Positions 1-64,000 of a DNA stretch of 64,000 bases are shown one piece after another (the first letter of the stretch is position 1; each line of letters opens with the position of its first letter). The position numbers were made by a program, and so were the translations under genes. The notes beneath the pieces are model-generated. The model was not told the DNA's origin and ran no database searches. It was given only the letters and a program-made list of their open reading frames with translations. Source of the DNA: a virus (lineage: Duplodnaviria > Caudoviricetes); IMG/VR virus record IMGVR_UViG_3300020577_010873, positions 9,989 through 73,988 of that record, one strand, 5' to 3'.

Positions 1-2
1 GC

Positions 3-140
3 GTTAAAAACATCGAATCCGCACAGGACAGGCTGAACAGTCTGGCGCAGTCGATCCGAGCGGTTGCCGACCTGCTCGGGACTATCAACGTGGTGGTTCC
101 GCCTCAACCGCCGTCCAAATCCAACGACGACTGCAAATGA
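3..140 (+). CDS. Hypothetical protein, 3' part (truncated by window edge)
   Basis: Open frame VKNIESAQDRLNSLAQSIRAVADLLGTINVVVPPQPPSKSNDDCK*; its TGA overlaps the next ATG (ATGA 137-140). Confidence 0.45.
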   Translation, partial: VKNIESAQDRLNSLAQSIRAVADLLGTINVVVPPQPPSKSNDDCK

Positions 141-289
141 GCATGACATTCACAGTCTGGAAAAAGGTCGACGTGGAAGTGGTGGCGGTGGACTACGTGA
201 TGCTCAAGATCGACAGCGGAGGAGTCATCACGAACTGGCCGAAGTCGCCCGACGTGTCGGCCTTCTTTCCGCGGGAGGATGAGCGATGA
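137..289 (+). CDS. Hypothetical protein (50 aa; not in supplied ORF track)
   Basis: MSMTFTVWKKVDVEVVAVDYVMLKIDSGGVITNWPKSPDVSAFFPREDER*; ATGA-coupled at both ends (137-140 and 286-289). Confidence 0.6.
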   Translation: MSMTFTVWKKVDVEVVAVDYVMLKIDSGGVITNWPKSPDVSAFFPREDER

Positions 290-642
290 GCGACATATCC
301 CACGTCCTGTTGTGGCTCGACGGCCTGGAATACAGGAAACGGAAATCCTACTTAGCTGCGTTGGAGCAATCTAAGCAGGATCTTCACGACACCGTGCAGT
401 CCGCGGTGAAGGTCATAGCCTTGGTCGCCGAAGTTTTGGTGGTTTCCGTAACCGAGGCACTCGACTTGCCCGCGCCCGGCGCAACCGGGGCATCCGCGAA
501 CGGAGCGCCGGCAGCCGACGGCCCAACGGGCGCCGGGTCGACGAACCGCCGGAAGAAAACCCGCCGCCACCCGATCCCGCGTGGGAAATCGGGGAAGTCA
601 CGGCCTGACTCGGGTTCACCATCGCCCGCCCCGTCGGGGTAG
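286..642 (+). CDS. Hypothetical protein overlapping the giant gene convergently
   Basis: ATGA-coupled start after GGAGG; protein-like N-half; the low-complexity C-half lies antisense to 413-642 of the giant ORF. Confidence 0.45.
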   Translation: MSDISHVLLWLDGLEYRKRKSYLAALEQSKQDLHDTVQSAVKVIALVAEVLVVSVTEALDLPAPGATGASANGAPAADGPTGAGSTNRRKKTRRHPIPRGKSGKSRPDSGSPSPAPSG

Positions 643-3600
643 GAGTGGACGCGAGTGCCTGCGCCGCCGCCGCAACAGCCTTGGTCTCACGCACGACCTC
701 CGGGTTCTCCAGAACTCCGGAGGTTTTCAGTTTGGCGTACTCGTCGGGCGTGACCGACCGACCGATGGCACGGGTGACGGGTTCGATCGAACTGACGGCC
801 GACTGGACGGCCCGTTGCCCTGCCCTGTCCGCCTCGTCCTTCGCCTCGACCGGGTTAGTAAAGCCTCCGCGCTCGATCACGCGGTCGTACGCCCGCTGGT
901 AGATCGCCTGGGCCACGCTGACGAGTCGTTTCTTTGCCGCCTCCCGGTCCTCCGGGTTGGCCTCGGAGAAGGCCAGGGCCGCGCCGAGAAGCTCCGGCTG
1001 GAGGGCCGCGTCCCGCTGGAAGGCGAAGGTGCTGGGGGCGGTTCGGCTCACCACCTGAACGCCCTGCGCGTTCGCGGCGTCACGGATGGCCGACGTGGTT
1101 TGCCGGCGTGGCGTGCCGTGGAAGAAGTTGGCGAGCACGCGACCGAGTTCACCGAACGATCCAAGGATGGACCGGGAGGCGTTGGCGGCGTCGACCTTGG
1201 CATCGACGTTCTTCCCGGTCATGACTTCCATGGTGGCGCGTGCGGCCAGAATTCCGGCCTCAGCGATCTGAAGAAGTATGCCAGGGCCGGGCGCCATGAA
1301 TCCGTTGCCGGTGGCGATGCGGTCGACGCCGAGCGACTTTGCCGGGGTCTGGAGCACGTCCCAGGCGATGGCTAGGATCGGTCGATTCCACCACGACTTG
1401 TCCTTCGGGGTGAGTTGCGGGGCGGAGTTGATCTCCCAGGCCGAGACGAACCTGGCGAGGAGGTTCTGGATCCAGTCCCACAGGTCGTCGTCATCGTCCG
1501 GGGGTGAGGCGATGGCCTCCGCCAGTTCCCGGGCGATGGTCGTCTGCACGTCGTTCATCGCCTGCCGGACGGCCACGCCGAAGTAATAGATTGCGAAGGA
1601 GGAGAGCAGCATGGAACCCGCGGTGATGGCGGTGTTCATCAGCTTGCGGGTGGCCGATCGGTCCACCGGCTGACGGAACATATCGACCGTCCGACTGACT
1701 TCGAAGGTCATCCAGCCGAGGAGGAGGCTCCGGAGGCCACGGGCGCTCGGACGGTTGGTCCGGGTCGAGGCGTTCCACTCGCTGAGCACGGCGTTTCCGA
1801 ACTTCGCTCCCAGAGGGTTAAGCCAGAACCGTCGATTGTCGATTTCCCCACGCGCCAAGGCAGCCATGAACTCCTCCGGGTGGACACCCGCCTCCCGCAG
1901 CATCTCGCGGAAGCCCGCGGAGTTCCCGATGTCGGCGTCGCCTATGGCCCACTCGCCCGTCACGTCGCCCGAGACTTCGATGTTCGCCTTGGCCAGCCGG
2001 TTGCGCCAGGAATTGGCGATGGCGGTCATGCGCCGGAGCATCAGGGGCACCAGGGTCGTCGCGGCCATCCGGTTGAGGTGCGCGTCGGTGCCGGTGGTTC
2101 CGACCTTGCTGCCGACCGTTGACTCCAGCACCTCGCCCACCTGACCGATGCGACGGATCGTGGCGTTGCCCACGCCCCCGCCCATGTGGGCCTTCAGCCC
2201 TTCGAGTTCGGCATAGCCGATGCGGCTACCCCACCCGATGGACTGCAACCACTCCATGACCTCCGGTGAAGTCCCAAGGCGAGGGAGATGGATGCCGACG
2301 GTCTTGCGCACCATCCAGTCGGTCATGTTGTAGACCGCGTAGGACAGGGAGTGGAGCGTCAGTCCGAAGGCTGCCAAGTTGGCCAGAGGAGCACCGATGA
2401 GAGGAGTCAGAATGCGCCGGGAACTCAATGGTCCACCCACCACGTTCGACAGGCCAACCCGTGGAGCGGCGAGCATGAACGGCATGAGCGCCCCAGTGAA
2501 CTTCTGGAGACCGCCCGGTGAGACCGAAGGACTCTGGATGTGCGCCAAGTCCCGCTCGATCGCCTCGGCCACCGCCCGCACCTTGGTTGCCGCGCTGTTC
2601 GCCACCTCCTGCGTGACCTCCACATCGGGTCTGCTGTTGGTGAACCACCGGGCGACCGCCCGAACCTCGTCGTTCATCCGAGGATCCTGAATGTTCTTCA
2701 GGATGTCGGCGATCGTCCGAAGGTGCTCCGCCGCGGCCTTGCCCGACCCCAACATCGAGACCTGGGAGACGTCGAGCACGTTGGACAGGGCGCCCCGCAT
2801 GTCGTTGACCGACCCGGATGCCCCGTACTCGTACATGGAACTCGGGTAGATCAGCTTCGCCGCCGGGCTGGTGAACTCGTTGGTGTCGTCCTCTCCGGTG
2901 TACGTCCCGACCCGGGTCATGGGCGTGGTGGAGTCCACGCTGGAGGCGCGGCGCGAGCGTGCGACGCGGGCGTAGACCATCAGTTCATCCGACAGGGCCT
3001 TGCGGATTGTCTCGTGCGGGCTGGCGATGCGGTTGTTCGCGTAGACCGCCAGGGCCGACACCGTGTCCTCGAAGGCCGACGCGATCGACGGGGGTGGAAC
3101 CTTGCCCGACCGGATGTCCCGGGCGTACTGCTGCTCCAATTCGAGTAGAATGGGGTTGCGCTCGAACGCCAAGTCCGACCGCAGGGAGTCGAGGATGTGG
3201 AACCGAACGATGTCGGGGAATGCCACCCAGGTCTGACTCATGTCCGGGTTCTTCGGGTCAGCCCCCAGGGCTGCCTCGTAGTTCGCCGCGATCTGGCGCT
3301 CGATCTCGCTGTTGACCTTGCGGGCCAGACCGATGTCGCCAGTCTCCGCCGCCGGACGGACCAGCCGGATGCCACGGAGGTTCTCGCGGATACCGCCGTA
3401 GTCCTCGGACTGCATGATCCGCTGGGCCTCGCGGAATAGGTCGCGGTCGAACCGGAGGAGCGTCACGAGCTCCCGGGTGATCGGCTTGTTCCGGAGGCTG
3501 GTGTTCAGCAGGGTGTCGCCCACCGCCACCTTCGAACCGTGCTCGCGGTATCGGTGCGCCACCTCGGCGTAGGCGGTGGCAAGGTCCGACTGGTGGTTGG

Positions 3601-6600
3601 CGTTGTACGGGTCAAGCCCGAGCGACTCGTACGCCGAATGCAGGAGCTTCATCCGGCGGGCGTGGTTCTTCGCCGCGATGGCGTCGAGCAGGCGACCCAA
3701 CCGGGCGTAGCCGGCGATGGACTCGGCGAACAGCCGGCCATGGATGCCCGGGATGAGGCGGGGCAGGATGGCTCGGATGGCGAACTCGGTCTTGGCCAGC
3801 CAGAGGTTGAAGATCTTGTACCGGCTGGTCTTCAACAGGTTGTCCGGAGTGGAGTATGCGTCGATCGCGGCGAGTGCCTTCTCTGCCCCAACGGCCAAGC
3901 CGCGGGTGATGTGAGGCGCGTTCGGAGGGTTGGTCGGGTTGGCCTGGGCCTCCTCCACCGCCTCCTGCGCCGCCTGCCGCCACTCGATGATCTTCTGGAT
4001 CACCTCGGCGGTGTACTCCTTGTTCGGACCGATGATGACGCTCTCCTGTTTCGTCCCGTCGGCTTTGATGAACTCCACGAAGTGCAGCCCGTGGGAGTTC
4101 GTGCGGTACACCATCTCCGCCGTGCCGATGCGGTCGCCCATCTCGCCCCCCGCGAGTTCGACCGCCCTGGCTGCCAGTTGGTGCAGCATCGCGATCGAAC
4201 GCTGCTCGATCTCCGCCTCCTGAATCTCCTTCTCCACCTCGGCCAATGTCGCGCTCGCCCCGCTGCGCTCAAGGCGAAGGCGTTCGAGCATGCCGCGGGC
4301 GGCAATGAATCCCTCCCGGGTCGCCCGCTCCTCCGCGTTCAGCGGTTGAGGGTGGGCCAACATACTCTCCCGCGCCGCCTCCACGCGCTCGATCACGTCC
4401 AGCATGCGCCGCTCCGACCGCGAATCCGCCTCGTCCGCCAGCATCAGCACGACGTTGCTGAATCCCATGTCGCGGTTGGCCATGTCCAGAATCTCGCGCA
4501 ACACGTCATCCGTGATGCTCGCCCCCTGCGCGACCGCCCGGATCATCGCCACGTTCCGACCGAAAGCCTCGTCCGATGCGACGGGGCGCTCCTGCGAGGG
4601 TGCGCCGGCCGGAAGTTCCCCGGCTGATGCGCTGCCCATGGCGGCGAAGATGTCGCCCGAGGTCATGGCCTCGGTGAACTCCGCGGCCACGCTGTTCGGT
4701 TGGGCTTGGCCAAGGAACACCGCCAGCCGGGAGATCGCGAGCTCGCGCTCCCGCACCTGTTGGGCAACCGACCGGGAGAACAGACCGCCCGAAGCCTCGG
4801 CATCCCCGGCGATGGAGGTGAGGAGTTCGTGGACACGCACGTCCACATCGCCCTGCTTCGACCGGAGTTCTCGGCGCCGCTGCTGGAGTTTCCGCAGGTT
4901 CTTCGCCAGCCGCTCGGACACCCGGTCCATCCGCTCCCGCATCGACCGCTGAATCTCCAGCGCGTGATGCCCGAACAGGCCGGACGCGACTTCGATGGGG
5001 GTGCGCAGGCTGGGCGACACCTCGTCCATCCCGCGGGGGATGGCACCCGACCGCTCGATCTCGTAGATCGTCTCGATCCACGGCTGGATCTCGGGCGCCG
5101 TGAGGGTCGCCCGCGCGGCCCTGGCTTCAGCCATGCCGTCGGTGGCCCGGCGGATGGAGTTGGCACGGTCGAACACCGCTGGGCGCTCGGTCTCGATGCG
5201 GTCAAGCCGTGCCTGCTGGCGGGCGATGCGGGACTTCAGGGCCTCGATCACGGACGACGATTGCTTGGTCAGGTCGCCCGAGCCGGTGCGCAGGTTCTCG
5301 TCGAGGAACCCCAGCGTCTCCCGGTTCTTGTCCAAGTTGTCCATCAGCGTGACCACCCGTCGCGCTTCAAGTTCGTCCAGCCACGTGTGGTGCGCCTGCA
5401 CGTCCGACTGGTTGTGCGGGACCTGCAATGCCTCCAGTTCGGCGATGAACTGCGGGGAGTCGATGTTCAGCCGAATGCGCCGACCGCGTCCGATGGAAGC
5501 CGATTCCCCCTGCTCCGCCAGTTCTCCCAGGCGGTTCTTGATGCGCTGCCACTGGTTGTCCTCGATCGCCCGGGAGATGACTTCGTTCGCCGCATCCCGC
5601 AGGGCGTACACGTCGGACCGCAGCCCCCACACCGCGGCGTTCACGTCCGCATGGACCTGCTCCTGGGAGTCGGTGGCGAAGGTGTAGGGCGTCTCGGGGA
5701 TGAAGTTCTCCGACTGCTTGGCGATTTGACGCGCCACCCGGGCGACCACACGGGCCGTCGGCGACTCGGCACGGAACATCCGGAGGAGCGAGCGCACGAG
5801 ACCGTAGCGGGTCGGTCCCTGCATGCGCTGTTCCACCAGCCGGCGGAGCACCGCCCGGCGACCAGAGGATTCACGCACGTCAACCTTCAGGGCGTCCGCC
5901 GCCCGCTTCAGCATCTCCGGGTCGACCTTGCGGATGTCCTCCCAGGCCGAATCCCAAAAGGCTTCGGGGATGAGGTTGATGCCAGCGTCAGCCAGGGCCC
6001 CGAGGAACAACGACCGGCGGGCGCCGCGAGTGCGGGGCAGCAGGCGGGGCACCACCACGATCTGACGGAAACCCGGGTCGTAGTAGACAGGCTCTTGAAC
6101 AAGATCGTCCGGTTCGTCGCGGAACACGATCTCGGGGGCGCTCTTGTACTCGTTGCGGAACCACTGAACATCCTGCGCCAGCAGCGTCTCTCGGTTCTCG
6201 GTGGGAATGATACTGAATTTCTGGCCATTGGCTTTCCGCTTGGCCTTAGGCTTCTTAGGTTCGGTGGATTCGGTTGTTTCGATCTCCAACTGCTTGCGCC
6301 ATTGCTCGGTCAGAGTCGAACGCTGGGCATCGGCTTCGGCAGTCTTGACCGTAACTCTTGTCTTTTTATACGTCTCAGCATCCCGCATCGGCATCAGCAC
6401 GTAGGCGAAGTCGGTTCCCAGGAACGACGCAGGGCCAAGCAATCCTTCGTCCGTTGCCACCCACAGGCTTTGATTCCCCATGCGAGCCGCCGCCTCAAGG
6501 CCATCGGCTAGGTAGTCGGCATTGAACGCTCCGATGATCTTCGACTTCTCCGTAACACCCGACTCGAACTCTCCAGAGTCCGGAACGATCGCCTTAACCC

Positions 6601-9600
6601 CGAAGTTTCCGTCGGAGTCCAAGAACAGTTGCATGGGTTTGGACGACGACTTCCTCTCCTCGCCAACCCAAAGTTGCAAAGCTCCACGCACCATCTTCAA
6701 AAGAACAGCCACGTCGGCCTTCGCACGCCACTCCGGGTCGGATGGTAGGACTTGGCGCCAGTTCGGGTACTGCGCTAGGTCGGACTTCGCGCCCTTGTCG
6801 TCCACTTCGAACTTCACTTGCTCGCCGGTTTGCGAGTTGAACTGGTGGACATCGGTGGTGCTTTCTCCCGCAGGGATGACAGCCATCTGACGACCATCGG
6901 TGGCGATGAGCAGCCCTCCGGCGTGCGCAACTCGGTTGACCACTTTGCGCGTCACATCGGTTGATGCGAACACGCCAACCACCTTGACCCGATCCGTGAA
7001 CGTCTTGAGCGCCGCTTCCTTTGGGGTCGATTTCTCGGATGTCGACGCCATCTTGGGTTCGGACGAACGCCCATCGCCTTTTGGAAACCGCTTCTTCACC
7101 GTCTCCAAGAACTTCCGCAGGGTCGGCTTGTCGTTTACCACGGTGAACACGCCGTCGCCAGGAACATCGAATGTGATGCCGGTTGGGCCTTGCCACTTGG
7201 CCTTCTTGATCTGATCCACCAGCAAAACCTGACGCTGGGAAAAGTCGAGTTCATTGGTCTTGCGTGGCACAACACCACCCGGACCTGGCTTTCCGTCAAC
7301 CGCCAAGTCAATCGTGGTGGGAGTCTTGTACTTCTCAAACAGGATTTCGATGCGACTTTGATACTTCTCCAGTGCGGATGCGTTTGCGGTCTCACGGTCG
7401 GACAAATTCTGCATCTTCCCAGCCTCAAGCTTTGCCGCGTCCCATTCTTTCTGCGCGGCTGCGATCTCGTCGGAGTCTGGAGAACCAACCGATTCCGGAG
7501 CCTCCTCCAGAGCCTTCGTCACGGCTTCAACAAGGTACTCTTTCTGAACCTTCAACGCCTTTGCCGTGCTGGTCTTTCGCTCGTTCGAAGCCTCGGGCTT
7601 TCCTTCGACTCGTTCTTCTTTTCGAAGCTCAGATTCACCCGGGACAGGTGTCGGAGGTACGACTTCTGGAGCCGCGTGTGCCGGAGGTGCCGGCTGTGGC
7701 TGTGGCGTCTCGATCGGTGCGGGCTCATGGGCCGCGAGCGGTGGTTGTTCAGGGGCAACATTTTGGGGTGCTGGTGTTGGTTCTGGTGTTGGCGCTGGAT
7801 ATGGCGTGGCCTCGACCGGAGGCAGGAGTTTCAGGCGATCCGATGCGAGCAGGTAGCGACGGCCAGAGGCATCATCGTCCACCGACACGCCCATGGCGTT
7901 CCGCTCAAGGACAACGCCGGTTCGGCGCACTCCGTCATCGTCCCACTCGACGCGATCACCTTTGGATATGTCCTTGGTGGGAGTTGGTGCGGGCTGCGGG
8001 GTGCTTTCGGCCTTGGCCTTCTTCTGGCGGAGATGGGGAGGTGCGACGCGCTTGGGCTTGCGCCCTTTTGACTCCACGGAATCGGTAGCAGTTGTTCCTC
8101 CCTTGTCCTTGGTAGGTTCATGGGTTTCGGTCTGCCCGAGTTCGGCGTCGAGTTCGGCCTGGAGGTCAGCCTGCTCCTTCTTCTTCTGGATCTTCGCCTC
8201 CTCCTTCGGGGTGGGCGTGGGCTCCGGATGGGCCGGCGCTTCCGCCTTGGGTTCCGAAGGGGATTCGGGAGGCTTCGGAACGGGTTCGGAAGGCGTCTTC
8301 GTTTCCGACTTCGTTTCAACAGAAGGAGCTTTATTCGAAGCAGTTGCCTGTGATTCGGGCGGCTTCGTTTCCTGAGTTGGTTCGGCAACGGGAGGCGCTG
8401 GCTTTGGCGGTCCGAGCGACTTGGCATTATCTCGCGTCTCTGCCGTGCCGGAGAAGTGGGCTGGGGAGGCTCGGCGAGGCAGACCAGTGTCATCGTATGC
8501 CGGCTTCAGGAGCGGGCTATCGGATTCAAGGTCAACGTACCAGACGTTGCCACCATTCATCAGGGCATACCCTTCGGCGTAGTCGCGCGAAGCAGTCCAA
8601 TCTCCTGACGCCTCTTTGAACCCGCCTCCGTGGTAGACGCGGACCTTGCCTTCAGCGATCGGAGGTTCGTCGCTTCTGGGGCGGTTCACTCCACCATCGA
8701 ACGGTCGCTCGTCTTTCTGCGGAGTCGCTGGTGCGGGCGTGGATGCCTCGACCGTCGGTGCCACCGGAGGCTTAGGAGACTCGGCGGTGGCTGGGGCTGC
8801 TTTCCTGTTTTGGATCCAACGCTCGAACTCCGACGTCATGTCCATGCTTGGAATCCCAAGCTTGGAACGAACCGCAAGGACGATCGGCTTCTTATCCTGG
8901 GGTGTTGCGTAACCGGGTACTACTATCGCGTTCGCAATCTCAAGAGCGGTTTTCCTTTGAGCTGCAAGCGACTCAATCTCGGGAACCACTCCGGCCTTTT
9001 GAGCAACGTCGAACAGGCGTTTAATTTCATCATCAAGCCACCCAGGAAGATTCGATGGATGTGCGGATTGTGCGGGAATAGTTTCCGCACTTTGCGGAGA
9101 CGCGGCCGGTGCGGCAGGAGCAGGTGTCGAAGCTGTCCCCGGCGCTGTGCCGGCCGCGTCAAGAACCGGAGGAACCGGCTGTGTTACTTCTTGGTCTTGG
9201 ACTTGGGACTGCACTTCTTGGCCATTTGGGATCACCCCCTTATTTCGAACGATACTCCGTGCCAGGATACGGCCAGCCACGGGGGCCGGTGCCGGACCGA
9301 GCTTCGGGAACCATTCGGAAAGCTTTGCGCGGAGTCGGTCGACCGGCTCACGCCACCACTTCTTTTTCTCGTACAGATGGGCGATGTACTCCTCGGGGAT
9401 GTCGCGCCCGTTGTACCGGCGGGCGAGTCCCCACACGTCATCCCGCATCTCCTGCGACCGCCCGATTTCCTGCGCGGCGAACTCGCTGATCTTCGCCTGA
9501 CCCTCGGGAGTGTCCGCCGCTTGGTGAAGTCCCTCGTGCCGGGCGACCTCGCGGAGCCGCTGCGGATCACGGATGGACCCGCGGAAGAACACGACCTTCT

Positions 9601-11368
9601 TCGACTGCTGGTCGTACACACCTTCGATCTCTTGGTTGAGCCGTCCATCCGCATCCGTCGGCTGGTCGGTCGCGCGGCCGGTGAGGTTGTCCCGGTATCC
9701 CTTGCCCGGTCGGAGTTCGTACTGGTCGGGCGTGAAGTTCTCGGACTCGATGGCTTGGCGCCATGGCGCGTCAATCTGATCGCCCATCACAGCGCGGGCA
9801 CGCCGAAGCTGTGGCACGCCTTGGACTGTCGGAACATCTCCCTTCGCGATGTCCTTTCCGAAGGCCATCCCGAATCCCTTGTTTACCTCGGGCGCCCGCT
9901 CGATCGCCTGCTGAAGACGCTCGACCACCGCACTATCCGGACCGAACTGCTCGATCGCCTGCTGAAGAACCTGTTGGGCATGCTGAGGATCTTCGAGTGC
10001 GCGGTTGATCTCCGCCGCCTTGAGCACCTCCGCCTCGGTTTGCTGCGCGATCTCGGCAGCCGTTGCGGTGCCCTTGGAGTATTCGAGAACTTTCTGGAGA
10101 CGCAGCTTGTTGGCAAGGAGCATGGTTTGGTCGCCGCGTTGTGCCGCGACTTCCATCTTCATGCGGGCGCTCACCGCCTCGGGGATCGCCTTCTCGTCCT
10201 CCGGTCGAAGCGCCCCCTCTTTGCGAGCCGCGTCCAGTGACTCCTGCCACTGGTCGACCACACCCTTCGTAACCTCCGCTCGGAGGTTGTGCTTCGCCGC
10301 ACGGATCTCCAGCGGAGTGAACCCCACGCCTCCGGTGAAACCACCGAGGAAGCTCATGAACAGATCGGTCACGAGGTCCGATACGTTGGTCATCTGCGTC
10401 GGGTCGAACAGCATCGCCGCAGATACGTGCTGAGCCAGAGTGCTCGCGATCTCCTCCAGCCCTTCGGAGAATCCGGTGCGACCCAGCCGCTTCAGGAGAG
10501 ACATTCCGCCTTCCTTGATCGCCTCCTTCAGTGCGTCGCGCGGAGCAACGTCGAAGAACTTCCGCAGCCCATCTGGAAGGAACGGCATCTTCCCGAGGAA
10601 CTTCGAAGTGCGAGCCGCGGCGCTACCCAGGTATTCCGACCCAGCCTCGGCCAGAGTGGAGTTCCATGCGTGGAGATATGCCTTCTCTGGAGACGCTCCC
10701 TTGGAACGCGCCTCCTCATACGCCGGAGCGAACGTGGAGAGCGACGTGGCAAACAAGACGGGAAGTCCACCCACCGTGGCCGGAAGGGATGTGACAATTG
10801 AACCGCCGGAACTACCAAGAAAGTCGACAGTCTGCTTCACCCCATCCGGCATTTCCGCCAATCGGTCGTCGTAATATTTGCGCTGATCTTCCGTTCCAGC
10901 CTTCGTCAGTTTCCCGTACGGTCCTTGCGTGAACCTTTCGTAGTTCTCCGCGGGATTCAGTGAAGGGGTTTTCCCGTCCATCAAATCCAAGAGGGGTTGA
11001 AGGCCGGGTAAGATGCCGAGCGATGACCGTCCGGCGTTTGCCACAGTGCTCGAAACCGCATCAGCCGCACGATTCACCAACGCCGCGGGTAGATCAGGCA
11101 CCGCACCCAACGCGGTTGTGACATTGTTCAACGTGTCGAACCCCGACTTCTGAGCGTCGGTCAGCGGGAAATCCACCGGAGGCTCTGGCTGCGGCGGAGG
11201 TCCAATCAAGTCGCCCGCCCCTTGGACGAACACCGTGTTGAGCTTCGGCATCTGCGGAAGGGTCGCCTGCCGGTGAAGTTCCGCCGCCGCTTGAACGATC
11301 TGGTCGTCCCCCATGTCATCGGGGAAGTCGACCGGACCAACGCCTGGGACGTCGATGCGTTGTGGCAT
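413..11368 (-). CDS. Giant polyvalent internal (ejected) virion protein, 3651 aa: zincin HExxH, ART-like, SH3-like and beta-clamp-like domains, long helical C-terminal part
   Basis: Last gene of the virion arm. RHEGLH at 9524-9538; VYHGGG...WTASRDYAEGYA ART-like at ~8470-8660; clamp motifs at 6380-7000; Pro/Ala/Glu linkers; Arg-rich C-terminus. Confidence 0.85.
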   Translation of the reverse strand: MPQRIDVPGVGPVDFPDDMGDDQIVQAAAELHRQATLPQMPKLNTVFVQGAGDLIGPPPQPEPPVDFPLTDAQKSGFDTLNNVTTALGAVPDLPAALVNRAADAVSSTVANAGRSSLGILPGLQPLLDLMDGKTPSLNPAENYERFTQGPYGKLTKAGTEDQRKYYDDRLAEMPDGVKQTVDFLGSSGGSIVTSLPATVGGLPVLFATSLSTFAPAYEEARSKGASPEKAYLHAWNSTLAEAGSEYLGSAAARTSKFLGKMPFLPDGLRKFFDVAPRDALKEAIKEGGMSLLKRLGRTGFSEGLEEIASTLAQHVSAAMLFDPTQMTNVSDLVTDLFMSFLGGFTGGVGFTPLEIRAAKHNLRAEVTKGVVDQWQESLDAARKEGALRPEDEKAIPEAVSARMKMEVAAQRGDQTMLLANKLRLQKVLEYSKGTATAAEIAQQTEAEVLKAAEINRALEDPQHAQQVLQQAIEQFGPDSAVVERLQQAIERAPEVNKGFGMAFGKDIAKGDVPTVQGVPQLRRARAVMGDQIDAPWRQAIESENFTPDQYELRPGKGYRDNLTGRATDQPTDADGRLNQEIEGVYDQQSKKVVFFRGSIRDPQRLREVARHEGLHQAADTPEGQAKISEFAAQEIGRSQEMRDDVWGLARRYNGRDIPEEYIAHLYEKKKWWREPVDRLRAKLSEWFPKLGPAPAPVAGRILARSIVRNKGVIPNGQEVQSQVQDQEVTQPVPPVLDAAGTAPGTASTPAPAAPAASPQSAETIPAQSAHPSNLPGWLDDEIKRLFDVAQKAGVVPEIESLAAQRKTALEIANAIVVPGYATPQDKKPIVLAVRSKLGIPSMDMTSEFERWIQNRKAAPATAESPKPPVAPTVEASTPAPATPQKDERPFDGGVNRPRSDEPPIAEGKVRVYHGGGFKEASGDWTASRDYAEGYALMNGGNVWYVDLESDSPLLKPAYDDTGLPRRASPAHFSGTAETRDNAKSLGPPKPAPPVAEPTQETKPPESQATASNKAPSVETKSETKTPSEPVPKPPESPSEPKAEAPAHPEPTPTPKEEAKIQKKKEQADLQAELDAELGQTETHEPTKDKGGTTATDSVESKGRKPKRVAPPHLRQKKAKAESTPQPAPTPTKDISKGDRVEWDDDGVRRTGVVLERNAMGVSVDDDASGRRYLLASDRLKLLPPVEATPYPAPTPEPTPAPQNVAPEQPPLAAHEPAPIETPQPQPAPPAHAAPEVVPPTPVPGESELRKEERVEGKPEASNERKTSTAKALKVQKEYLVEAVTKALEEAPESVGSPDSDEIAAAQKEWDAAKLEAGKMQNLSDRETANASALEKYQSRIEILFEKYKTPTTIDLAVDGKPGPGGVVPRKTNELDFSQRQVLLVDQIKKAKWQGPTGITFDVPGDGVFTVVNDKPTLRKFLETVKKRFPKGDGRSSEPKMASTSEKSTPKEAALKTFTDRVKVVGVFASTDVTRKVVNRVAHAGGLLIATDGRQMAVIPAGESTTDVHQFNSQTGEQVKFEVDDKGAKSDLAQYPNWRQVLPSDPEWRAKADVAVLLKMVRGALQLWVGEERKSSSKPMQLFLDSDGNFGVKAIVPDSGEFESGVTEKSKIIGAFNADYLADGLEAAARMGNQSLWVATDEGLLGPASFLGTDFAYVLMPMRDAETYKKTRVTVKTAEADAQRSTLTEQWRKQLEIETTESTEPKKPKAKRKANGQKFSIIPTENRETLLAQDVQWFRNEYKSAPEIVFRDEPDDLVQEPVYYDPGFRQIVVVPRLLPRTRGARRSLFLGALADAGINLIPEAFWDSAWEDIRKVDPEMLKRAADALKVDVRESSGRRAVLRRLVEQRMQGPTRYGLVRSLLRMFRAESPTARVVARVARQIAKQSENFIPETPYTFATDSQEQVHADVNAAVWGLRSDVYALRDAANEVISRAIEDNQWQRIKNRLGELAEQGESASIGRGRRIRLNIDSPQFIAELEALQVPHNQSDVQAHHTWLDELEARRVVTLMDNLDKNRETLGFLDENLRTGSGDLTKQSSSVIEALKSRIARQQARLDRIETERPAVFDRANSIRRATDGMAEARAARATLTAPEIQPWIETIYEIERSGAIPRGMDEVSPSLRTPIEVASGLFGHHALEIQRSMRERMDRVSERLAKNLRKLQQRRRELRSKQGDVDVRVHELLTSIAGDAEASGGLFSRSVAQQVRERELAISRLAVFLGQAQPNSVAAEFTEAMTSGDIFAAMGSASAGELPAGAPSQERPVASDEAFGRNVAMIRAVAQGASITDDVLREILDMANRDMGFSNVVLMLADEADSRSERRMLDVIERVEAARESMLAHPQPLNAEERATREGFIAARGMLERLRLERSGASATLAEVEKEIQEAEIEQRSIAMLHQLAARAVELAGGEMGDRIGTAEMVYRTNSHGLHFVEFIKADGTKQESVIIGPNKEYTAEVIQKIIEWRQAAQEAVEEAQANPTNPPNAPHITRGLAVGAEKALAAIDAYSTPDNLLKTSRYKIFNLWLAKTEFAIRAILPRLIPGIHGRLFAESIAGYARLGRLLDAIAAKNHARRMKLLHSAYESLGLDPYNANHQSDLATAYAEVAHRYREHGSKVAVGDTLLNTSLRNKPITRELVTLLRFDRDLFREAQRIMQSEDYGGIRENLRGIRLVRPAAETGDIGLARKVNSEIERQIAANYEAALGADPKNPDMSQTWVAFPDIVRFHILDSLRSDLAFERNPILLELEQQYARDIRSGKVPPPSIASAFEDTVSALAVYANNRIASPHETIRKALSDELMVYARVARSRRASSVDSTTPMTRVGTYTGEDDTNEFTSPAAKLIYPSSMYEYGASGSVNDMRGALSNVLDVSQVSMLGSGKAAAEHLRTIADILKNIQDPRMNDEVRAVARWFTNSRPDVEVTQEVANSAATKVRAVAEAIERDLAHIQSPSVSPGGLQKFTGALMPFMLAAPRVGLSNVVGGPLSSRRILTPLIGAPLANLAAFGLTLHSLSYAVYNMTDWMVRKTVGIHLPRLGTSPEVMEWLQSIGWGSRIGYAELEGLKAHMGGGVGNATIRRIGQVGEVLESTVGSKVGTTGTDAHLNRMAATTLVPLMLRRMTAIANSWRNRLAKANIEVSGDVTGEWAIGDADIGNSAGFREMLREAGVHPEEFMAALARGEIDNRRFWLNPLGAKFGNAVLSEWNASTRTNRPSARGLRSLLLGWMTFEVSRTVDMFRQPVDRSATRKLMNTAITAGSMLLSSFAIYYFGVAVRQAMNDVQTTIARELAEAIASPPDDDDDLWDWIQNLLARFVSAWEINSAPQLTPKDKSWWNRPILAIAWDVLQTPAKSLGVDRIATGNGFMAPGPGILLQIAEAGILAARATMEVMTGKNVDAKVDAANASRSILGSFGELGRVLANFFHGTPRRQTTSAIRDAANAQGVQVVSRTAPSTFAFQRDAALQPELLGAALAFSEANPEDREAAKKRLVSVAQAIYQRAYDRVIERGGFTNPVEAKDEADRAGQRAVQSAVSSIEPVTRAIGRSVTPDEYAKLKTSGVLENPEVVRETKAVAAAAQALASTPTPTGRAMVNPSQAVTSPISHAGSGGGGFSSGGSSTRRPLGRRLPALRSRMPRLRRARASRVPRLRKPPKLRRPRL

Positions 11369-11369
11369 G

Positions 11370-12548
11370 TCAGTAGCGGATAAGTTGTCCGGTCTTGGGG
11401 TCGAAGTATCCGACGGATCCAGTCTTGGATACCTGTTGGGTGGTATTGGGCACCGAAACTAGGTTGAACCCGTACTGCGTCAGCAGTTCCAACAGAGGTT
11501 CGGCGTTGAAGTTGAGCGGTGGGAGTTGGGGGGTTGTCGTCCGGGGACGTGGGGTGTACGCCACCTTCTCCTTCGCCACCTGTGCCGCCTGCAAGTCGTT
11601 CAGAGCATTGCGAAGCTCCATCGCCTCTTGCGACTTCATCATGATGTTCGTCACGTCCGTAACACCCGATCCCGCCATCTGCCCCCCCTTGAGTTGGGCG
11701 ACTCCGTTCGGACCTTCGGTAACGACCAACCTCATTTCATCCGGGATGGAACCGCCGTTCACCTTCGCCGCCCTCTGGTTCCACGCCTTGGCCTCTTGCA
11801 CCATGCGCTCGTTGTAGACCGATTGAGCCGACGTAAGTTTGGGGTACGCCGCGAGCATCGCGTCGGACGCGGCATTCCCCGCCTGCTTGTACGCCGCATC
11901 GTACCCGAGTTCGGAGTTGAGCTTCGACACGTCGAGTTGGTTCGAGAAGTCCTGCTGAGTCAGGCGACTCAGGCGATCGAGCAGCGCCAGCCGGTTGGCC
12001 TCCACGTCCTGCGACTGGCGCCACGCGTCGGTGCCCTCAGACCGCCGAAGCTGGGCTTGCTCAAGGTTCTGCCGAAACGCCTGCGCCGCCGACTGGAGAT
12101 TGAAGTTCCGGTTCGACTCGATCTCGCGGAACTCCTGGGCGTCGTCCGCAAGCTTGGCCGACTGCATGCCACCGAAGTCGTTGCCGAAGATCCAGTTGCC
12201 CGAGGCGAATCGGTTTGCACCGCTTTCCCCTCCGGCCCGGGACAGCACGTCCGCGAGCTTGGCCACCACCTGGGCCTGCTCCTCCGGGGACTTCCGCTGG
12301 ATCGTCGTGTTGTCCAGCCCGCTATAGCCGGGGAGCGAACCCACGGCGTCCGCCACCGGCTTGTAGAACGAGTAGCCCGAACTCGACGGAGTGTGCGAGG
12401 CGATGCCGATGGCCTTCACCGTGGCGATCCACTTGTTCGGGTCGGTGCCCGGCACGTACGCCGGGATGGCCACCCCCGGAACGAGGGTGTTTCGAGGCGA
12501 CCCCAACCCGTGGGATTCGCTGAGATGGATGGCGTCGAGTTCGTTCAT
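11370..12548 (-). CDS. Putative internal virion/ejection protein
   Basis: 392 aa, Ala/Gln-rich and helical; sits between the hub and the giant protein where podoviruses place ejection proteins (positional inference). Confidence 0.6.
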   Translation of the reverse strand: MNELDAIHLSESHGLGSPRNTLVPGVAIPAYVPGTDPNKWIATVKAIGIASHTPSSSGYSFYKPVADAVGSLPGYSGLDNTTIQRKSPEEQAQVVAKLADVLSRAGGESGANRFASGNWIFGNDFGGMQSAKLADDAQEFREIESNRNFNLQSAAQAFRQNLEQAQLRRSEGTDAWRQSQDVEANRLALLDRLSRLTQQDFSNQLDVSKLNSELGYDAAYKQAGNAASDAMLAAYPKLTSAQSVYNERMVQEAKAWNQRAAKVNGGSIPDEMRLVVTEGPNGVAQLKGGQMAGSGVTDVTNIMMKSQEAMELRNALNDLQAAQVAKEKVAYTPRPRTTTPQLPPLNFNAEPLLELLTQYGFNLVSVPNTTQQVSKTGSVGYFDPKTGQLIRY

Positions 12549-12554
12549 GGCTGG

Positions 12555-13271
12555 TTAGTCGGCTGTGGCGAGGCCGGTGAAGGAGTTCCCGAGGCTGAGT
12601 TGGAGGATGTTCGACAGGGCGGTGGCGAGTTTGGATTGGGCGTTGCTCGACACCTCACCCGGCTGGTTGAGCAGGCTGAGGAGCGAGGCGGCCAATGCCT
12701 GACGCTGACCCGCGGCGGAGGTGCGGGCGGAGAGCAGGGTGTTGGCGTCCGCCCGCTCAGCCGCGGCCACGCTCGCCGCGTTCTGGAGCCGAAGCTTGCC
12801 CGCCTCGGCCGCGGCGATCTTGGTCAGGAAGCTCGAAAGCCCACCCCCGGCGGTGCCGGAGGCGCCGACCCGACCGAGGCCAAGCCCCTTGGAGATGTCG
12901 GCCCGCAGGATGCTGTCCACCCCGTCCATCGCCTTCGTCTGGCGCTCGCGGATTCCCTGGAGCGTCGCCTGGATGCCGTTGGGGTCGAACACCGAGTTGA
13001 CCGACGAAATCTCCTGCTTGTTCGCCCGTGCCAGGGTGGGGAAGACCTTCTGCAACGCGTCGTTGTAGTCGGCCACGCCCTTGTTGAGCGTCGAGGCCAG
13101 ACCATCGGCGGACAACGCGGCTTGGTAGATCATCGGGTCGAGTCCCGGGATCTTCGCCGCCCGTGCGGTTTCGAACGCCCCGCCGGAGTTGGTCCCGAAG
13201 TAATCGGGGACTTCGGTGGATGCGGTTGCCCCAGTTTTGCTGGCGGTTGGAATTGTCCACTTGGTGGCCAT
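12555..13271 (-). CDS. Putative DNA-ejection/pilot protein
   Basis: 238 aa, Ala/Gly/Ser-rich with an amphipathic C-terminus; position. Confidence 0.55.
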   Translation of the reverse strand: MATKWTIPTASKTGATASTEVPDYFGTNSGGAFETARAAKIPGLDPMIYQAALSADGLASTLNKGVADYNDALQKVFPTLARANKQEISSVNSVFDPNGIQATLQGIRERQTKAMDGVDSILRADISKGLGLGRVGASGTAGGGLSSFLTKIAAAEAGKLRLQNAASVAAAERADANTLLSARTSAAGQRQALAASLLSLLNQPGEVSSNAQSKLATALSNILQLSLGNSFTGLATAD

Positions 13272-13283
13272 AGGTCAATGGGG

Positions 13284-14039
13284 TTAAACGAGTTCGGCGA
13301 AAGCGTGGGTGAGTTTCACGGGACGGCCCAAGATGTCCTCCAGCCAAGTTACGCACGACACGTGCTCGATGGAGCCGGCGGCGATGCTGCCCTCGGGGAT
13401 TGGTGGAGGGGTTGCGCGGGGGAGCGGCGACCGCTGGAACACCACCTTCTGCACCAAGTTCGAGGAGTCGATTCCGCCGTGAAGCGGTGCGTTCTGCGGA
13501 ACCAGCGTCACCCGAAGCACGGGGAACAGGATGTCCGACTGGCGGGACTTCCACGCCGCCGGAACCGGCCACCCGGTGGTGTTGTACGAGCGCACGCCCT
13601 GCACGTCGACGTACGGGGTGTCGACCGGAGGCACCGAGTATTGCACTTCGACCAGCGTGTCGACCGTGCTGATGCTGCCGTAGCGCCCGCTGTCCACCGG
13701 ACCAACGGAGATGGGCCACAAGCCGCTTCCGAAGGTGGTGACGAGCGACAGGCGAGACGCCTTCTCCAGCCCGCTGACGCGCGTCCACCCCAGCCGTTCG
13801 CTCGACGCTGTGGATGCCCCGGAGGCCAGCCGTTGCCGGGGGGTGGTGAGCGCCTGGACGCCTCGCCCCGGGTGAATCGGTGCGCCGCCCGAGGACTGCG
13901 CGATCTTCACCTGGGCCGACCACGCCTTCACGCGCCGGTCGTACTCGGTGAACACCGCGGTCAATCCTCCAGGGATCCCCGCACGGTAACAATCCGTTAG
14001 GGACGGTGGATCGGGGATGTTAATGATCGTCGGGTTCAT
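13284..14039 (-). CDS. Hypothetical virion-module protein
   Basis: Start re-assigned to ATG 14039 (MNPTIINIPDPP), ATGA-coupled to the upstream stop at 14036-14038. Confidence 0.6.
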   Translation of the reverse strand: MNPTIINIPDPPSLTDCYRAGIPGGLTAVFTEYDRRVKAWSAQVKIAQSSGGAPIHPGRGVQALTTPRQRLASGASTASSERLGWTRVSGLEKASRLSLVTTFGSGLWPISVGPVDSGRYGSISTVDTLVEVQYSVPPVDTPYVDVQGVRSYNTTGWPVPAAWKSRQSDILFPVLRVTLVPQNAPLHGGIDSSNLVQKVVFQRSPLPRATPPPIPEGSIAAGSIEHVSCVTWLEDILGRPVKLTHAFAELV

Positions 14040-15805
14040 TCGACGGCGTTGGTGCTTCGGGCCACCCCGGCTTCCATGCGCGAGAACTGGACGGGACCAC
14101 CCACCAGCGGTTCGATCCGCAGGTCGAACCACACGAACCGGCCCTCCAGCTTGAAGTTCCACCGGGCGGGCTTGGTCGACGGGGTGACGTTCGGCACCAC
14201 CGGAGGCCCCTGGAGGGTGCGGGTGCTCAGTTGGATCAGCTTGTACGACACGTCGCCCAGGGCCAGCGGGTCGACCGGGGTGCCGGACAGGCCGACGTAC
14301 AGCGTGAGGGTGGCCGGCGTGTCGGTCGATCGGGCCAGGAAGTCCACGAGCAACTGGGAAACGGTCTTAGCCATCGACAGCCCGAAGTTGGTGGGCGCCG
14401 TGACCAGCCGGCAGCCGTAGGCGTCCGTCACCCAGCCGTCGGCGGTGCGGCGCTCCATGCCGTAGAAGTCGGCGTCGAAGATCTTCACCGCGTTGTCCGA
14501 CGCCGTGACAGCCACGACCACACCATCCCCGGCGCACGAGACCTCGCACGGGTGGTTGAACAGATCGCACGGACCGGCGGTGCGCTCGGCCGCGGGCAGG
14601 ATTCGGGCGTCGTCCCTGGGACCGAGCGGGAAGTTCGCGTCGATTCCAGCCGAGTCGCACAGCCCATTTCGGGTCAGCCACATTGCGAAGTCGTCGCTCC
14701 GGTCGATGTGGCCAGAGATGATGGCGTTGAATCCCGCGGTCTTGATCGCCGTCGACTGCTCCCGGGTGTTGATCACGTACGTCTGGCCAAGTTCGGCGGA
14801 GGAGAACAGGAGTTCATGCCGAGTCGGGTCGTACTCCGCGGCGGAGATGCGACACGAGCCGCCTCCCAGGAACTCCTCGGGCAACCCCTTGTTCACCCAC
14901 TCCACCCACTCCGGGGCCGACGAGTAGGGCGACAGCGCGTAGATGCCGTCGACCGCCATGAAGAACACGATCTCCCGATTGCAGGCGAATGCCGTGGGAC
15001 TGACCAAACAGGCGTCGCGCTTCGAGTGGTAGTAGAGTTGCTGGAACGAGAACGAACCATCGTCGCCCACTCCGAGACGCCACGCCCCATGGGTGGTGAG
15101 GATGAGGAACAGCGTCCCGCACGCGACGGCGCCCAGCACTTCCTCGCCCGTGTTGAGGTCGCGGAACCCCGCGATGCTGTCGTCCCCGACCGAGAAGTCG
15201 ACGGAGTCGGGATTGCCCCACAGCACCCGGTTTCCCACCCGGTGCCCGTCCATCACCACGTTGGCCACGAACGGGCAGCCCTGGTAGGACCAGCAGACGG
15301 ACGCGCCGGTTACACCGATGGCCGTAAGCGTCTCGATCTCCGAGAACTGACCGATGCCCACCCGCTGCCACCGCACGTCCACGCCGTTGCCCGCCACCAC
15401 CGCCGCGCTGGTGCTGCCGAAGCTCCACCGCCCGCCGCCCGTCCGGGTCGTCCCGCCGCAGTTGGTCCACCCCCCGTCCATCCGGTTCATCCAGATGTCC
15501 GACCCGGCCCCGGCGAACAGCCGGACACCGCTGGAGTTCCGGGTGTTCGGCTGGTGCAGATGCAACGACGTGATGGGATTCGACGCCCCGTGCTGGTCGT
15601 GCAAGTCGCAGTTCGGGTGGGTCGTCCAGTGGCCAAACCGGCGCCATCCGCTCATGCGGGCCAGCCGGCCAGCCTGGGGGGCGGTGAAGTTCTGGACGTG
15701 CCGCCAGCGTCCCCACGGGACAGCGTCGACCGCCGACTGACGGTCCATCGGGGCCGTCATCGACGGCCAGACAATCGGCTTCTGCCCTGTTTGGGAGAGG
15801 ATCAT
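14036..15805 (-). CDS. Tail hub/stabilisation protein (P22 gp10 / T7 gp12-like beta-propeller)
   Basis: 589 aa, beta-rich; NRVLWGNPDSVDF...EEVLGAVACGTLFLILTTHGAWRL pattern; lies just upstream of the ejection genes. Confidence 0.65.
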   Translation of the reverse strand: MILSQTGQKPIVWPSMTAPMDRQSAVDAVPWGRWRHVQNFTAPQAGRLARMSGWRRFGHWTTHPNCDLHDQHGASNPITSLHLHQPNTRNSSGVRLFAGAGSDIWMNRMDGGWTNCGGTTRTGGGRWSFGSTSAAVVAGNGVDVRWQRVGIGQFSEIETLTAIGVTGASVCWSYQGCPFVANVVMDGHRVGNRVLWGNPDSVDFSVGDDSIAGFRDLNTGEEVLGAVACGTLFLILTTHGAWRLGVGDDGSFSFQQLYYHSKRDACLVSPTAFACNREIVFFMAVDGIYALSPYSSAPEWVEWVNKGLPEEFLGGGSCRISAAEYDPTRHELLFSSAELGQTYVINTREQSTAIKTAGFNAIISGHIDRSDDFAMWLTRNGLCDSAGIDANFPLGPRDDARILPAAERTAGPCDLFNHPCEVSCAGDGVVVAVTASDNAVKIFDADFYGMERRTADGWVTDAYGCRLVTAPTNFGLSMAKTVSQLLVDFLARSTDTPATLTLYVGLSGTPVDPLALGDVSYKLIQLSTRTLQGPPVVPNVTPSTKPARWNFKLEGRFVWFDLRIEPLVGGPVQFSRMEAGVARSTNAVE

Positions 15806-16122
15806 CGGATGGACCGCTTTCCGATGTTGTAGAAATGGTTTGGTACCGCCTTCAGTTCAGGCCATCCATCATCCCTGAACCCCACTTCGCGTACGCGCAT
15901 CTCCTCCGCGTAATGCGCTTCTCCACCCACAAACCTTCCAACGAGGAACCGTTGCTCCACCCTGTCCCCTGGGCGCAGACAAGCGAACTCCCAATCCGAA
16001 ATATTGAGAGCGATAGGGATCTCACAAAAAATCCGGCTGGTCTGCGCCTTCGGCTTGCAGCCCACGGCAGCCAGAGCGGGAGCGCAGAGCGCGGCGATGA
16101 ATCCTCGGCGGGTGGTGTTCAT
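15802..16122 (-). CDS. Small protein with twin-arginine signal and lipobox
   Basis: MNTTRRGFIAALCAPALAAVGC: T-R-R-x-F motif, hydrophobic core, AVGC lipobox-like site; ATGA-coupled to the hub gene. Confidence 0.55.
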   Translation of the reverse strand: MNTTRRGFIAALCAPALAAVGCKPKAQTSRIFCEIPIALNISDWEFACLRPGDRVEQRFLVGRFVGGEAHYAEEMRVREVGFRDDGWPELKAVPNHFYNIGKRSIR

Positions 16123-16131
16123 TTGTGCGTA

Positions 16132-17199
16132 TTACGAGAACGTGAGTCGGATGGCCCCACCCGCTCCAGCGGGTGCCTGGGATGTGTTGCTGTTAATGCC
16201 GTCCGTTCCGGAGCCAGCCGAATACCCGGAGGCCGAGACGCCCACACCACCGACACCGGCAACCGAAGTCGTTCCCGCCGTGCCTGGATTCCCGATTGAG
16301 GAAGCGGCATCGACCGATCCGACGCCAAGGTTGTTGGCTCCCGAAACGGAAGGACTGGCGCCGGCCGTTCCTGGCACGCTGTAGGACTTCGCGATACCAC
16401 CGTTCCCGCCGGGATTGGCGAAGGCATTCACCGCCGAACCGTGCGTGGTCTTGTAGAGCACGCTCGCGCTACCCGGTGCGCCGGGATCCAGAATGAACTT
16501 GTCGCCCACGTGAATCGGGATCCCGGTGATCTTCAGGTACGCACCCGAAGCGCCACCGCCACCGAAGGCCAGCGTGTTGGGAGCCACGATCCATCCGCTG
16601 TGGCTGTTGTTTCCCCCCGTTCCACCCGGGCCCCAAATCTCAGCCGTCATGGTGCCATCGGCGGCGACAACGTACTCCCCTGGAGTCACGGTGTTGGTGT
16701 AGGTGTAGGGGGTAGTGCCCGAACCCGACGCCATCTTACCCGATGCCACCGCCGAGAACCCGCTGTTGCTCAGCGTATTGTGCGCCTTGACCGCGTAGTA
16801 GTATACCGTGCCTGCCACCACGTCATCGTCGACAAACTCCGTGGCGTCGATGGCTGATGCGACGACCGCCATGTCCGACGGGTTGCTCGTCCCTCCCCGG
16901 TACACGCTGTAGCTGTTGGCCGAACTCACGCTGGACCACGTGACCTTCACGTCGGTCGTCCGGCTGGAGGTGGCGGCGACGTTCGAAGGGGCGCTCAGGC
17001 TGTTGCTGCCCGTGCCCGTTCCTCCTCCGCTCTCGTTCTTGAACGCGTCGGACAACGTGCCGTCCGCGTTATACATCCACGTCTTCTCCTGGCACACGAG
17101 GTCCAGCAGGGTGCGTAGGGACGTGAGCTGATCGCACGGGGATGCGGTGGGCGAAAGCTTGATGGCGCAGAACTGGGAGGGAGTGACGGGCGATCCCAT
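16132..17199 (-). CDS. Fibronectin type III + glycine-rich domain virion protein
   Basis: APSNVAAT...VKVTWSSVSSANSYSVYR...FVDDDVVAGTVYYYAVKAHN (FN3), then a GPGGTGG/GGGGASGAY glycine-rich domain. Confidence 0.8.
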   Translation of the reverse strand: MGSPVTPSQFCAIKLSPTASPCDQLTSLRTLLDLVCQEKTWMYNADGTLSDAFKNESGGGTGTGSNSLSAPSNVAATSSRTTDVKVTWSSVSSANSYSVYRGGTSNPSDMAVVASAIDATEFVDDDVVAGTVYYYAVKAHNTLSNSGFSAVASGKMASGSGTTPYTYTNTVTPGEYVVAADGTMTAEIWGPGGTGGNNSHSGWIVAPNTLAFGGGGASGAYLKITGIPIHVGDKFILDPGAPGSASVLYKTTHGSAVNAFANPGGNGGIAKSYSVPGTAGASPSVSGANNLGVGSVDAASSIGNPGTAGTTSVAGVGGVGVSASGYSAGSGTDGINSNTSQAPAGAGGAIRLTFS

Positions 17200-17222
17200 G
17201 GGCGAGAGTCAACGCCCACTCG

Positions 17223-17256
17223 GTTGCAAAAGCAATACGCGCGTTGCATTTGCAAG
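17223..17256. promoter_or_regulatory. Tandem imperfect palindromes (GTTGCAAAAGCAAT, GTTGCATTTGCAAG) in the divergent FN3/portal spacer
   Basis: 17223-17236 and 17243-17256, 20 bp apart; same consensus GTTGCAWWTGCAAC as 24603 and 39183. Confidence 0.5.
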
Positions 17257-17278
17257 CAGAAAGTGCTTGCCTGTTCCC

Positions 17279-19591
17279 GTGATTTCGAAACGCGCCATCA
17301 AGGCTTTCCGGCTGGATGCCGAGTCCCTCCGCCACCTGTTCGAACCCAAGCCGGGAGAGACGGCATGGACGCCCCATCCGGCGGTCAAACGGCTGGTCGA
17401 CCGATGGAAGGCCCGCGCACAGCAAGGGCGCGACGAGAACCTCCGGCAGTACCGTCTCTACGCCGCGCTCGATCACTGCTGGGAGTCGGGATTCCGGCAG
17501 ACGACTCAGACCCTCATGTCGATGGTCAGGGACCTTCAGGACTACGGTCCGAAGGGACAGGGCGGGGTTGACGCGGTGGCCATCGCCGAAAGCTGGGGCC
17601 TCACCCATCTCGTCTCCGCCACGCACGATCCGAAGACGGGGGTCACCAGCAAGACCCTGGACTTCCCGCTCTTGCAGGAGGTGATTCTTGGGCTGCCACG
17701 GGCGTTCACGATGATGCGCGTCGCCCGCATTATGACCGAGCGATTGCAGGTCCCGCTCATGAAGTACGAACCGGCGTGGACGACCAAGATCAACCAGTTC
17801 CGAACCGAGGTCGGGACGCAGCGGATCGAGCAGGGCAACCGCGAGTTCGGCTACAGCGCCACCTACTGCGAGGCCACCCAGGGGGCGGCGAAGTACGGCC
17901 AGCAACTCATGTTCATCTCCGAGCAGTGGTACGAGATGAAGGACTACGTCGACCTTCAGGACGAGCAGGGGAACATCACGATCAAGGGCGTGGTCGGTAA
18001 AGAGGGCGTGCGCTACGTCCTTCCCCACCCCGGGCGCTCCTGCATCGACTCCGATTACGCGGCGTACACGATCAACAACGACGTGGGCCCGCGGTGGGCG
18101 AACTACTGGCGGACGACCAAGGTGGGGAGCGCCAAGGCCGCGGGGTACTGGAACAAGGAACGCATCTCGCGCTCCGACCGATTCGGCGACCCGCAGTGGG
18201 TGGCGTACTTCCAGGCCACCGGAAGCTGCCGGATGGCCACCAACTTCGACCAGACGCGCTTCAGCCAACTCGATCGCGAACGCAACCTCGACCGCGGCAC
18301 CACCTACTACTCGGCGCACGAGGACGATCAGCCGGTGTGGGAGACGCACCACTTCGAACGGTTCAACCCGAAGAACGAGTTCACGGACGTCAAGGACGGG
18401 TGCGCCATCACGGACGAGAATGGAAAGCCCGTGGACCTTCCGGACTGCGACGTGTGGTTCCGCGTCGTCCTGGCCTCGGACGACACTCCGCTGTACGTCA
18501 CGGCCCTCCCGTCCTGCCCGGTCGTCTGCTGGCCATGGGAGCCGGTGGGCGCGAACTCCGTGCAATCGAGCATCCTCCTCGAACTCATGCCCTACGGAGA
18601 CCACGGGTCGAACATAATGACCCAAAGTCTGGTCGGCCTGGACCAGAACGGAGCGAACTTCACGATCTTCAACCAAGACGTGGGGCTGGACTACGCCAAG
18701 GTGGAGAAGGAGATCATCGGATCGCGGGCCAAGCGGGCGCGCAAACTCTGCATCCTCGGTGCGTCGTTCAAGAACTTGGCCCACCGCGACGTCGACCTCG
18801 ACAGCGTGTTCAAGTCCTACCGCTTCCCGCAGTTGGACGTGCAGGGGCACCTCGTGATGCTCGGTCAGTTGATCGGGATCATGAAGCAAGTGGCTGGAAT
18901 GTCGGATCAGGAGGTCGGCGGGTCGGCCTCGCACGAGCAGTCGGCGGAGGAGATTCGAACGATCCACACCGCGACGGGCCACCGGGCGGAGTACGTGGCG
19001 GCGTGGCTGGACTTCGCGTTCGAGGCGTGGAAGCGCCAGCTTTGGACCTATTATGCCGCTTATGGGACACTGCCGGCCTTCGCCAGCCTTGGGCCGGAGT
19101 TCCTGGCGACCATCCAGCAACTCGCGGAGCAAAAGCTGGTGGACGTGGTGAGCGATCCGGACGAGGACGGGAACACCATCGTCTCCGTCGATTTCAGCCG
19201 GTGCCGCGTCGAGCAGTTCGTGGCGCAGCGCGACGGACCGAACCGCATCCCGTGGGTGACGATCGGAGGTCAGATGTTGAACTTCCTTCAGGTGTTCATG
19301 GCGGCGCCGGTCTCCCAGGCGATTCCGCCCGAGTCGATCATCGAGATGGTCAACGGCGCACTGGATGCCCTCCAGTTCCCGAGGTCCTTCCGGGTGCCCG
19401 TTGGACCGCAGGAGGCCACGGGTGGTGTCAGCCCGGCGACGCAGCAGTTCGTGTTGGAGAAGCTGAAGGAGTTGGTTCCTCAGATCAAAGCGTTCGTGGA
19501 TCAGGAGGTGAAGAAGGGCATGGGGTCCGTACAGCCTCCTCCTCCGTCCGCACCGAATGAGGTGAACTACAACTTCGGGCAGGCTGCATGA
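17279..19591 (+). CDS. Portal protein (P22-like)
   Basis: ~770 aa; WPWEPVGANSVQSSILLELMPYGDHGSNIMTQ and KQVAGMSDQEVGGSASHEQSAEEI patterns of P22-type portals. Start set at GTG 17279 to avoid overlap with the divergent gene (uncertain). Confidence 0.7.
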   Translation: MISKRAIKAFRLDAESLRHLFEPKPGETAWTPHPAVKRLVDRWKARAQQGRDENLRQYRLYAALDHCWESGFRQTTQTLMSMVRDLQDYGPKGQGGVDAVAIAESWGLTHLVSATHDPKTGVTSKTLDFPLLQEVILGLPRAFTMMRVARIMTERLQVPLMKYEPAWTTKINQFRTEVGTQRIEQGNREFGYSATYCEATQGAAKYGQQLMFISEQWYEMKDYVDLQDEQGNITIKGVVGKEGVRYVLPHPGRSCIDSDYAAYTINNDVGPRWANYWRTTKVGSAKAAGYWNKERISRSDRFGDPQWVAYFQATGSCRMATNFDQTRFSQLDRERNLDRGTTYYSAHEDDQPVWETHHFERFNPKNEFTDVKDGCAITDENGKPVDLPDCDVWFRVVLASDDTPLYVTALPSCPVVCWPWEPVGANSVQSSILLELMPYGDHGSNIMTQSLVGLDQNGANFTIFNQDVGLDYAKVEKEIIGSRAKRARKLCILGASFKNLAHRDVDLDSVFKSYRFPQLDVQGHLVMLGQLIGIMKQVAGMSDQEVGGSASHEQSAEEIRTIHTATGHRAEYVAAWLDFAFEAWKRQLWTYYAAYGTLPAFASLGPEFLATIQQLAEQKLVDVVSDPDEDGNTIVSVDFSRCRVEQFVAQRDGPNRIPWVTIGGQMLNFLQVFMAAPVSQAIPPESIIEMVNGALDALQFPRSFRVPVGPQEATGGVSPATQQFVLEKLKELVPQIKAFVDQEVKKGMGSVQPPPPSAPNEVNYNFGQAA

Positions 19592-20967
19592 ACCGCAAAA
19601 CCTGCTGGATCACGTTCCAGTTCCAGACCACCGAGGACTGGAGAATCCACGAACTCGCGCTGTCCGTGCTCTGCGCGGCCCACCACTACCACGTGCGGGT
19701 GGTGACGAACCTGGGTGAGAGGATTCGCCAGATCGGCCTGCCCTGCACCGTGGTCGACCGTACGTTCGTCCCAGCCATGCCATGGAGCGTCCACAAGCTG
19801 CGGACGTACGCCGAGGCTCCGTCGGGAGAGCCGTTCCTCCACATCGACTCCGACGTGTTCCTGTTCGATCCGCTGCCCGAGTGGCTGTTCGAGAAGTGGC
19901 TGTTCGCCCAGTCGCCGGAGGGGAAGGAGCACTACCTGTTGCCCATGCCGGCGGAGTGGGCGGCGAAGTACGAACCGAAGCCGCATTCGGCGTGGAACAT
20001 GGGGATCTTCGGTGGCAACCCCGGCACGGTGCGCGAGTACGCCCGGTTCGCCATGGAGTCGGCCGCGCTTTGGCCGACGGCAAAGCCCACGTACGTCGAG
20101 CAGTTGGCGCTCGGGAAGTTCTCCCAGGTCTACAGGTTCGCCGTGGCCTCACCGCTGATCGACGGGAAGCTGCACGGGTACACCCACCTGATGGACGACT
20201 CGCGGAACACCGACGTCCAGCACCGCATCCGCCTGCGCCTCTGCACCGACTATCCGGCGGTGGCCGAGCGGTTGGGCATCCGCCGGCCACTGCTGTCCAT
20301 CTTGGTCAGTCGCGGACGATTCAGCCGGTTGCTCCGGACTATCGATACTTGGATTGAGACTCGCACGTTCGCCGACATGCTGGTCGTGTTGGATGATGAT
20401 GATCCCGTGGCAGATCAAGTCTCGCTTGAGCTATCTCAGTACAAGGCTCCGATTCGCGTGGAGAAACGCCCGCGCGTGGGGTTCGCCCAGGCGTTCGACC
20501 AAGCGTGCCGCCGCCACTCCCGGGGGTACGACGTGATCGGCATGGCCGCGAACGACCTCGTCTTCTGCACCCGCGGCTGGGACAAGCGGTTCTACGACGA
20601 GCTCCTCCACCGGAACTTCATGGGCGTCGTCTACGGTCGGGACGGGCGGTGGGACAAGGATCTGGCGACCCACCCGTACATCGGGAGCCGGCTGTTCGAG
20701 GCGGCAGGAACGGTCGTCACCCCGGAGCAGCGTCACCTTTGGGTCGACAACAACCTGATGGAATTGGGGAAGCGCACGAACCTCATCTACCTCGACGACG
20801 TGCTGATCCGCCACGACCACTACGGGGTGATGCCCAACCTCACGGACGACGCTTACCTCGCGTGCAACAGCCGGGAGAACTACGACCACGACCGCGCGTG
20901 CCACGAGCGTTACGCGCAAACGGTCAGGGAGATGAAGCTATGGCCCGACTGCAAGACCTGTGGGTGA
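19588..20967 (+). CDS. Two-domain glycosyltransferase (two GT-A/DxD-type domains)
   Basis: N-domain PFLHIDSDVFLFDP; C-domain GT2-like MLVVLDDDDP...IGMAANDLVF...HLWVDN...IRHDHY; ATGA-coupled to the portal. Confidence 0.75.
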   Translation: MNRKTCWITFQFQTTEDWRIHELALSVLCAAHHYHVRVVTNLGERIRQIGLPCTVVDRTFVPAMPWSVHKLRTYAEAPSGEPFLHIDSDVFLFDPLPEWLFEKWLFAQSPEGKEHYLLPMPAEWAAKYEPKPHSAWNMGIFGGNPGTVREYARFAMESAALWPTAKPTYVEQLALGKFSQVYRFAVASPLIDGKLHGYTHLMDDSRNTDVQHRIRLRLCTDYPAVAERLGIRRPLLSILVSRGRFSRLLRTIDTWIETRTFADMLVVLDDDDPVADQVSLELSQYKAPIRVEKRPRVGFAQAFDQACRRHSRGYDVIGMAANDLVFCTRGWDKRFYDELLHRNFMGVVYGRDGRWDKDLATHPYIGSRLFEAAGTVVTPEQRHLWVDNNLMELGKRTNLIYLDDVLIRHDHYGVMPNLTDDAYLACNSRENYDHDRACHERYAQTVREMKLWPDCKTCG

Positions 20968-21041
20968 AGCTGGCGTTCCTGGCGCTGCTGGCGGCGGTCC
21001 ATGCGGTGCGACTGACCGATGCGCTTCGGCGATGGCTCTGA
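20940..21041 (+). CDS. Possible 33-aa hydrophobic peptide
   Basis: MARLQDLWVKLAFLALLAAVHAVRLTDALRRWL*; short and overlaps the GT end. Confidence 0.2.
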   Translation: MARLQDLWVKLAFLALLAAVHAVRLTDALRRWL

Positions 21042-21055
21042 CGATGGCACGGAGT

Positions 21056-21072
21056 CCGGGGGCTGCCCCCGG
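21056..21072. terminator. GC-rich hairpin between the convergent GT cassette and tRNA
   Basis: CCGGGGG-CTG-CCCCCGG; only a weak downstream T-run. Confidence 0.35.
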
Positions 21073-21122
21073 CTAGGCAAGTTTTGGATACTCGCCCGAA
21101 CGCTGGTCCCCTCCGTAGAAAT

Positions 21123-21197
21123 TGGAAGCGGGTGCTGGAATCGAACCAGCGACTTGCGCCTTATGAGGGCGCCCATCTGCCACTGATGTAACCCGCC
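21123..21197 (-). tRNA. tRNA with CAT anticodon (probably elongator Met; Ile2 not excluded)
   Basis: Full cloverleaf: GGCGGGT/ACCCGCT acceptor, GCGCC-CTCATAA-GGCGC anticodon arm, GGTTCGATTCC T-arm, encoded CCA. Lacks initiator features. Confidence 0.9.
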
Positions 21198-21228
21198 GCC
21201 CGTGTGTTGCCATGTACCGCACCCATGG

Positions 21229-22263
21229 TCAACAGCGATTGAGCACGAGGTGGCCTTTGACCAGCCTCTTGTCCGACCGGAGGTACGCCTTGTAGAAGCC
21301 GCGGTCGAACACCAGATTGTACTCCACCCGCAGCCGTCCGACGCTCCCGGCCTCCGTCACGGTGAAGCTCAGGATCGCCCCGCCCACCTCCATCCGAAGC
21401 CGCTTCTTCCGCGCGAACACCGTCTGGTCCTGAAACCCCGGCATGTTGATCACGTGGACGTTTCGGTCGACCATGTAGTTCGAGACGTGGTAGTGGCCTT
21501 GCACGAGGATCTGCGGCTTCTCACCTCCACCCAAGGACTCGACCTGCTTCTGACCCGCGTATGATCTTGCGTAGGCTGCCCCTCCGCCTGGGTGTTGCAC
21601 CTTGATCCGGACGATCCCGTGCTTTGTCGTCACGTCCACGTCAGCCTCGACGTGGCCGAGGTAGCGGAGGTCCGATCGTCCGGACTTCTCGGCCAACCCC
21701 TGGAGGTAGGCGCCGAAGTTGAACCCCTCCTTCTGCCACCACCCCTCGTGATCGTCCCCGGTGATAAAGTGCGTGGTGATGCCCTTCCTAGCCGGGTAGT
21801 TGTCCACCACGTACAGGGCTTGGTCGTCGATGCCAGAGACGATCACCGAGGCACCGTTGATCCGCGGGATGTAGCCGTCGACGATGTTGCCCGCGTGGAG
21901 GACGGTCGTGATTCCCTCGGCGGCGAACAGGTCGTACTGCGCGTGAAGCGCGTCCAGGCGTTGCTCTTTGCAGCACAGGTGGGTGTCGGCCACGAGTCCG
22001 ATGTGGATCCACTCGCCGTGCCGCAGGAATTTCAGCGGGAGGTATCCGAACTCCGGCTTCTCCAGCGAAAGGAACGCACCATTGGAGAACACCTTGGTCT
22101 CCTTCTCCAGCAGCCGGAGTGCCGCGGTGAGCGTCCGGGAGTCGCACCCCAGGCCAGCCTCCAGCGATGCGGGCGTGCATGGGCCCTTCGACAGCGCACG
22201 CTTGAGCAGGGGAAGGATGTCCTTGGCCGTCCGCTTCTTCGGCAGGAGGTCGTCGATTCTCAT
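21229..22263 (-). CDS. Calcineurin-like metallophosphoesterase with N-terminal winged-helix-like domain
   Basis: VADTH, HAGNIVDG, TGDDHE, QHP and QGHYH metal motifs; start re-assigned to ATG 22263 (ATGA coupling). Confidence 0.85.
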   Translation of the reverse strand: MRIDDLLPKKRTAKDILPLLKRALSKGPCTPASLEAGLGCDSRTLTAALRLLEKETKVFSNGAFLSLEKPEFGYLPLKFLRHGEWIHIGLVADTHLCCKEQRLDALHAQYDLFAAEGITTVLHAGNIVDGYIPRINGASVIVSGIDDQALYVVDNYPARKGITTHFITGDDHEGWWQKEGFNFGAYLQGLAEKSGRSDLRYLGHVEADVDVTTKHGIVRIKVQHPGGGAAYARSYAGQKQVESLGGGEKPQILVQGHYHVSNYMVDRNVHVINMPGFQDQTVFARKKRLRMEVGGAILSFTVTEAGSVGRLRVEYNLVFDRGFYKAYLRSDKRLVKGHLVLNRC

Positions 22264-22550
22264 TCGGACCCCTTCTTCGCGCTGGCGATTGTGGCCTTCG
22301 ATCCCCACCACCACCGGCCTCGGTGCCTGATCCGATTTCCCTCCAGCAACTTGTGCGTCCGGCCCTCGTTGAACCTCGAAACGGCGTACCCCACGCGGTT
22401 GCGAAGCTCCTCCGAGTTGACGACGTTCCCCCTTGTAACCTTCTCCGCCGCCTCGGCGATCCGCTTCACCACTTCCGGAATCACTCCGGCAAGCACGTCA
22501 TCGAGTTTGAGTTCCGTAGGGTTTGGTTTGGTCTTCGATGGTTTTGACAT
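22260..22550 (-). CDS. Hypothetical protein
   Basis: 96 aa; GGAGG upstream; coupled to the phosphoesterase gene. Confidence 0.6.
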   Translation of the reverse strand: MSKPSKTKPNPTELKLDDVLAGVIPEVVKRIAEAAEKVTRGNVVNSEELRNRVGYAVSRFNEGRTHKLLEGNRIRHRGRWWWGSKATIASAKKGSE

Positions 22551-22686
22551 AGTCCTCCAACCCCGGAGGTGGACCTGGGTCGTCCGAACGACCTTTCGGC
22601 CACTGCATCCGGTAATGCTGGTAACGCAGGGCTTTGAGTTCAGCCACCATCTCAGTAGCCCGCGCCAACGCCTGTTCGATCGTCAT
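22498..22686 (-). CDS. Hypothetical protein (62 aa)
   Basis: MTIEQALARATEMVAELKALRY...; TGATG-coupled to the upstream gene, but overlaps the next gene by 53 bp. Confidence 0.4.
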   Translation of the reverse strand: MTIEQALARATEMVAELKALRYQHYRMQWPKGRSDDPGPPPGLEDYVKTIEDQTKPYGTQTR

Positions 22687-23810
22687 CAGATGTTCCCGAT
22701 GCCGATTCCGCTGCCAGAGCTTCCGCAGCCTTCGCAGGCGATCCGAAGGATCGTGCCGGCGGTGGCGTGGACGTTCCCGGTGACGGAATCGAAAAACATG
22801 CACGGGCTGGCGGAAGACTGAAGTACGTCCCAGGCCGTGCGCGGCTGGTGACACCACGAGTAGACGAGGTCGCTCTCGTTCAGCGGCGTGACCACAGCGA
22901 CGTGGATGCCAGCGTTCTTCGCCGCCGTGCAGGCGGAGAGCACGCTCGGGCTGCACCGACTCTCGCCTCCCGTGCTGAAGACCACGATGGCCTTGCGCAC
23001 GCCCGTTCGCCCCGTCTGGTGCATCGCGTACGCCTGCATGATCGCCTTGCCCGGGTCGTCCGAACCTCCGGGGAACGGCATGATCGAATCAGACCACCCG
23101 GCGACTCCGGCAAAGGCGATGCGGTCGGTTCCGGTGCGCGTTCCAATGCTCGGCCTCGTGGGGTTTCCCGACTGGGTCCACCCGGACAGCAGGTCGAACG
23201 CTTGGTTGTCCCGCAGGTCCATCGACAACTGGAGGGACAGGATGGCCTGTGGATACTGGTTGGCCACGGACGACCGGAGTTCGCGAAGTGCCCGGCCGCG
23301 GATGACGTTCACTCCTCGGGCTACCGATACAATTCCAGCCACCCACTCCGATCCGTTATCCGCCACGACCACCACGTCCCACGGCTGGCTGGCGGCGCAG
23401 ACGTTGTCGAACACCGATACCGTTGCTGTGGCCAGCAGCCCACGCCATGTTCCGGTCATTCCGGAGGTTCCAACGTCCAGACCACGCACCAGACCGCCAC
23501 CCGCCGAGCTCGCCACCACGCCGTTCTCGACTTTGAACGTCCCCTGGCCGGTGACGTCCGCCACCCGCCCGTCGGAGAATGTGGCGACCAGCCGGACGTA
23601 CGATGACCGTCCCTTCGCCACATCGACGAAGGGCGGCATGATGTCCAGTTGGACGATCTCCAACTGGCCGCACGTGTCTTGATGGTCGATAGCGTAGAGC
23701 GGGTTCTGGCACGATGAGTACCAGTCTCCGCAAGAGCCGGCCGTCGGAATATGCGCGTTCCCGTGGTCGGTCAGTATGGCGTCGCCGGGTGTGGTGGGTG
23801 GGCAGATCAT
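22686..23810 (-). CDS. Ig-like (Big_2) + von Willebrand A-like domain protein
   Basis: RLVATFSDGRVADVT...GVVASSAGGGLVRGLDVGTSGMTGTW (Big_2); DVVVVADNGS...RKAIVVFSTGGE...GIHVAVV (VWA-like). Start at ATG 23810 (TGATG). Confidence 0.7.
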   Translation of the reverse strand: MICPPTTPGDAILTDHGNAHIPTAGSCGDWYSSCQNPLYAIDHQDTCGQLEIVQLDIMPPFVDVAKGRSSYVRLVATFSDGRVADVTGQGTFKVENGVVASSAGGGLVRGLDVGTSGMTGTWRGLLATATVSVFDNVCAASQPWDVVVVADNGSEWVAGIVSVARGVNVIRGRALRELRSSVANQYPQAILSLQLSMDLRDNQAFDLLSGWTQSGNPTRPSIGTRTGTDRIAFAGVAGWSDSIMPFPGGSDDPGKAIMQAYAMHQTGRTGVRKAIVVFSTGGESRCSPSVLSACTAAKNAGIHVAVVTPLNESDLVYSWCHQPRTAWDVLQSSASPCMFFDSVTGNVHATAGTILRIACEGCGSSGSGIGIGNI

Positions 23811-24205
23811 CAGGATTTCCGGTTCCTCGCCAGTTCGTCGGTGAGGTTGTTGATGGCGTTGATCGAGTTTTTCAGGTCTTCCCGCGCCCCGTCGTGCAGC
23901 AACTTCAGTTGCGCCGCGTGGTCCTCGTCCTGCTTCCGCTGGTCGTCCTTGGACTGGATGGCGTACTTGATGAACTCCCGGGCCAGCCACCCGAGCGTGC
24001 CAATGGACGTCAGGGTGACGACCAGCAGAAGGTACTCGATGCTCTTTCCCTGGAGCGTTTCCGCCGCCTTCTCAGCAGCCGGAATCGGTACTTGCGCCAG
24101 AAGATGAGCCGCCTCAGCCCTCGTCCCTAGAAGCACGAGGGCCGAGATGGCGATAGCCAAGGCCGCGTTGAACATCACACGTAGTCTCAGTGGGGCGGTT
24201 TTCAT
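23810..24205 (-). CDS. Holin-like membrane protein
   Basis: Two hydrophobic segments followed by a charged coiled-coil tail; function inferred from topology only. Confidence 0.5.
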   Translation of the reverse strand: MKTAPLRLRVMFNAALAIAISALVLLGTRAEAAHLLAQVPIPAAEKAAETLQGKSIEYLLLVVTLTSIGTLGWLAREFIKYAIQSKDDQRKQDEDHAAQLKLLHDGAREDLKNSINAINNLTDELARNRKS

Positions 24206-24561
24206 TTTGCGATAACGCTAACTTTTAGTCTCGTCATCGGAGCACTCGTCACGACTCCCGACGGGACAGCGAAATGGGCCGGGTCCGAGATCGGCCCGTA
24301 GAGTCCCAGGAAGTTTCGGGGCGTGACGCGTGCGACGAGAGTGGCTCCGACGACCAGTTGGTTCGACGGCAGTTTGATTTCCGAAACGCCATTGGTGACG
24401 GCCGGTAGCGTGATCCAGTTCGTTGCGGCCAGCGTGGGTTTCCACTCCACGCGGTACTCCGTCACCTGTTCTTCCGCTGGCGACTTGTCCCACGTGACGA
24501 ACACATCGAGCGCAGATGCGCTGTATGCAAGAGCGACGATTGATGCAGCGAAAATCTTCAT
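24202..24561 (-). CDS. Signal-peptide FN3-like beta-sandwich protein
   Basis: MKIFAASIVALAYSASA|LDVFVTWDKSP...TEYRVEW...ARVTPRNFLG; start re-assigned to ATG 24561. Confidence 0.65.
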   Translation of the reverse strand: MKIFAASIVALAYSASALDVFVTWDKSPAEEQVTEYRVEWKPTLAATNWITLPAVTNGVSEIKLPSNQLVVGATLVARVTPRNFLGLYGPISDPAHFAVPSGVVTSAPMTRLKVSVIAK

Positions 24562-24602
24562 CGAAGTGTTATAAGTGGCTTTTTGTAGGACGACCCATCC
24601 CA

Positions 24603-24616
24603 GTTGCCTTTGCAAC
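24603..24616. promoter_or_regulatory. Imperfect palindrome GTTGCCTTTGCAAC
   Basis: One mismatch to GTTGCAWWTGCAAC; lies in an AT-richer spacer 42 bp upstream of the 24561 start. Confidence 0.5.
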
Positions 24617-24664
24617 CGCATAGATAGGACGCGAGTACCAACAGAACTACTATGGCTTGCTTCT

Positions 24665-25213
24665 TCACGGGTGTAGTATTTTATCGGACTGCTCCCTTGT
24701 CAGTACACCAATGGACACCGCCAACTCCATAAACGCCACTGTGTCTGAATTGTTATTTTTAACAGTAACGGCAAGCTGCGACTGTCGTATAGCCTTTCGA
24801 ACGAGTGCTCGAATCTCGTTCGGAAGTTCGACATTAACCGATGCGGCGTCCATTCGGTCCCATGCACCCGGAGCATTTGTCTCGACGTTGTTGTAGAACT
24901 CCAAGGCCGACCACTCATGTTCGGATTCAAGCCTATCTCTCTCTTTGTTCCACGCTTCTTTTGCGGATGATAGAGCGACCAAAATATTCGTGTGCTCCTC
25001 AATCGTTAACACCTTCCAGTCTCCCTGCTCTGGCAACGCATTCGTATCCGGAAGCTTCGATGTTGCGGACCTGATTGTCAGGTATGGCCAATTAGTCGGG
25101 CATCCCTTCTTAAACTCAGTAGTATTTGCGGAACCATGTGTGAGCACAAAAACGAATTGCGCGTTTGCGCTCAGACAGAACACCAAAGCCACAATTACCA
25201 TGATAGTTTTCAT
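24665..25213 (-). CDS. Signal-peptide protein; C-terminus resembles tail-fibre assembly chaperones
   Basis: MKTIMVIVALVFCLSANA|Q; C-terminal ...ELAVSIGVLTREQSDKIL; directly follows the fibre gene; visibly lower GC. Confidence 0.6.
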   Translation of the reverse strand: MKTIMVIVALVFCLSANAQFVFVLTHGSANTTEFKKGCPTNWPYLTIRSATSKLPDTNALPEQGDWKVLTIEEHTNILVALSSAKEAWNKERDRLESEHEWSALEFYNNVETNAPGAWDRMDAASVNVELPNEIRALVRKAIRQSQLAVTVKNNNSDTVAFMELAVSIGVLTREQSDKILHP

Positions 25214-26601
25214 CGTGCCGGGGTGTAGAATTGTTCGATGTGAACGTAGTCGATCTCCATAAGGTCCGCGTTTGCACCGACGGTGGACTCGATAACGATT
25301 CGAGTCCCAGTTCCACGCGCTGCACCGAGCGGAATTCCCGTCGTAATCGTGGCCTGCAAGGTCCCATCGACGAAGAAGTACGCGTACCCCAAAAACCCGT
25401 CGACTTGGACTTCAAGCTTTTGCCACGCGGTTGCCGACGGCCCGACGATTAGGTTGGAGGATTGGAGGGAGGAGTTCGAATATACCTTCGCCACCCAGTT
25501 ACCCGAATTGACGTTGTCCGTGTACTCGAAGTACGCGCCGTCCGTCGCGTTTCCCGCTGTGGCGTCGTAAAACCCACACCGAGCAATGTACCGATCCGTA
25601 CCGTTCGACAGCACCGGAAGCCGGGCGCGAAATTCGAATTTGCTGAAGTTGTTAGTTCCAAACACAATAGAGTCAGTAGAAGTAGCACCTAACTGCAATC
25701 GATTGTTCCCCGTAGCCGTGGTTCCAGTCGACAACCGGACAATCCCACACGCGTTCGTTTCGGACGCCACGATTGACGCACCGGAGCCAGATCCGTTGGC
25801 CGTCGTGACGATCGGCCCCGTGGTCGGCAACGCCGCCCAATTGAGATCGTCGTAGTAGTCGTAGAATTTGTTCGGCTCGGTCAACACCGGATAAGCCACC
25901 GAGTTGGTGATGGACCACGCGATGTACTGAGTTCCGGCAATGTTGGTAACGGCCTGGCCAATGACGTAACCGCCCCCACTGGCCGGGAAGTTCGTGGCGT
26001 ACCCCTCGATATCCCCGTTGCCGTTGATCACGAACCGAAGGCCCCCCGTGGTCGCCGACGGCGCATTTGTCAGCCGGGCCGGTTGCTGCATGGTGCCGTT
26101 GACCACCAGGTTGGTGCCAAGGCCGCGCGCGTTCAGCGCTGTGATCACGGCCGCGTCCATTTTGTTGCTCGATACCGCGTTCGACTTGAGAGCGAACGTC
26201 AGGTTGGTTCCGGTGAGCGTTCCATCGATCTCCGCCGTGTCGGCTACGTTGACCGTCGCACCGTACGTCCCGTCGACGGACACCACCGTTCCTGAGTTCG
26301 TGGATGGCGGAGACGAGCTACCACCGGCAGACACTAGCTTCCATTGTCCACCTCCGATGGCGTCGAAGATGTCGGTGTTGTTGGTCGCCCCCCATGACGC
26401 GGCGTGCGTGGCAATCCGCGCGGACGAGTCTCCTGCCGCGTTCTCTCCCAACACGATAGTCGTCTGGTTCGTCGATGGGCGGATCGACAAAAGGCCGTTG
26501 GTCCCTCGCAGGGTGTTGGCCACCGACATCGGCCGCAACGCCTGGGCCGCGACGATCAGTCCAATGAACAGGAACAGTACGATGATGATGAGGCGTTTCA
26601 T
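25210..26601 (-). CDS. Tail fibre-like protein with signal peptide and C-terminal lectin-like beta domain
   Basis: MKRLIIIVLFLFIGLIVAA|Q; tailspike-type N-terminal module; Thr/Asn/Gly-rich shaft. Start re-assigned to ATG 26601. Confidence 0.7.
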   Translation of the reverse strand: MKRLIIIVLFLFIGLIVAAQALRPMSVANTLRGTNGLLSIRPSTNQTTIVLGENAAGDSSARIATHAASWGATNNTDIFDAIGGGQWKLVSAGGSSSPPSTNSGTVVSVDGTYGATVNVADTAEIDGTLTGTNLTFALKSNAVSSNKMDAAVITALNARGLGTNLVVNGTMQQPARLTNAPSATTGGLRFVINGNGDIEGYATNFPASGGGYVIGQAVTNIAGTQYIAWSITNSVAYPVLTEPNKFYDYYDDLNWAALPTTGPIVTTANGSGSGASIVASETNACGIVRLSTGTTATGNNRLQLGATSTDSIVFGTNNFSKFEFRARLPVLSNGTDRYIARCGFYDATAGNATDGAYFEYTDNVNSGNWVAKVYSNSSLQSSNLIVGPSATAWQKLEVQVDGFLGYAYFFVDGTLQATITTGIPLGAARGTGTRIVIESTVGANADLMEIDYVHIEQFYTPAR

Positions 26602-26602
26602 C

Positions 26603-29600
26603 TCAGTACCTTTGGAGGAGAGCAGCACGGCAAGTGAAGTCGATGGGCTGACCCACGTTGTTCTGGAACGTCAGGTCGACCGCGTTCGACACCGTCGTAT
26701 TCAGCGTGCCAGAGACGGTTGGGTTCTCGCGGGCCGGCATTAGCGGAGTTCCGGCGACGCTGTAGTTGTAGTCCAGTCGACCTCCGACCGATACCGCGGC
26801 GGATGAGCCGGCGGTCTTGACCGTCAGATACACCACGGTGTTCCACTCCCAACCTGTCGGCTGCCACGAATCCGCGTCGTGAATGGTGAAGCTCACGGTC
26901 AGTCCACCGAATTTCGCTCGCACCACTCCGCCATCCCAGTTGGCCGGAGGAGCGGTGAACACCCCTGACGCCTCCAGCTTGTAGATCGACCCGGTGGTCA
27001 TGCTGTTCGCCGGAAGAGTCTTGCTCTCGCCCACCCGCACCGCGCTGATCACAGTCGTCTCGGCCGACGTTCCTGTGTCGACCGTCACGTCCGAGGCGGA
27101 ACCGAAGACCACTGGACTGCTGGCCCCGATGTAGAGCGTACCGCTGTTGGTTCGAAGGATGATTCCGGGGTCGGCCAGGATGTTGGTGAAGGCGAAGGTC
27201 GTGGATGGCGTGACCGGAACCCACGCCCCGTTCTGGCGACCATAGGTGATGCCGTTCGTCAGTGCGTCGGTCACGACCCACGAGCCGTTGATCCGCATCT
27301 TCTTATCCAGAATGTACCAGTCGACGGACGACACGTCGTTCTGTAGGCGCTTGGCCGTCATCCAGAAGAACGTGGGGGATCCGGAGTCGGATGGAACTTC
27401 GAAGTTGAAGTCGGTGTACCCGTGGTCCAGAAGGCCGCTGGCGGTTGAAATACCCCACCGCTTGGAAATAGCCGGAGCGTCGGCGGAGTAGAACCATAGG
27501 GTCGGTCGTCCCATGTCGGCCCTGCGGTCGATCGTGACGCCGTGGAACGTGTTCCATCCCGTCATGTCGTTGTCCGTCGTGAGCCCTGCCTTGCCGTCCA
27601 AAGCAGCCTGTAGGCCGGTGGTGTCGGCGATCACGTGCGTGTGGTTGGTGACGGACGCTCCGATTTGAGTCCGGAAGTCCGCCGCGGTCATCTTGCTGAT
27701 CGCGAACCCCGACTCGTCGATCACCAAAGGCTTGAGGTTCACGCCGGGCGTCACCACAGGAAGGTCGTAGGCGAACAGGCCAGCGGTGGAGGTCAGGCCC
27801 TCGGCACTCAAACCCTCGGTCGCGATGAGCGAATAGCTGACCGTGTCGTCCAGAACCGTCTGGAGGCCGGTGATCGCTCCAATGCCAGGGCGCGTCCAGG
27901 CGTTGTTGTACCGGACGTACCACTTACTGTCCGCCGGGGCGTCGGGGATGCCGTTGGTCGGGCTGGGTGTGCTGGGAATCGTGGTGAACGCCCCAAGGCC
28001 GTTGAGCCACGTGTTCGAGCTTCCTGCACCAGTCCCAATCCGGTTGATGTCCAAGATGCCACTGACGATGTTGCTCGCCGCGTGCGTGTGGTCTCCCGTC
28101 GCCACGTTCAGCGCCCCGGCGTAGAGCACGCCCGTCGATGTGTCGCGCTTCACCTTCTGGACGTTGTTGCTGATGGTGATGGACAGCGGTGTGTCGACGT
28201 TGAGCGCCGGAGCCTCGACTCGGAATCGGCCATCACCGATTTCCATGGTGTCCAGACCGATCGACCAAGACTTCGAGTTCCCGTTGAATGCCACGATCTT
28301 GGTGTTCAGGTTCGAGATGGTTGCAGATATAGCGTCCCCGGCGTCGAGCGAGTCGATGCGAGTGAACGCGATGGACTTCCAAGAGTTCGTCGGCTCCAGG
28401 CCGGCTTGGGTCGTCCAGTCAGGAACGACCTGGGCAGCAACGATCGAGTTCAGGTCGGCGAACGGTTGGAAGTCGAAGTACGCCTTCTCCGAACCGATGT
28501 TGCGCACGACCCGGACGTGACCAATGGGATTGCCCGTGCCAGCCGCGTACGCCCAGTTGCGCGTCATCACGATCTGCGCGTCGCTGTAGTTCATTCCGAC
28601 GTTGAACTCGGCGGAGGACGATGAGTAACCGCCTCCCGAGCCAATGGTAATCCGAGCGGAACCGCGGGTGCCGAAACCGATGGGGTTCAATTCGGCCACA
28701 CGATACCAATTCGTCGACTGCAACCCACTGACGGTTGACACGCGAGTACCGATGTCTGGAGCCGCCCATTTCCGTCCGTCGTAGAAGGCCGGAAGCTTGT
28801 CCAGCGAGTCCCAAATGGTCTGTCCGCGGTCGGGCGTGCTTACGATCTGGTCCGCGTTCTCCGAGTGCAGGTAGAGAGGGCGGTAGAGTTTGAACGCACC
28901 GCTAACGCCGCCCGACAGCATGTTCTCCCACACCACGCCGTCCGGCGCCGTCTTGTTCAGCAGCAGAGGGCTTTCGGTTTGGGTGACGTGGTTCGCCGCC
29001 AGGAACGTGTTCGTCGACTCGCTGAGATCAATGCCGCCGCGGAAATTGTGAATGCGGTTGGCCACCACCATGTTTCCGCTCAGGGCGCCAGGAGGGTAGT
29101 TCGTGGAGTAACGACCGAACCGAATGCCGCGCCCGACACCGTTCGTGGTCGATCCGTCAGGCCCGGGACTGCGGATGATGTTCCCGATGATCGTCGAGTC
29201 CGACACTGGGTTCCAAAACCAGATTCCGTACTGCACTGCCTCCAGGGTGTTGTTGATGATCGACATGCCCTGACTCATGAAGCAGGAGATTCCGATCGTC
29301 CCGAAACCACTGGTGCCGGACGTGGTGCCGTTCAACCCCCAGTTGGTGGACAGCAGGAACTCGTTGCCGGAGATAAGGCAGTTCGCCGCCTCGACCGTGG
29401 TGTCGATGAAGTGGCGGATACGTCCACCGTTGAACTTGTTTCCGATCACGCGGTGGTTTCGGCCGTACAAGCTGATGCACGAATACTGCTCCATCACCCC
29501 CGACACATCCACCCAGCCGGTGTTCTGCACCGACCCGTTGAAGCTGTTGGTGAAGGTGTTCCCGATGAACAGCCCACCCGAACCGCTGGCCTTGATGCAC

Positions 29601-30568
29601 CGCTTGCCGATGTCTTCGAAGAAGCAATGGCTGACCTCGACGTTCGCGTCGTCGTAGGTCCAGAGCGAATCGGTCCACCGAATTGCATCCGAGTCCTCTC
29701 CCGGCAGGATGCGCTTGAAATTGCAGTTGTGAATGAGGATCCGCTTCGGCTTACCCGGGTATGTGAATGGTAGCCGGTTGATGTAAATGCCGTGGGCGAA
29801 ACCAGTGCCGGGTGCGGGGTTCCCGATGATCCCGTCCGGCTGGGAGTAGATGTCGACGAAGTTGCAGTCCTCGATCGTCGCATGCGTGTCGCCGTGGATT
29901 GAAATGGCAATCGCCGTGATCTTGTTCGTGAACTCCTGAAGGTTGGTGAAGGTGCAGCTTTGAGCAACGAACCGCTCCACCCCATCGGCCAAGTCCACGG
30001 CGCGATGGGACGTCCGGCGCCCGTCGAACTTGATGCCCTGGATTCGCACCGAACTGCTCGCCACTTGGAGCATGTTCGTCAGCGACGCCGGGTCCTGAAG
30101 GATCGTCACTCCGTCACCGAAGATGTTCTTGGGACGGGTGACGTGGAGGTGCGTGATCAGGTTGGTCCCGCGCAACTGGAGTCCGAAGGACGGCCAGTCC
30201 AAAGCCGCCTGGATCGCAGCCGTGTCGTCCGTCACGCCATCGCCCTTCGCCCCCCACCATGCCGCGTCCTGAACTGGAGCTCTTCGGTCAGGAAACACCC
30301 ATCGCCCGCCGTCGCGGCATGGGAAGACGTTCCCGGTGTTCGTCCCATCGGTGGACGTGCGGTCCCACTCAACCAGACGGTCCTGCCCCCAATCTCCGGA
30401 CGCCTCACGTCCGCCCACGGAGTACGTGATCTTCCCAGCCGTGGCGAACGCCGTGGGCTTAAGCATCAGCAACTCGCCAAGGGTGTCGACGCGCCGCTGA
30501 GGGCCCTGGGCGTAGGAGGACAAACCGGCAAGCAGCACTGTCCAGCAAAGTATTGCCCATCGGATCAT
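26603..30568 (-). CDS. Tailspike/depolymerase (pectate-lyase-like beta-helix + fibre repeats) with signal peptide
   Basis: WWGAKGDGVTDDTAAIQAAL beta-helix entry motif and IxNCxF repeats; fibre motifs HTHVIADTTGLQAALDGKA and DAPADSKWYVRYNNAW; N-terminus MIRWAILCWTVLLAGLSSYA|Q. Confidence 0.85.
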   Translation of the reverse strand: MIRWAILCWTVLLAGLSSYAQGPQRRVDTLGELLMLKPTAFATAGKITYSVGGREASGDWGQDRLVEWDRTSTDGTNTGNVFPCRDGGRWVFPDRRAPVQDAAWWGAKGDGVTDDTAAIQAALDWPSFGLQLRGTNLITHLHVTRPKNIFGDGVTILQDPASLTNMLQVASSSVRIQGIKFDGRRTSHRAVDLADGVERFVAQSCTFTNLQEFTNKITAIAISIHGDTHATIEDCNFVDIYSQPDGIIGNPAPGTGFAHGIYINRLPFTYPGKPKRILIHNCNFKRILPGEDSDAIRWTDSLWTYDDANVEVSHCFFEDIGKRCIKASGSGGLFIGNTFTNSFNGSVQNTGWVDVSGVMEQYSCISLYGRNHRVIGNKFNGGRIRHFIDTTVEAANCLISGNEFLLSTNWGLNGTTSGTSGFGTIGISCFMSQGMSIINNTLEAVQYGIWFWNPVSDSTIIGNIIRSPGPDGSTTNGVGRGIRFGRYSTNYPPGALSGNMVVANRIHNFRGGIDLSESTNTFLAANHVTQTESPLLLNKTAPDGVVWENMLSGGVSGAFKLYRPLYLHSENADQIVSTPDRGQTIWDSLDKLPAFYDGRKWAAPDIGTRVSTVSGLQSTNWYRVAELNPIGFGTRGSARITIGSGGGYSSSSAEFNVGMNYSDAQIVMTRNWAYAAGTGNPIGHVRVVRNIGSEKAYFDFQPFADLNSIVAAQVVPDWTTQAGLEPTNSWKSIAFTRIDSLDAGDAISATISNLNTKIVAFNGNSKSWSIGLDTMEIGDGRFRVEAPALNVDTPLSITISNNVQKVKRDTSTGVLYAGALNVATGDHTHAASNIVSGILDINRIGTGAGSSNTWLNGLGAFTTIPSTPSPTNGIPDAPADSKWYVRYNNAWTRPGIGAITGLQTVLDDTVSYSLIATEGLSAEGLTSTAGLFAYDLPVVTPGVNLKPLVIDESGFAISKMTAADFRTQIGASVTNHTHVIADTTGLQAALDGKAGLTTDNDMTGWNTFHGVTIDRRADMGRPTLWFYSADAPAISKRWGISTASGLLDHGYTDFNFEVPSDSGSPTFFWMTAKRLQNDVSSVDWYILDKKMRINGSWVVTDALTNGITYGRQNGAWVPVTPSTTFAFTNILADPGIILRTNSGTLYIGASSPVVFGSASDVTVDTGTSAETTVISAVRVGESKTLPANSMTTGSIYKLEASGVFTAPPANWDGGVVRAKFGGLTVSFTIHDADSWQPTGWEWNTVVYLTVKTAGSSAAVSVGGRLDYNYSVAGTPLMPARENPTVSGTLNTTVSNAVDLTFQNNVGQPIDFTCRAALLQRY

Positions 30569-32637
30569 ACAAAACCCTCCCGCTTGTAGTGGATGCCCGC
30601 GGCGTTCACGACGTTGTCCACCCCGTCATGGACCGTCGAAGTGTCGTCCCGCTTGAAGATCGTCGTCTGCTTGCGCGAGTCGAAGGCCAGCACCCAGGCG
30701 CAGGAGACGCGGCTCTTGGTCAGGTCGGCGTAGGTTGGGAACCCGATGACCGCGCTTGCCTGATAGCTCTCCTCGCCCGATGGCGGAGGAGCGATCACAT
30801 CCGATCCACCCTCGCGCACGAACGTGCGGTAGATCACCCGCCCAAGGACGGTCATGCGGACGTCCGTCCCGTTCGGGATCACCGCAGGGTCCGTCACGGT
30901 CGACCACTCGCTGATGATACCGTCACCCGGATCCCAGTTGGTGACGCGAGCCTTCTGCCAACTCTTGGTGCTCGCCAGCATCTCATCCCGGCTTGAGAAC
31001 TCCTCGAACTGCGAGACCGTGGGCGGCGTCCCTGGAGTCGGACCGACCGGAATGCTCGGACCTAGCTCGTCCGTCTTCGTCACGGTGTCGCGGACCGTCC
31101 CGTCGGTGTCGATGAACTTCCACACCGCGCTGGTGCTCGTGGCGTCGACCATGAGGAACCCGAAGTCTGTGATTCGAACCTCCGACCCTGCCTCGGGCGT
31201 CGCCTCAAACCCGTCCTGCGGGGAACCGCCTCCGGTCCCAACGACGAAATGCAGGCGGTTCAAGAACGTCCCGCGCTCGTAGTTGTGGCTGTGGCCGGAG
31301 AGTACGGCGTTGACCTCCATGTTCGAGGCCCACCGCTGGGACACCACTCCAGGGGCGTACCGCTCGCCCGAGGTGTACGGCGCGTGATGCAGGCACAGGA
31401 ACTTCCAGCGGGCGCAGCTTCGGGCGACGATCGACTGGAGCGCCACCCACTGCGGAGCCCCGGCGAAGTTCCCATCCGTCTCCACCACGGTTCCAGCGGT
31501 GTTGATCCCGCTGTTGGCGATCACCAGCGTTACCGGACCGAGTTCGACAGAGAAGTATCGTCCGTTCCCGGGGTTGCCCACCGCTTCGGAGACGGTGGTC
31601 AGGCCAAGGTCCAAGTCGTGATTCCCCAGGGCCACGACCAGCTTGTGGGCGTCGATGAACGTCTGGTACGGAGCCAGCGCGGACTCGACCGTCGCCGGAC
31701 TGTATACCGCGTCCCCCAGGAGAACCACGTAGTCCGGGTTCTGCGCGATCACCGCAGCCGCAACCGCCTGGGCGCCGGCATTGGCCGTCCCGGTGTCTCC
31801 GACGAAGCAGATGCGAGTGGACGTTCGAACCTCCGGGGCGTCCGCCGGAGGATTGGCCGTGAAGTTGATCTCCGCCGCCGCGGCTTCAGAATCGTCCGGA
31901 ATGTCGCCGTTGATCTGGTTCTCGCGGTCGCACGCGATGATCTGCTCAGCGTGTTCCTCTCGGAAACTCCGCTCCCGCGTCTGGAGATCGGGCGATGCGA
32001 AGTCCCGGCCGTACTCCATGGTCAGCCAGAGTCGGATCAGCCGCTTGAACGCCGGGTCATCCGGAACGAGGTCGGTGTCGCGCCACTCCTTTTTGATGCC
32101 CCGCCACTCCACAACCAGCTTCTCGGTCGACTGCAACCACGGACCGACGATGAGCCGTTGGGTGTGCGGGTCGATGGAGTAGACTCCGCCGCCGGCACGC
32201 CCACCCGGACTGTCGAGCGTCGCCGACGGCTGAATGAAACCCTGGTCTCCCGAAGTGATGTTGTTGTTCCGGTAGACCCATCGGGCGTTGCGCCGGAACT
32301 TCGCCATCCACCTACGGAGCGTCGGCAGCGTGACCGGCGTGTACGGGACAGCCGCGTCCCACCCGCCGGCCTCTGACCCAATGGTGTAGACCCGCAGGAT
32401 CTCTCCCGCGGGCTTGGTCAGAACGCTCGCCCCGTTCTGGAACATGAGCGAGCACGATGGGTAGACGTCAATATGCCGCTGCTGGTAGCAGGGGATGTGA
32501 CGCTGGAGCACGAACATGCCTTCGGCCAGACGGTCGGCCAAAAGCGTCAGCAGATTCTCAGGTGGACCCTGGGGAAATGCCGAGCCAGTGGCGTCGGTCG
32601 TCCCGATCACCGAGGCTTTGAGTTCGGCGAAGTTCAT
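30565..32637 (-). CDS. Putative head-tail adaptor fused to a purple-acid-phosphatase-type metallophosphoesterase and two tailspike-type modules
   Basis: Phosphatase motifs GDTG, GDAVY, GNHD, HH, GHSHNYER (31070-31820). The N-terminal ~250 aa are adaptor-like by position and pattern (weaker). Confidence 0.75.
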   Translation of the reverse strand: MNFAELKASVIGTTDATGSAFPQGPPENLLTLLADRLAEGMFVLQRHIPCYQQRHIDVYPSCSLMFQNGASVLTKPAGEILRVYTIGSEAGGWDAAVPYTPVTLPTLRRWMAKFRRNARWVYRNNNITSGDQGFIQPSATLDSPGGRAGGGVYSIDPHTQRLIVGPWLQSTEKLVVEWRGIKKEWRDTDLVPDDPAFKRLIRLWLTMEYGRDFASPDLQTRERSFREEHAEQIIACDRENQINGDIPDDSEAAAAEINFTANPPADAPEVRTSTRICFVGDTGTANAGAQAVAAAVIAQNPDYVVLLGDAVYSPATVESALAPYQTFIDAHKLVVALGNHDLDLGLTTVSEAVGNPGNGRYFSVELGPVTLVIANSGINTAGTVVETDGNFAGAPQWVALQSIVARSCARWKFLCLHHAPYTSGERYAPGVVSQRWASNMEVNAVLSGHSHNYERGTFLNRLHFVVGTGGGSPQDGFEATPEAGSEVRITDFGFLMVDATSTSAVWKFIDTDGTVRDTVTKTDELGPSIPVGPTPGTPPTVSQFEEFSSRDEMLASTKSWQKARVTNWDPGDGIISEWSTVTDPAVIPNGTDVRMTVLGRVIYRTFVREGGSDVIAPPPSGEESYQASAVIGFPTYADLTKSRVSCAWVLAFDSRKQTTIFKRDDTSTVHDGVDNVVNAAGIHYKREGFV

Positions 32638-33081
32638 TCACGGCTGGGCGCCGGAGCGCCGACGAAGGGGAGGCGCAGCGGATTGATCCGCGGGAGTAGC
32701 CGCAGGAGCGGGTGGAGCATCAGCCGCCGCAGCAGGAGCCGCGGGTTCGGACGATTGTTGGGGCGCTGGTGTGAGCCGGGGGGCGTGCAATGTATCGGAA
32801 GCTGTGGTCGGACCCCCCAGGGACTCCCGCGTCTTGGGAACCCACCGACCCACCCTTTTTTCGAGGTCTCCGTATTCCGCTTCACCGATGGCAGTGATCT
32901 CGCCGCCGATGTGCTCTTTGATGCAGGTCTCCAGGCAGGCGATGTGCAGCGCCTCCTCGGCCTTCGCCTCGTCCAACGCGAGGATGCCGATGGCGTCGCC
33001 GATGCGCTGCCACTTCAGCGTCTTGCACGACTTCGAACAGTACGGACGAATGTCTGGGGTCTTGGTCTGAAAATACTTCAT
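32638..33081 (-). CDS. Hypothetical head-module protein with Pro/Ala-rich tail
   Basis: Start re-assigned to ATG 33081 (MKYFQTKTP); abuts the adaptor start. Confidence 0.6.
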   Translation of the reverse strand: MKYFQTKTPDIRPYCSKSCKTLKWQRIGDAIGILALDEAKAEEALHIACLETCIKEHIGGEITAIGEAEYGDLEKRVGRWVPKTRESLGGPTTASDTLHAPRLTPAPQQSSEPAAPAAAADAPPAPAATPADQSAAPPLRRRSGAQP

Positions 33082-33109
33082 GGCTCGGGTGTTGAGGTTA
33101 TGGGAAGGA

Positions 33110-33139
33110 CGCACCTCCGGCGGTTAAACCGGAGGTGCG
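33110..33139 (-). terminator. Hairpin after the capsid and next gene
   Basis: 11-bp stem CGCACCTCCGG/CCGGAGGTGCG with an 8-nt loop; weak U-tract. Confidence 0.55.
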
Positions 33140-33153
33140 CAAGACCGATGGCC

Positions 33154-33675
33154 TTACGGGTACGAGGTGTAGGGCCAAGTCAGCGCCCAAGGCTGCTTGC
33201 CCGCCACCCGAACCGTGAGGTTGGTGACGTAGTTCGTGGCGCTCGACGTGTACCCACCGAACAGCAGGTAGGCCGCACCACCCGTGTTGATGTTGGTTCC
33301 CCATGCCCGCGGAGATGTTCCACTGAATGTCAGAACAAGCGTGGTAAACGCCGTGGTCTCCGCCGTAACACCGTCGATCGAGCGGTAGACCGGAACGCTG
33401 AGCGTGGCAGCCGCCGGGTTGGTGTACATCAGGGCCGCGCCGATCTGGACGTACACGTCGGTGTGGCGACTGACGTCCACGAACTCGGTGTTGTTCGACA
33501 CGCCGGTAACGCCGAACGATCCACTGATGACCGACGGAACGTTGGTCAGTGTGATCGGCGTGTAGGGCGTCAGGACGGTCTTCACGCCTCCGCGCACCTG
33601 GGGGATGCACAGAGCGAGCAGAGCCAGCACGCCCAGGAGCAGCCCTCCGATCTTGAAACGAGTCTTCGTATTCAT
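33154..33675 (-). CDS. Beta-rich protein with hydrophobic N-terminal leader (possible capsid decoration protein)
   Basis: Immediately downstream of the capsid gene; MNTKTRFKIGGLLLGVLALLALCIPQVRG leader. Confidence 0.6.
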   Translation of the reverse strand: MNTKTRFKIGGLLLGVLALLALCIPQVRGGVKTVLTPYTPITLTNVPSVISGSFGVTGVSNNTEFVDVSRHTDVYVQIGAALMYTNPAAATLSVPVYRSIDGVTAETTAFTTLVLTFSGTSPRAWGTNINTGGAAYLLFGGYTSSATNYVTNLTVRVAGKQPWALTWPYTSYP

Positions 33676-33717
33676 GGTGATGGTTTTCTGGTGATTGCGA
33701 TTGCTGGTTCAGTCGGG

Positions 33718-35484
33718 TTACGGAGCGGCCACGCCGGAGACGAGGCGCTTGTAGTTGCCGATGACGATGGAGTTCAGAGGGCACTCCACGACCGCGGTGG
33801 TGATCTGCGAAGTCAGCGTCCGCTTGATCGTCGGGTTTTCCATCACGCAGGAGAACGAGGAGTCGACGCGCGACAGGTCGTTGATCTCGCCCACCGTGTA
33901 CTGCTTCCGGTTCGAACCGAGCATGCCGGGGTAGATCGACCCGCCGTTGCCCCAGTCGCACACCCACAGGTAGTTTCCGAGGGACTCCAGGCCGGAGGCG
34001 AAGGCGTTCGCGAAGTCGTCGAGAGCGGGGTCGGTGATGAAGTTCACCGTCACGCCCTGCGGCTTGTACAAGCGGAACTTGGTGTAGGGGAAGCCCCACT
34101 CGTTCTGCCCGAACTCAGGCTGATTGATGCGGACGATGTCGCCCGTGATGTCCTTCGAGTAGGCGACGAACGCACGCTGGAACTCCAGGGCGGCGTTGGA
34201 CGTGCCCCACACGTCGACCTCGGCCGCGTTCTTGCCCTGACCTTTGCGGGCTCGGACGATGTCGTAGATCGTGTTTTCGAGGAACGTGTTGATCGGGAAG
34301 TCCTGATTCGCCACGTCCGTGAACCGGCCGCAGTCCTTCAGTTGCGGCAGCACGCCGATCATGTTCGCCCGGTAGAACATGGCCTGACCGCCAGTACCGG
34401 GATCTACCGAGGCACCAGAGAGTGACGTGATCGCGTCGAGCGAACCCCAGTTGTCGAGGTTCTGCTTGTTCGAGATGCGCTCGCCAAAGAGGAAGGCGTG
34501 GATCCACTCCGCCCGCTGGCGCACCTCGTCCTGCCGGTTGCGCTCCGCCTGCGGCAAGTCTTGGAAGATCTTGAAATACTCGTTGTTGGTCGCCAAGTGC
34601 TGGAACACCTTCTCGTACTCCGACCCGGTGGAGCGGGCGTTGCGGAAGAACTGATACCAGAACGGAACACGCTTCTCCGTGTTCACGTTGATCATGTTCC
34701 GGCACCACTGCTCGACATCGTGAATGTTGTTGATTCCCAACAGCACGAGACCCGTGGTGGCGGTGGCGTTGGGAGGGAACGAGGCGTTGGCCAAAGTTCC
34801 GCCCTCGGACTGGGACGCCGGCTGGTCAAGCGTTACTTCCACGTCGAGCGTGACGTCCGTATTGCGGGCGGCGTACACGATCTTGAACTGAGTCAGTTGG
34901 AACGCCCCGGTGCTGGCGTTGCGGCTGATCACGTGGATGCGCTTGTCCGGAAGGAAATAGTCGGGGTGCAGGTTCATCGTCCCGGCGTAGGACGACTGGA
35001 CGGTCAAGCAGCGGTTGTTGGATCCGATGGACCGGCTGCCGGCGGTCAGACCAGGGCCGGCGGTGGCATCGCCGTAGGTCTTGGACGTGTCGAGCGGCGT
35101 GTAGGCGTCGCCCTTGACGTTGCCCGTGAGTTGCCAGTGGTTTACCTGTGTTTCCCACAGGGACTTCTGTCGACCCAAGATGTACGGGCGCACCAGGGAC
35201 GGGCCGCGATCGACCCGCTCGGGGGTAATCAGGTGGCCCATCGGCCGGGCGCTGGACATCAGCCAGTCCCACAATCCGGATCGAGGGATTCCGCACTGGG
35301 CCATCTCGATCTGGTGCTTGAAGAAAGCCTGGAACTCGTTCCACACGTCGGTCGTGGTGTTCCGGAACAGGGCCTCCATCTGAGCCGGGGACAGGCGAGA
35401 AATCTTCGCCTTCGTGACGGTCCCGACCGTGTCGTAGTTGTTTCGCGCCGCCACCTCGCACGCGGTGTAAAATCCAGATGCCAT
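33718..35484 (-). CDS. Major capsid protein (large, with insertion domain)
   Basis: 588 aa from ATG 35484; VPFWYQFFRNARSTG and GERISN patterns of HK97-fold capsids; followed by a small gene and a hairpin. Confidence 0.65.
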   Translation of the reverse strand: MASGFYTACEVAARNNYDTVGTVTKAKISRLSPAQMEALFRNTTTDVWNEFQAFFKHQIEMAQCGIPRSGLWDWLMSSARPMGHLITPERVDRGPSLVRPYILGRQKSLWETQVNHWQLTGNVKGDAYTPLDTSKTYGDATAGPGLTAGSRSIGSNNRCLTVQSSYAGTMNLHPDYFLPDKRIHVISRNASTGAFQLTQFKIVYAARNTDVTLDVEVTLDQPASQSEGGTLANASFPPNATATTGLVLLGINNIHDVEQWCRNMINVNTEKRVPFWYQFFRNARSTGSEYEKVFQHLATNNEYFKIFQDLPQAERNRQDEVRQRAEWIHAFLFGERISNKQNLDNWGSLDAITSLSGASVDPGTGGQAMFYRANMIGVLPQLKDCGRFTDVANQDFPINTFLENTIYDIVRARKGQGKNAAEVDVWGTSNAALEFQRAFVAYSKDITGDIVRINQPEFGQNEWGFPYTKFRLYKPQGVTVNFITDPALDDFANAFASGLESLGNYLWVCDWGNGGSIYPGMLGSNRKQYTVGEINDLSRVDSSFSCVMENPTIKRTLTSQITTAVVECPLNSIVIGNYKRLVSGVAAP

Positions 35485-35618
35485 AATGAAGAACAGCGTA
35501 CGCGGTACGCGTGCGGTCTCCACATGACGTTTCTTGCACCCAACGCGCATTGTATTGCGCGAAGGGCGTAAAGAGTGGCGGCTTCCTTTTGGGCGCCTAT
35601 CGTGGTTTGATTCTGCTG

Positions 35619-35834
35619 ATGAAGACTGTCCTTCCCGCGTCCGCCGCTTCCGCCCTGGGCTTGGCTGTGGTGGGCGACGAAATCGAGCTTACGGTGTCCG
35701 CGGTGAACCCCGACGGTTCGGTCGAGGTGGAGTCCTACGCCGACACTCCGGCGGAAGATGCGGCTACGTCGTCCGAGCCGCCGAAAGCGATTGGACCGGC
35801 GGACCTACCGATGCCTCCCATGACCTACGCGTAA
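35619..35834 (+). CDS. Small acidic hypothetical protein, antisense between capsid and terminase
   Basis: MKTVLPASAASALGLAVVGDEIELTVSAVNPDGSVEVE...; fills the gap; 10-bp convergent overlap with terL. Confidence 0.5.
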   Translation: MKTVLPASAASALGLAVVGDEIELTVSAVNPDGSVEVESYADTPAEDAATSSEPPKAIGPADLPMPPMTYA

Positions 35835-37417
35835 CCCACGCTGGCCTTCGAATGAGTCTCCGCCGTCTGCTTCCCCGACACGATTTCGTCCAGGGCGAAC
35901 ATCGAAATCGCGTAGCTCATGGCGTCCCACGCGTGCTTATGCTTCTGGCCCAACGCCACAGCCTCGTTGCGCGTCTCGCCTTTGCGCAGGCCGCGGAACA
36001 TATCCACGATGCCCTTGCAGTTGGCGCTTACGACGATCCGATTTTTCCGCAGCAGCATGGCCACGTAGTTCACGCGTTTCCGCACCCATCCCGGCCGCTT
36101 CACGTTCGCCGACCCTACGAGACTGATCCTCCCTTCGGACTCCCGGTACACCTCTGCGGCGTCGGTTAGCTCCGCGTCCTCCGGCAGATCCTTGCGCGAG
36201 ATCGCGGCCCTGAACTCGAAGGCGCTGCTGTCCGAGAAGTGGCGCCACGTGACGGGGAAGCCGGCGAACTTCTCCAGCGCATCCATCCGCTCCATCACCA
36301 TCTCGGTGAACTCCCCGATCGTCACCTCCTGCTTTACGCATACCACCTCGTCGAGAACGCGGAAGTGGACCTTGTCCCCCACGTAGACCGGCTGGATTGC
36401 CGCCCAGGCGTGGTTCACGTCGCCGAGGTCCCAGCCGCCGAGGAGAAGCGGAAGGCCACCGTCGACCTCGACGTTCATCCCGTTGTCCGGGGCCAACACC
36501 ACCCACTCGTTCTCGTCCCCGGACGAGATGTCCCCGAGGACGTGGGTGTTCGACCGGAAGGCGTTTCCGAACACGCCCTTGGTGGATCCGGCGATCCACT
36601 CGGACCCGATGTACCGGCGGTAGAGAATCGGGTCGTGCGCGTAGGTGGCAATCAGGTCCGCCTTTTGGTCCGGGTGGAGGTACGTGTTCGACTCGATGGG
36701 CATGCACATCCGCTCCATCTGTTCGATCACGCGCTTCTTCGCCGCGATCATCTCGGGCGTGAAGTGCTCCGGCCACTCGTTGTTCGTGGCCCACTCCATC
36801 TCCGTGAAGAACGGAGGGTACAGCCAATGATCTGGACCCTCGTCCGGAGGGTTCGTGTCGATCATCACCATGCGGTTCTCGAACGGGCAGGGACCGAACC
36901 GAAGCTGGGAAATCGCGGTGTCGAGAATCTGCCGGTTCTCCGCCATCTCCTCCGCATCGTCTCCTCGGTAAAGGTGCCCCTCGGAAATCCACACGCCACT
37001 CCAGACGGTGGACAGCAGCTTGTCCCGCGCCTCCTTCGCCTTCTCGATCGGGAACAGAACGAAGGTCGAGCGGGTGCCGTACTTGTTGAAAATCTGGCAC
37101 TGCTCGATCTTGCTGATGCTGTCGCGCCAGGGCTGACGCGCCCACCCGAAGTCCGCCTCGTTCGAACCGATGCCGGCGTTGTTCCAGATCCCGAACGTGC
37201 CCTCTGTGAACTCCGGCCAGATGCCGAAATTGCCCTGGCGGTTGGTGCGGGTGATGAAAGCCACGCGGGCCTCATTGTGCCACCCGTGGTGCATCCACGC
37301 CTGCTCGACACCGATGGTCTTTCCGGAGCATCGCGCCCCGTAGACCATGCGGATCCGCTTACGCTTCTCGTTGAGATACCACTGTCGTTGGAGGTCCGTC
37401 AGTGGGGGGAGCCACAC
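35825..37417 (-). CDS. terL: Terminase large subunit
   Basis: Walker A GARCSGKT, Walker B VWISE, motif DTNP; RNase H-like GWDLGD...DSSA...HAWDAMSY. Confidence 0.9.
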   Translation of the reverse strand: MWLPPLTDLQRQWYLNEKRKRIRMVYGARCSGKTIGVEQAWMHHGWHNEARVAFITRTNRQGNFGIWPEFTEGTFGIWNNAGIGSNEADFGWARQPWRDSISKIEQCQIFNKYGTRSTFVLFPIEKAKEARDKLLSTVWSGVWISEGHLYRGDDAEEMAENRQILDTAISQLRFGPCPFENRMVMIDTNPPDEGPDHWLYPPFFTEMEWATNNEWPEHFTPEMIAAKKRVIEQMERMCMPIESNTYLHPDQKADLIATYAHDPILYRRYIGSEWIAGSTKGVFGNAFRSNTHVLGDISSGDENEWVVLAPDNGMNVEVDGGLPLLLGGWDLGDVNHAWAAIQPVYVGDKVHFRVLDEVVCVKQEVTIGEFTEMVMERMDALEKFAGFPVTWRHFSDSSAFEFRAAISRKDLPEDAELTDAAEVYRESEGRISLVGSANVKRPGWVRKRVNYVAMLLRKNRIVVSANCKGIVDMFRGLRKGETRNEAVALGQKHKHAWDAMSYAISMFALDEIVSGKQTAETHSKASVGYA

Positions 37418-37773
37418 CGGGCCTCCTTTCGCCGATCGAGCGCATCGTCGAGTTGGGCTGCGAACTTCGCGATGGCTGCCTTGGTCGTCGGCATTTTGTT
37501 GGCAGCCAAGTGCATCTTCAACGCGACGTGGATCTTTCGGTCAGGGTAGGACCACCTAACCCGGGCCATCTGTTCTTCCGTCACATCCAGCCGCCAGAAG
37601 TCCAGGCCGCAGCAGGAGCAGAATTTATCCGCCAGCGCCACGCGCCACGCCCCCCACCCGTCGGCAATCCACTTCTGGAGCGTGCGGATGGGAATGCCGA
37701 TGGCCTGGGCGATCTGCGAGTTAGACTTCTGGCAGATCGCCCGCACCACCGCCGGATGGACTTTGGTGGGCAT
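37399..37773 (-). CDS. HTH protein, probable terminase small subunit
   Basis: SNSQIAQAIGIPIRTLQKWI helix-turn-helix; directly upstream of terL. Confidence 0.55.
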   Translation of the reverse strand: MPTKVHPAVVRAICQKSNSQIAQAIGIPIRTLQKWIADGWGAWRVALADKFCSCCGLDFWRLDVTEEQMARVRWSYPDRKIHVALKMHLAANKMPTTKAAIAKFAAQLDDALDRRKEARCGSPH

Positions 37774-39143
37774 CAGACGAAGTGGAAGCGCCCGCTGCCT
37801 CCAGTGGGCTCGGCGTTGGATGACCCGCCCCCGAGGGGGATGCGCTCGGTCGTGGGCGGAGGAACCACCGTGACCGTCGGAGACGGCGGCTTTGGTGGGG
37901 CGGCCGGTGCAGCGGGAGAGGGAGCGGTTCCGCGGGCGGCTTGGTAGATGCGCTGAATGTTCTGCTTCCCGTGGGCCAAAGCGGTGGCCATGAATGCCGC
38001 TGGCTCGTACCGAAATGAGAAGAACTGAGAACGCTTATCCGCCGGCAGCTTCTCGTATTCGGAACGAGGAATGAACTTGCGACCGTCCAACTCCACGGAC
38101 GATCCGGATGCCTGAGCCTGGGATGCCAGGGTTTCGAACACGTCGACCATCTGCAAGATTTCGGCGTCCGGCTGGAATGGCGAATTGGGAGTCAGGGACT
38201 TGGTGGCCCGCTCCGCCACGGACTTCAGTTTGACCGCCGCGGGTTGGGCCAGGGCATAGGCGAATGCGTCCTTTGCCTTCAGTTCCTCCAAGTTCGCCAC
38301 GCCAAACTGGGACACCACGTCGGTCTCGGCGATGATTCCAGCGCCCGCAGCCTCGCCTTCCAACCTGACCCCAAACTCCCGCTGCTCCCGCTCGCGGAAG
38401 ATTTTGTCGACCTTGGCCTCGGCAATCCGGTTGATCTTGATCTCGGTCTCAATCTGCTGGATTTCCTCCTCGTCGATGTTCGGCTTGTGCTGCTCCAAGA
38501 CCGCCACGTGCTCAGGAGCGTTCTCGTCGAAGTCCTTTCCAGGGTTGTTCTTGGTCCAGTTCTCCACGTAGTCGGTGTAGAACTTCGTGTACCGATCGTT
38601 CCCTCCAACGATGTCCTGCCCCTTGTAGTGCGGACGTGCGCTGGCGATCTTCACCGCCTCCCGGCGAAGCTCGAACGGGTCGTCCGGATTGGGCGTGGCC
38701 GCTGGCGGAGTTGAGGGCGGCTGCGTCTCGGTGGTCTGCGGCTTGATAGCCTCGGCGATCTTCTTCGCCAACTCATCGGGATTCAGCCGGTCGAGCTTCT
38801 TCGGTTCCCGCGGAGTCTCGGGCGCCGGGGTTGCGGGTGCCGCGGGTGCCGCGGGTGCCGCTGGTGCCGGAGGCGGAGTGCCGGCGGCGGGAGGGGCATC
38901 CGGAGTCTCGGGCGGCGGGAAGACCGGGTCGGGGATGACCGGGCGAACCGGCTCGGGGCTGCGGCGGATGCCGAAGGACGCCAGGAGTTCGCTGTCGCGG
39001 TCGTACGCCGAAACCCCTTGATAGAGGTCGGCCTTGTGGAAAACCGCGAACTCTCCGGAGTTTCCGGACGGTTGCGCGGGCGCTGGAGGCGGGGTGGGTT
39101 GAACCGGCTGAACGGGTTGCGTGGGCTGGATCTCGTCTGCCAT
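37773..39143 (-). CDS. Probable capsid scaffolding protein
   Basis: Pro/Ala/Glu-rich and helical; first gene of the head operon; start MADEIQP at 39143. Confidence 0.6.
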   Translation of the reverse strand: MADEIQPTQPVQPVQPTPPPAPAQPSGNSGEFAVFHKADLYQGVSAYDRDSELLASFGIRRSPEPVRPVIPDPVFPPPETPDAPPAAGTPPPAPAAPAAPAAPATPAPETPREPKKLDRLNPDELAKKIAEAIKPQTTETQPPSTPPAATPNPDDPFELRREAVKIASARPHYKGQDIVGGNDRYTKFYTDYVENWTKNNPGKDFDENAPEHVAVLEQHKPNIDEEEIQQIETEIKINRIAEAKVDKIFREREQREFGVRLEGEAAGAGIIAETDVVSQFGVANLEELKAKDAFAYALAQPAAVKLKSVAERATKSLTPNSPFQPDAEILQMVDVFETLASQAQASGSSVELDGRKFIPRSEYEKLPADKRSQFFSFRYEPAAFMATALAHGKQNIQRIYQAARGTAPSPAAPAAPPKPPSPTVTVVPPPTTERIPLGGGSSNAEPTGGSGRFHFV

Positions 39144-39182
39144 ACGCGCAAACCCATACACCTAACGCGCACCCCTTGTCAC

Positions 39183-39196
39183 GTTGCAAATGCAAC
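39183..39196. promoter_or_regulatory. Palindrome with perfect 6-bp arms, GTTGCA-AA-TGCAAC
   Basis: 40 bp upstream of the scaffold start. Confidence 0.55.
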
Positions 39197-39250
39197 CTGT
39201 GGGTTACTTGTGGTGGCACGTAGCCTACATGTAGTGGTTGGGTCCAGAAA

Positions 39251-39261
39251 TGTATTGCACC
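39251..39261 (-). promoter_or_regulatory. GGTGCAATACA motif copy
   Basis: Exact reverse complement of 41191-41201 and 54285-54295. Confidence 0.45.
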
Positions 39262-39680
39262 CCGAAGCCCGCTGGTGTTTCTTGTGAGCGTCCGTTCGCT
39301 ATAAGAGGCGAGTGGCTCGAACGACCGGTCCGGCCAGCGGATGGCAACGCCCCGGAAACCCTGCCAAGGGTCTCTTATCCGGTCGCCAATTTACCGAGCC
39401 CCGATTCGCATGCGTGCGGATCGGGGTTCTTCTTTCCCGGGCAATAAGGAGAGTCTCCGGGGGACCACATATGCCTCGGCGCCAAGCAGTCTTGTGCGGC
39501 CAATCGTGGGCGCCCAACGCTGTGCAAGCATGGAGCGGGCAGCACACCTCACCGCTTAATGGGCCACTGGGTGTCCAGTGGGGCCTCGGATGCCGCGAAA
39601 GAGCTAAGGGTTTACGCAGACAGCCACGCGCCCGAATACCGAGTGAAAAGCGAACGACGACCGACCGACGGTTAAGGTCC

Positions 39681-39720
39681 GTGAGCGAAGCCTTCCCCGG
39701 ATGGGTGGGCTATCGCTCAC
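39681..39720 (-). terminator. Long hairpin downstream of the integrase
   Basis: GTGAGCGA/TCGCTCAC outer stem plus AGCC/GGCT inner pairing; no clear U-tract. Confidence 0.35.
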
Positions 39721-39757
39721 TCCTCCCTCCCTCCGATTAAGGTTCTGGTTCCCCGCA

Positions 39758-40819
39758 TTACTTCCTCTCCTCACGTCCGTACCCCGCATCATGTGGGACA
39801 ATCCGCCAGAATTTTGCAGCCTCCTCCGGCCCGATCATCTCGTAGTAGTGGGAGAGCAACACCCTGGGGCTGTTGCCCATGTCGCGCGAGACCGTGTCCG
39901 CCGAATCCCCAGCGGCGAGGCGCATGCTCGCGTGGGTGTGGCGCAGGATGTCTTGGTCCCAGGTGATGCCGGCGGCGGTGGCCAGGGATCGGCGGGCCCG
40001 GCGAAGGGTCGAGTGGGACGAGACGATCGGTCCCGATTCCTGGCGGTCGAGCGACAGCCACGCCGGAGCCGGATCCCTGAGCCGCACGACCCTCCGACTT
40101 CGGACCTTCGAGGCCGCGGCGTCGATGACGATGCACGGGTCGCCCGAGAGACGCACATGGGCCCAGGTGAGGCGCGACGCCTCCAGCGGTCGAAGGCCGG
40201 CGAACAGCCCGAGAACCACCCATGCGCGGATGCGGGTGTCCGCCAGTTGGAGCAGACGGGCGCACTCATTGGCCGTCAGAATGCGCGGGTGACGGCGCTC
40301 CACCGTGATGCGTTCGATGAAATCGCACGGGTTCTCGCGGATCCAGCCGCGGCGCTTGCAGAAGGAAAAGAGGGAACGTAGCCGGCCGACGTTCGAAGCC
40401 ATGGTCGACGGTGATTCTGTTCGTGACGCGAACCACTCGTCGATCGCCTGGGCATTGATGGTCGAGACCTGTTGGGTTTCTCGACCCCGGCAAAACTGAG
40501 TGAGGTACTGGCGGAGGCTGGCGATGTAGGCCGGGCGCCGCTTCGCCGCCTCTTTCGCCCTTAGAACTGCGGACACGGCGGTGGAAAATCCGGGGCAGGA
40601 GCAGTGGGGCGGAAGTGGGTACAAAGTGATGAGTTGGCGCAGATCACGACCGGGTATCGGATCTTCCTGGGAACTACTTAAGCGCCGACCCACAATGCCA
40701 TTGTGGTGCTCTACCAACTGAGCTACGACCCCACTTGCCTCGCGGCGGTGGAAGTCAGCCATCTCGGCGAGAGCACTGTCAAGGCCATCATGGTCGGCTC
40801 CATCCACGTGATGCCTCAT
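39758..40819 (-). CDS. int: Tyrosine recombinase/integrase
   Basis: GLFAGLRPLE (R), ASKVRSRRVV (K), DILRHT (x-x-L-R-H, first His replaced by Asp), MGNS...LLSHYY (Y); SAM-like core-binding domain. Confidence 0.9.
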   Translation of the reverse strand: MRHHVDGADHDGLDSALAEMADFHRREASGVVAQLVEHHNGIVGRRLSSSQEDPIPGRDLRQLITLYPLPPHCSCPGFSTAVSAVLRAKEAAKRRPAYIASLRQYLTQFCRGRETQQVSTINAQAIDEWFASRTESPSTMASNVGRLRSLFSFCKRRGWIRENPCDFIERITVERRHPRILTANECARLLQLADTRIRAWVVLGLFAGLRPLEASRLTWAHVRLSGDPCIVIDAAASKVRSRRVVRLRDPAPAWLSLDRQESGPIVSSHSTLRRARRSLATAAGITWDQDILRHTHASMRLAAGDSADTVSRDMGNSPRVLLSHYYEMIGPEEAAKFWRIVPHDAGYGREERK

Positions 40820-40830
40820 CGCTAGGGTCG

Positions 40831-41103
40831 TTACGCAGCGAGAGGCAGGTTAAAAGGCAGCGTGAGCGTTTTGGCGCCACCGGCCTTCAGGAGCAGCACT
40901 TCGATGACCTTGCGCGGATGCAAGTTGTACTTGTCGGCCATGCGCTTCAACACCGCCTCCGCCTCCTCGCCGAACTGGCGCTTGAACATCACGCTGTCTT
41001 CGATGATGCAGGTTTTCGAGCGCCCCGACCGCTCGTAAATGCGATTGATTTCATCGACGACAGGGCGCCCCAATCTATAGGTAGTTGCTTTTTTGTTGGT
41101 CAT
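40831..41103 (-). CDS. Ribbon-helix-helix regulator (repressor candidate)
   Basis: KKATTYRLGRPVVDEINRIYERSGRSKTCIIEDSV fits the RHH pattern; start MTNKK at 41103. Confidence 0.65.
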   Translation of the reverse strand: MTNKKATTYRLGRPVVDEINRIYERSGRSKTCIIEDSVMFKRQFGEEAEAVLKRMADKYNLHPRKVIEVLLLKAGGAKTLTLPFNLPLAA

Positions 41104-41142
41104 ACGAACCTCGCGTTTGCCCAAGTGGGCCTTTCGATTCTG

Positions 41143-41170
41143 AATTTACGGCTATAACATTTGGCGTCAA
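41143..41170 (-). promoter_or_regulatory. Leftward sigma70-like promoter
   Basis: TTGACG-16 bp-TAAATT on the minus strand, upstream of 41103. Confidence 0.45.
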
Positions 41171-41184
41171 GTGGAAGTTTGATA

Positions 41185-41213
41185 TTGTCGGGTGCAATAC
41201 ACGGCTATACGTT
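41185..41213 (+). promoter_or_regulatory. Rightward sigma70-like promoter containing GGTGCAATACA
   Basis: TTGTCG-17 bp-TACGTT; ACGGCTATA direct repeat at 41148-41156 and 41201-41209. Confidence 0.45.
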
Positions 41214-41220
41214 AATTCCC

Positions 41221-41424
41221 ATGACGACGCCACACCCCAAAAAGGTCGGGCGCCCCGCAACAGGACGTACGAAAAAGGGCGCGTTCCTTTGGATGAGCAA
41301 GAAGACGGATTCGGACAGGAAGCAGATTGCCCGACGATTCCGGCTGACCCTAACCGATTCCGTTGCAGCCGCATTGGCCTTTGCCAATACCCACCCTGAT
41401 TTCCGCGGCGTGGTGCCGCAGTAA
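41221..41424 (+). CDS. Small Arc/Mnt-like RHH regulator (Cro analogue candidate)
   Basis: KVGRPATGRTKKGAFLWMSKKTDSDRKQIARRFRLTLTDSVAAAL; start re-assigned to ATG 41221. Confidence 0.6.
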   Translation: MTTPHPKKVGRPATGRTKKGAFLWMSKKTDSDRKQIARRFRLTLTDSVAAALAFANTHPDFRGVVPQ

Positions 41425-41430
41425 CGGAAA

Positions 41431-41454
41431 AGGCCCCCGGACACCCGGGGGCCT
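41431..41454 (-). terminator. Intrinsic terminator-like hairpin
   Basis: AGGCCCCCGG-ACAC-CCGGGGGCCT; the A-run on the left gives a short U-tract on the minus strand. Confidence 0.55.
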
Positions 41455-41492
41455 CCAACCCAAATCCCGCAACAGCCGAAAGCTACCGAACC

Positions 41493-42470
41493 ATGAACGA
41501 ATCGTCAACGTCGAGTATGGCTACTGCAACACAAGCAGAGCCGTCGTCCCAACAGGTGCAGTCCACCGAAGTGCAACCTACAGCACCGAAGGCCGTGGTT
41601 CCGATGGGAACGCGCGGTCTGGTGTTCGCCGATCTGGATGGACTGTGGCGCTTCAGCAAGTATGTCGCGGCGTCCGGATTGGCCCCGAAGGGCATCACCA
41701 CTCCCGAGGCCATTTTCGTCGCAATCCAGATGGGGCTTGAGGTGGGTCTGACCCCGATGGCCGCACTGCAAAACATTGCGGTCATCAACGGTCGCCCTTC
41801 GATTTGGGGTGACGCGCAACTCGCGGTTGTCCGATCCACCGGCGATCTCACCGAGTTTTCCGAATGGTACGAGGTGGACGGCAAGCGTCTTCCGCGCAAT
41901 CCCACTGCTTACCCCGACAACCTCGTCGCGGTGTGCCGCGTCCAACGGCGGGGATATGCAGCGTCCGAACAGTCGTTCAGCGTGGCTGACGCCAAGTCCG
42001 CAGACCTGTGGGGAAAGGTCGGTCCGTGGAAACAATACCCGAGTCGCATGCTGCGCATGCGGGCACGCTCCTTTGCCCTGCGGGACCAGTTTGGTGACGC
42101 GCTGCGCGGACTCCGATCGACTGAGGAGGCCATGGACGGACCCACGATTGAAGTCGAGACCGAGACCGTGGCTCGGAACATTCCACCCACCGAATCCGCT
42201 CCACCACAGGCGACGGTCAGCGAGCCCGCGCCGGCCGCGACGACCAAGCCCAAGCAGGCACGCGCGGCCAAGTCCGCGACGCCATCGTTCGCGCAGTGGT
42301 GCGCCGACCGTCAGATCGGTGAGTCCGATGCGCTGAATGCCATCCACCGCCTGTGGCCGGCGACCGAGACCATCGGGAGTCTGGACGAGATCGAGAAGAA
42401 CCACCCGGCGCAGGCCAAGTACATCGTGGAGCACGAGGCGGAGTTCATCGCCGAGGTGAAAGCCAACTGA
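41493..42470 (+). CDS. recT: RecT/Red-beta-like ssDNA annealing protein
   Basis: MGLEVGLTPMAALQNIAVINGRPSIWGD...WKQYPSRMLRMRARSFALRDQF. Confidence 0.85.
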   Translation: MNESSTSSMATATQAEPSSQQVQSTEVQPTAPKAVVPMGTRGLVFADLDGLWRFSKYVAASGLAPKGITTPEAIFVAIQMGLEVGLTPMAALQNIAVINGRPSIWGDAQLAVVRSTGDLTEFSEWYEVDGKRLPRNPTAYPDNLVAVCRVQRRGYAASEQSFSVADAKSADLWGKVGPWKQYPSRMLRMRARSFALRDQFGDALRGLRSTEEAMDGPTIEVETETVARNIPPTESAPPQATVSEPAPAATTKPKQARAAKSATPSFAQWCADRQIGESDALNAIHRLWPATETIGSLDEIEKNHPAQAKYIVEHEAEFIAEVKAN

Positions 42471-42621
42471 TTTCCCGCGGGTCACGTGGGTCGCACCAGT
42501 TTCGGGAGTGCGAGTGTCCATGTCCACGCTACCGGCACCCGAGCATACGCGGGCGCATCAGAGACAACGGGCCTCATCTCTGGCCGGGCAATCCCGAAAC
42601 CGAGGCCCAAACTTTCCTTCC

Positions 42622-43557
42622 ATGAAAACCGCAAGCATCGAATCCATCGTCAGCATCAAGCCTCATCCAAACGCCGAGCGCCTCGAACTTGCCACCGTGC
42701 TTGGGTGGCAGTGCGTGGTGAAGAAGGGAGAGTTCAAGCCCGGCGACCAAATCGTCTTCGTGCCGATCGACACGATTTTACCGAAGGAACCGTGGACCGA
42801 GTTTTTGGGAGACAAGCTGCGAGTCCGCACGATCAAACTCCGCGGCGAGTACAGCCAGGGCATCGTCTTCCCTACATCCATCCTTCCCGGTGGGCGAGTG
42901 TGGCATGAGGGATCCGATGTCGGGTGCGAACTCGGGGTGAAGAAGTACGAGAAAGAGATCCCGCTGGCGCTCTCCGGAACCCAACGCGGCAACTTCCCGT
43001 CTTATCTGGCGCCCAAGACAGACGAGGACAACGGTCTCTCGAATCCGCGTTTGGTCGAGGCGGTGTTAGCCAACCCCTGTTTCGCCACACTCAAACTCGA
43101 CGGGTCGTCCTGTACCGTCATCGTGCAGAACAACAAGATCAAACACGTGTGCTCTCGCAACGTCGATCTCGTGGAAGATCCTGGCAACGCCTTTTGGTAC
43201 GCGGCGCGCAAGATCAACTGGGGTGCTCTGCCTGGACAGTGGGTTGTTCAGGGCGAGTTGATGGGGCCTGGAATCCAAGGGAACCAACTCGGGTTGTCCG
43301 AGCCAACTCTGTTCGTGTTCCAAGTGAAGTGGCCGTGCGGAAAGTGGACTGCTAACGGCATCGGATTGCCCAACGAAGTTCCATTCCTTGGTCCGGCGCC
43401 AGCGACGCTCGCGGAGTGTCAGGAGATGGCGGACAGACAAGTGCTCCCCAGCGGAAAGCCAGCCGAGGGCATCGTTATTCGCCCAGTCGGAATGCCCTCC
43501 TCTGGGATCGGTCGGCCTTTGGGGTTCAAGATCATCAACCGGAATTACGGCGAATGA
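42622..43557 (+). CDS. RNA ligase, DRB0094/Rnl5 family (N-terminal OB fold + nucleotidyltransferase)
   Basis: IKPHPNAERLELA...KKGEFKPGD; motif I KLDGSS, SRN, QGELMGPGIQGN, EGIVIRP, FKIIN; start at ATG 42622. Confidence 0.9.
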   Translation: MKTASIESIVSIKPHPNAERLELATVLGWQCVVKKGEFKPGDQIVFVPIDTILPKEPWTEFLGDKLRVRTIKLRGEYSQGIVFPTSILPGGRVWHEGSDVGCELGVKKYEKEIPLALSGTQRGNFPSYLAPKTDEDNGLSNPRLVEAVLANPCFATLKLDGSSCTVIVQNNKIKHVCSRNVDLVEDPGNAFWYAARKINWGALPGQWVVQGELMGPGIQGNQLGLSEPTLFVFQVKWPCGKWTANGIGLPNEVPFLGPAPATLAECQEMADRQVLPSGKPAEGIVIRPVGMPSSGIGRPLGFKIINRNYGE

Positions 43558-44384
43558 ACCTCCCCACCCAATACACCGACGGCGAGCAAGGCGCGTTCGA
43601 CATCCCGTTCAACGCCTACCGCGACGCAGATGGAGTGAACAACTCAACGCTGAAGCTGATGTACCCCACCCCGGCGCACGTGCTCGCCCCACGCGACAAA
43701 GAGGAGGAGACGCCGGAGATGATCCTGGGTTCGCTCATCCATCGGGCAATCCTAGAACCCGAAGTCCCCCTCTCGCGCATCGCGATAAAGCCCGAAGGGA
43801 TGTCCTTTGCCACCCGCGAGGGAAAGGCGTGGCGGGCGCAGCGCGAGGAGGCTGGCATGCTCATCGTGCCGGCCAAGGACTGGGAGTCGCTCGGCGGGTG
43901 CGTCAAGGCCGCGGCGACGAACCAATTCATCCGCGACGCCCTGCGCGGGGCAATGACCGAGGTCAGCCTGTTCGCCCAACTTCCGACCGACACGCTGATG
44001 CGCAAGGCCCGGGTCGATGCGGTGCCGGTCGGGAACTACCTGGGGGACATCAAGACCGTGGAGGACGCGTCTCCCGAGGCGATGCGGAAGTACCTCGCCG
44101 ACCGCGGATACGTCCGTCAGGCCGCGTGGTATCTCAAGCTGTGGAACCATCTGTTTCCGAAAGACCAGCGCGACACCTTCGTTTTCTTCCTGCTGGAGAA
44201 GCGCCCCCCGTACCTCTCCGCCTGCTATCAGGTGAGCACCGAGGCGCTGCGCATCGCAGACGATAAGAACGAGGAGCAGTTCACGTTGTTCCAACGGTGC
44301 GTCGAGACCAACGAGTGGCCGGCGTACCCGCTCGAACCGCAGATCGTCGGCTTCAACCGCTGGACCACGAAGGAGAACCTGTGA
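43554..44384 (+). CDS. RecE/exonuclease VIII-like PD-(D/E)xK exonuclease
   Basis: LGSLIHRAILEPE...RKARVDAV...DIKT...YVRQAAWY; start at ATG 43554. Confidence 0.85.
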   Translation: MNLPTQYTDGEQGAFDIPFNAYRDADGVNNSTLKLMYPTPAHVLAPRDKEEETPEMILGSLIHRAILEPEVPLSRIAIKPEGMSFATREGKAWRAQREEAGMLIVPAKDWESLGGCVKAAATNQFIRDALRGAMTEVSLFAQLPTDTLMRKARVDAVPVGNYLGDIKTVEDASPEAMRKYLADRGYVRQAAWYLKLWNHLFPKDQRDTFVFFLLEKRPPYLSACYQVSTEALRIADDKNEEQFTLFQRCVETNEWPAYPLEPQIVGFNRWTTKENL

Positions 44385-44464
44385 AGCAGTGCCCCCCGTG
44401 CAATCCGTACGTCATCGCCCGACGGAACACCCGAAAGCCTTCGAACAAGCGAGGACTCTAATCA

Positions 44465-44902
44465 ATGAACGTCAACATCTGCATCATCGGCGGACGACTC
44501 ACGCGAGACCCCGAGCTTCGGTTCACGCCCAAGGGAGTGGCCATCGCAAACTTCGGCATCGCCACGAGTCGGAAGTTCAAAAAGGACGACGGCTCCGAGA
44601 ACGAGGAGACGCTGTTCCTTGACGTCACGGCCTTCCAGAAGCAGGCCGAACTCGTCGGCCAGCACTTCAAGAAAGGCAGCCCGATCTTCATCAAGGGACG
44701 CCTGAAGCTCGACCAGTGGGACGACAAGTCCACCGGGGCGAAGCGCACCAAGATCAGCCTCTTGATGGAGGAGTTCCAGTTCGTGGGCGGCAAGCGCGAG
44801 GAGTCTGACCCTGGCGCCGCACCCGCATCGCGAACGCAACCGAAGCCTACGACATCGCCGAATCCGGACGCGGCTGGTGAGCCGGACGATTGTCCTTTTT
44901 GA
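44465..44902 (+). CDS. ssb: Single-stranded DNA-binding protein
   Basis: GRLTRDPELRFTPKG...KKGSPIFIKGRL; acidic C-terminus DDCPF. Confidence 0.95.
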   Translation: MNVNICIIGGRLTRDPELRFTPKGVAIANFGIATSRKFKKDDGSENEETLFLDVTAFQKQAELVGQHFKKGSPIFIKGRLKLDQWDDKSTGAKRTKISLLMEEFQFVGGKREESDPGAAPASRTQPKPTTSPNPDAAGEPDDCPF

Positions 44903-44905
44903 TCC

Positions 44906-45387
44906 ATGAAGCGTTGTTTCAAATGCGGCAATACTTTGCCGTTAGACGACTTCTACAGCCATCCACAGATGGCAGATGGCAGACTTGGCAAGTGCAAGGC
45001 ATGCACCAAAACGGACGTTGCCAATCGCGTTTCAATACTCAAAGCCGATCCGGCGGGGTTGCCCAAGAGCGGGCGCGCTGTCGCGCCAAACAACTCGCGT
45101 ATCGCATGATCGGAAAGGTGACGCTGTCACCGGGCGCGCAAGCGAGATGGTCCATCAAGTATCCCGAAAAACGCATGGCTCAACAGCAGGCACGCCGGGC
45201 GCTGTTGTCTGGCCGTATTCAGCGCAAGACCTCCTGCGAGCACTGCGGTTATGCGGGGAAGTTGCAAATGCACCACCCCGACTACTCGAAACCACTTGAA
45301 GTCGTCTTCCTGTGTACCAAGTGCCACGGGAAGGCTCATTGGAAAGACAACCAACCCCAAAACCCATGGCATCCAAGAACACACTGA
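44906..45387 (+). pseudogene. Zn-finger/HNH-like phage protein split by a 1-bp frameshift
   Basis: N-part MKRCFKCG...GKCKAC and C-part CEHCG...HHPDYSKPLEVVFLCTKCH are in different frames that join if one base is added at GGGG 45055-45058. Confidence 0.65.
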
Positions 45388-45641
45388 AACTCCGTGCCGA
45401 GCTTCCTCGGCTTCACCCCACCCCGCTCGGCGAGTACCTCTGCTCCACCCAAGGCGAGTGGCGTCGGGACAAGAGTAAGAAGGACATCGTGTCCCGCGAC
45501 GGGCGCGAGTACCGGCTGCTCGATTCGGGCCAACTGATCCGGCTGGACCGAGCGCCGCGCGAACGTGGGTTGAAGCCGCACCCGCGCCGACCCAAGTCTG
45601 GCAACTCCATGTTGTTCGGACGGACCCGACTCAAGCACTGA
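45366..45641 (+). CDS. Hypothetical basic protein
   Basis: MASKNTLKLRAELP..., 91 aa; A/C-rich leader. Confidence 0.5.
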   Translation: MASKNTLKLRAELPRLHPTPLGEYLCSTQGEWRRDKSKKDIVSRDGREYRLLDSGQLIRLDRAPRERGLKPHPRRPKSGNSMLFGRTRLKH

Positions 45642-45668
45642 CTTCCAACCCAACCCTAAATCCCAACC

Positions 45669-46097
45669 ATGAAAGAGATCACCGAGCAGGAGTTCCACAG
45701 TCACCTTGAACACGGGGCGGCGATTGAGCACGCGACCAAAACCATCATGCGCGACCCGACCGTTCTGTATCGGAGAGGCGACATATCGACCTGCGCCGAA
45801 TGGGTGTTCGAGTGCTACGTCGAGAAACGAACGCAGGAGCGATGGATGCGGGCGGACAAGTGGAAGGAGTGGACCAAGCGCATGTCGTCTTCGTACAAGC
45901 AGTCGAAGATTCGCCGCGCCGAGCAGAAGCAGCGCATCCTTCGTCCGGCTTTCGGCTTCATCTACGCGGTGAAGCGATACCTCGCCCGTGGCATGACGAC
46001 TGCGCAGATCGCGGACATGACGCAGAAGCCGGAGTCGGAGGTGATCGCCGCCCGCAACGTCTTCAACCGGGATTTCTCCCAACCTCAACCCAAGTAA
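45669..46097 (+). CDS. Hypothetical protein with C-terminal HTH-like segment
   Basis: GMTTAQIADMTQKPESEV; phage-like codon usage. Confidence 0.65.
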   Translation: MKEITEQEFHSHLEHGAAIEHATKTIMRDPTVLYRRGDISTCAEWVFECYVEKRTQERWMRADKWKEWTKRMSSSYKQSKIRRAEQKQRILRPAFGFIYAVKRYLARGMTTAQIADMTQKPESEVIAARNVFNRDFSQPQPK

Positions 46098-46124
46098 CCC
46101 ACACCCAACCCAAACCCAAAAACC

Positions 46125-46796
46125 ATGAATCAGAAGATCGAAAAGAAACCCATCAGGCACGAGTTCACCAAGGAAGAACTCCTACGCCTGGGCGAGCAAC
46201 TGTCGGCCGCTCTGTCGGACTACCGGGCGATCGACAACGAGTTCACCAGCATCAAGTCGCAGTACAAGTCGCGCCTCGACACGAAGGAAGCCGAGGCCGC
46301 GTTGTTCGGAGACAAGATCCAGTCGAAGTTCGAAATGCGCGAGATGAGCGTCTTCGCCGTCTACCGGGCGAAGGACGGCCTGAAGGACTACTACGCCGAG
46401 GGCGTGGACCCGAAGGCCAAGGACGCGGTGGTGCTGCTGACCGAGACCATGGATCCCAGCGACTACCAAGTCGAGCTGATCCAGAACAAGGCGCAGTTCG
46501 AGAACGTGGTAGAGATCAACCTGTGGCCGATCGCGGAGGAGTCGTACGGCAAGCTCTGCCTCGGTCGACACGAGGGCCAGTGGTACACCGCGCTGGACCT
46601 GCGGGTGGGCGGCAACTCCATCTCGGAGCGCCTGGACGTGGAAGGCCATTCGTACAAGCAGCGTAAGGACGCGGTGGCCAAGGGTGGGAAGCGGGCGAAG
46701 GAGTGGCTGCTCCGCGAGTTGGGCAAGGAAACGGCCAAGGGCTTCGAGAACGCCATCCGCGACGCCGTGGAGTCGCAGAAGGAGGTGGTGGAGTGA
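46125..46796 (+). CDS. Hypothetical protein
   Basis: 223 aa; strong codon bias; GTGA-coupled to the next gene. Confidence 0.75.
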   Translation: MNQKIEKKPIRHEFTKEELLRLGEQLSAALSDYRAIDNEFTSIKSQYKSRLDTKEAEAALFGDKIQSKFEMREMSVFAVYRAKDGLKDYYAEGVDPKAKDAVVLLTETMDPSDYQVELIQNKAQFENVVEINLWPIAEESYGKLCLGRHEGQWYTALDLRVGGNSISERLDVEGHSYKQRKDAVAKGGKRAKEWLLRELGKETAKGFENAIRDAVESQKEVVE

Positions 46797-47557
46797 GCAC
46801 CGAGACCACCGCCATCGTCCTCAGCGGGTTCGACGAACCGAAACTCGCGATGGACAGTCAGTTCGCCGAGGCCAAGGCCCAGGCGCTCGAACGCGCCAGG
46901 GGTATCGGCGCCGTCGAAAGCCCCATGCAACAGGGGTTCGCCACCGAAGTCCTGTCCGGACTGAACTCGATGATCCGAACGATCGAGAAGTCCCGCAAGG
47001 ACGTGAAGGAACGACCGTTCGAACTGTGCAAGCGCATCGACGCCATCGCCCGTCAGGCGTCGTCGGACCTCGAGCTCGCAGCCCGGGACATCAGCCTGAA
47101 GCTCGGGGCGTACCAGAAGAAGCTGGACGACGAGGCTGCCCGTCTCCGCCGGGTGGAACAGGAGCGACTTGCGGAGATCGAGCGACAGAAGCAGGCGGAG
47201 ATTGCCCGAGCCGCGGCTGAGGCTGCGGAGGAGGCGAAGAACAAGACGGCGGAGGAGGTTCGTCAGGCCGTCACCAAGGCCACGCAGGCGGTGGTGGAGG
47301 CAGCCCAAGTGGCGACTCAGAACGTGCTCTGCCAGAACCTCGCGGCGACGGTGCCGCGCAAGGTCGAAGGTCAGGTGGTGCGCCGGCCGTGGAAGTACGA
47401 GGTCGTGGACATCCGCGCCCTCTACGCCGCCCGACCCGACCTCGTCACGCTCTCCGAGAAAGCATCGGAGATCAACTCGCTCATCCGCGGCGACGACGGA
47501 CTGCGCGAAATCCCGGGCCTCCGCATCTTCCAGGCCGTGGAGGTCTCGACACGATGA
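46793..47557 (+). CDS. Coiled-coil phage protein (Gp157/Gam-like architecture)
   Basis: Long coiled coil plus C-terminal WKYEVVDI...IPGLRIF; GTG start at 46793. Confidence 0.6.
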   Translation: MSTETTAIVLSGFDEPKLAMDSQFAEAKAQALERARGIGAVESPMQQGFATEVLSGLNSMIRTIEKSRKDVKERPFELCKRIDAIARQASSDLELAARDISLKLGAYQKKLDDEAARLRRVEQERLAEIERQKQAEIARAAAEAAEEAKNKTAEEVRQAVTKATQAVVEAAQVATQNVLCQNLAATVPRKVEGQVVRRPWKYEVVDIRALYAARPDLVTLSEKASEINSLIRGDDGLREIPGLRIFQAVEVSTR

Positions 47558-47826
47558 ACCCGATGACACTAGATGCGGAAATGGTCGTCGCGGCGTACGC
47601 GCAGTGGTTCGTTGTTTCGGCCATCTGTTGGTCCATCGCTTCACTGGCTGCCCTGTTTTTTGGATTCGGCGTGGCCACCACCAAGGATGCGGATGAACAC
47701 GCTATCGTCTTTGGGTTAGTGATCCTTGTCATGGGGGTGATTGGCCTGTGCCACAACCTCCCAACGGCTATTCATCCACGGGGATACGCCATACACCAAC
47801 TCATCACGGACACTCACTCCAAATGA
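47554..47826 (+). CDS. Small two-TM membrane protein
   Basis: Two hydrophobic helices; ATGA-coupled at both ends. Confidence 0.6.
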   Translation: MNPMTLDAEMVVAAYAQWFVVSAICWSIASLAALFFGFGVATTKDADEHAIVFGLVILVMGVIGLCHNLPTAIHPRGYAIHQLITDTHSK

Positions 47827-48155
47827 GCGCCCGCCAACCCAGTACCCTCGAACGCGACTTCATGTTCCGCTGGCGGGCAATCAACGGCCCGGCGTACGAA
47901 CCGGAGTTCAAGTTCCATCCCGAACGACGGTGGCGATTCGACTTCGCCTTCCCCAAGGCCAAGGTCGCGATCGAACTCGAAGGGGGGCACTGGACCAACG
48001 GTCGCCACACCCGCGGCTCCGGATTCGAAGCCGACTGCTCCAAGTACAACGAGGCGGCGCTGGCCGGCTGGACCGTCTTCCGGCTGACCAGCGGCCTCAT
48101 CCCTCTGCCGTACCTCGAACGTATTGCGTTGCACATCAAGTGCAGGACGCCGTAA
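47823..48155 (+). CDS. Vsr/DUF559-like PD-(D/E)xK endonuclease
   Basis: EFKFHPERRWRFDFAFP...AIELEGG...DCSKYNEAALAGWTVFR. Confidence 0.85.
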   Translation: MSARQPSTLERDFMFRWRAINGPAYEPEFKFHPERRWRFDFAFPKAKVAIELEGGHWTNGRHTRGSGFEADCSKYNEAALAGWTVFRLTSGLIPLPYLERIALHIKCRTP

Positions 48156-48167
48156 CTGAACCACGCA

Positions 48168-48836
48168 ATGCTCTCCGACCCCAAATCCTCCACGGAGACC
48201 GTCCAAGTAGGCCAATGCACACTCATCCACGGTGATGCGCTTCAATGCCTTCCCGTTCAGGCGAACGTCGTAATCACGGATCCGGTGTGGCCAAACTGCC
48301 CACCCGGCTTGCTCGCCGGATCCGACGGCCTTCAACACGGATTGCTCTACGGAGCCCTGGCGGCGATGGACGGCGCCAGGACGTGGGTGGTGATTCTTGG
48401 TTTCGACTCTGATCCCAGGTGGCTGAACCGGGCGGTCCCTTCGAATAAGCCGTTCATCAGAACACAGTCGTTGCCGTACGCCGTTCCAGGCTATCGAGGT
48501 AGACTGCTTGGTGGAGACGAGATTGCGTACGCGTTCGGAGCCATCCCTCCGGGTCGCGGCCTGATACCTGGGAGGGTTACGACGGAAGTTAAGCCCAAGT
48601 CGAAGCGCAAAGTGAACCACCCTTGCCCGCGAAGCCCGGTTCACATGGCGGCTTTGGTGCGGTGGTGGTCGGTGGACACCGATACGGTTTTGGACCCGTT
48701 CATGGGATCCGGAACCACTGGCATCGCCTGCGTGCGTGGTGCTCGACGGTTTATCGGAATCGAGCGCGACGCCACCCATTTCGCAACAGCCGTCGACCGC
48801 ATTCGCCGCGAGGTTTCACAAGGAAGGCTTCTATGA
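48168..48836 (+). CDS. N4/N6 DNA methyltransferase (beta-class) with DPVW motif IV
   Basis: VITDPVW precedes HPCPR and LDPFMGSGTTG (motif I). Confidence 0.8.
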   Translation: MLSDPKSSTETVQVGQCTLIHGDALQCLPVQANVVITDPVWPNCPPGLLAGSDGLQHGLLYGALAAMDGARTWVVILGFDSDPRWLNRAVPSNKPFIRTQSLPYAVPGYRGRLLGGDEIAYAFGAIPPGRGLIPGRVTTEVKPKSKRKVNHPCPRSPVHMAALVRWWSVDTDTVLDPFMGSGTTGIACVRGARRFIGIERDATHFATAVDRIRREVSQGRLL

Positions 48837-50029
48837 GAATCCGCACCATCAAGCCGGAGTTTTGGACGGACTCCCTAATGGTATCCATGCCGAGGGATGT
48901 CCGATTGCTCTACATAGGGCTGTGGAATGTGTCCGATGATCACGGGTGGCTCCCTGACGACGCCAACCAAATCAAGATGCTCCTATTCCCTGGCGACCCC
49001 GACGCAAAGGTGTCGCTCTGGTTGGAGACACTCATCGCCGCAGATAGGCTGGAAAGGTTCCTTACACCAGAAGGACGCACGGTGCTAAGAATCCCCCACT
49101 GGAAGGAGCACCAGCGAGTTGATCACCCATCGAATTCAAAGTTGGCTCGCGAGGGCTCGCGAAAGCTCGCGATACCTAACGAGGTTCGCCGAGGGGTTGC
49201 CAGGAAGTACGGATGCTCTCCTGGGATGGAGATTGAGGCTGAGTGTTATTTCTGTGGAGCAAAGGGGTTGATCCACTGGTTCGATCAGCCGGCTGGGTGG
49301 GTTATTTTCCCGGATCTTGAGTTGGACCACTTTACTCCAGAAAGCTCTGGCGGAGATGGATCTGTGGAAAACATCGTGCTGTCTTGCAGGGCGTGCAATC
49401 GAGGTAGGCACGCCGCATCTCCGTTTGATTTTTTTGACAAGTTATCACTGAAATTCGCGAGGGCTCGCGAGGGCTCGCGCCTGAATGGATCAGGGAATGG
49501 ATCAGGGATCAGGGATCAGGGATCTTCGTCTCCTCCGTACAATGAAGATCCTAAAGAGGAGCAGCCCGAGACGCCAAACGGTGACGTGACGGATGCGCTG
49601 AGGGCTGTCGAAGCCGTCTGGTCGGTCTGGCCGAAGAAGGTGAAGACGCTGGAGGCGAAGATGGCGATTCGGACGGCCATCGCCCGGGACGGGCTGGATG
49701 TGGTTCTGTCCGGAACCAAGGCGATTGTCGCGGCCCACGGGCATCAGGGTCCGACCCCCGGGCGATTCCTCCCCGACCCCGTCCTGTTCTTCGGCAACTC
49801 CCGCTACCTCGACGACCCGGCGCAGTACGCCCCACGGGAGGCCGTGCAGTCCAAGGCATCGGTCATGGCCGAGATCAAGCTGTTGGAGGAGGCCTACGCC
49901 AAACATCCGGCAAACCCCCCTGCCGCCGGCTACATCCGCGAGAACGTGACCCAGGCCATGCGGGACGAACTTGAGGCCCTTCGCCAGAAGCTCGCGAAGG
50001 CAAAAGCCGCTCTCTCCACCCTCGGATGA
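48833..50029 (+). CDS. Phage replication initiator with internal HNH domain
   Basis: MRIRTIKPEFW N-terminus; CYFCG...LELDHFTPESSGG...NIVLSCRACNRGR HNH; C-terminal VWPKK...FLPDP; directly upstream of dnaB. Confidence 0.85.
   Translation: MRIRTIKPEFWTDSLMVSMPRDVRLLYIGLWNVSDDHGWLPDDANQIKMLLFPGDPDAKVSLWLETLIAADRLERFLTPEGRTVLRIPHWKEHQRVDHPSNSKLAREGSRKLAIPNEVRRGVARKYGCSPGMEIEAECYFCGAKGLIHWFDQPAGWVIFPDLELDHFTPESSGGDGSVENIVLSCRACNRGRHAASPFDFFDKLSLKFARAREGSRLNGSGNGSGIRDQGSSSPPYNEDPKEEQPETPNGDVTDALRAVEAVWSVWPKKVKTLEAKMAIRTAIARDGLDVVLSGTKAIVAAHGHQGPTPGRFLPDPVLFFGNSRYLDDPAQYAPREAVQSKASVMAEIKLLEEAYAKHPANPPAAGYIRENVTQAMRDELEALRQKLAKAKAALSTLG
49145..49172 (+). repeat. Three GCTCGCGA copies at 10-bp period (iteron-like)
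   Basis: 49145-52, 49155-62, 49165-72. Confidence 0.7.
49454..49523 (+). repeat. Second 10-bp-period triplet plus GGATCAGG repeats (iteron-like)
   Basis: TTCGCGA 49454-60, GCTCGCGA 49463-70, GCTCGCGC 49473-80, then four GGATCAGG copies. Confidence 0.65.
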
Positions 50030-50083
50030 GGTCAGGACGCTCCCAGCGAAGCCCCTGACCCCTACGTCTTGCGTTTACCACAC

Positions 50084-51478
50084 ATGTCTGACGCCAAAAA
50101 ACAGCCCTCGGGCCCCCTGGACCGCCTGCCGCCCCACTCGGAGGAGGCCGAGCGGGGGATTTTGGGGTGCCTCATGACCGACCCGTGGGTGGCCTTCCCC
50201 GAGGCGACCCGGGCGGTTCCCCGGCTGGACGCGACGATTTTCTACGACCTCCGGCATCAGGCGATCTTCGCCGCCCTGGTTTCGATGTACGACCAGTCGA
50301 TGCCGATCGACCTGATCACGGTGCAGCAGCGGTTGCGGGAGCACGGGCAGTTGGAGGCCGTGGGCGGTCTGACCTACCTGAACCAGATCCTCGACTGCAT
50401 CCCCTCGGCTTCGAACATCGGCTACTACCTCGAAATCGCGGTGGAGAAGCAGAAGACCCGCCGGGTGATCCAAGTCTGTTCCGCCGCGGTGTGCAGGGCC
50501 TACGAGGAGGCGTCGGAGGTTGAGACGGTCATCCACGACGTGGAGAGCGAGATCCTGAAGATCAAGGACGGGCAGGCCACGGAGTTCGTCCGGGGCGCCC
50601 GGCTGTCCGAACTGGTGATGAACCGGATCGACCGGGAGCACAACGACCAGCGCACCGGGATTTTCAGCGGCCTCGGGGACTTGGACCGGCTGACCGGCGG
50701 GTGGCAGGAGGGTGAGATCGTGGTGCTCGCCGGTCGTCCGGCGGCGGGAAAGACCGCCCTGGCGCTCCAGATCGCGCTCCACAACGCGGTCGAACTCGGG
50801 ATTCCCGTTGGAATCTTCTCCCTGGAGATGATGGCCGAAGCCCTGGGCATCCGGATGACCGCGAACTTGGCGGACGTGGACTCCCGGGCGGCGAGGGACC
50901 ACCTGCTGGACGAGCGGGACATCCCGAAGCTGGTCAACGCGGTGGGGCGACTCAGGGACTCGAAGCTGGTGATCGACGAGAACAGCGACCACGACATCCG
51001 GAGCATCAGGGCCGCGGCCCGACGTATGGCCCACGACGACCACGTGAAGCTCCTGATCGTCGACTACGTGCAACTCGTGGGCGGGGTGTCGCGCAAGGCC
51101 GCGGACAACCGTCAGGCGGAGGTGGCGGAGGTGTCGACCGGGCTGAAGCGCATGGCCAAGGAACTCCGGATCCCCGTGATCGTCCTAGCCCAACTCAACC
51201 GTGAGGCGGAGAAGCGGGATGGCAAGCCCCGCATGTCCGACCTGAACGAGAGCGGGCGCATCGAGGCCGACGCGTCGTTTGTGGGGATTCTCTACCGCGC
51301 CACCCAGGACCCGGTGAAGCAGGAGGAGGAGAACATCCGGAAGATCGTTCCGGTGAACATGTTCGTTCCGAAACAGCGCGAGGGCGACTCGGGGAACGAC
51401 GTGCGCTTGGTCTTCCACAAGCGGGTCCAACGATTCACCGGAGCGGCGAAGGTTTCGGACGAGGACATCCCACGATGA
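50084..51478 (+). CDS. dnaB: Replicative DNA helicase
   Basis: LPPHSEEAERGILG; LAGRPAAGKT, IFSLEM, IVDYVQL, LAQLNRE, DLNESGRIEADA. Confidence 0.95.
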   Translation: MSDAKKQPSGPLDRLPPHSEEAERGILGCLMTDPWVAFPEATRAVPRLDATIFYDLRHQAIFAALVSMYDQSMPIDLITVQQRLREHGQLEAVGGLTYLNQILDCIPSASNIGYYLEIAVEKQKTRRVIQVCSAAVCRAYEEASEVETVIHDVESEILKIKDGQATEFVRGARLSELVMNRIDREHNDQRTGIFSGLGDLDRLTGGWQEGEIVVLAGRPAAGKTALALQIALHNAVELGIPVGIFSLEMMAEALGIRMTANLADVDSRAARDHLLDERDIPKLVNAVGRLRDSKLVIDENSDHDIRSIRAAARRMAHDDHVKLLIVDYVQLVGGVSRKAADNRQAEVAEVSTGLKRMAKELRIPVIVLAQLNREAEKRDGKPRMSDLNESGRIEADASFVGILYRATQDPVKQEEENIRKIVPVNMFVPKQREGDSGNDVRLVFHKRVQRFTGAAKVSDEDIPR

Positions 51479-51990
51479 ACGAGAACCAGATCATCCAGCG
51501 CATCATGGCCGAACGGTATCGCCGTTCCACCGTGTGCCCGCGCTACACCCCGACCCGCTGGTGGGAGTGCGACGTGTTCGAACTGACGGAGGCCGGGTTC
51601 TTCCGCGAGTACGAGGTGAAGATCAGCAAGGGAGACTTCGCGGCCGACCGCCTGAAGGACCGAACGGTCAGGCCATACGAATCCCACATGCCGAACGCCG
51701 CGCGTGAGACCAAGCACAGCCTGTTGGCCAACGGATCGACCGACGGCCAGGTTCAGTTCTGGTACGTCACGCCCGCGGAGTTGGTGGACGTGGATGAGAT
51801 CCCCACCTGGGCCGGGCTGATATGGGTCCGGCAATCCCAGTGGGGAAACCTCGTGGAGATTCCGAGGCGACAAGCCCCACGCCTGCACAACCAGAAGGCG
51901 CCGTCGGTCGTCCGCAACCACCTTACCGGCATCTTCTACTACCGATTCCACGACGCGTTCCAAGCGGCGTTCAAACCCAAAACCCAATGA
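51475..51990 (+). CDS. MmcB-like PD-(D/E)xK protein
   Basis: ECDV...EYEVKISKGDFAAD...FWYVTP...PTWAGLI. Confidence 0.7.
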   Translation: MNENQIIQRIMAERYRRSTVCPRYTPTRWWECDVFELTEAGFFREYEVKISKGDFAADRLKDRTVRPYESHMPNAARETKHSLLANGSTDGQVQFWYVTPAELVDVDEIPTWAGLIWVRQSQWGNLVEIPRRQAPRLHNQKAPSVVRNHLTGIFYYRFHDAFQAAFKPKTQ

Positions 51991-52118
51991 AAAAATCCAA
52001 GGGCGAAATCATCATCGACGCGGTGGTCAGGGCCGCGGCGATCAATCGAGTCATCGTCGGAATCGACGGAACCACAACCTTCGTGTGGGAGGCCAACTCC
52101 CCGGAGGTGAAGCCGTGA
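51987..52118 (+). CDS. Hypothetical protein (43 aa)
   Basis: ATGA and GTGA coupling at both ends. Confidence 0.5.
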   Translation: MKKSKGEIIIDAVVRAAAINRVIVGIDGTTTFVWEANSPEVKP

Positions 52119-52394
52119 GTGCGCTGGAGCAACTGGCGAAGCGCATCCCGTTCAAAATGGTGATGCACATGAACTGCACCACGGTTCACTACCTCGACTA
52201 CATCAACGAGCCACTGAACCTCGCGTGTTGCATCACGACCAAGTACCGGAACGGAAAGCCGGGAAAGGCGGTTCGTGAATTTGGGATCAATGAGAAGAAG
52301 GCCAAGTCGTACAAGACTCTGGACGCACTGCTCGAAGCTCACCCCGAAATCGCGAAGAAGGCGCAGGAGCTTTATCCGGAGGTGAAGCCGTGAG
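52101..52394 (+). repeat. 19-bp direct repeat CCGGAGGTGAAGCCGTGAG flanking one gene
   Basis: Identical copies at 52101-52119 and 52376-52394. Confidence 0.85.
52115..52393 (+). CDS. Hypothetical protein (92 aa) between the direct repeats
   Basis: GTG start after GGAGGTGA; ends PEVKP like the upstream gene. Confidence 0.65.
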   Translation: MSALEQLAKRIPFKMVMHMNCTTVHYLDYINEPLNLACCITTKYRNGKPGKAVREFGINEKKAKSYKTLDALLEAHPEIAKKAQELYPEVKP

Positions 52395-52698
52395 CCTCGC
52401 CATTGCCCAGTCCGCTTTCTCCCGCTGCGTCGAAGCCGCGTCCCGCGTCTGGTACATCTCGCCCGAGGCTATCACCAGCCAGCGGAGGTCCATGTGGGAG
52501 GTTGTCCCTCGCTTCGCCTGCTACCGATACCTCCGCGAACTCGGCTTCTCCTACACCGTCATCCGCGACGTGATGGAGCGAAAGGACCACGGGGCCGTGA
52601 TGAACGGATGCGCGAAGTTCCAGCACATGCTCGAAACCGACCAGAAGATCCTCCGGCAGTGGGAGGAGTTCAAACGCCTGATCCAGCAAAACCCATGA
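52390..52698 (+). CDS. Stand-alone DnaA domain IV-like HTH protein
   Basis: ISPEAITSQRR...PRFACYRYLRELGFSYTVIRDVMERKDHGAVMNGCAKF resembles the DnaA C-terminal pattern. Confidence 0.7.
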   Translation: MSLAIAQSAFSRCVEAASRVWYISPEAITSQRRSMWEVVPRFACYRYLRELGFSYTVIRDVMERKDHGAVMNGCAKFQHMLETDQKILRQWEEFKRLIQQNP

Positions 52699-53186
52699 AA
52701 CCCGAAGACCTCGTCAAAGGCACACGCCTCATCAAGAAAGGCGTCCGACCGGAGCACCAGCGCCGGTACACCGTCGAACTCACGGCGAAGGAGCACTGGG
52801 GGCACCTGATGCTCTACCTCCGGAACGAAAGCACCCAGCAACTCAAGCACGTGAAGGTCCAGAACGTGCTGGAGAACTTCGAGTTGGCGGACGCTCGCGA
52901 GTCGGACGACCAGTACGTCCAGAAGCTCAAGGACCAACTCGAACGTGCGTGCCTCGATCGCGATGCGCTGAAGGCCGAACTCGCCGAACGCAACGCCACA
53001 TCCGATGCCGAGATCATTCAACGCCTTGGTGCGGACCTTGGCGCCGCTCAAGCCAGACTGGACAAGGCCATCTTGGACCGCGATGCCGAGCACCGCCTGC
53101 GCCTCGAAGCCGAGGCGTCGCTCCTCCGACTCCAGCGCGAGTTCGAGGCGTTCAAGGTCGGTGTCGCTCACATAATTGACGGATAA
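52695..53186 (+). CDS. Hypothetical coiled-coil protein
   Basis: Start at ATG 52695; heptad-rich C-half. Confidence 0.65.
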   Translation: MKPEDLVKGTRLIKKGVRPEHQRRYTVELTAKEHWGHLMLYLRNESTQQLKHVKVQNVLENFELADARESDDQYVQKLKDQLERACLDRDALKAELAERNATSDAEIIQRLGADLGAAQARLDKAILDRDAEHRLRLEAEASLLRLQREFEAFKVGVAHIIDG

Positions 53187-53189
53187 CTC

Positions 53190-53420
53190 ATGAAAACCTA
53201 CTACATCGTGTTCGTGCGCCCCGTTGGGTCGTCCTGCTGGACCAGCGAGCGCATCGCAACCACCGAAGCCATGGCAGAGCAGTACGCCGAGGAGGAGCGA
53301 AACAGGAAGATCAGGTTCGCTGACGGCAGCGTCCATCTTCAATCGACGGCCATTGTCAGCGTCAATCTGCCGGACTCCCCCGATCGGTGGGTCAATGGCT
53401 ATAACCTTGTCGACGAATGA
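53190..53420 (+). CDS. Hypothetical protein
   Basis: 76 aa; coupled to the next gene. Confidence 0.55.
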   Translation: MKTYYIVFVRPVGSSCWTSERIATTEAMAEQYAEEERNRKIRFADGSVHLQSTAIVSVNLPDSPDRWVNGYNLVDE

Positions 53421-53638
53421 AAACCCCCACGTACGAAACCGCGGAGTGCCCGCACTGCCGGCGCCAGTTCAAGCGCATCGCCAACGTCTCGCGCAAACGA
53501 CGCTGCTGCTACAGGTCGAAATGCCAAGCCATCGCAAAGCTCGGCCGCGAAAAACCCGTGTCGCTCGATTCCATCCCGAACTCCGGCGGCTCGTTCTTCC
53601 AACAGCAAAACCAGTATCACGGAGGGTTCACAACATGA
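53417..53638 (+). CDS. Small Cys-rich (Zn-ribbon-like) protein
   Basis: CPHC...CCYRSKC. Confidence 0.55.
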   Translation: MKTPTYETAECPHCRRQFKRIANVSRKRRCCYRSKCQAIAKLGREKPVSLDSIPNSGGSFFQQQNQYHGGFTT

Positions 53639-53848
53639 TGCGTCACCACATGATGCGCCAAGTGTTCGAAGCATTGCGCTCAGGCGAGCGCGTGGAGCAA
53701 CTGCACGAGTGCTCATCCGAGAAGTGCAGCGCCCCGGCATGGTCGAGGCCCTGACCATCGACTTCCTGGGCGTGCAGTACCGGGTCGCCTACTGGGACAA
53801 CTCCGACCGAAAAACCGTCTGGCTCAAGGAAGACGAAATCGAACCGCG

Positions 53849-54325
53849 ATGAACCTCATCCGCTACATCACCCGCCGCTGCTGGCGCCACGTCGAGATCG
53901 TCCAGGCGGGCATCCGCGGCATGCGCTACCGACGTACCATCGGGGCTCCGTGGATCCGAGATGCACTCCTCCTTCCCATCCGCGCCCTCATGCTCTGGCG
54001 CACCACCACGCCCTTCGGCCTCTGGCGTAACCGCATCCGCGCCTGCCGCGCCTGCCCCATGTACGACCCGGTCCACCGGGTGTGCGGAAACCACGACGGC
54101 ATCGCCACGCTCTCCATCCCAGCCATCTTCGACGGCGAGTTCGGCATCCCCTGCGGCTGCCGCTGCAAGGTCGGAGTCCGCGCCTCCCACCCAAACGCCC
54201 TGTGCTTCATCGCCACCATCGAGTTCCCCAAGAACTATCGACACCCCGGCAACTGGAGGTTATTCAACCTTTCGCTTGACGGTCGGTGCAATACAAAGCA
54301 ACCTCCGAACCGGCAGCAGAAATGA
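53849..54325 (+). CDS. Cys/Arg-rich hypothetical protein
   Basis: CRACPMY...CG...CGCRC...C motif cluster. Confidence 0.55.
   Translation: MNLIRYITRRCWRHVEIVQAGIRGMRYRRTIGAPWIRDALLLPIRALMLWRTTTPFGLWRNRIRACRACPMYDPVHRVCGNHDGIATLSIPAIFDGEFGIPCGCRCKVGVRASHPNALCFIATIEFPKNYRHPGNWRLFNLSLDGRCNTKQPPNRQQK
54285..54295 (+). promoter_or_regulatory. GGTGCAATACA motif copy just downstream of TTGACG
   Basis: TTGACG at 54276-81; the motif ends 26 bp before ATG 54322; lies inside the tail of the upstream ORF. Confidence 0.4.
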
Positions 54326-54633
54326 ACGCCGCACCCATCATACAACGGTTCCAAGAGATCGGCTTTTGGGATCCCGTTCATCGCCGCCCACTCTGCGGCT
54401 GGCTGCCCGTCATCTATGGATACTCCATCGTCCTCGGCCCAGCCCCAGTCCCTTGCCTCAACCTCTCCATTCGTGGCTGTTGGATCAACGGGCTCGCTTG
54501 GACAGGACCCGAAATTCCAATCGGAGCCCCCGCCGATCCCAACTGTCCCTACGCTCGGGCGTTCCGCGCTGCCAAACAGCACAAAGCAGGCAATGCTGGC
54601 GCGACTGCGGGTGGAAAGATCGCGCGTGCTTGA
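54322..54633 (+). CDS. Hypothetical protein
   Basis: MNAAPIIQRFQEIGFWDP...; ATGA-coupled. Confidence 0.5.
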   Translation: MNAAPIIQRFQEIGFWDPVHRRPLCGWLPVIYGYSIVLGPAPVPCLNLSIRGCWINGLAWTGPEIPIGAPADPNCPYARAFRAAKQHKAGNAGATAGGKIARA

Positions 54634-55016
54634 TGCCGGACGCTCGATCATCGACTCCGACTCAAATGACGACTTCATCCTCAGCGCCGTCCACGAACTC
54701 CGAGCCGATCGACACCAGATCGACTACGCCATCGACTTCGTCTCCAACTTCGGAGGAGGAGTCGACCAAGGACCGCGAGTTGGTGACGAGGTTGGGTGAG
54801 CGTTTCGCCAACCTCGCCAACATCGCCCTCGACCGCTACGAGACTCTCATGTCGGCCGATACCTCCCATTGGGACAAGATGGACGCCATCCGCCACCGCG
54901 CCCAACTCGCGACGGCCAAGGAAGCAGCGAAGTCCGCGCAGGGCATGATCGGAGTGATGTGCAAGCACGGCTTCATGCGCCCACCCAAGACGGGTGGAAA
55001 GAAACAGGAAGCATGA
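54633..55016 (+). CDS. Hypothetical protein (Ser/Thr-rich N-terminus, helical C-terminus)
   Basis: TGATG-coupled start; 127 aa. Confidence 0.55.
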   Translation: MPDARSSTPTQMTTSSSAPSTNSEPIDTRSTTPSTSSPTSEEESTKDRELVTRLGERFANLANIALDRYETLMSADTSHWDKMDAIRHRAQLATAKEAAKSAQGMIGVMCKHGFMRPPKTGGKKQEA

Positions 55017-55130
55017 TTTTCCGGGTCGCCATCGTATCGGACCACGAGGGCTTGGGCGCACGTGCCGCTACAAGCCGGGTTCATCACCCGGCCCATTGCA
55101 AGTCACAGCACGGACCCGGATTTCGGATTT

Positions 55131-55285
55131 CGAGCGGCGGCGTGGAAGGACACGCGGTTAATCGTTCCGAGGAAGCGGGCGTATCCTGCACTGCGAAAAA
55201 TCGTGGCACTCAAGCAAGCGCATCGGCCGATGTATGCAGCCGACCCACGGAAATCCTCAGCCGGTATCAAGCCCGGCCCGCTCGA
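55131..55285 (+). ncRNA. tRNA-shaped ncRNA with ~104-nt insert in place of the anticodon arm
   Basis: Acceptor CGAGCGG/CCGCTCG, D-arm GCGT-GGAAGGAC-ACGC, T-arm GCCGG-TATCAAGC-CCGGC; ends 3 nt before tRNA-Gly. Confidence 0.6.
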
Positions 55286-55288
55286 ATC

Positions 55289-55364
55289 GCACGCGTAGCT
55301 CAGTTGGTAGAGCGTCGGTCTTCCAAACCGACTGTCGCGGGTTCGATTCCCGCCGCGTGCTCCA
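55289..55364 (+). tRNA. tRNA-Gly(TCC)
   Basis: GCACGCG/CGCGTGC acceptor, U73, CCA; TCGGT-CTTCCAA-ACCGA anticodon arm; GGTTCGATTCC. Confidence 0.95.
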
Positions 55365-55368
55365 TTTC

Positions 55369-55459
55369 GTACCGACGGGGTGCAAGGCCCAATCTGCGTC
55401 GTGGTAATGCTAGCTACAGCCACGGCGTGGAAGTGGATAGAATCCACATCGGTACACCA
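55369..55459 (+). ncRNA. CCA-ending tRNA-like RNA without a recognisable anticodon arm
   Basis: GTACCGA/TCGGTAC acceptor + A + CCA; GGGT/GCCC D-like stem; CGTCGTGG/CCACGGCG hairpin; degenerate T-arm GTGG-ATAGAAT-CCAC. Confidence 0.55.
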
Positions 55460-55464
55460 ATTTC

Positions 55465-55881
55465 ATGAAGGTCACATTCAACCACCCCGACTCCCGCCAT
55501 GGATTCCCCGTCATCCTCAACGACGCGGGCGAACGCATGCCCGACGCCGAAGGACTCGAAGCGGGTCTCCGCATGACCGGCATCACCAAGTACCAGTTCT
55601 GCGGCGCACTCGGCGTCAGCGCCTCCGCCCTCTATTCCTACGGGCGGAACATCCGCATGCCCGCCAACGTCCTCAATCTCCTCGGCCTGCTGCTGGAGGC
55701 CAAGACGGAGAAGCAGCGCATGGCGGTACTCAAACTCCCCCGCCGATCCCCCGACGAGGCCAGGGTCTTCAAGATGCACGAGGTCGACGGTCTGTCCTTC
55801 GCCGAAATCGGTCGCCGCTTGGACCTCACCCGCGAGCGCGTCCGTCAGGTCTACAACTACTCCCAGGCCAAGATGCCATGA
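55465..55881 (+). CDS. Two-HTH transcriptional regulator (XRE-like + sigma70 region 4-like)
   Basis: GITKYQFCGALGVSASALYSY and GLSFAEIGRRLDLTRERVRQV. Confidence 0.75.
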   Translation: MKVTFNHPDSRHGFPVILNDAGERMPDAEGLEAGLRMTGITKYQFCGALGVSASALYSYGRNIRMPANVLNLLGLLLEAKTEKQRMAVLKLPRRSPDEARVFKMHEVDGLSFAEIGRRLDLTRERVRQVYNYSQAKMP

Positions 55882-56102
55882 GCACCGAGCACAAATGGCT
55901 CCCCAACTGGTACGCGACTCGGCTGCACGCCTACGCCGGCACATTCGGTCCTCCGAACGCCAGAAAATCCGAATGCGGAGCGTGGGTGCACCAAAAACCA
56001 CCGCATCCATGGGCTGAACGGCAACTGGCGATCGGCGTCCCGAGGTGTAAGAAGTGCGAGAAGAAGATCGCTCAAAAGTGTGCTCCTTTTTTGCCCACCT
56101 AA
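55878..56102 (+). CDS. Small Zn-finger-like protein
   Basis: H...CG...RCKKC; ATGA-coupled. Confidence 0.55.
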   Translation: MSTEHKWLPNWYATRLHAYAGTFGPPNARKSECGAWVHQKPPHPWAERQLAIGVPRCKKCEKKIAQKCAPFLPT

Positions 56103-56120
56103 GCCATACATTGCAACACC

Positions 56121-56504
56121 ATGAAAGCATCCCTCAAAATCCTCGCCACCCTGTCGGTCGTCCTCCTGTTCGGTCTCGTCTCCCGCTCAGCCGACCCGAC
56201 CATGATGGTCCTGCTCGTCTCCTGGCAGAACCCACCGGGCGGAGTTTCGCCCACGGGGTTCGTGCTCCAGAAGGCCACCGTCACGGCAGGCACCACCAAC
56301 TGGGCGTTCTCCCAGGGCGCCGCCGCGGGTGCGACGAACATTCTGGTCATCCAGCCCTACACGGCTGCCGAGATCGACTGGCGATTGGCTGCCACGAACT
56401 TCTACGGCACGTCCGAGTGGACCTACGCGCGGTCGCCCGTACCCACCCCGGGCGTGGGCGAAGTCCCGAAGGCCGTGATCAATCTCCAGATCATCCGCAA
56501 GTGA
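56121..56504 (+). CDS. Signal-peptide FN3-like protein
   Basis: Hydrophobic leader; LVSWQNPP...TGFVLQK...TNW...WRLAATNFYGTSEW; resembles 24202-24561. Confidence 0.65.
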   Translation: MKASLKILATLSVVLLFGLVSRSADPTMMVLLVSWQNPPGGVSPTGFVLQKATVTAGTTNWAFSQGAAAGATNILVIQPYTAAEIDWRLAATNFYGTSEWTYARSPVPTPGVGEVPKAVINLQIIRK

Positions 56505-56745
56505 GCATGCCGGCCAAGGCCCGCCCGCTGGACATCCAGCAGTCGGATCACGCTGAACGCGGACCACGGTGGTTCGGACTCCCCAAGCGTTGGTTCGATG
56601 CCGGGCGCGTTCGGTGCGAGCAAGGCCACGTCTCATCCGCCCACACCACCAACCAAATATCCGGAATGACCTGCATCGTCTGAGGGTCGACCGTCTGGCT
56701 CACCTTCCCCGAAGACCAAACCAAACCTCAAACCACACCAACACC

Positions 56746-57357
56746 ATGAAACGCCTCATCATCATCTTGTCCCTCCTGTTCGTCTCGATCGTCTCCCACG
56801 CCGCCGCGTGGTCCAAGACCTGCACGCTCTGGTTCAACAGCGTGGGGCCCAACATCGAACCGAACGGACTCACCAACTACTTCGAGCCGGCGAACCCGTC
56901 ACCGCTCCCGACGTACAAGATATTCGAGAACGTCTACACCTCCAGCGGTGAAACCGGACTGCCGCACCAGCACTACAACTTCCAAACCACGTGCGTCACC
57001 GGCTCGACCTACGTCTTCACCGACAACCACGTGACCGATCCCAACAGCCCGGCGCGAACGGCCACCGACTGCATCTTTGTCGAGTTCGTGAACTACGGCA
57101 TCCCCTACGCCGTGTGGCCCGGCGGGCATGCCGAACAGGTCAGCTTCACCGCGTACGTCCGGAACGCCCTCAACGGCCAGTACGTCTGCGCCAACGGCTA
57201 CCTCTGGCCGGGAGACTCGTGGTGCGTGTGGGCCGTCTACTTCAACTGGCAGCGACCGGATGAATTGCAGGTCGCGTTCGTCGACTCCGGAAATTGCACC
57301 TCCTACAACTGCCAACCGCAGAACATGCTCAACTACGAGCTTTTTTGGGGCCAATAG
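56746..57357 (+). CDS. Secreted Cys-containing beta protein
   Basis: MKRLIIILSLLFVSIVSHA|A leader; several Cys; start at ATG 56746. Confidence 0.7.
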   Translation: MKRLIIILSLLFVSIVSHAAAWSKTCTLWFNSVGPNIEPNGLTNYFEPANPSPLPTYKIFENVYTSSGETGLPHQHYNFQTTCVTGSTYVFTDNHVTDPNSPARTATDCIFVEFVNYGIPYAVWPGGHAEQVSFTAYVRNALNGQYVCANGYLWPGDSWCVWAVYFNWQRPDELQVAFVDSGNCTSYNCQPQNMLNYELFWGQ

Positions 57358-57386
57358 AGCAGTACATCGCAGCACCCAGCACTACC

Positions 57387-57776
57387 ATGCAACCCGCATC
57401 CCAAACCCAAGTCGGCGGTGACCACTACAAGAACATGGTCATCCAGCCCGTCGAGTTCATCAACCGCAACAAGATCGGCTACATCGAAGGCTCGGTCATC
57501 AAGTACGTCTGCCGGCACCGCTCCAAGAACGGGCGACAGGACTTGGAAAAGGCCAAGCACTTCATCGACCTCCTGATCGAGCAGGAGTACGGCGGAGTGC
57601 CCGTGGCGGACCACGACAGCGTGGTTCGAGAGACGCCCAAGTTCGACCCGAATGCTGTGATCCAGCCGAAGATTCCCGAGGCCCTTAAGTCTCTCACCTA
57701 CGACCAACTCATCGCCTTCGTTCGACACTTCAACTCCAAGGACGCCGACGCCGCCCAGGCCAAGGCAGCTTCATAA
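57387..57776 (+). CDS. DUF3310 (SaV-like) protein
   Basis: QVGGDHYK...IQPVEFI...EGSVIKYVCRHRSKNGRQDLEKAKHFIDLLI. Confidence 0.9.
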   Translation: MQPASQTQVGGDHYKNMVIQPVEFINRNKIGYIEGSVIKYVCRHRSKNGRQDLEKAKHFIDLLIEQEYGGVPVADHDSVVRETPKFDPNAVIQPKIPEALKSLTYDQLIAFVRHFNSKDADAAQAKAAS

Positions 57777-57791
57777 CCCGGCGATCGTCAC

Positions 57792-58013
57792 GTGATCTTC
57801 CGCCGCCTCGAAGGACGCCAGTGGAAGCTCGCGGACGCGCCCGCGGGCTCCGTCGGTCGTCCCGAGGACCACCCCATCCAATCCTGCCTCCTCTGCCACT
57901 TCTGGACACCAAACCCCACCAAATTCGACATCGGCCGCTGCGAGCAACTCGCCCAACCAACCCACCGCTTCTACGGAGTCTCCTGCCTCCAGTTCAAACC
58001 CAAGATCCAATGA
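57792..58013 (+). CDS. Small Cys-containing hypothetical protein
   Basis: CLLCHFW...GRC...SCLQF. Confidence 0.5.
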   Translation: MIFRRLEGRQWKLADAPAGSVGRPEDHPIQSCLLCHFWTPNPTKFDIGRCEQLAQPTHRFYGVSCLQFKPKIQ

Positions 58014-58270
58014 CACCATCCAAGGAACAAATCGAATCGGCGCTCAAGTCCAAGGAAACGAACGTCACGTCCTCCATCACCGTCAGCATCAAAGGACAGT
58101 CGTTCCCACTCACGCGCTCCCAGGCCGCGGACTTGCGCGACCAACTCAACGCCGCGCTCGGCGAAAGCCAATCGCGCCCGCTGTTCCCTCCTTCCGATTC
58201 ACCGTATCGGACCAATCCTCCATGGGAACGTCCGTGGTGGACCAAGGACATCATCTACTGCACTCGCTGA
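58010..58270 (+). CDS. Hypothetical protein
   Basis: MTPSKEQIESALK...; ATGA-coupled. Confidence 0.55.
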   Translation: MTPSKEQIESALKSKETNVTSSITVSIKGQSFPLTRSQAADLRDQLNAALGESQSRPLFPPSDSPYRTNPPWERPWWTKDIIYCTR

Positions 58271-58274
58271 TACC

Positions 58275-59420
58275 ATGAAATACACCCTCACCAAGTCCGA
58301 CGGACGACGAGCCTTGGCCGACGTCCTACGCCTCGCCCGCAAACCCGGAGACCTCATCGACGCCGCGAACCTCGAACTCGACCTCCCGGGCACCTGGGCC
58401 TACCCCGACCTGGGCTACCGCATGCTCGCCGCCGAGGTCGACCTGAACCTCAAGAACTGTCGGCTCTACCTGTCGTTCGGAGAAGCCGAACTCCGCACCC
58501 TCAACACCGATTCCGGCCAACTCGTCACTCGCCCCGATCGCGACATCCCCATGCTCTGGTGCGGGCGCTCCTCCAGGGTGTTCGCCGAGGGCACACGCTT
58601 CATCGTCAACGACGAGGACTTCCGTGATTGGAACGCCGGGGGCGTCCGCTTCGTCGACGGCGGCGACTGGGAGTTTCACGGAGGCGTCTTCGACGGTGGC
58701 CACGGGCTGCACACCCACACCGCGACCGAACGCGGTCTGAAGCTCCTGTCGCCCCACGGCAGCGAATGCTTCCTCCTCTCCAGCGACGGTCAGCCCGGCC
58801 GCATCCGCGTGAGTGACGTGGTGTTCAACGTCAAGGTCGACGGGTCCTACACCTCCTGCTGCATGATCGGTGGCAGCAAGCCGCTGGCCACGACCTTCAA
58901 GGACAGGACGACGGGAGAGATCAAGCCGATGGATTCCCACAATTTGCCTCTGGTCAAAAACGTCCAGTGCTTCGGCAATGACTACTGGTTCGCCTTCTCC
59001 GCCAATGTCCAACTCCCGCCCGAACTCTGGAACATCGGACCGGTCAGCTTCGAACACTGCCACTCCACCGGGGCTCGCCACTTCTTCTACAACGACACCG
59101 GCCACACATCGGCCCGCCTGTGGGACTGCAACCCAATGGCCACTACCTACGCGGACATCCGCATGGTCGGCGGCGTCGAGTCCGACCGACGCATCTTGTG
59201 CCTGTCTGAGTGCGATCTCGAAGCCGATTGCGCCATCAACCTCGAAGGCCCGGCACAGTCGATCGTGATGATCGACTGTCTGTCCTCGGTAAAATCCAAC
59301 CGTCTGGCGGTCATCGCCAACCCGGGCCACCGCGTGATCGTCGAGGGAGTGGATACACTCAAGGGCAAGTGCGCCTTCGTCCCCAACACCACCGACGCCG
59401 TTCCTCCGATCCTCATCTGA
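58275..59420 (+). CDS. Probable right-handed beta-helix protein, no signal peptide
   Basis: Repeating short strands (IRVSDVVF, LVKNVQCFG, VSFEHCHSTG, LCLSECDL, IVMIDCLS). Confidence 0.55.
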   Translation: MKYTLTKSDGRRALADVLRLARKPGDLIDAANLELDLPGTWAYPDLGYRMLAAEVDLNLKNCRLYLSFGEAELRTLNTDSGQLVTRPDRDIPMLWCGRSSRVFAEGTRFIVNDEDFRDWNAGGVRFVDGGDWEFHGGVFDGGHGLHTHTATERGLKLLSPHGSECFLLSSDGQPGRIRVSDVVFNVKVDGSYTSCCMIGGSKPLATTFKDRTTGEIKPMDSHNLPLVKNVQCFGNDYWFAFSANVQLPPELWNIGPVSFEHCHSTGARHFFYNDTGHTSARLWDCNPMATTYADIRMVGGVESDRRILCLSECDLEADCAINLEGPAQSIVMIDCLSSVKSNRLAVIANPGHRVIVEGVDTLKGKCAFVPNTTDAVPPILI

Positions 59421-59427
59421 ACCAACC

Positions 59428-59805
59428 ATGAACTCTGAAACCAAACCCAGTCCAATCGAAGTGCATCCGAACATCACCAACATCGCCCGAGTCTGCCACG
59501 CGGCCAACAAAGCGTGGTGCGAATCCAACGGCGACCACACCCAAAAGCCGTGGGAAGAAGCGGAACCGTGGCAACGCGAGTCCGCCATCCAAGGCGTCGA
59601 GTTCGCGCTGTCCAACCCCGAGGCTCCGGACTCCGCCCTACACGATGCGTGGGTAGTGGCCAAGCTACAGGACGGTTGGCAGTACGGCCCGGTGAAGGAC
59701 GCGGCCAAAAAGGAGCACCCGTGCATCGTGCCGTTCGAAGCACTACCCGAGTTCCAACGCAAGAAGGACTCCCTGTTCCGCTCCATTGTCAACGCCCTGA
59801 AGTAA
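59428..59805 (+). CDS. Phage RyR-domain protein
   Basis: IARVCHAANKAWC...PWEEAEPWQRES...HDAWVVAKLQDGWQYGPVKDAAKKEHPCIVPFEALPEFQRKKD. Confidence 0.85.
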   Translation: MNSETKPSPIEVHPNITNIARVCHAANKAWCESNGDHTQKPWEEAEPWQRESAIQGVEFALSNPEAPDSALHDAWVVAKLQDGWQYGPVKDAAKKEHPCIVPFEALPEFQRKKDSLFRSIVNALK

Positions 59806-59808
59806 TCC

Positions 59809-60252
59809 ATGAACTCCCGCATCTCGAAAATCACCGTCGGACGCCTGTTCAACCTCGGGAACTACGAACACGTCCGATACGAACTCACCGTCGACGTTCC
59901 CGAAAGCCAAAGCGCCACCGGGGCCATCACAGCCGTCGAGGCCATCCTCGAAGGCATGAAGCCGGTATCGCGCTGCGGCGTTCCTTCCCAATCCGAAATC
60001 GCCCATGCCGAAAAGAGCTTCCAGGCCATGCGTTCCATGAACGCCGTGGACTTCCAGCGCAACTACGGTCACTGCGAGGGAACGCAGGCCGAGATCATCG
60101 ACCGACACGAACAGTCGCTCGAAGAAGCGAAGACCAAGCGTGCATCCGCTCTCGCCACCGCCAAGCAGGCCCGCGCCCTGTTCGACGACCTCGGCGGAGC
60201 CTCCCAATGGAAGGACGCCAAACTCGACTGGGACGACGAACCCAACGTGTAA
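59809..60252 (+). CDS. Hypothetical protein
   Basis: 147 aa; strong phage codon bias. Confidence 0.7.
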   Translation: MNSRISKITVGRLFNLGNYEHVRYELTVDVPESQSATGAITAVEAILEGMKPVSRCGVPSQSEIAHAEKSFQAMRSMNAVDFQRNYGHCEGTQAEIIDRHEQSLEEAKTKRASALATAKQARALFDDLGGASQWKDAKLDWDDEPNV

Positions 60253-60275
60253 ACGATCCTCACAAGTTCACGACC

Positions 60276-61208
60276 ATGAAACTCATCCTCTCATCCTTCA
60301 TCCTGCTCCTCTCGTTCATCGCCAACTCAGGCACGCTCGTCGACAACGCCAACCTCCTCGGTCCGGAGGCCCAGCGTGTCCGCGAGGTCGTCAACAACGC
60401 CTCCCCAGTCTGGATCGAGACCCACGTCAGTCTGGCCGAACCACTGAATCACCGCGCCGACGGTCTCGCGATGTCCGGGTGGTCCTCGACCAAGACCAAC
60501 GCCTTCGCGATCGTCATCACCACCAACCCGCGGGCATGGCGAATCTCCATGTACCCCCAGGGCTGCGTCTCCTCCGAGTTCACACGCCAAGTCGGAGACG
60601 CGATGGCCGCGAAGTTCAAACAGGGCAAGTTCGCCGACGGCCTCATCCTGGCGACTCAAAAGCTCTCCACGCCCAACACCGCGTCGTTCTCGTGGGGCGA
60701 GTGGTGGCCCATCATCATGTGCGGAGTCATCGGACTGCTGATCGTCGGAATCATCATCTGGCTCTGTCGCCCGGCTCGTCGAGTCGACCAGCAGATCAAG
60801 GAACAACGCGAGAACATCCGCCGCACCCTCCGACCACCCGAGCAGGCCAAGGCCGACCGCGTGTTCAACCGCATGTCCCGCAACGAACGCGAGGTCTTCA
60901 TCGAAAGCCACCGCGACCACCCGTACTACCGCCAGGGCCTCCTCGACGACCCCGTCGGCTTCTACCTGTTCATGGACGCCATTCAGGGAAACAACCACTG
61001 CCACCACTCTCCAATCTCCTCCGCCTTCTCCTCTCCATCGGCGAGTAGTAGTGCCGGCTGGAGCGCGGTTCCGGGGCAGTGGCCGGCGCCGCCCAGCGTC
61101 AGCGACTCCTTCGGTTCCTCCGGATCGTACGACTCCGGGTCCTCCTCGTCCTTCAGCGACAGCGGAAGCTCCTTCTCCGACTCCTCGGGAAGTAGCGGAA
61201 ACTGGTAA
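60276..61208 (+). CDS. TPM-domain (YgcG-like) membrane protein
   Basis: Leader, LVDNANLL, AAKFKQGKFADGL, TM helix, Ser/Gly-rich tail ending SSGSSGNW; start at ATG 60276. Confidence 0.75.
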   Translation: MKLILSSFILLLSFIANSGTLVDNANLLGPEAQRVREVVNNASPVWIETHVSLAEPLNHRADGLAMSGWSSTKTNAFAIVITTNPRAWRISMYPQGCVSSEFTRQVGDAMAAKFKQGKFADGLILATQKLSTPNTASFSWGEWWPIIMCGVIGLLIVGIIIWLCRPARRVDQQIKEQRENIRRTLRPPEQAKADRVFNRMSRNEREVFIESHRDHPYYRQGLLDDPVGFYLFMDAIQGNNHCHHSPISSAFSSPSASSSAGWSAVPGQWPAPPSVSDSFGSSGSYDSGSSSSFSDSGSSFSDSSGSSGNW

Positions 61209-61298
61209 ACCTCAACCCGGCATCGCCTCGCATCGAACCTACCGCGGACGGCATCAAACTCTGACCAGTCATTCAGTATTCCTTAACAACTAATCACC

Positions 61299-61802
61299 AT
61301 GAAACGAACCATCGCATCCATCATCGCACTCGCCGCACTCATCCTCACACCCTCCTGCGCCTCACGCCGCGACGGCGCCACATCCGCCTACGCCTTCGAC
61401 ATCCCTACCAAGGATGGCGTCCGCAAGGTCCGCGTCCAGACCCCAAAGGAGTTCGAAATCGACTCCCTCTCCTTCGTCGCACCCGGCGGCGAGTCCTTCC
61501 AAGTCCACGGCCTCCGTACCACGGTCGACAAGAACGCCGTCCAGGCGGCGGTCATCAACCAGCAGACCCAGGCCCAGGTCTTCGCCTCCTTCGCCGACAT
61601 CGTCTCCAAGGCCACGGATGCCGCTCGCGTCGCCGCCGAGGGATACGCCAAAGCCCAGGGCGTGCCCGTCCAGACCGCCAAGCCATCGACCACCCAGCCG
61701 GCGCCGCAGGTCATCCAGCCGTTCTACACCCCAACACCGAACCTACCGCAAGGTGTCGTCGTTCCGAACGTCAACATCACCCCACGCCAGGATGCCCCGT
61801 GA
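61299..61802 (+). CDS. Lipoprotein
   Basis: MKRTIASIIALAALILTPSC lipobox-like leader. Confidence 0.65.
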   Translation: MKRTIASIIALAALILTPSCASRRDGATSAYAFDIPTKDGVRKVRVQTPKEFEIDSLSFVAPGGESFQVHGLRTTVDKNAVQAAVINQQTQAQVFASFADIVSKATDAARVAAEGYAKAQGVPVQTAKPSTTQPAPQVIQPFYTPTPNLPQGVVVPNVNITPRQDAP

Positions 61803-62197
61803 GCGTGCCGTCCGACCAAAGCCACTTCCCAAACCCCGAACCCCTGATCCCAATGACCGAACAGCACATCGACTTCATCTACGCCTTCAACAACATCTCC
61901 GAACGTGTCCACGCCACCGCAAAAGAAAAGGGCTGGTGGGACAACCCGCGCAACGACGGCGAGATCATCGCCCTCATGCACTCCGAACTCTCCGAGGCCC
62001 TCGAAGGTCTCCGCCACGGAAACCCGACCTCCGACCACATCCCACAGTTCTCCGCCGTCGAGGAGGAGTTCGCCGACGTGATCATCCGCATCATGGACCA
62101 CGCTCGCGCCCGCGGATTCCGCGTCGCCGAGGCCACGATCGACAAAATCGCCTTCAACGCCTCCAGACCGCACAAGCACGGCGGAAAGAAGTTCTGA
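61799..62197 (+). CDS. MazG-like nucleotide pyrophosphohydrolase
   Basis: KEKGWW...IALMHSELSEALE...VEEEFADVIIRIMD. Confidence 0.85.
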   Translation: MSVPSDQSHFPNPEPLIPMTEQHIDFIYAFNNISERVHATAKEKGWWDNPRNDGEIIALMHSELSEALEGLRHGNPTSDHIPQFSAVEEEFADVIIRIMDHARARGFRVAEATIDKIAFNASRPHKHGGKKF

Positions 62198-62287
62198 CCA
62201 CGGTCATGCTCCCACAGCCCCACAGACACGCCGCCGGAAAACCCAAACAACTCGGTCTCTGCACGGGAATGTGCGGAATGTGAACTC

Positions 62288-62595
62288 ATGCGCCTCCAAG
62301 CACTCATCGCAACGCTGGAAAAACACGATCCATCCAAAACCGTCCGCGTGGGTTTCTCCAACCCGCACAGCTACGCGGCGACTACTCCGAACTCGCGTTC
62401 GAACCGAAGGAGCACACCACGGTAGGCGCGATGCTCAAAGCCGCACGCTTGGCCCTTGGAGCAACATTCAAAGGCTACAAAGGCGGAGAGTACACGATGT
62501 TCGAGTGGACGCATTGTTGGCTGGCTCAGTACGGATGCTCCGGTGAAACCATCGGGCCAATCCTGCTCGGATTCATGTTGGGGGAGTACCAATGA
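62288..62595 (+). pseudogene. Conserved phage protein with a 1-bp frameshift
   Basis: MRLQALIATLEKHDP...NPHSY shifts frame at ~62374; adding one C gives SYRGDYSELAFEP...GYKGGEYTM...GEYQ*, whose stop is ATGA-coupled to the MTase. Confidence 0.65.
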
Positions 62596-63554
62596 ACCTC
62601 CGCACCCCGCTCCAGGGCGGAAAGGTTTGGCGAACAGGTCGTGCGACGCTGGTGCTTTCGGACTGCTTCAAATGGCTTGAGGGAAGGGACGGTGAGAGCA
62701 TTCACGCAGTTGTGACGGATCCACCCTATGGACTCGTGGAATACAGCGACCGCGAGTTGGCAAAGCTTCGCTCCGGTAAGGGTGGAATCTGGCGAATCCC
62801 ACCAAGTTTTGATGGGCATCAAAGGGCACCGCTGCCTCGATTTACCGTCCTGAAAGCGGAGGAAGTGGTTGCACTTGGCGAGTTCTTTTGCTCTTTGGGG
62901 CGTGCGCTTGTACGCGTTCTTGTCCCTGGAGCACATGTGCTCATAGCTTCGAATCCACTACTTTCCTATGTAGTTGCTGGTGCAATAGTTAGATCCGGAC
63001 TTGAGAGGAGAGGGGAAATCATTCGCTTAACGATGACGATGCGCGGCGGGGATCGCCCAAAGGATGCACATGAGGAGTTTTCTGAGGTTAGCATGATGCC
63101 GAGATCGATGTGGGAGCCGTGGCTCATTTTTCGAAAACCACTCGAAGGCCGAGCACAGGACAACCTCCGGAAATGGGGGACCGGTGGCTTTCGCCGCCCT
63201 TCGACGAACCAACCATTTGGAGACGTCATCGAATCGTCTCCAACGCGAGCGAGCGAGCGAGCGTTAGCTCCGCATCCGAGCCTCAAACCACAAGCATTCT
63301 TGCGTCAGGTGGTCCGAGCGGTTCTGCCTTTGGGCAATGGAATCGTGTTGGACCCGTTTGCTGGCTCCGGATCGACCTTGGCGGCATCCGAAGCGGTTGG
63401 CTACGAGAGCATCGGGGTCGAACGCGACAACCATTATTTCGATCTAGCGTGCGATGGAATTCCAAGGTTAGTGGCGCTCCCTCATGCGTGTGGCAACAAA
63501 CGCGTTCCGAAAGCCCGACTCCAAGAACTCATCGCAATGCCGAGGAGGAAATGA
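62592..63554 (+). CDS. N4/N6 DNA methyltransferase (beta-class)
   Basis: VVTDPPY, HPSLKP, VLDPFAGSGST; visibly lower GC than its neighbours; no cognate endonuclease seen. Confidence 0.9.
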   Translation: MNLRTPLQGGKVWRTGRATLVLSDCFKWLEGRDGESIHAVVTDPPYGLVEYSDRELAKLRSGKGGIWRIPPSFDGHQRAPLPRFTVLKAEEVVALGEFFCSLGRALVRVLVPGAHVLIASNPLLSYVVAGAIVRSGLERRGEIIRLTMTMRGGDRPKDAHEEFSEVSMMPRSMWEPWLIFRKPLEGRAQDNLRKWGTGGFRRPSTNQPFGDVIESSPTRASERALAPHPSLKPQAFLRQVVRAVLPLGNGIVLDPFAGSGSTLAASEAVGYESIGVERDNHYFDLACDGIPRLVALPHACGNKRVPKARLQELIAMPRRK

Positions 63555-63557
63555 CCA

Positions 63558-63914
63558 ATGGGATGCCTCAACTCGTCCGGCCAGTTCTCCCACTGGTTCG
63601 GCAATATCCACCTCAGCGTTGTACGAACTGCTGGATGCCTGGGAGTGGCCATGACTTGAGGGTATTGAGATGGTCGAGTGCCATCATGTGCTGGCCGATG
63701 CAGAAGTAGCAGGAGCGGTTGCAAGGTCCGCTGCCGTATTCGCCCGCTGGCATGAAAATGCTCCTGGCCTTGGACTTGGCCGGATGGGGAGTGGCCTTTG
63801 GTGATAGGGTAGGTGTTGGTGCGAAGACCGAGGACGGCCGCCAGGGATGTGTTGGCGCAGGAAGCTGGTGAGTTCTTCGTGGTGCTCGTAGAGGAGAGGG
63901 TCCGAATTGCTGCC
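63558..63914. pseudogene. Radical-SAM gene broken into pieces on both strands
   Basis: Plus strand MGCLNSSGQFSHWFGNIHLS (63558-63617); minus strand SGPCNRSCYFC (CxxxCxxC, 63700-63723); minus strand GSNSDPLLY...GLRTN (63815-63914). Confidence 0.6.
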
Positions 63915-64000
63915 GCGAACGCTCCATGATTGGAGAGGAAAAATTTGCCCACTGTTGCCATAATGAGTCTCATTTTTCACCGATAAACCGACAACGAGCA

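Follow-up and report, generated by a model that had tools for sequence, protein, structure and literature searches.

The pocket of the bacterial beta clamp (DnaN) is a hub that organises polymerases, repair enzymes and regulators, and it is also an antibiotic target. A phage genome segment of 64,000 nucleotides, referred to below as the window (the whole stretch of DNA analysed), raises the question of what such a pocket would do inside a giant phage protein. The first-pass annotation of this DNA placed a clamp-like domain within a giant internal virion protein and proposed that it recruits or sequesters host clamp partners from the moment of infection. The question can be addressed with a recombinant domain of 210 residues and standard peptides.

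Gene and genomic setting

The domain is part of the product of a giant ORF (P0001) with a third-position GC of 0.77 (Table 1). A protein of 3724 aa, 98% identical to P0001, was found in another sample. The gene is situated downstream of those for TerL, a tailspike-like protein and a virion structural protein, and the terminal position in the late operon is kept by its relatives. Judging by this gene order only, P0001 may be a virion or injected protein. No strong transmembrane segment was revealed by a hydropathy scan, and no Pfam polyvalent domain was matched. An HEGLH motif with no family match is located at aa 611–615, and in the family searches the clamp cassette was the sole recognisable domain of P0001.

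The source phage is temperate. Its record contains genes for an integrase, a replication initiator, a DnaB-like helicase and RecT/exonuclease. Neither a DNA polymerase of family A, B or C nor DnaN was found in this record, which is 69% complete, and the Pfam DnaN models did not match the genome. If the polymerase is absent, replication would depend on host Pol III; as the record is just 69% complete, however, a polymerase gene may sit in the missing part.

Table 1. Features of the giant gene and of its clamp cassette (Ec, Escherichia coli beta clamp)
Feature	Amino acids	Window positions	Strand	Basis
Giant ORF, P0001	3651 aa in total	413..11368	-	Uninterrupted ORF; closes the late (virion) operon
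Cassette start, helix KALKVQKEYLVEAVTKALEEAPE	1270-1292	7493..7561	-	Matches consensus KxxKxQKxxLLxxxDxAIxxAP
Alpha-beta-beta-alpha VPGDG mini-module	1376-1430	7079..7243	-	Conservation, model secondary structure
Low-confidence linker, mini-module to clamp-like module	1431-1452	7013..7078	-	pLDDT 54-65
Clamp-like module, homologue of DnaN domains II and III	1453-1663	6380..7012	-	Superposition, hhalign, PHROG 947
Reduced domain II	1453-1532	6773..7012	-	hhalign deletion, DSSP, residue mapping
Peptide FASTDVTRK	1467-1475	6944-6970	-	Peptide located
Peptide LIATDGRQMA	1487-1496		-	Peptide located
Domain II/III linker QYPNWRQVLP	1533-1542	6743..6772	-	Corresponds to Ec F241-P249 in alignment; peptide located
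Complete domain III	1543-1663	6380..6742	-	Two beta-alpha-beta-beta-beta halves in model
Peptide IIGAFNADYLADGL	1611-1624		-	Peptide located
Peptide FAYVLMPMR	1654-1662	6383-6409	-	Peptide located

Homology to DnaN

The five peptides on which the first-pass annotation had based its clamp assignment are all present in P0001. The assignment itself was confirmed, since profile, sequence and structure searches agree far beyond chance that the domain is derived from DnaN. PHROG 947, "DNA polymerase processivity factor", matched the module with E = 1.6e-9, and a phmmer search of 1.84 billion proteins matched genuine three-domain DnaN with E = 3e-7 to 1e-4. The hhalign comparison of the 131-member family with DnaN gave a probability of 100% and E = 3.8e-47, with E. 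coli residues 132–366 covered. The Pfam DnaN models remain below threshold both on P0001 and on the clamp-like domain alone; among the relatives, PF02768 is passed by 8 of 27 in one set and by 3 of 12 in another. The clamp-like module is homologous to domains II and III of DnaN.

Predicted fold and lost elements

The AlphaFold model (pLDDT 86.9) shows the fold of DnaN domains II and III and superposes on E. coli beta residues 131–366 with Z = 17.9. In VIA-align, model residues 79–289 were matched to the same part of beta with an rmsd of 2.6–3.0 Å over 184–190 residues. A Foldseek search returned more than 480 matches at E <= 0.001; the top rows listed were all beta clamps, with E about 1e-10 against the PDB.

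Domain II is reduced. It retains helix alpha1, the STDxTR motif (R1474, equivalent to E. coli R152) and the ATDGR hairpin, in which T1490, G1492 and R1493 correspond to T172, G174 and H175. Helix alpha2 (about 199–210 in E. coli) is missing, so that DSSP finds one helix rather than two in the modelled domain, and the deletion is visible in the hhalign alignment. In the linker to domain III, P1535 and V1540 are equivalent to P242 and V247. Domain III is complete and includes FNADYL (N1616 and Y1619, E. coli N320 and Y323) and VLMPMR (M1659, P1660, M1661 and R1662, E. coli M362–R365). The module does not contain three tandem clamp domains of two beta-alpha-beta-beta-beta halves each, domain I being missing, and the earlier estimate of about two of the three proves correct.

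The doubt expressed earlier that such a protein could form a ring is also supported. The columns equivalent to the dimer-interface residues I272 and L273 vary, with A (26%) and L (19%) as the most frequent residues, and the opposite side of the interface, which belongs to domain I, is absent together with helix alpha2 of domain II. It is unlikely that the module encircles DNA.

Compared with DnaN (PF00712/PF02767/PF02768; 2POL, 3Q4J), the module has a homologous sequence and the same fold throughout domains II and III, and shares the pocket motifs STDxTR, ATDGR, (F/Y)PxxxxV-P, FNxxY and MPMR. DnaN, however, is a free replication protein of 366 aa with domain I, whereas the module sits inside a protein of 3651 aa from the virion block, lacks domain I and the second helix of domain II, and does not conserve the ring-interface residues. 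In addition, the DnaN chain ends at the rim of the pocket, whereas that of P0001 runs on past MPMR and might cover the pocket.

Conservation of the pocket

The residues that form subsites I and II of the pocket for clamp-binding motifs were taken from a published list (PMC11139829). As the first-pass annotation had stated, the ATDG, (Y/F)PxxxxV-P and MPMR segments coincide with the residues of this list, and they are preferentially conserved across the family. By sequence mapping, P0001 has R1474, T1490, G1492, R1493, P1535, V1540, N1616, Y1619, V1657, M1659, P1660, M1661 and R1662. At the family level, R152 is represented by R in 98% of sequences, T172 by T in 97%, G174 by G in 98% and H175 by R in 85%. 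The position of P242 is P in 98%, that of V247 is V or I in 94% and that of Y323 is Y or F in 91%; M362, P363 and R365 are M in 95%, P in 88% and R in 73%, respectively. P0001 deviates from the R and L that predominate in the family and in DnaN by having Q1494 and M1495 at these positions.

The pocket columns contain 3.08 bits versus 1.58 bits elsewhere (Mann–Whitney p = 4e-8), part of this difference being due to ascertainment bias and fold constraint, because the homologs were found through the pocket motifs, whose positions rank highest in conservation within DnaN too. Nine of the 25 most conserved columns of the family belong to the pocket. Among the columns conserved in DnaN, those of the pocket are retained at 0.78, versus 0.48 for the others. 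Residue mapping thus indicates that the hydrophobic pocket between domains II and III, of the type that accommodates QL[S/D]LF peptides, is retained.

Composition and spread of the cassette

The part of P0001 that is common to other giant proteins is limited to aa about 1250–1700, and the BLAST coverage by these proteins starts near aa 1250. The module belongs to a mobile cassette of ~400 aa, which comprises a helix, the VPGDG mini-module, a linker and the clamp-like module. The helix matches a family consensus (Table 1). The mini-module has the consensus ITIxVPGDGxFxIxNxKxxLxxFxxxAxKxFP, whose residues V, P, G, D, G, N, F, F and P hardly vary, and in 102 of the 132 homologs it precedes the clamp-like module by 37–56 aa. 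The linker between them is variable and rich in Pro, Ser and Lys in the homologs. Folded alone, the mini-module reached a pLDDT of 76.8, and no PDB fold matched it at Z above 2.9. Its derivation from the second half of DnaN domain I has little support: the hhalign match is weak (P = 0.0047, probability 7.5%), and the structural alignments start at model residue 79.

A search for the domain in other giant phage proteins, suggested in the first-pass annotation, was productive. The cassette is present in more than 120 mosaic giants, several of them with polyvalent domains, and the module, its motifs nearly invariant, persists in more than 120 cluster representatives (50% identity or less). By tblastn, the module had no match in 50,697 GenBank phage records or in 72,556 plasmids, and searches of viral and genome contigs, for which the module, the cassette alignment and TerL served as queries, gave no related loci.

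The same two-domain beta-like fold (Foldseek E = 1.5e-11) occurs in short phage "Pol III beta-like processivity factors", such as A0A6G9L9F1 of Bacillus phage vB_BcM_Sam46 (217 aa), a protein of Xanthomonas phage Suba (222 aa) and phrog_6615. These proteins are free-standing and are named for replication functions, whereas the module is a cassette in a giant late protein and not a separate protein of about 210–250 aa from a replication module. We know of no functional test of the short factors. Three short relatives (P0080, P0113 and P0114) are on short contigs whose gene contexts give no information. In the phylogenetic tree, the short and solo beta-like forms occupy the basal branches of the cut-down clade.

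Possible function of the module

The reading we prefer, tentatively, is that the module is a reduced, non-ring descendant of DnaN, which is delivered with the virion and whose pocket tethers a host protein with a clamp-binding motif near the phage DNA or the giant protein. The giant protein would be delivered into the cell along with the phage DNA. The pocket could then hold a motif-bearing partner of the host, such as Pol III alpha, clamp loader delta, Pol I, ligase or a repair factor, and keep it beside the entering phage genome or the other parts of the giant protein. Acting as a local adaptor, the module might help to start or protect phage DNA metabolism. It is the delivery into the cell, the peptide binding and the identity of the partner that we infer here.

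A more specific form of this proposal appears possible but rather unlikely. According to it, a virion-delivered adaptor uses its ring-less pocket to capture host Pol III, the clamp loader or further enzymes with the motif beside the incoming genome, and the cassette descends from a free phage clamp that lost, step by step, everything but the pocket.

On this more specific reading, phages without a polymerase would bring into the cell a site at which the host replisome can dock. A widespread phage module reduced to the pocket, within proteins that may enter along with the DNA, would represent a new viral route to the host replication network. The module would also provide a compact, monomeric natural scaffold with which the recognition of clamp-binding motifs can be studied or exploited.

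The same conservation of the pocket would be expected of a decoy or inhibitor, whose free pocket sequesters clamp partners (e.g., clamp loader delta) or absorbs clamp-targeting toxins, so that host replication or repair is shut down or a defence is blunted. Phage proteins that attack the clamp or the clamp loader are known, which counts in favour of such an activity. Furthermore, delta is reported to bind a monomeric beta variant about 50 times tighter than the dimer (PMC11139829). We nevertheless consider a decoy improbable. A non-catalytic domain delivered in few copies would hardly titrate abundant host proteins and is better suited to local tethering; in addition, the phage seems to need the host Pol III machinery, as no polymerase was found. 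By this argument, sequestration is the weaker half of the recruit-or-sequester proposal of the first-pass annotation.

The location of the gene within the virion block agrees with a structural or assembly role as well, in which the pocket binds a phage peptide or a peptide of its own chain and organises cargo inside the capsid or within the ejection complex, no host protein being involved. The frequent pairing with the VPGDG mini-module fits this role, since the mini-module could be an internal ligand or partner. However, P0001 contains no canonical clamp-binding motif, such motifs are not enriched in 122 giants, and in the other ORFs of the phage only loose hexamer-like words were found. Ligands like those of DnaN would also account more readily for the conserved ligand-contact residues of DnaN, and a purely structural role has a low probability in our estimation.

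Slightly less probable still is that the module continues to act as a DNA clamp or holder, with several copies (e.g., a trimer of two-domain units on the model of PCNA or gp45), or a hybrid that includes host beta, encircling or gripping the phage DNA and keeping the giant protein on it. Such a role is suggested by the annotation of two-domain beta-like phage proteins of 211–246 aa as processivity factors (BFVD matches; phrog_6615), by one short relative that adjoins a family A polymerase gene and by the DNA binding that a monomeric beta variant still displays (PMC11139829). Against it, the two domains have lost one of their four inner helices, the equivalents of the DnaN ring interface are not conserved and long linkers flank the module on both sides within the giant chain. 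Nor do the inner helices have an increased net charge, a further point against gripping, which by itself does not discriminate between the readings. Finally, domain loss, the reduced domain II and the sub-threshold Pfam scores on P0001 would suit a now functionless relic of a clamp gene once captured, but this is very improbable, because a relic would not have kept near-invariant motifs in so many representatives or a confidently predicted fold.

Relation to polyvalent and ejection proteins

P0001 resembles the ejection proteins of podoviruses (T7 gp14–gp16, P22 gp7/gp20/gp16) in its size and in closing the virion block behind three mid-sized genes. No sequence or family match was found, and the likeness is one of gene order only.

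Polyvalent proteins of phages and conjugative elements are likewise giant mosaics encoded with virion genes (Iyer, Burroughs, Anand, de Souza, Aravind 2017, PMC5512222), and the words clamp, DnaN, PCNA and processivity do not occur in the text of that paper. More widely, the literature searched contained no account of a polyvalent, ejection or internal virion protein with a clamp domain. By gene order, P0001 shares with polyvalent proteins the property of being encoded among virion genes. Several unrelated effector domains, another of their properties, are clearly present in other giants with the cassette, which carry InPase, LPD1, LPD5, LPD38, ART-PolyVal, Kinase-PolyVal, MutS_I and PBECR3. 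If the tethering function holds, a non-enzymatic "hub mimic" would be added to the known contents of polyvalent proteins. As a separate observation, and as a lead only, the language-model neighbours of the C-terminal half of P0001 include the LPD39, LPD38 and LPD1 clusters.

Genomic Context of the Giant Gene

The source IMG/VR record comprises 73,988 bases, with an estimated completeness of 69%. In the direction of transcription, the minus-strand genes are arranged as integrase, TerL, a 610-aa protein, a tailspike-like protein of 1321 aa, a virion structural protein, three mid-sized ORFs and the giant ORF P0001. Relatives share this arrangement: the giant gene closes the series, and RecT and the early genes come after it. 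A second sample encodes a 3724-aa protein with 98% identity to P0001, which marks the ORF as a genuine, conserved gene. The late operon is broken by two opposite-strand genes (GC at third positions 0.86–0.88): one is an 814-aa ORF without a family, the other a 459-aa methyltransferase/glycosyltransferase-like ORF.

The replication set of the record is of a temperate, lambda-like type and consists of an integrase, a replication initiator, a DnaB-like helicase, RecT with a PDDEXK exonuclease, HNH endonucleases and a sigma-70 region 4 protein. Apart from the integrase, these lie among the ORFs of window 41000–61500. No DNA polymerase of family A, B or C and no DnaN (the bacterial beta sliding clamp) was detected in this 74-kb, 69%-complete record, so the phage would replicate via host Pol III.

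Features of the window and of the giant protein P0001
Feature	P0001 residues	Window position	Strand
Giant ORF P0001, uninterrupted	1–3651	413–11368	minus
Extremely basic C-terminal tail	last 45	413–550	minus
Clamp-like module	1453–1663	6380–7012	minus
Alpha-beta-beta-alpha VPGDG mini-module	1376–1430	7079–7243	minus
Small segment GDRVEW...LLASDRLKLL	1137–1182	7823–7960	minus
HEGLH (HExxH) motif, N-terminal region	611–615	9524–9538	minus
Opposite-strand genes		17147–20967	plus
Adjoining tRNA-Met		21123–21197	minus
Integrase		39758–40819	minus
Second tRNA (Gly)		55289–55364	

Clamp Homology

The first-pass annotation had likened part of the giant protein to DnaN domains II–III. All five peptides it cited were found at P0001 aa 1467–1662 (window 6383–6970, minus strand), and four independent routes, PHROG, phmmer, hhalign and AlphaFold2/Foldseek/VIA-align, bear out that the segment is clamp-like in sequence and predicted structure. 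The isolated segment matched PHROG 947 "DNA polymerase processivity factor" (aa 1533–1665, E = 1.6e-9), and its PDB sequence matches were beta clamps only (best E = 0.002). A phmmer search of 1.84 billion representatives with a 241-aa segment returned 147 matches, mostly proteins of 1200–5700 aa. The same list includes 357–367-aa proteins (E = 3e-7 to 1e-4); the three scanned with Pfam (P0089, P0095 and P0107) each contain all three DnaN domains.

For hhalign, the domain was excised from 131 non-DnaN matches and aligned, and the DnaN alignment included E. coli DnaN from NC_000913. The two profiles matched with a probability of 100% (E = 3.8e-47), covering E. coli residues 132–366. The AlphaFold2 model of aa 1375–1680, built on an alignment of 54 rows (pLDDT 86.9, pTM 0.81), gave > 480 Foldseek matches in the PDB at E <= 0.001; the top rows listed are all beta clamps. 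VIA-align paired model residues 79–289 (P0001 aa 1453–1663) with E. coli beta 131–366 (Z = 17.9, rmsd 2.6–3.0 Å, 184–190 residues).

Retained and Lost Elements

Domain III is complete in the model, with two beta-alpha-beta-beta-beta halves, and the first half of domain II is retained (helix alpha1, STDxTR strand and ATDGR hairpin). In both the hhalign alignment and the model, the second helix of domain II (E. coli about 199–210) is deleted, with short strands in its place. Domain I is absent from the clamp-like module, and the family columns equivalent to ring-interface I272/L273 are variable (A 26% and L 19% are commonest). These losses agree with the initial description of about two of three clamp domains and a doubtful ring. 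In DnaN, the chain stops at the pocket rim, whereas in P0001 it runs on past it.

The residues of the pocket for clamp-binding motifs, listed in E. coli numbering in review PMC11139829, are the family's most conserved part. Among the homologs, which were found through the pocket hallmark motifs themselves, a selection that bears on all these figures, conservation is as follows: R152 = R 98%, T172 = T 97%, G174 = G 98%, H175 = R 85%, P242 = P 98%, V247 = V/I 94%, N320 = N 68%, Y323 = Y/F 91%, V360 = V/I/L 95%, M362 = M 95%, P363 = P 88% and R365 = R 73%. Information content is 3.08 bits in pocket columns versus 1.58 bits elsewhere (Mann–Whitney p = 4e-8), and the pocket contributes 9 of the 25 best-conserved columns. 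DnaN-conserved columns are retained at 0.78 in the pocket versus 0.48 for others, the DnaN set being small.

Cassette, Polyvalent Proteins and Origin

BLAST comparison of P0001 with the other matches showed a common region at aa ~1250–1700 only; the remaining ~3200 residues are not common. Judged by sequence, the unit is a cassette rather than a single domain. In 102/132 homologs, the mini-module (consensus ITIxVPGDGxFxIxNxKxxLxxFxxxAxKxFP) precedes the clamp-like module by 37–56 residues. A conserved helix, KxxKxQKxxLLxxxDxAIxxAP, is located further upstream. Folded alone, the mini-module had no PDB match. A weak profile match (P = 0.0047, probability 7.5%) pairs it with the latter half of domain I of DnaN and ends at the "FP" inter-domain linker, which hints at possible collinearity with a degenerate full-length clamp.

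Among 27 shorter family members scanned, 8 passed the Pfam DNA_pol3_beta_3 threshold and others contain LPD38, PBECR3 or ART-PolyVal. The 12 very large members include InPase (3), LPD5 (3), LPD1 (3) and ART-PolyVal (2), with MutS_I, Kinase-PolyVal and 2H phosphoesterase in one each and methyltransferases likewise in single members. Such companions are hallmarks of polyvalent proteins (Iyer et al. 2017). One BFVD match is named [quoted passage not shown]. Outside the cassette, the Pfam scan of P0001 identified no polyvalent domain; for the C-terminal half of P0001, the language-model neighbours are clusters with LPD domains, a lead only. Iyer et al. (2017) never mention a clamp, and in the literature searched on polyvalent, ejection and internal virion proteins, no domain derived from a clamp is described. 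The find is a DnaN-derived pocket module inside polyvalent-type proteins.

Phages also hold free-standing two-domain beta-like proteins of 211–246 aa (BFVD matches; phrog_6615). The short relative P0026 (203 aa; true start uncertain owing to an N run in the gene just upstream) adjoins a family A polymerase fragment; its neighbourhood (at L008:1407-2626) is of replication type and also includes a ResIII/DEAD helicase. In a FastTree phylogeny of 140 sequences, the cut-down forms all group in a single clade (support 0.74) separate from full DnaN, with short Pfam-passing forms basal and giants nested (weak support, 0.48). This tree would fit one reduction event, after which the reduced form was captured into giants.

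Putative Function

The retained pocket and lost ring elements argue for a putative peptide-docking module; a DNA-encircling clamp is disfavored on the same grounds. We tentatively favor local tethering, in which the pocket would hold a host enzyme with a clamp-binding motif beside the incoming DNA, or might instead tether it to the giant protein itself. Bulk sequestration of clamp partners by the module appears unlikely, since the module is non-catalytic and the protein probably occurs in only a few copies.

Still less probable is a role as an internal assembly ligand site. No canonical clamp-binding motif occurs in P0001, and 122 giants (from P0002–P0147) show no enrichment for one. Hexameric clamp-binding-like words Q[LIVM]x[LM]x[FL] number 9 in these giants, below the 26.9 ± 5.2 obtained after composition-only shuffling. 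This depletion may be an artefact or self-binding avoidance. A residual clamp or DNA holder is improbable, given that ring elements were lost while the pocket was kept, and a functionless relic of a captured clamp is very unlikely.

The HEGLH motif of P0001, whose region has no Pfam or PHROG match, possibly marks a candidate zincin-like peptidase of the kind processing polyvalent proteins. The C-terminal tail, preceded by a Gly/Ser run, contains R or K at 18/45 positions and could bind DNA. The segment at aa 1137–1182 is flanked by long Pro/Ala/Glu/Lys-rich linkers and is conserved in the closest relatives (consensus of alignment A7).

Follow-up and report, generated by a model that had tools for sequence, protein, structure and literature searches.

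The host-recognition proteins of the phage analysed here are probably made outside the cytoplasm, because all five proteins of a late-gene cassette, namely a tailspike-like protein (P0004), a second fibre (P0003) and three smaller proteins (P0002, P0001 and P0005), start with conserved predicted secretion signals. The reading that we favour, with a probability of about 0.38, is that these proteins would be exported, cleaved and folded in the periplasm and then joined to particles at lysis. The textbook view, by comparison, places tailed-phage assembly wholly in the cytoplasm.

The window, that is, the whole stretch of DNA analysed, spans 64,000 nucleotides (positions 9,989 to 73,988 of IMG/VR record IMGVR_UViG_3300020577_010873; Table 1). 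The source phage is uncultured and temperate, and its leader genes were studied on the 74-kb contig.

Table 1. Features of the window discussed in the text; a slash in a leader marks the predicted cleavage site, and starts were read from the translation.
Feature	Position	Strand	Description
Leaderless fibre-like gene	16132-17199		FN3 and glycine-rich domain
131-aa holin-like protein	23810-24205	minus	Directly downstream of the leader cluster (translation)
P0001	24202-24561	minus	Start at 24561 reads MKIFAASIVALAYSASA/L
P0002	24665-25213	minus	Start reads MKTIMVIVALVFCLSANA/Q
P0003	25210-26601	minus	Start reads MKRLIIIVLFLFIGLIVAA/Q; leader, N-module as in P0004, Gly/Ser/Thr-rich shaft, shared C-terminal domain
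P0004	26603-30568	minus	Start reads MIRWAILCWTVLLAGLSSYA/Q
P0004 leader	residues 1-20; 30509-30568	minus	
P0004 N-module	residues 21-99		
P0004 right-handed beta-helix	about residues 100-560		
P0004 conserved middle part	to about residue 820		
P0004 C-terminal part	after residue ~820		Variable, fibre-like, with HxH and phage-tail-repeat motifs
P0006	30565-32637	minus	690 aa, leaderless; directly upstream of the spike, ATGA overlap
P0005	33154-33675	minus	Start reads MNTKTRFKIGGLLLGVLALLALCIPQVRG/G
Major capsid protein	33718-35550	minus	ESM Atlas 0.98 to Crass_capsid/SU10_MCP clusters
203-aa leader-bearing protein	56746-57357	plus	7 Cys; 76% identical to L003_7584

Secretion signals of the five late proteins

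By an n/h/c heuristic or by manual reading, all five leaders are of the canonical Sec/SPI type, with a positively charged n-region, an uncharged hydrophobic core and small residues at -3/-1; the cores are short (about 11-15 residues), as is usual in cleaved signals. The basis of the signal call is our own crude n/h/c-region and -3/-1 rule, together with conservation. The rule picks seven of the approximately 90 ORFs of the contig; adding P0001 and the ORF at 56746 brings the leader genes to nine, and four of these are consecutive, indicating clustering rather than chance. Under the positive-inside rule, the charged end before a hydrophobic core stays inside. K/R residues stand before the core in these leaders and, therefore, the bulk of each protein should be translocated.

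P0004 and P0002 each start at an ATG that overlaps the stop codon of the preceding gene (ATGA), and the ATG of P0003 lies 2 nt past the P0004 stop. Alternative upstream starts exist for P0001 and P0003; for P0001, a longer ORF from 24621 was rejected because the L003 orthologue aligns solely from the Met at 24561. The sequence-only reading had placed the leaders on true starts, and it holds up in this respect, with two starts fixed by the overlaps, that of P0001 by its orthologue, and the Sec/SPI pattern conserved. Its assignment of Gln to the residue after the predicted cleavage site in three proteins is confirmed as well (Q21 in P0004, Q20 in P0003 and Q19 in P0002, with Leu in P0001 and Gly in P0005), and this residue does not vary among the spikes of the family. 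The check on conservation that it proposed also comes out in its favour. Leaders are present in all seven close homologues of P0004 (42-56% identity, Q21 invariant) and in 69-71 of the 74 distant representatives that bear the N-module (50%-identity clusters), a further one of the 74 having a Tat-like RRSF signal. The nine homologues of P0005 (45-92% identity) all have a hydrophobic leader, for 10 of 10 members in this family, although the leader sequence itself diverges. Among the whole members of the P0002 family, seven carry a leader and three lack it.

There is no sign that these proteins need periplasmic chemistry, which counts against a periplasmic route. A rationale of paired cysteines and disulfides was ruled out: Cys is not enriched in the leader-bearing set (7.7/1000 vs 13/1000 in the rest of the contig), and just two, C235 and C315, are invariant in the spike alignment. 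Likewise, the Bacteroidota O-glycosylation sequon D-[ST]-[AILVMT] yields only p = 0.08 for P0004 against composition-matched shuffles and mostly p ~0.5 for the homologues. The possibility of T9SS cargo was also discarded, with no Por_Secre_tail or type B CTD detected in P0001-P0005 (Pfam, E <= 0.01).

Architecture of the spike and the second fibre

The tailspike-like P0004 is a protein of 1321 aa, for which the AF2 model (pLDDT 86, pTM 0.86) predicts a helix at residues 2-19 followed by a beta-helix. The best Foldseek matches of the model are CBA120 TSP2 (E 2e-9), the Dettilon tailspike and Klebsiella depolymerases; many further tailspikes are matched, and exported bacterial beta-helix enzymes, namely WceF, RbmB and AlgE epimerases, are found as well. 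As modelled, P0004 folds as a tailspike-type beta-helix. Tailspike matches in Pfam and PHROG are weak, and Pfam identifies the phage-specific fibre motifs Fibritin_C, PTR and HxH in the leader cluster. Together, model, structural matches and motifs bear out the previous description of P0004 as a tailspike with fibre motifs. In the alignment of the spike homologues, the first ~820 residues are conserved and the C-terminus varies; in the consensus, positions +5/+6 of the mature end are Arg-Arg. A search of 185,579 species genomes with the spike alignment found no relative and, thus, the spike is not a borrowed host enzyme. Megablast against INPHARED gave nothing useful, and tblastn with the spike returned only weak beta-helix matches there; sequence search of the PDB and a pattern search for relatives in IMG/VR yielded nothing useful either.

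The second fibre, P0003 (463 aa), shares with P0004 the leader and an N-module of ~75 aa, which the module HMM matches directly after the leader (E 8e-9); the parts downstream differ. Over its last ~245 aa, P0003 shares 39-50% identity with the C-terminal ends of the spikes of L006 and L003 and of a leaderless 502-aa fibre of L004, which combines the same C-terminal domain with a different N-terminal domain. The P0002-family gene beside this fibre likewise lacks a leader and has stop codons upstream, so that the leader state appears to switch jointly in both genes, in this one case. A conserved N-module with swapped distal parts, as apparent from the sequence comparison, is the logic of receptor-binding proteins and the usual virion layout. 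Within the window, only P0004 and P0003 carry the module: its presence on the cytoplasmic P0006 was rejected (HMM E 2.5, hhalign probability 0.6%), and no docking partner for the module came to light, which counts against the favoured reading.

The small proteins

P0002 (182 aa) has the gene position expected for a fibre-assembly protein. With L003_6692 it shares 73% identity and with L003_5823 38%, and members of its family, as collected with an HMM, are encoded directly 3' of the spike in L003, L006 and L007 or of the leaderless fibre in L004. P0002 has no Pfam or PHROG match, and in the ESM Atlas it is similar only to unnamed viral clusters (at most 0.85). With position alone suggesting such a role, P0002 was not retained as a Tfa/chaperone homologue, and the label of a chaperone given to it by the sequence-only reading is purely positional; the family also includes leaderless members. 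P0001 (119 aa, 71% identical to L003_7234) looks FN3-like by its sequence pattern only; Pfam gives no match.

P0005 (173 aa) is encoded directly after the capsid gene. Its AF2 model (pLDDT 76) shows a helix at residues 9-23 and then eight strands, such that the mature part is predicted to be a jelly-roll beta-sandwich. The Foldseek matches are weak (TM 0.3-0.46) and include the TNF-like lectin BC2L-C, carbohydrate-binding modules and the lambda gpJ tip. For the leader proteins encoded after the capsid gene in L003, L005 and L006, the hhalign comparison with P0005 is not significant, and they are analogues by position only. The 203-aa leader-bearing protein is encoded outside the leader cluster of the window, its L003 orthologue being located inside the spike cassette.

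Genomic context, distribution and host

The leader cassette is part of the late operon, between the capsid and the holin-like gene. That P0005 is a post-capsid gene, as claimed previously, is substantiated by the identification of the upstream gene as that of the capsid (ESM Atlas 0.98). The capsid protein, whose start is probably the Met near 35484, shares 75% identity with its orthologue in L022 and 50% with that in L023. No sigma-70-like promoter or terminator signal above shuffles was detected in the leader cassette, and there is no sign of a separate transcription unit for the leader genes, which sit between the capsid and tail genes. Next to the spike, P0006 comprises an N-terminal domain, a calcineurin-like metallophosphatase (Pfam Metallophos, 9e-12) and a C-terminal domain, and is 68% identical to the L022 orthologue and 52% identical to the one from L023; residues 535-686 match the 178-aa L023_7913, that is, the C-terminal domain is a separate gene in L023. 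The 131-aa protein downstream of the cluster has two hydrophobic stretches and ends in a charged coiled coil, and is putatively holin-like, or possibly spanin-like, judging from these features. In L003-L008, the genes after the spike cassette encode analogous membrane proteins and lipoproteins.

The cassette is found again in phages of at least four head types, within the structural module. Its carriers are L022 and L023, from the lineage of the window itself; L003, L005, L006 and L007; L004, where it accompanies an SU10-type portal; L008, where it accompanies lambda-like GpA, Portal_2 and ClpP; and L009.

Signals on the host are mixed. The GC content of the contig (63%) and the lack of enrichment of the Bacteroidota promoter motif TAnnTTTG speak against a Bacteroidota host, whereas the absence of Shine-Dalgarno sites and the Gln rule speak for one. 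In the species genomes, DnaB has only generic matches (28-34% identity), and no prophage relatives were found with the spike alignment or DnaB.

Export and late joining versus other roles

Under the favoured reading, P0004, P0003, P0002, P0001 and P0005 would be late proteins made as Sec preproteins, carried through SecYEG by the leader and cut by signal peptidase I just past the small residues at -3/-1; for P0004, P0003 and P0002, the cut would precede a Gln that could cyclise to pyroglutamate. The cleaved proteins would fold in the periplasm, P0004 and P0003 docking via the shared N-module and their distal parts cutting and binding surface glycan. DNA-filled particles assembled in the cytoplasm would then meet the receptor-binding proteins only once the inner membrane is opened by the holin-like protein, or after lysis. 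Arg-Arg early in the mature part is unfavourable for export in E. coli Sec substrates, and the Arg-Arg of the spike consensus counts against this route.

The main competing explanation, which seems possible if doubtful, is that these proteins are exported without becoming part of the virion, forming a secreted glycan toolkit of a depolymerase with a targeting domain and of lectin-like and FN3-like helpers. Acting from within or around the infected cell, such a set would remove or cover capsule, EPS or receptor and could thereby free progeny, keep it from sticking to debris, or exclude other phages. Late joining and free secretion had both been offered by the sequence-only reading. The succession of a signal peptide, a catalytic beta-helix, a spacer and a binding domain is indeed the layout of secreted carbohydrate-active enzymes; the Foldseek matches to WceF of Pantoea (6tgf), RbmB of Vibrio cholerae and AlgE epimerases, as well as the weak resemblance of P0005 to lectins and carbohydrate-binding modules, point in the same direction. 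A classical leaderless fibre is present beside the leader-bearing spike in L004 and could serve the virion, in which case the L004 spike might be an accessory enzyme; the window, too, encodes another leaderless fibre-like protein (16132-17199). In addition, Gln-rule proteins of Porphyromonas phages have been read as envelope modifiers (PMC10367356). Against a role outside the virion, two proteins of one phage share the conserved N-module with swapped distal parts, the Fibritin_C, PTR and HxH fibre motifs are present, the genes are embedded in the late operon with no separate transcription unit seen, and the lack of relatives in the species genomes makes a borrowed host enzyme untenable. Furthermore, the analogous leader proteins gp085-087 of Cellulophaga phage phi18:3 are annotated in GenBank as 'structural protein' by experimental MS/MS proteomics analysis, a status that rests on the GenBank note, which gives neither mature N-termini nor leader cleavage data. 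Together with those of phi46:3, these genes support a virion role by analogy, although the MS/MS detection could reflect secreted proteins that co-purify in the virion preparation.

It appears unlikely that the N-termini are uncleaved membrane anchors that, in a signal-anchor-release manner, would keep fibres at the inner membrane for assembly or for the timing of lysis, or that they are otherwise removed or buried. The phi18:3 record without mature N-termini, the holin-like gene adjoining the cluster and the Arg-Arg after the predicted cut site would fit such anchors. However, conservation is seen for the small residues at -3/-1 and for the +1 Gln but not for the drifting hydrophobic core, which fits recognition by signal peptidase rather than a specific membrane helix, and core length is typical of cleaved signals; moreover, by the positive-inside rule, even an uncleaved leader would leave the main part of the protein in the periplasm. 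Mis-called starts or chance hydrophobic N-termini, suggested by the alternative upstream starts of P0001 and P0003, are hardly credible given the two starts fixed by ATGA overlaps, orthologues that start at the same Met, independent gene calls that take in the leader in >80 homologues, and the lack of any further Met close to where mature P0004 would begin.

If export with late joining is extended beyond this phage, a widespread set of tailed phages from several head-module lineages might build their receptor-binding apparatus in the periplasm, through Sec export and SPI trimming, often to pyroglutamate, and attach it to DNA-filled particles from the cytoplasm only when the holin breaches the inner membrane. 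We put forward this two-compartment virion assembly, undescribed for Caudoviricetes, only tentatively. Should the proteins be exported and joined at lysis, the annotation of structural genes would change, signal peptides now being taken as evidence against a virion role; receptor-binding proteins expressed for structural work or engineering might have to be folded in the periplasm and processed at the N-terminus, and the coupling of lysis timing and infectivity would be seen differently. If, instead, the proteins act outside the virion, a mobile depolymerase and lectin cassette in a structural operon would amount to an unrecognised form of host-surface remodelling. The signature of leader plus N-module is a simple marker, matching about 70 clusters at 50% identity.

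Comparison with known systems

In the literature, we found no report of tailed-phage spikes with export signals, in agreement with the suggestion of the sequence-only reading that this is a candidate for an undescribed system. Like CBA120 TSP2 (5w6p/6w4q), Dettilon gp208 (6f7d), Klebsiella Depo32 (7vyv) and spikes of the HK620/P22 type, P0004 has a right-handed parallel beta-helix body in the model and, like known tailspike depolymerases, it has a variable distal region and is encoded in a virion block. Known tailspikes, to which P0004 is only 10-15% identical, are leaderless and have a cytoplasmic particle-binding domain at the N-terminus, whereas P0004 starts with a cleavable-looking Sec signal followed by the ~75-aa module.

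A parallel is found in the Cellulophaga phages phi18:3 (KC821620; gp085-087) and phi46:3 (KC821622; gp079-083), where the leaders end in S/A before Q and occur in runs of three and five consecutive late genes, respectively. Their products are fibre-like or pectate-lyase-like, and genes for membrane proteins and an endolysin come next. These phages differ in belonging to Pachyviridae with a low-GC host; the proteins of the window have no detectable homology to the Cellulophaga leader proteins, and the GenBank records contain no comment on leaders. Phages of Porphyromonas gingivalis also encode proteins in which the predicted SPI cut exposes an N-terminal Gln; these are products of genes of no known function that were read as envelope modifiers, and tail parts are not named among them, whereas signal peptides on the capsid proteins were attributed to the prohead protease (Matrishin et al. 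2023, PMC10367356).

Among bacterial enzymes, Pantoea stewartii WceF (6tgf) and Vibrio cholerae RbmB (9ozl) have a beta-helix that matches the P0004 model. These glycan-cutting enzymes work outside the cytoplasm but, unlike P0004, are encoded by chromosomal biofilm/EPS genes rather than in a phage structural operon, and they lack fibre repeats and swapped receptor-binding tips. Sec-exported and SAR endolysins, such as Lys44 of the Oenococcus phage fOg44 and Lyz of P1, are late phage proteins that use the host Sec pathway before lysis; they serve lysis by hydrolysing peptidoglycan and are neither receptor-binding nor virion proteins.

Probable signal peptides in the spike cassette

All five Sec-type leaders that the sequence-only reading had assigned to the spike (P0004), the second fibre (P0003), two small proteins (P0002 and P0001) and the product of the gene following the capsid gene (P0005) were located, and the gene starts held up as well: in P0004 and P0002 alike, the ATG shares bases with the stop codon ahead of it (ATGA), the P0003 ATG lies two bases past the spike stop codon, and the P0001 start at 24561 is the Met where the alignment with its orthologue in the related viral contig L003 begins. 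An in-house heuristic combining n-, h- and c-regions with the -3/-1 rule flagged seven of about 90 ORFs in the contig; with P0001 and the ORF at 56746 added, there are nine leader-bearing ORFs, among which P0004 to P0001 are four consecutive genes and P0005 is the fifth. Each of the five hydrophobic cores is preceded by K/R residues so that, if the positive-inside rule applies, translocation of the protein bodies would be expected. The leaders are likely to be real, functional Sec/SPI signals. Three more exported-looking proteins are encoded in the plus-strand region (see table); one is a lipoprotein (LTPS↓C), and another contains seven cysteines and has an L003 orthologue inside the spike cassette.

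The leaders also proved to be conserved. All seven spike homologues (42-56% identity) possess one, different in sequence and the same in character; every one ends in A/G/S↓Q, and the Q21 column is invariant. A profile of the first ~820 spike residues, searched against 1.84 billion cluster representatives, matched 361 proteins at E <= 0.001, the best 150 of which were listed; 149 of these were examined, P0010 being left out as a profile member. Among these best 150 of 361, 74 of the 149 match from the very N-terminus, most over only about the first 130 profile positions. The strict hydrophobicity threshold is exceeded by 69 of the 74, and one more is borderline; the others include an apparent truncated call or mis-called start and a protein with a Tat-like RRSF motif. 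The P0005 family retains the leader in 10 of 10 members, and the P0002 family in seven; the three leaderless P0002-family proteins begin exactly at the mature domain.

Fold and modular architecture

In the AlphaFold2 model of P0004 residues 1-560 (pLDDT 86, pTM 0.86), an N-terminal helix (2-19) leads into a small alpha/beta module (about 21-99), after which comes a long right-handed beta-helix. Phage tailspike depolymerases rank highest in Foldseek, with CBA120 TSP2 (E 2e-9) ahead of Dettilon, Depo32, HK620 and phi92; exported bacterial beta-helix enzymes (AlgE epimerases, RbmB, WceF) are matched as well. An HMM of the region after the leader (N-module) matches both P0004 (E 2e-29) and P0003 (E 8e-9), so that two different proteins of one phage share the leader and N-module and then diverge. 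In relatives, the HMM also matches a second small leader-bearing protein (L023_11979, L009_17251); no N-module was detectable in the cytoplasmic P0006. The spike is conserved to residue ~820, and the remainder is swapped among relatives. The spikes of L003 and L006 end in the C-terminal domain of P0003. In L004, a leaderless 502-aa fibre with a different, classical-looking N-terminus carries a P0003-type C-terminal domain, and the adjoining P0002-family gene, with stop codons upstream, is leaderless too. Thus, in this single case, the leader state switches for the pair together, as expected if the leader decides the compartment.

P0005 is modelled as a jelly-roll sandwich, for which lectins, carbohydrate-binding modules and the gpJ tip gave weak matches; Pfam, PHROG and ESM Atlas gave no informative match for P0002. 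The putatively exported set shows no excess of cysteines, O-glycosylation sequons are not above shuffles, and a Pfam scan of P0001-P0005 found no T9SS sorting domain.

Gene context, mobility and host

The source IMG/VR virus record (73,988 bp, completeness judged 69%), of which the window covers bases 9989-73988, belongs to a temperate, tailed phage for which no close relative was found among cultured phages. A long minus-strand operon extends from the integrase to a giant ORF, the capsid gene being followed by the leader-bearing set, more virion-type genes and the giant ORF; RecT, an exonuclease and DnaB are encoded on the plus strand from 41.5 kb.

Features of the window
Feature	Coordinates	Strand	Remarks
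Integrase	39758-40819	-	First in operon order
462-aa protein, then HTH protein		-	Between integrase and large terminase
Large terminase	35825-37417	-	phrog_2, 3e-13
Capsid protein	33718-35550	-	ESM Atlas 0.98 to Crass_capsid/SU10_MCP clusters
P0005	33154-33675	-	173 aa
~147-aa gene	32638-33081	-	Missed by simple ORF ranking
P0006	30565-32637	-	690 aa; calcineurin-like metallophosphatase domain
P0004, spike	26603-30568	-	1321 aa
P0003, second fibre	25210-26601	-	463 aa
P0002	24665-25213	-	182 aa
P0001	24202-24561	-	119 aa
Second metallophosphatase-domain gene	21229-22314	-	Calcineurin-like; structural operon
tRNA-Met	21123-21197	-	Adjoins plus-strand island
Plus-strand island	17147-20967	+	Lies inside late operon
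Leaderless fibre-like protein	16132-17199	-	FN3 and glycine-rich C-terminal domains
106-aa protein	15802-16122	-	Twin-arginine motif TRRGFIAAL, then lipobox AAVG↓C
392-aa protein	11370-12548	-	Zero cysteines
Giant ORF, 3651 aa	413-11368	-	End of late operon; zero cysteines
Exported-looking protein	56121-56504	+
Exported-looking protein	56746-57357	+
Exported-looking protein	61299-61802	+

The products of the giant ORF and of the neighbouring 392-aa gene are free of cysteine, against an average of 13 Cys per 1000 residues in the rest of the contig; the giant ORFs of relatives, in the equivalent position, contain ART-PolyVal (L006) or a faint RadC match (L004), and possibly the 3651-aa product is ejected through the periplasm as a polyvalent protein. 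Two proteins are encoded in the plus-strand island, which is possibly a moron or an insert for defence or counter-defence: one of 814 aa with no assigned function, and one of 459 aa that has DUF6734 and PHROG matches resembling glycosyltransferases or methyltransferases. By its motifs, the 106-aa protein among the tail genes is a predicted Tat-type lipoprotein, and the leaderless fibre-like protein is a candidate classical virion fibre. P0006 is encoded directly upstream of the spike; its C-terminal ~150 aa correspond to a separate gene in L023, and an 825-aa tail-region protein of L005 ends with a related metallophosphatase domain. Conserved counterparts of the ~147-aa gene occupy the equivalent position in L022, with a product of 141 aa, and in L023, with one of 144 aa.

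L022 and L023, whose capsid proteins are 75% and 50% identical to that of the window, belong to the window's lineage and keep the gene order: capsid, P0005-like, ~141-aa protein, P0006-like, and spike with leader and N-module, L023 having a run of four consecutive genes with leaders. By BLASTP, the cassette genes are the only ones shared with L003-L006, and the P0001-P0003 stretch (24200-26400) is a low-GC island (0.55 vs 0.63; P0002 GC3 0.54), indicating that the cassette moves between phages; at least four head types have it in their structural modules, and an exchange of the fibre cassette appears to have taken place recently. L003, whose GC content is 53%, encodes proteins 71-81% identical to the products of this stretch, and 82 aa of the P0003 C-terminus survive in it as a remnant. 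A search of 185,579 species genomes found no relative, and this speaks against a host enzyme taken over by the phage. The gene directly downstream of P0001 encodes a protein whose sequence, with its pair of hydrophobic segments and its charged tail, looks holin-like; likewise, a lipoprotein gene and genes for small membrane proteins come after the spike cassette in L003-L008, ahead of tail genes.

The Q-rule (PMC5837995) and the near-absence of Shine-Dalgarno sites across the window gene starts point to a Bacteroidota host, whereas the GC content of about 63% and the lack of enrichment of the Bacteroidota -7 promoter motif TAnnTTTG in the window (2 found vs 5.3 expected) speak against it. Upstream regions are A/C-rich, with a recurrent start context 'ACC ATG AA'.

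Possible functions and comparison with known systems

The leader proteins could be receptor-binding proteins whose folding takes place in the periplasm and which attach to particles at lysis (probability roughly 0.38); this reading is favoured because a conserved docking-type module is combined with swapped tips, because the genes sit inside the virion operon, and because of an analogy with Cellulophaga phages. A slightly less probable alternative is that they are free secreted glycan-cutting and glycan-binding proteins, given the layout of enzyme plus binding domain, the structural matches to exported bacterial proteins and the classical leaderless fibre beside the L004 spike. That the leader is an uncleaved membrane anchor seems unlikely, and that the leaders are artefacts is highly improbable.

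The literature searches turned up no account of tailed-phage spikes or fibres bearing export signals. Closest come Matrishin et al. 2023 (PMC10367356), who report genes of unassigned function in Porphyromonas phages that have Q-rule signal peptides and interpret them as envelope modifiers. In Cellulophaga phage phi18:3, gp085, gp086 and gp087 have leaders ending in S↓Q or A↓Q in their GenBank records, are labelled 'structural protein; annotation based on experimental MS/MS proteomics analysis', and are followed by membrane-protein genes and an endolysin; phi46:3 has five consecutive leader genes of this kind. These proteins are analogous, not homologous, to those of the window, and their records make no mention of cleavage. 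What the window adds to these systems is the near-obligate coupling of leader and N-module, the presence of two N-module proteins within one phage, the mobility of the cassette across head types and the paired leader loss in L004.
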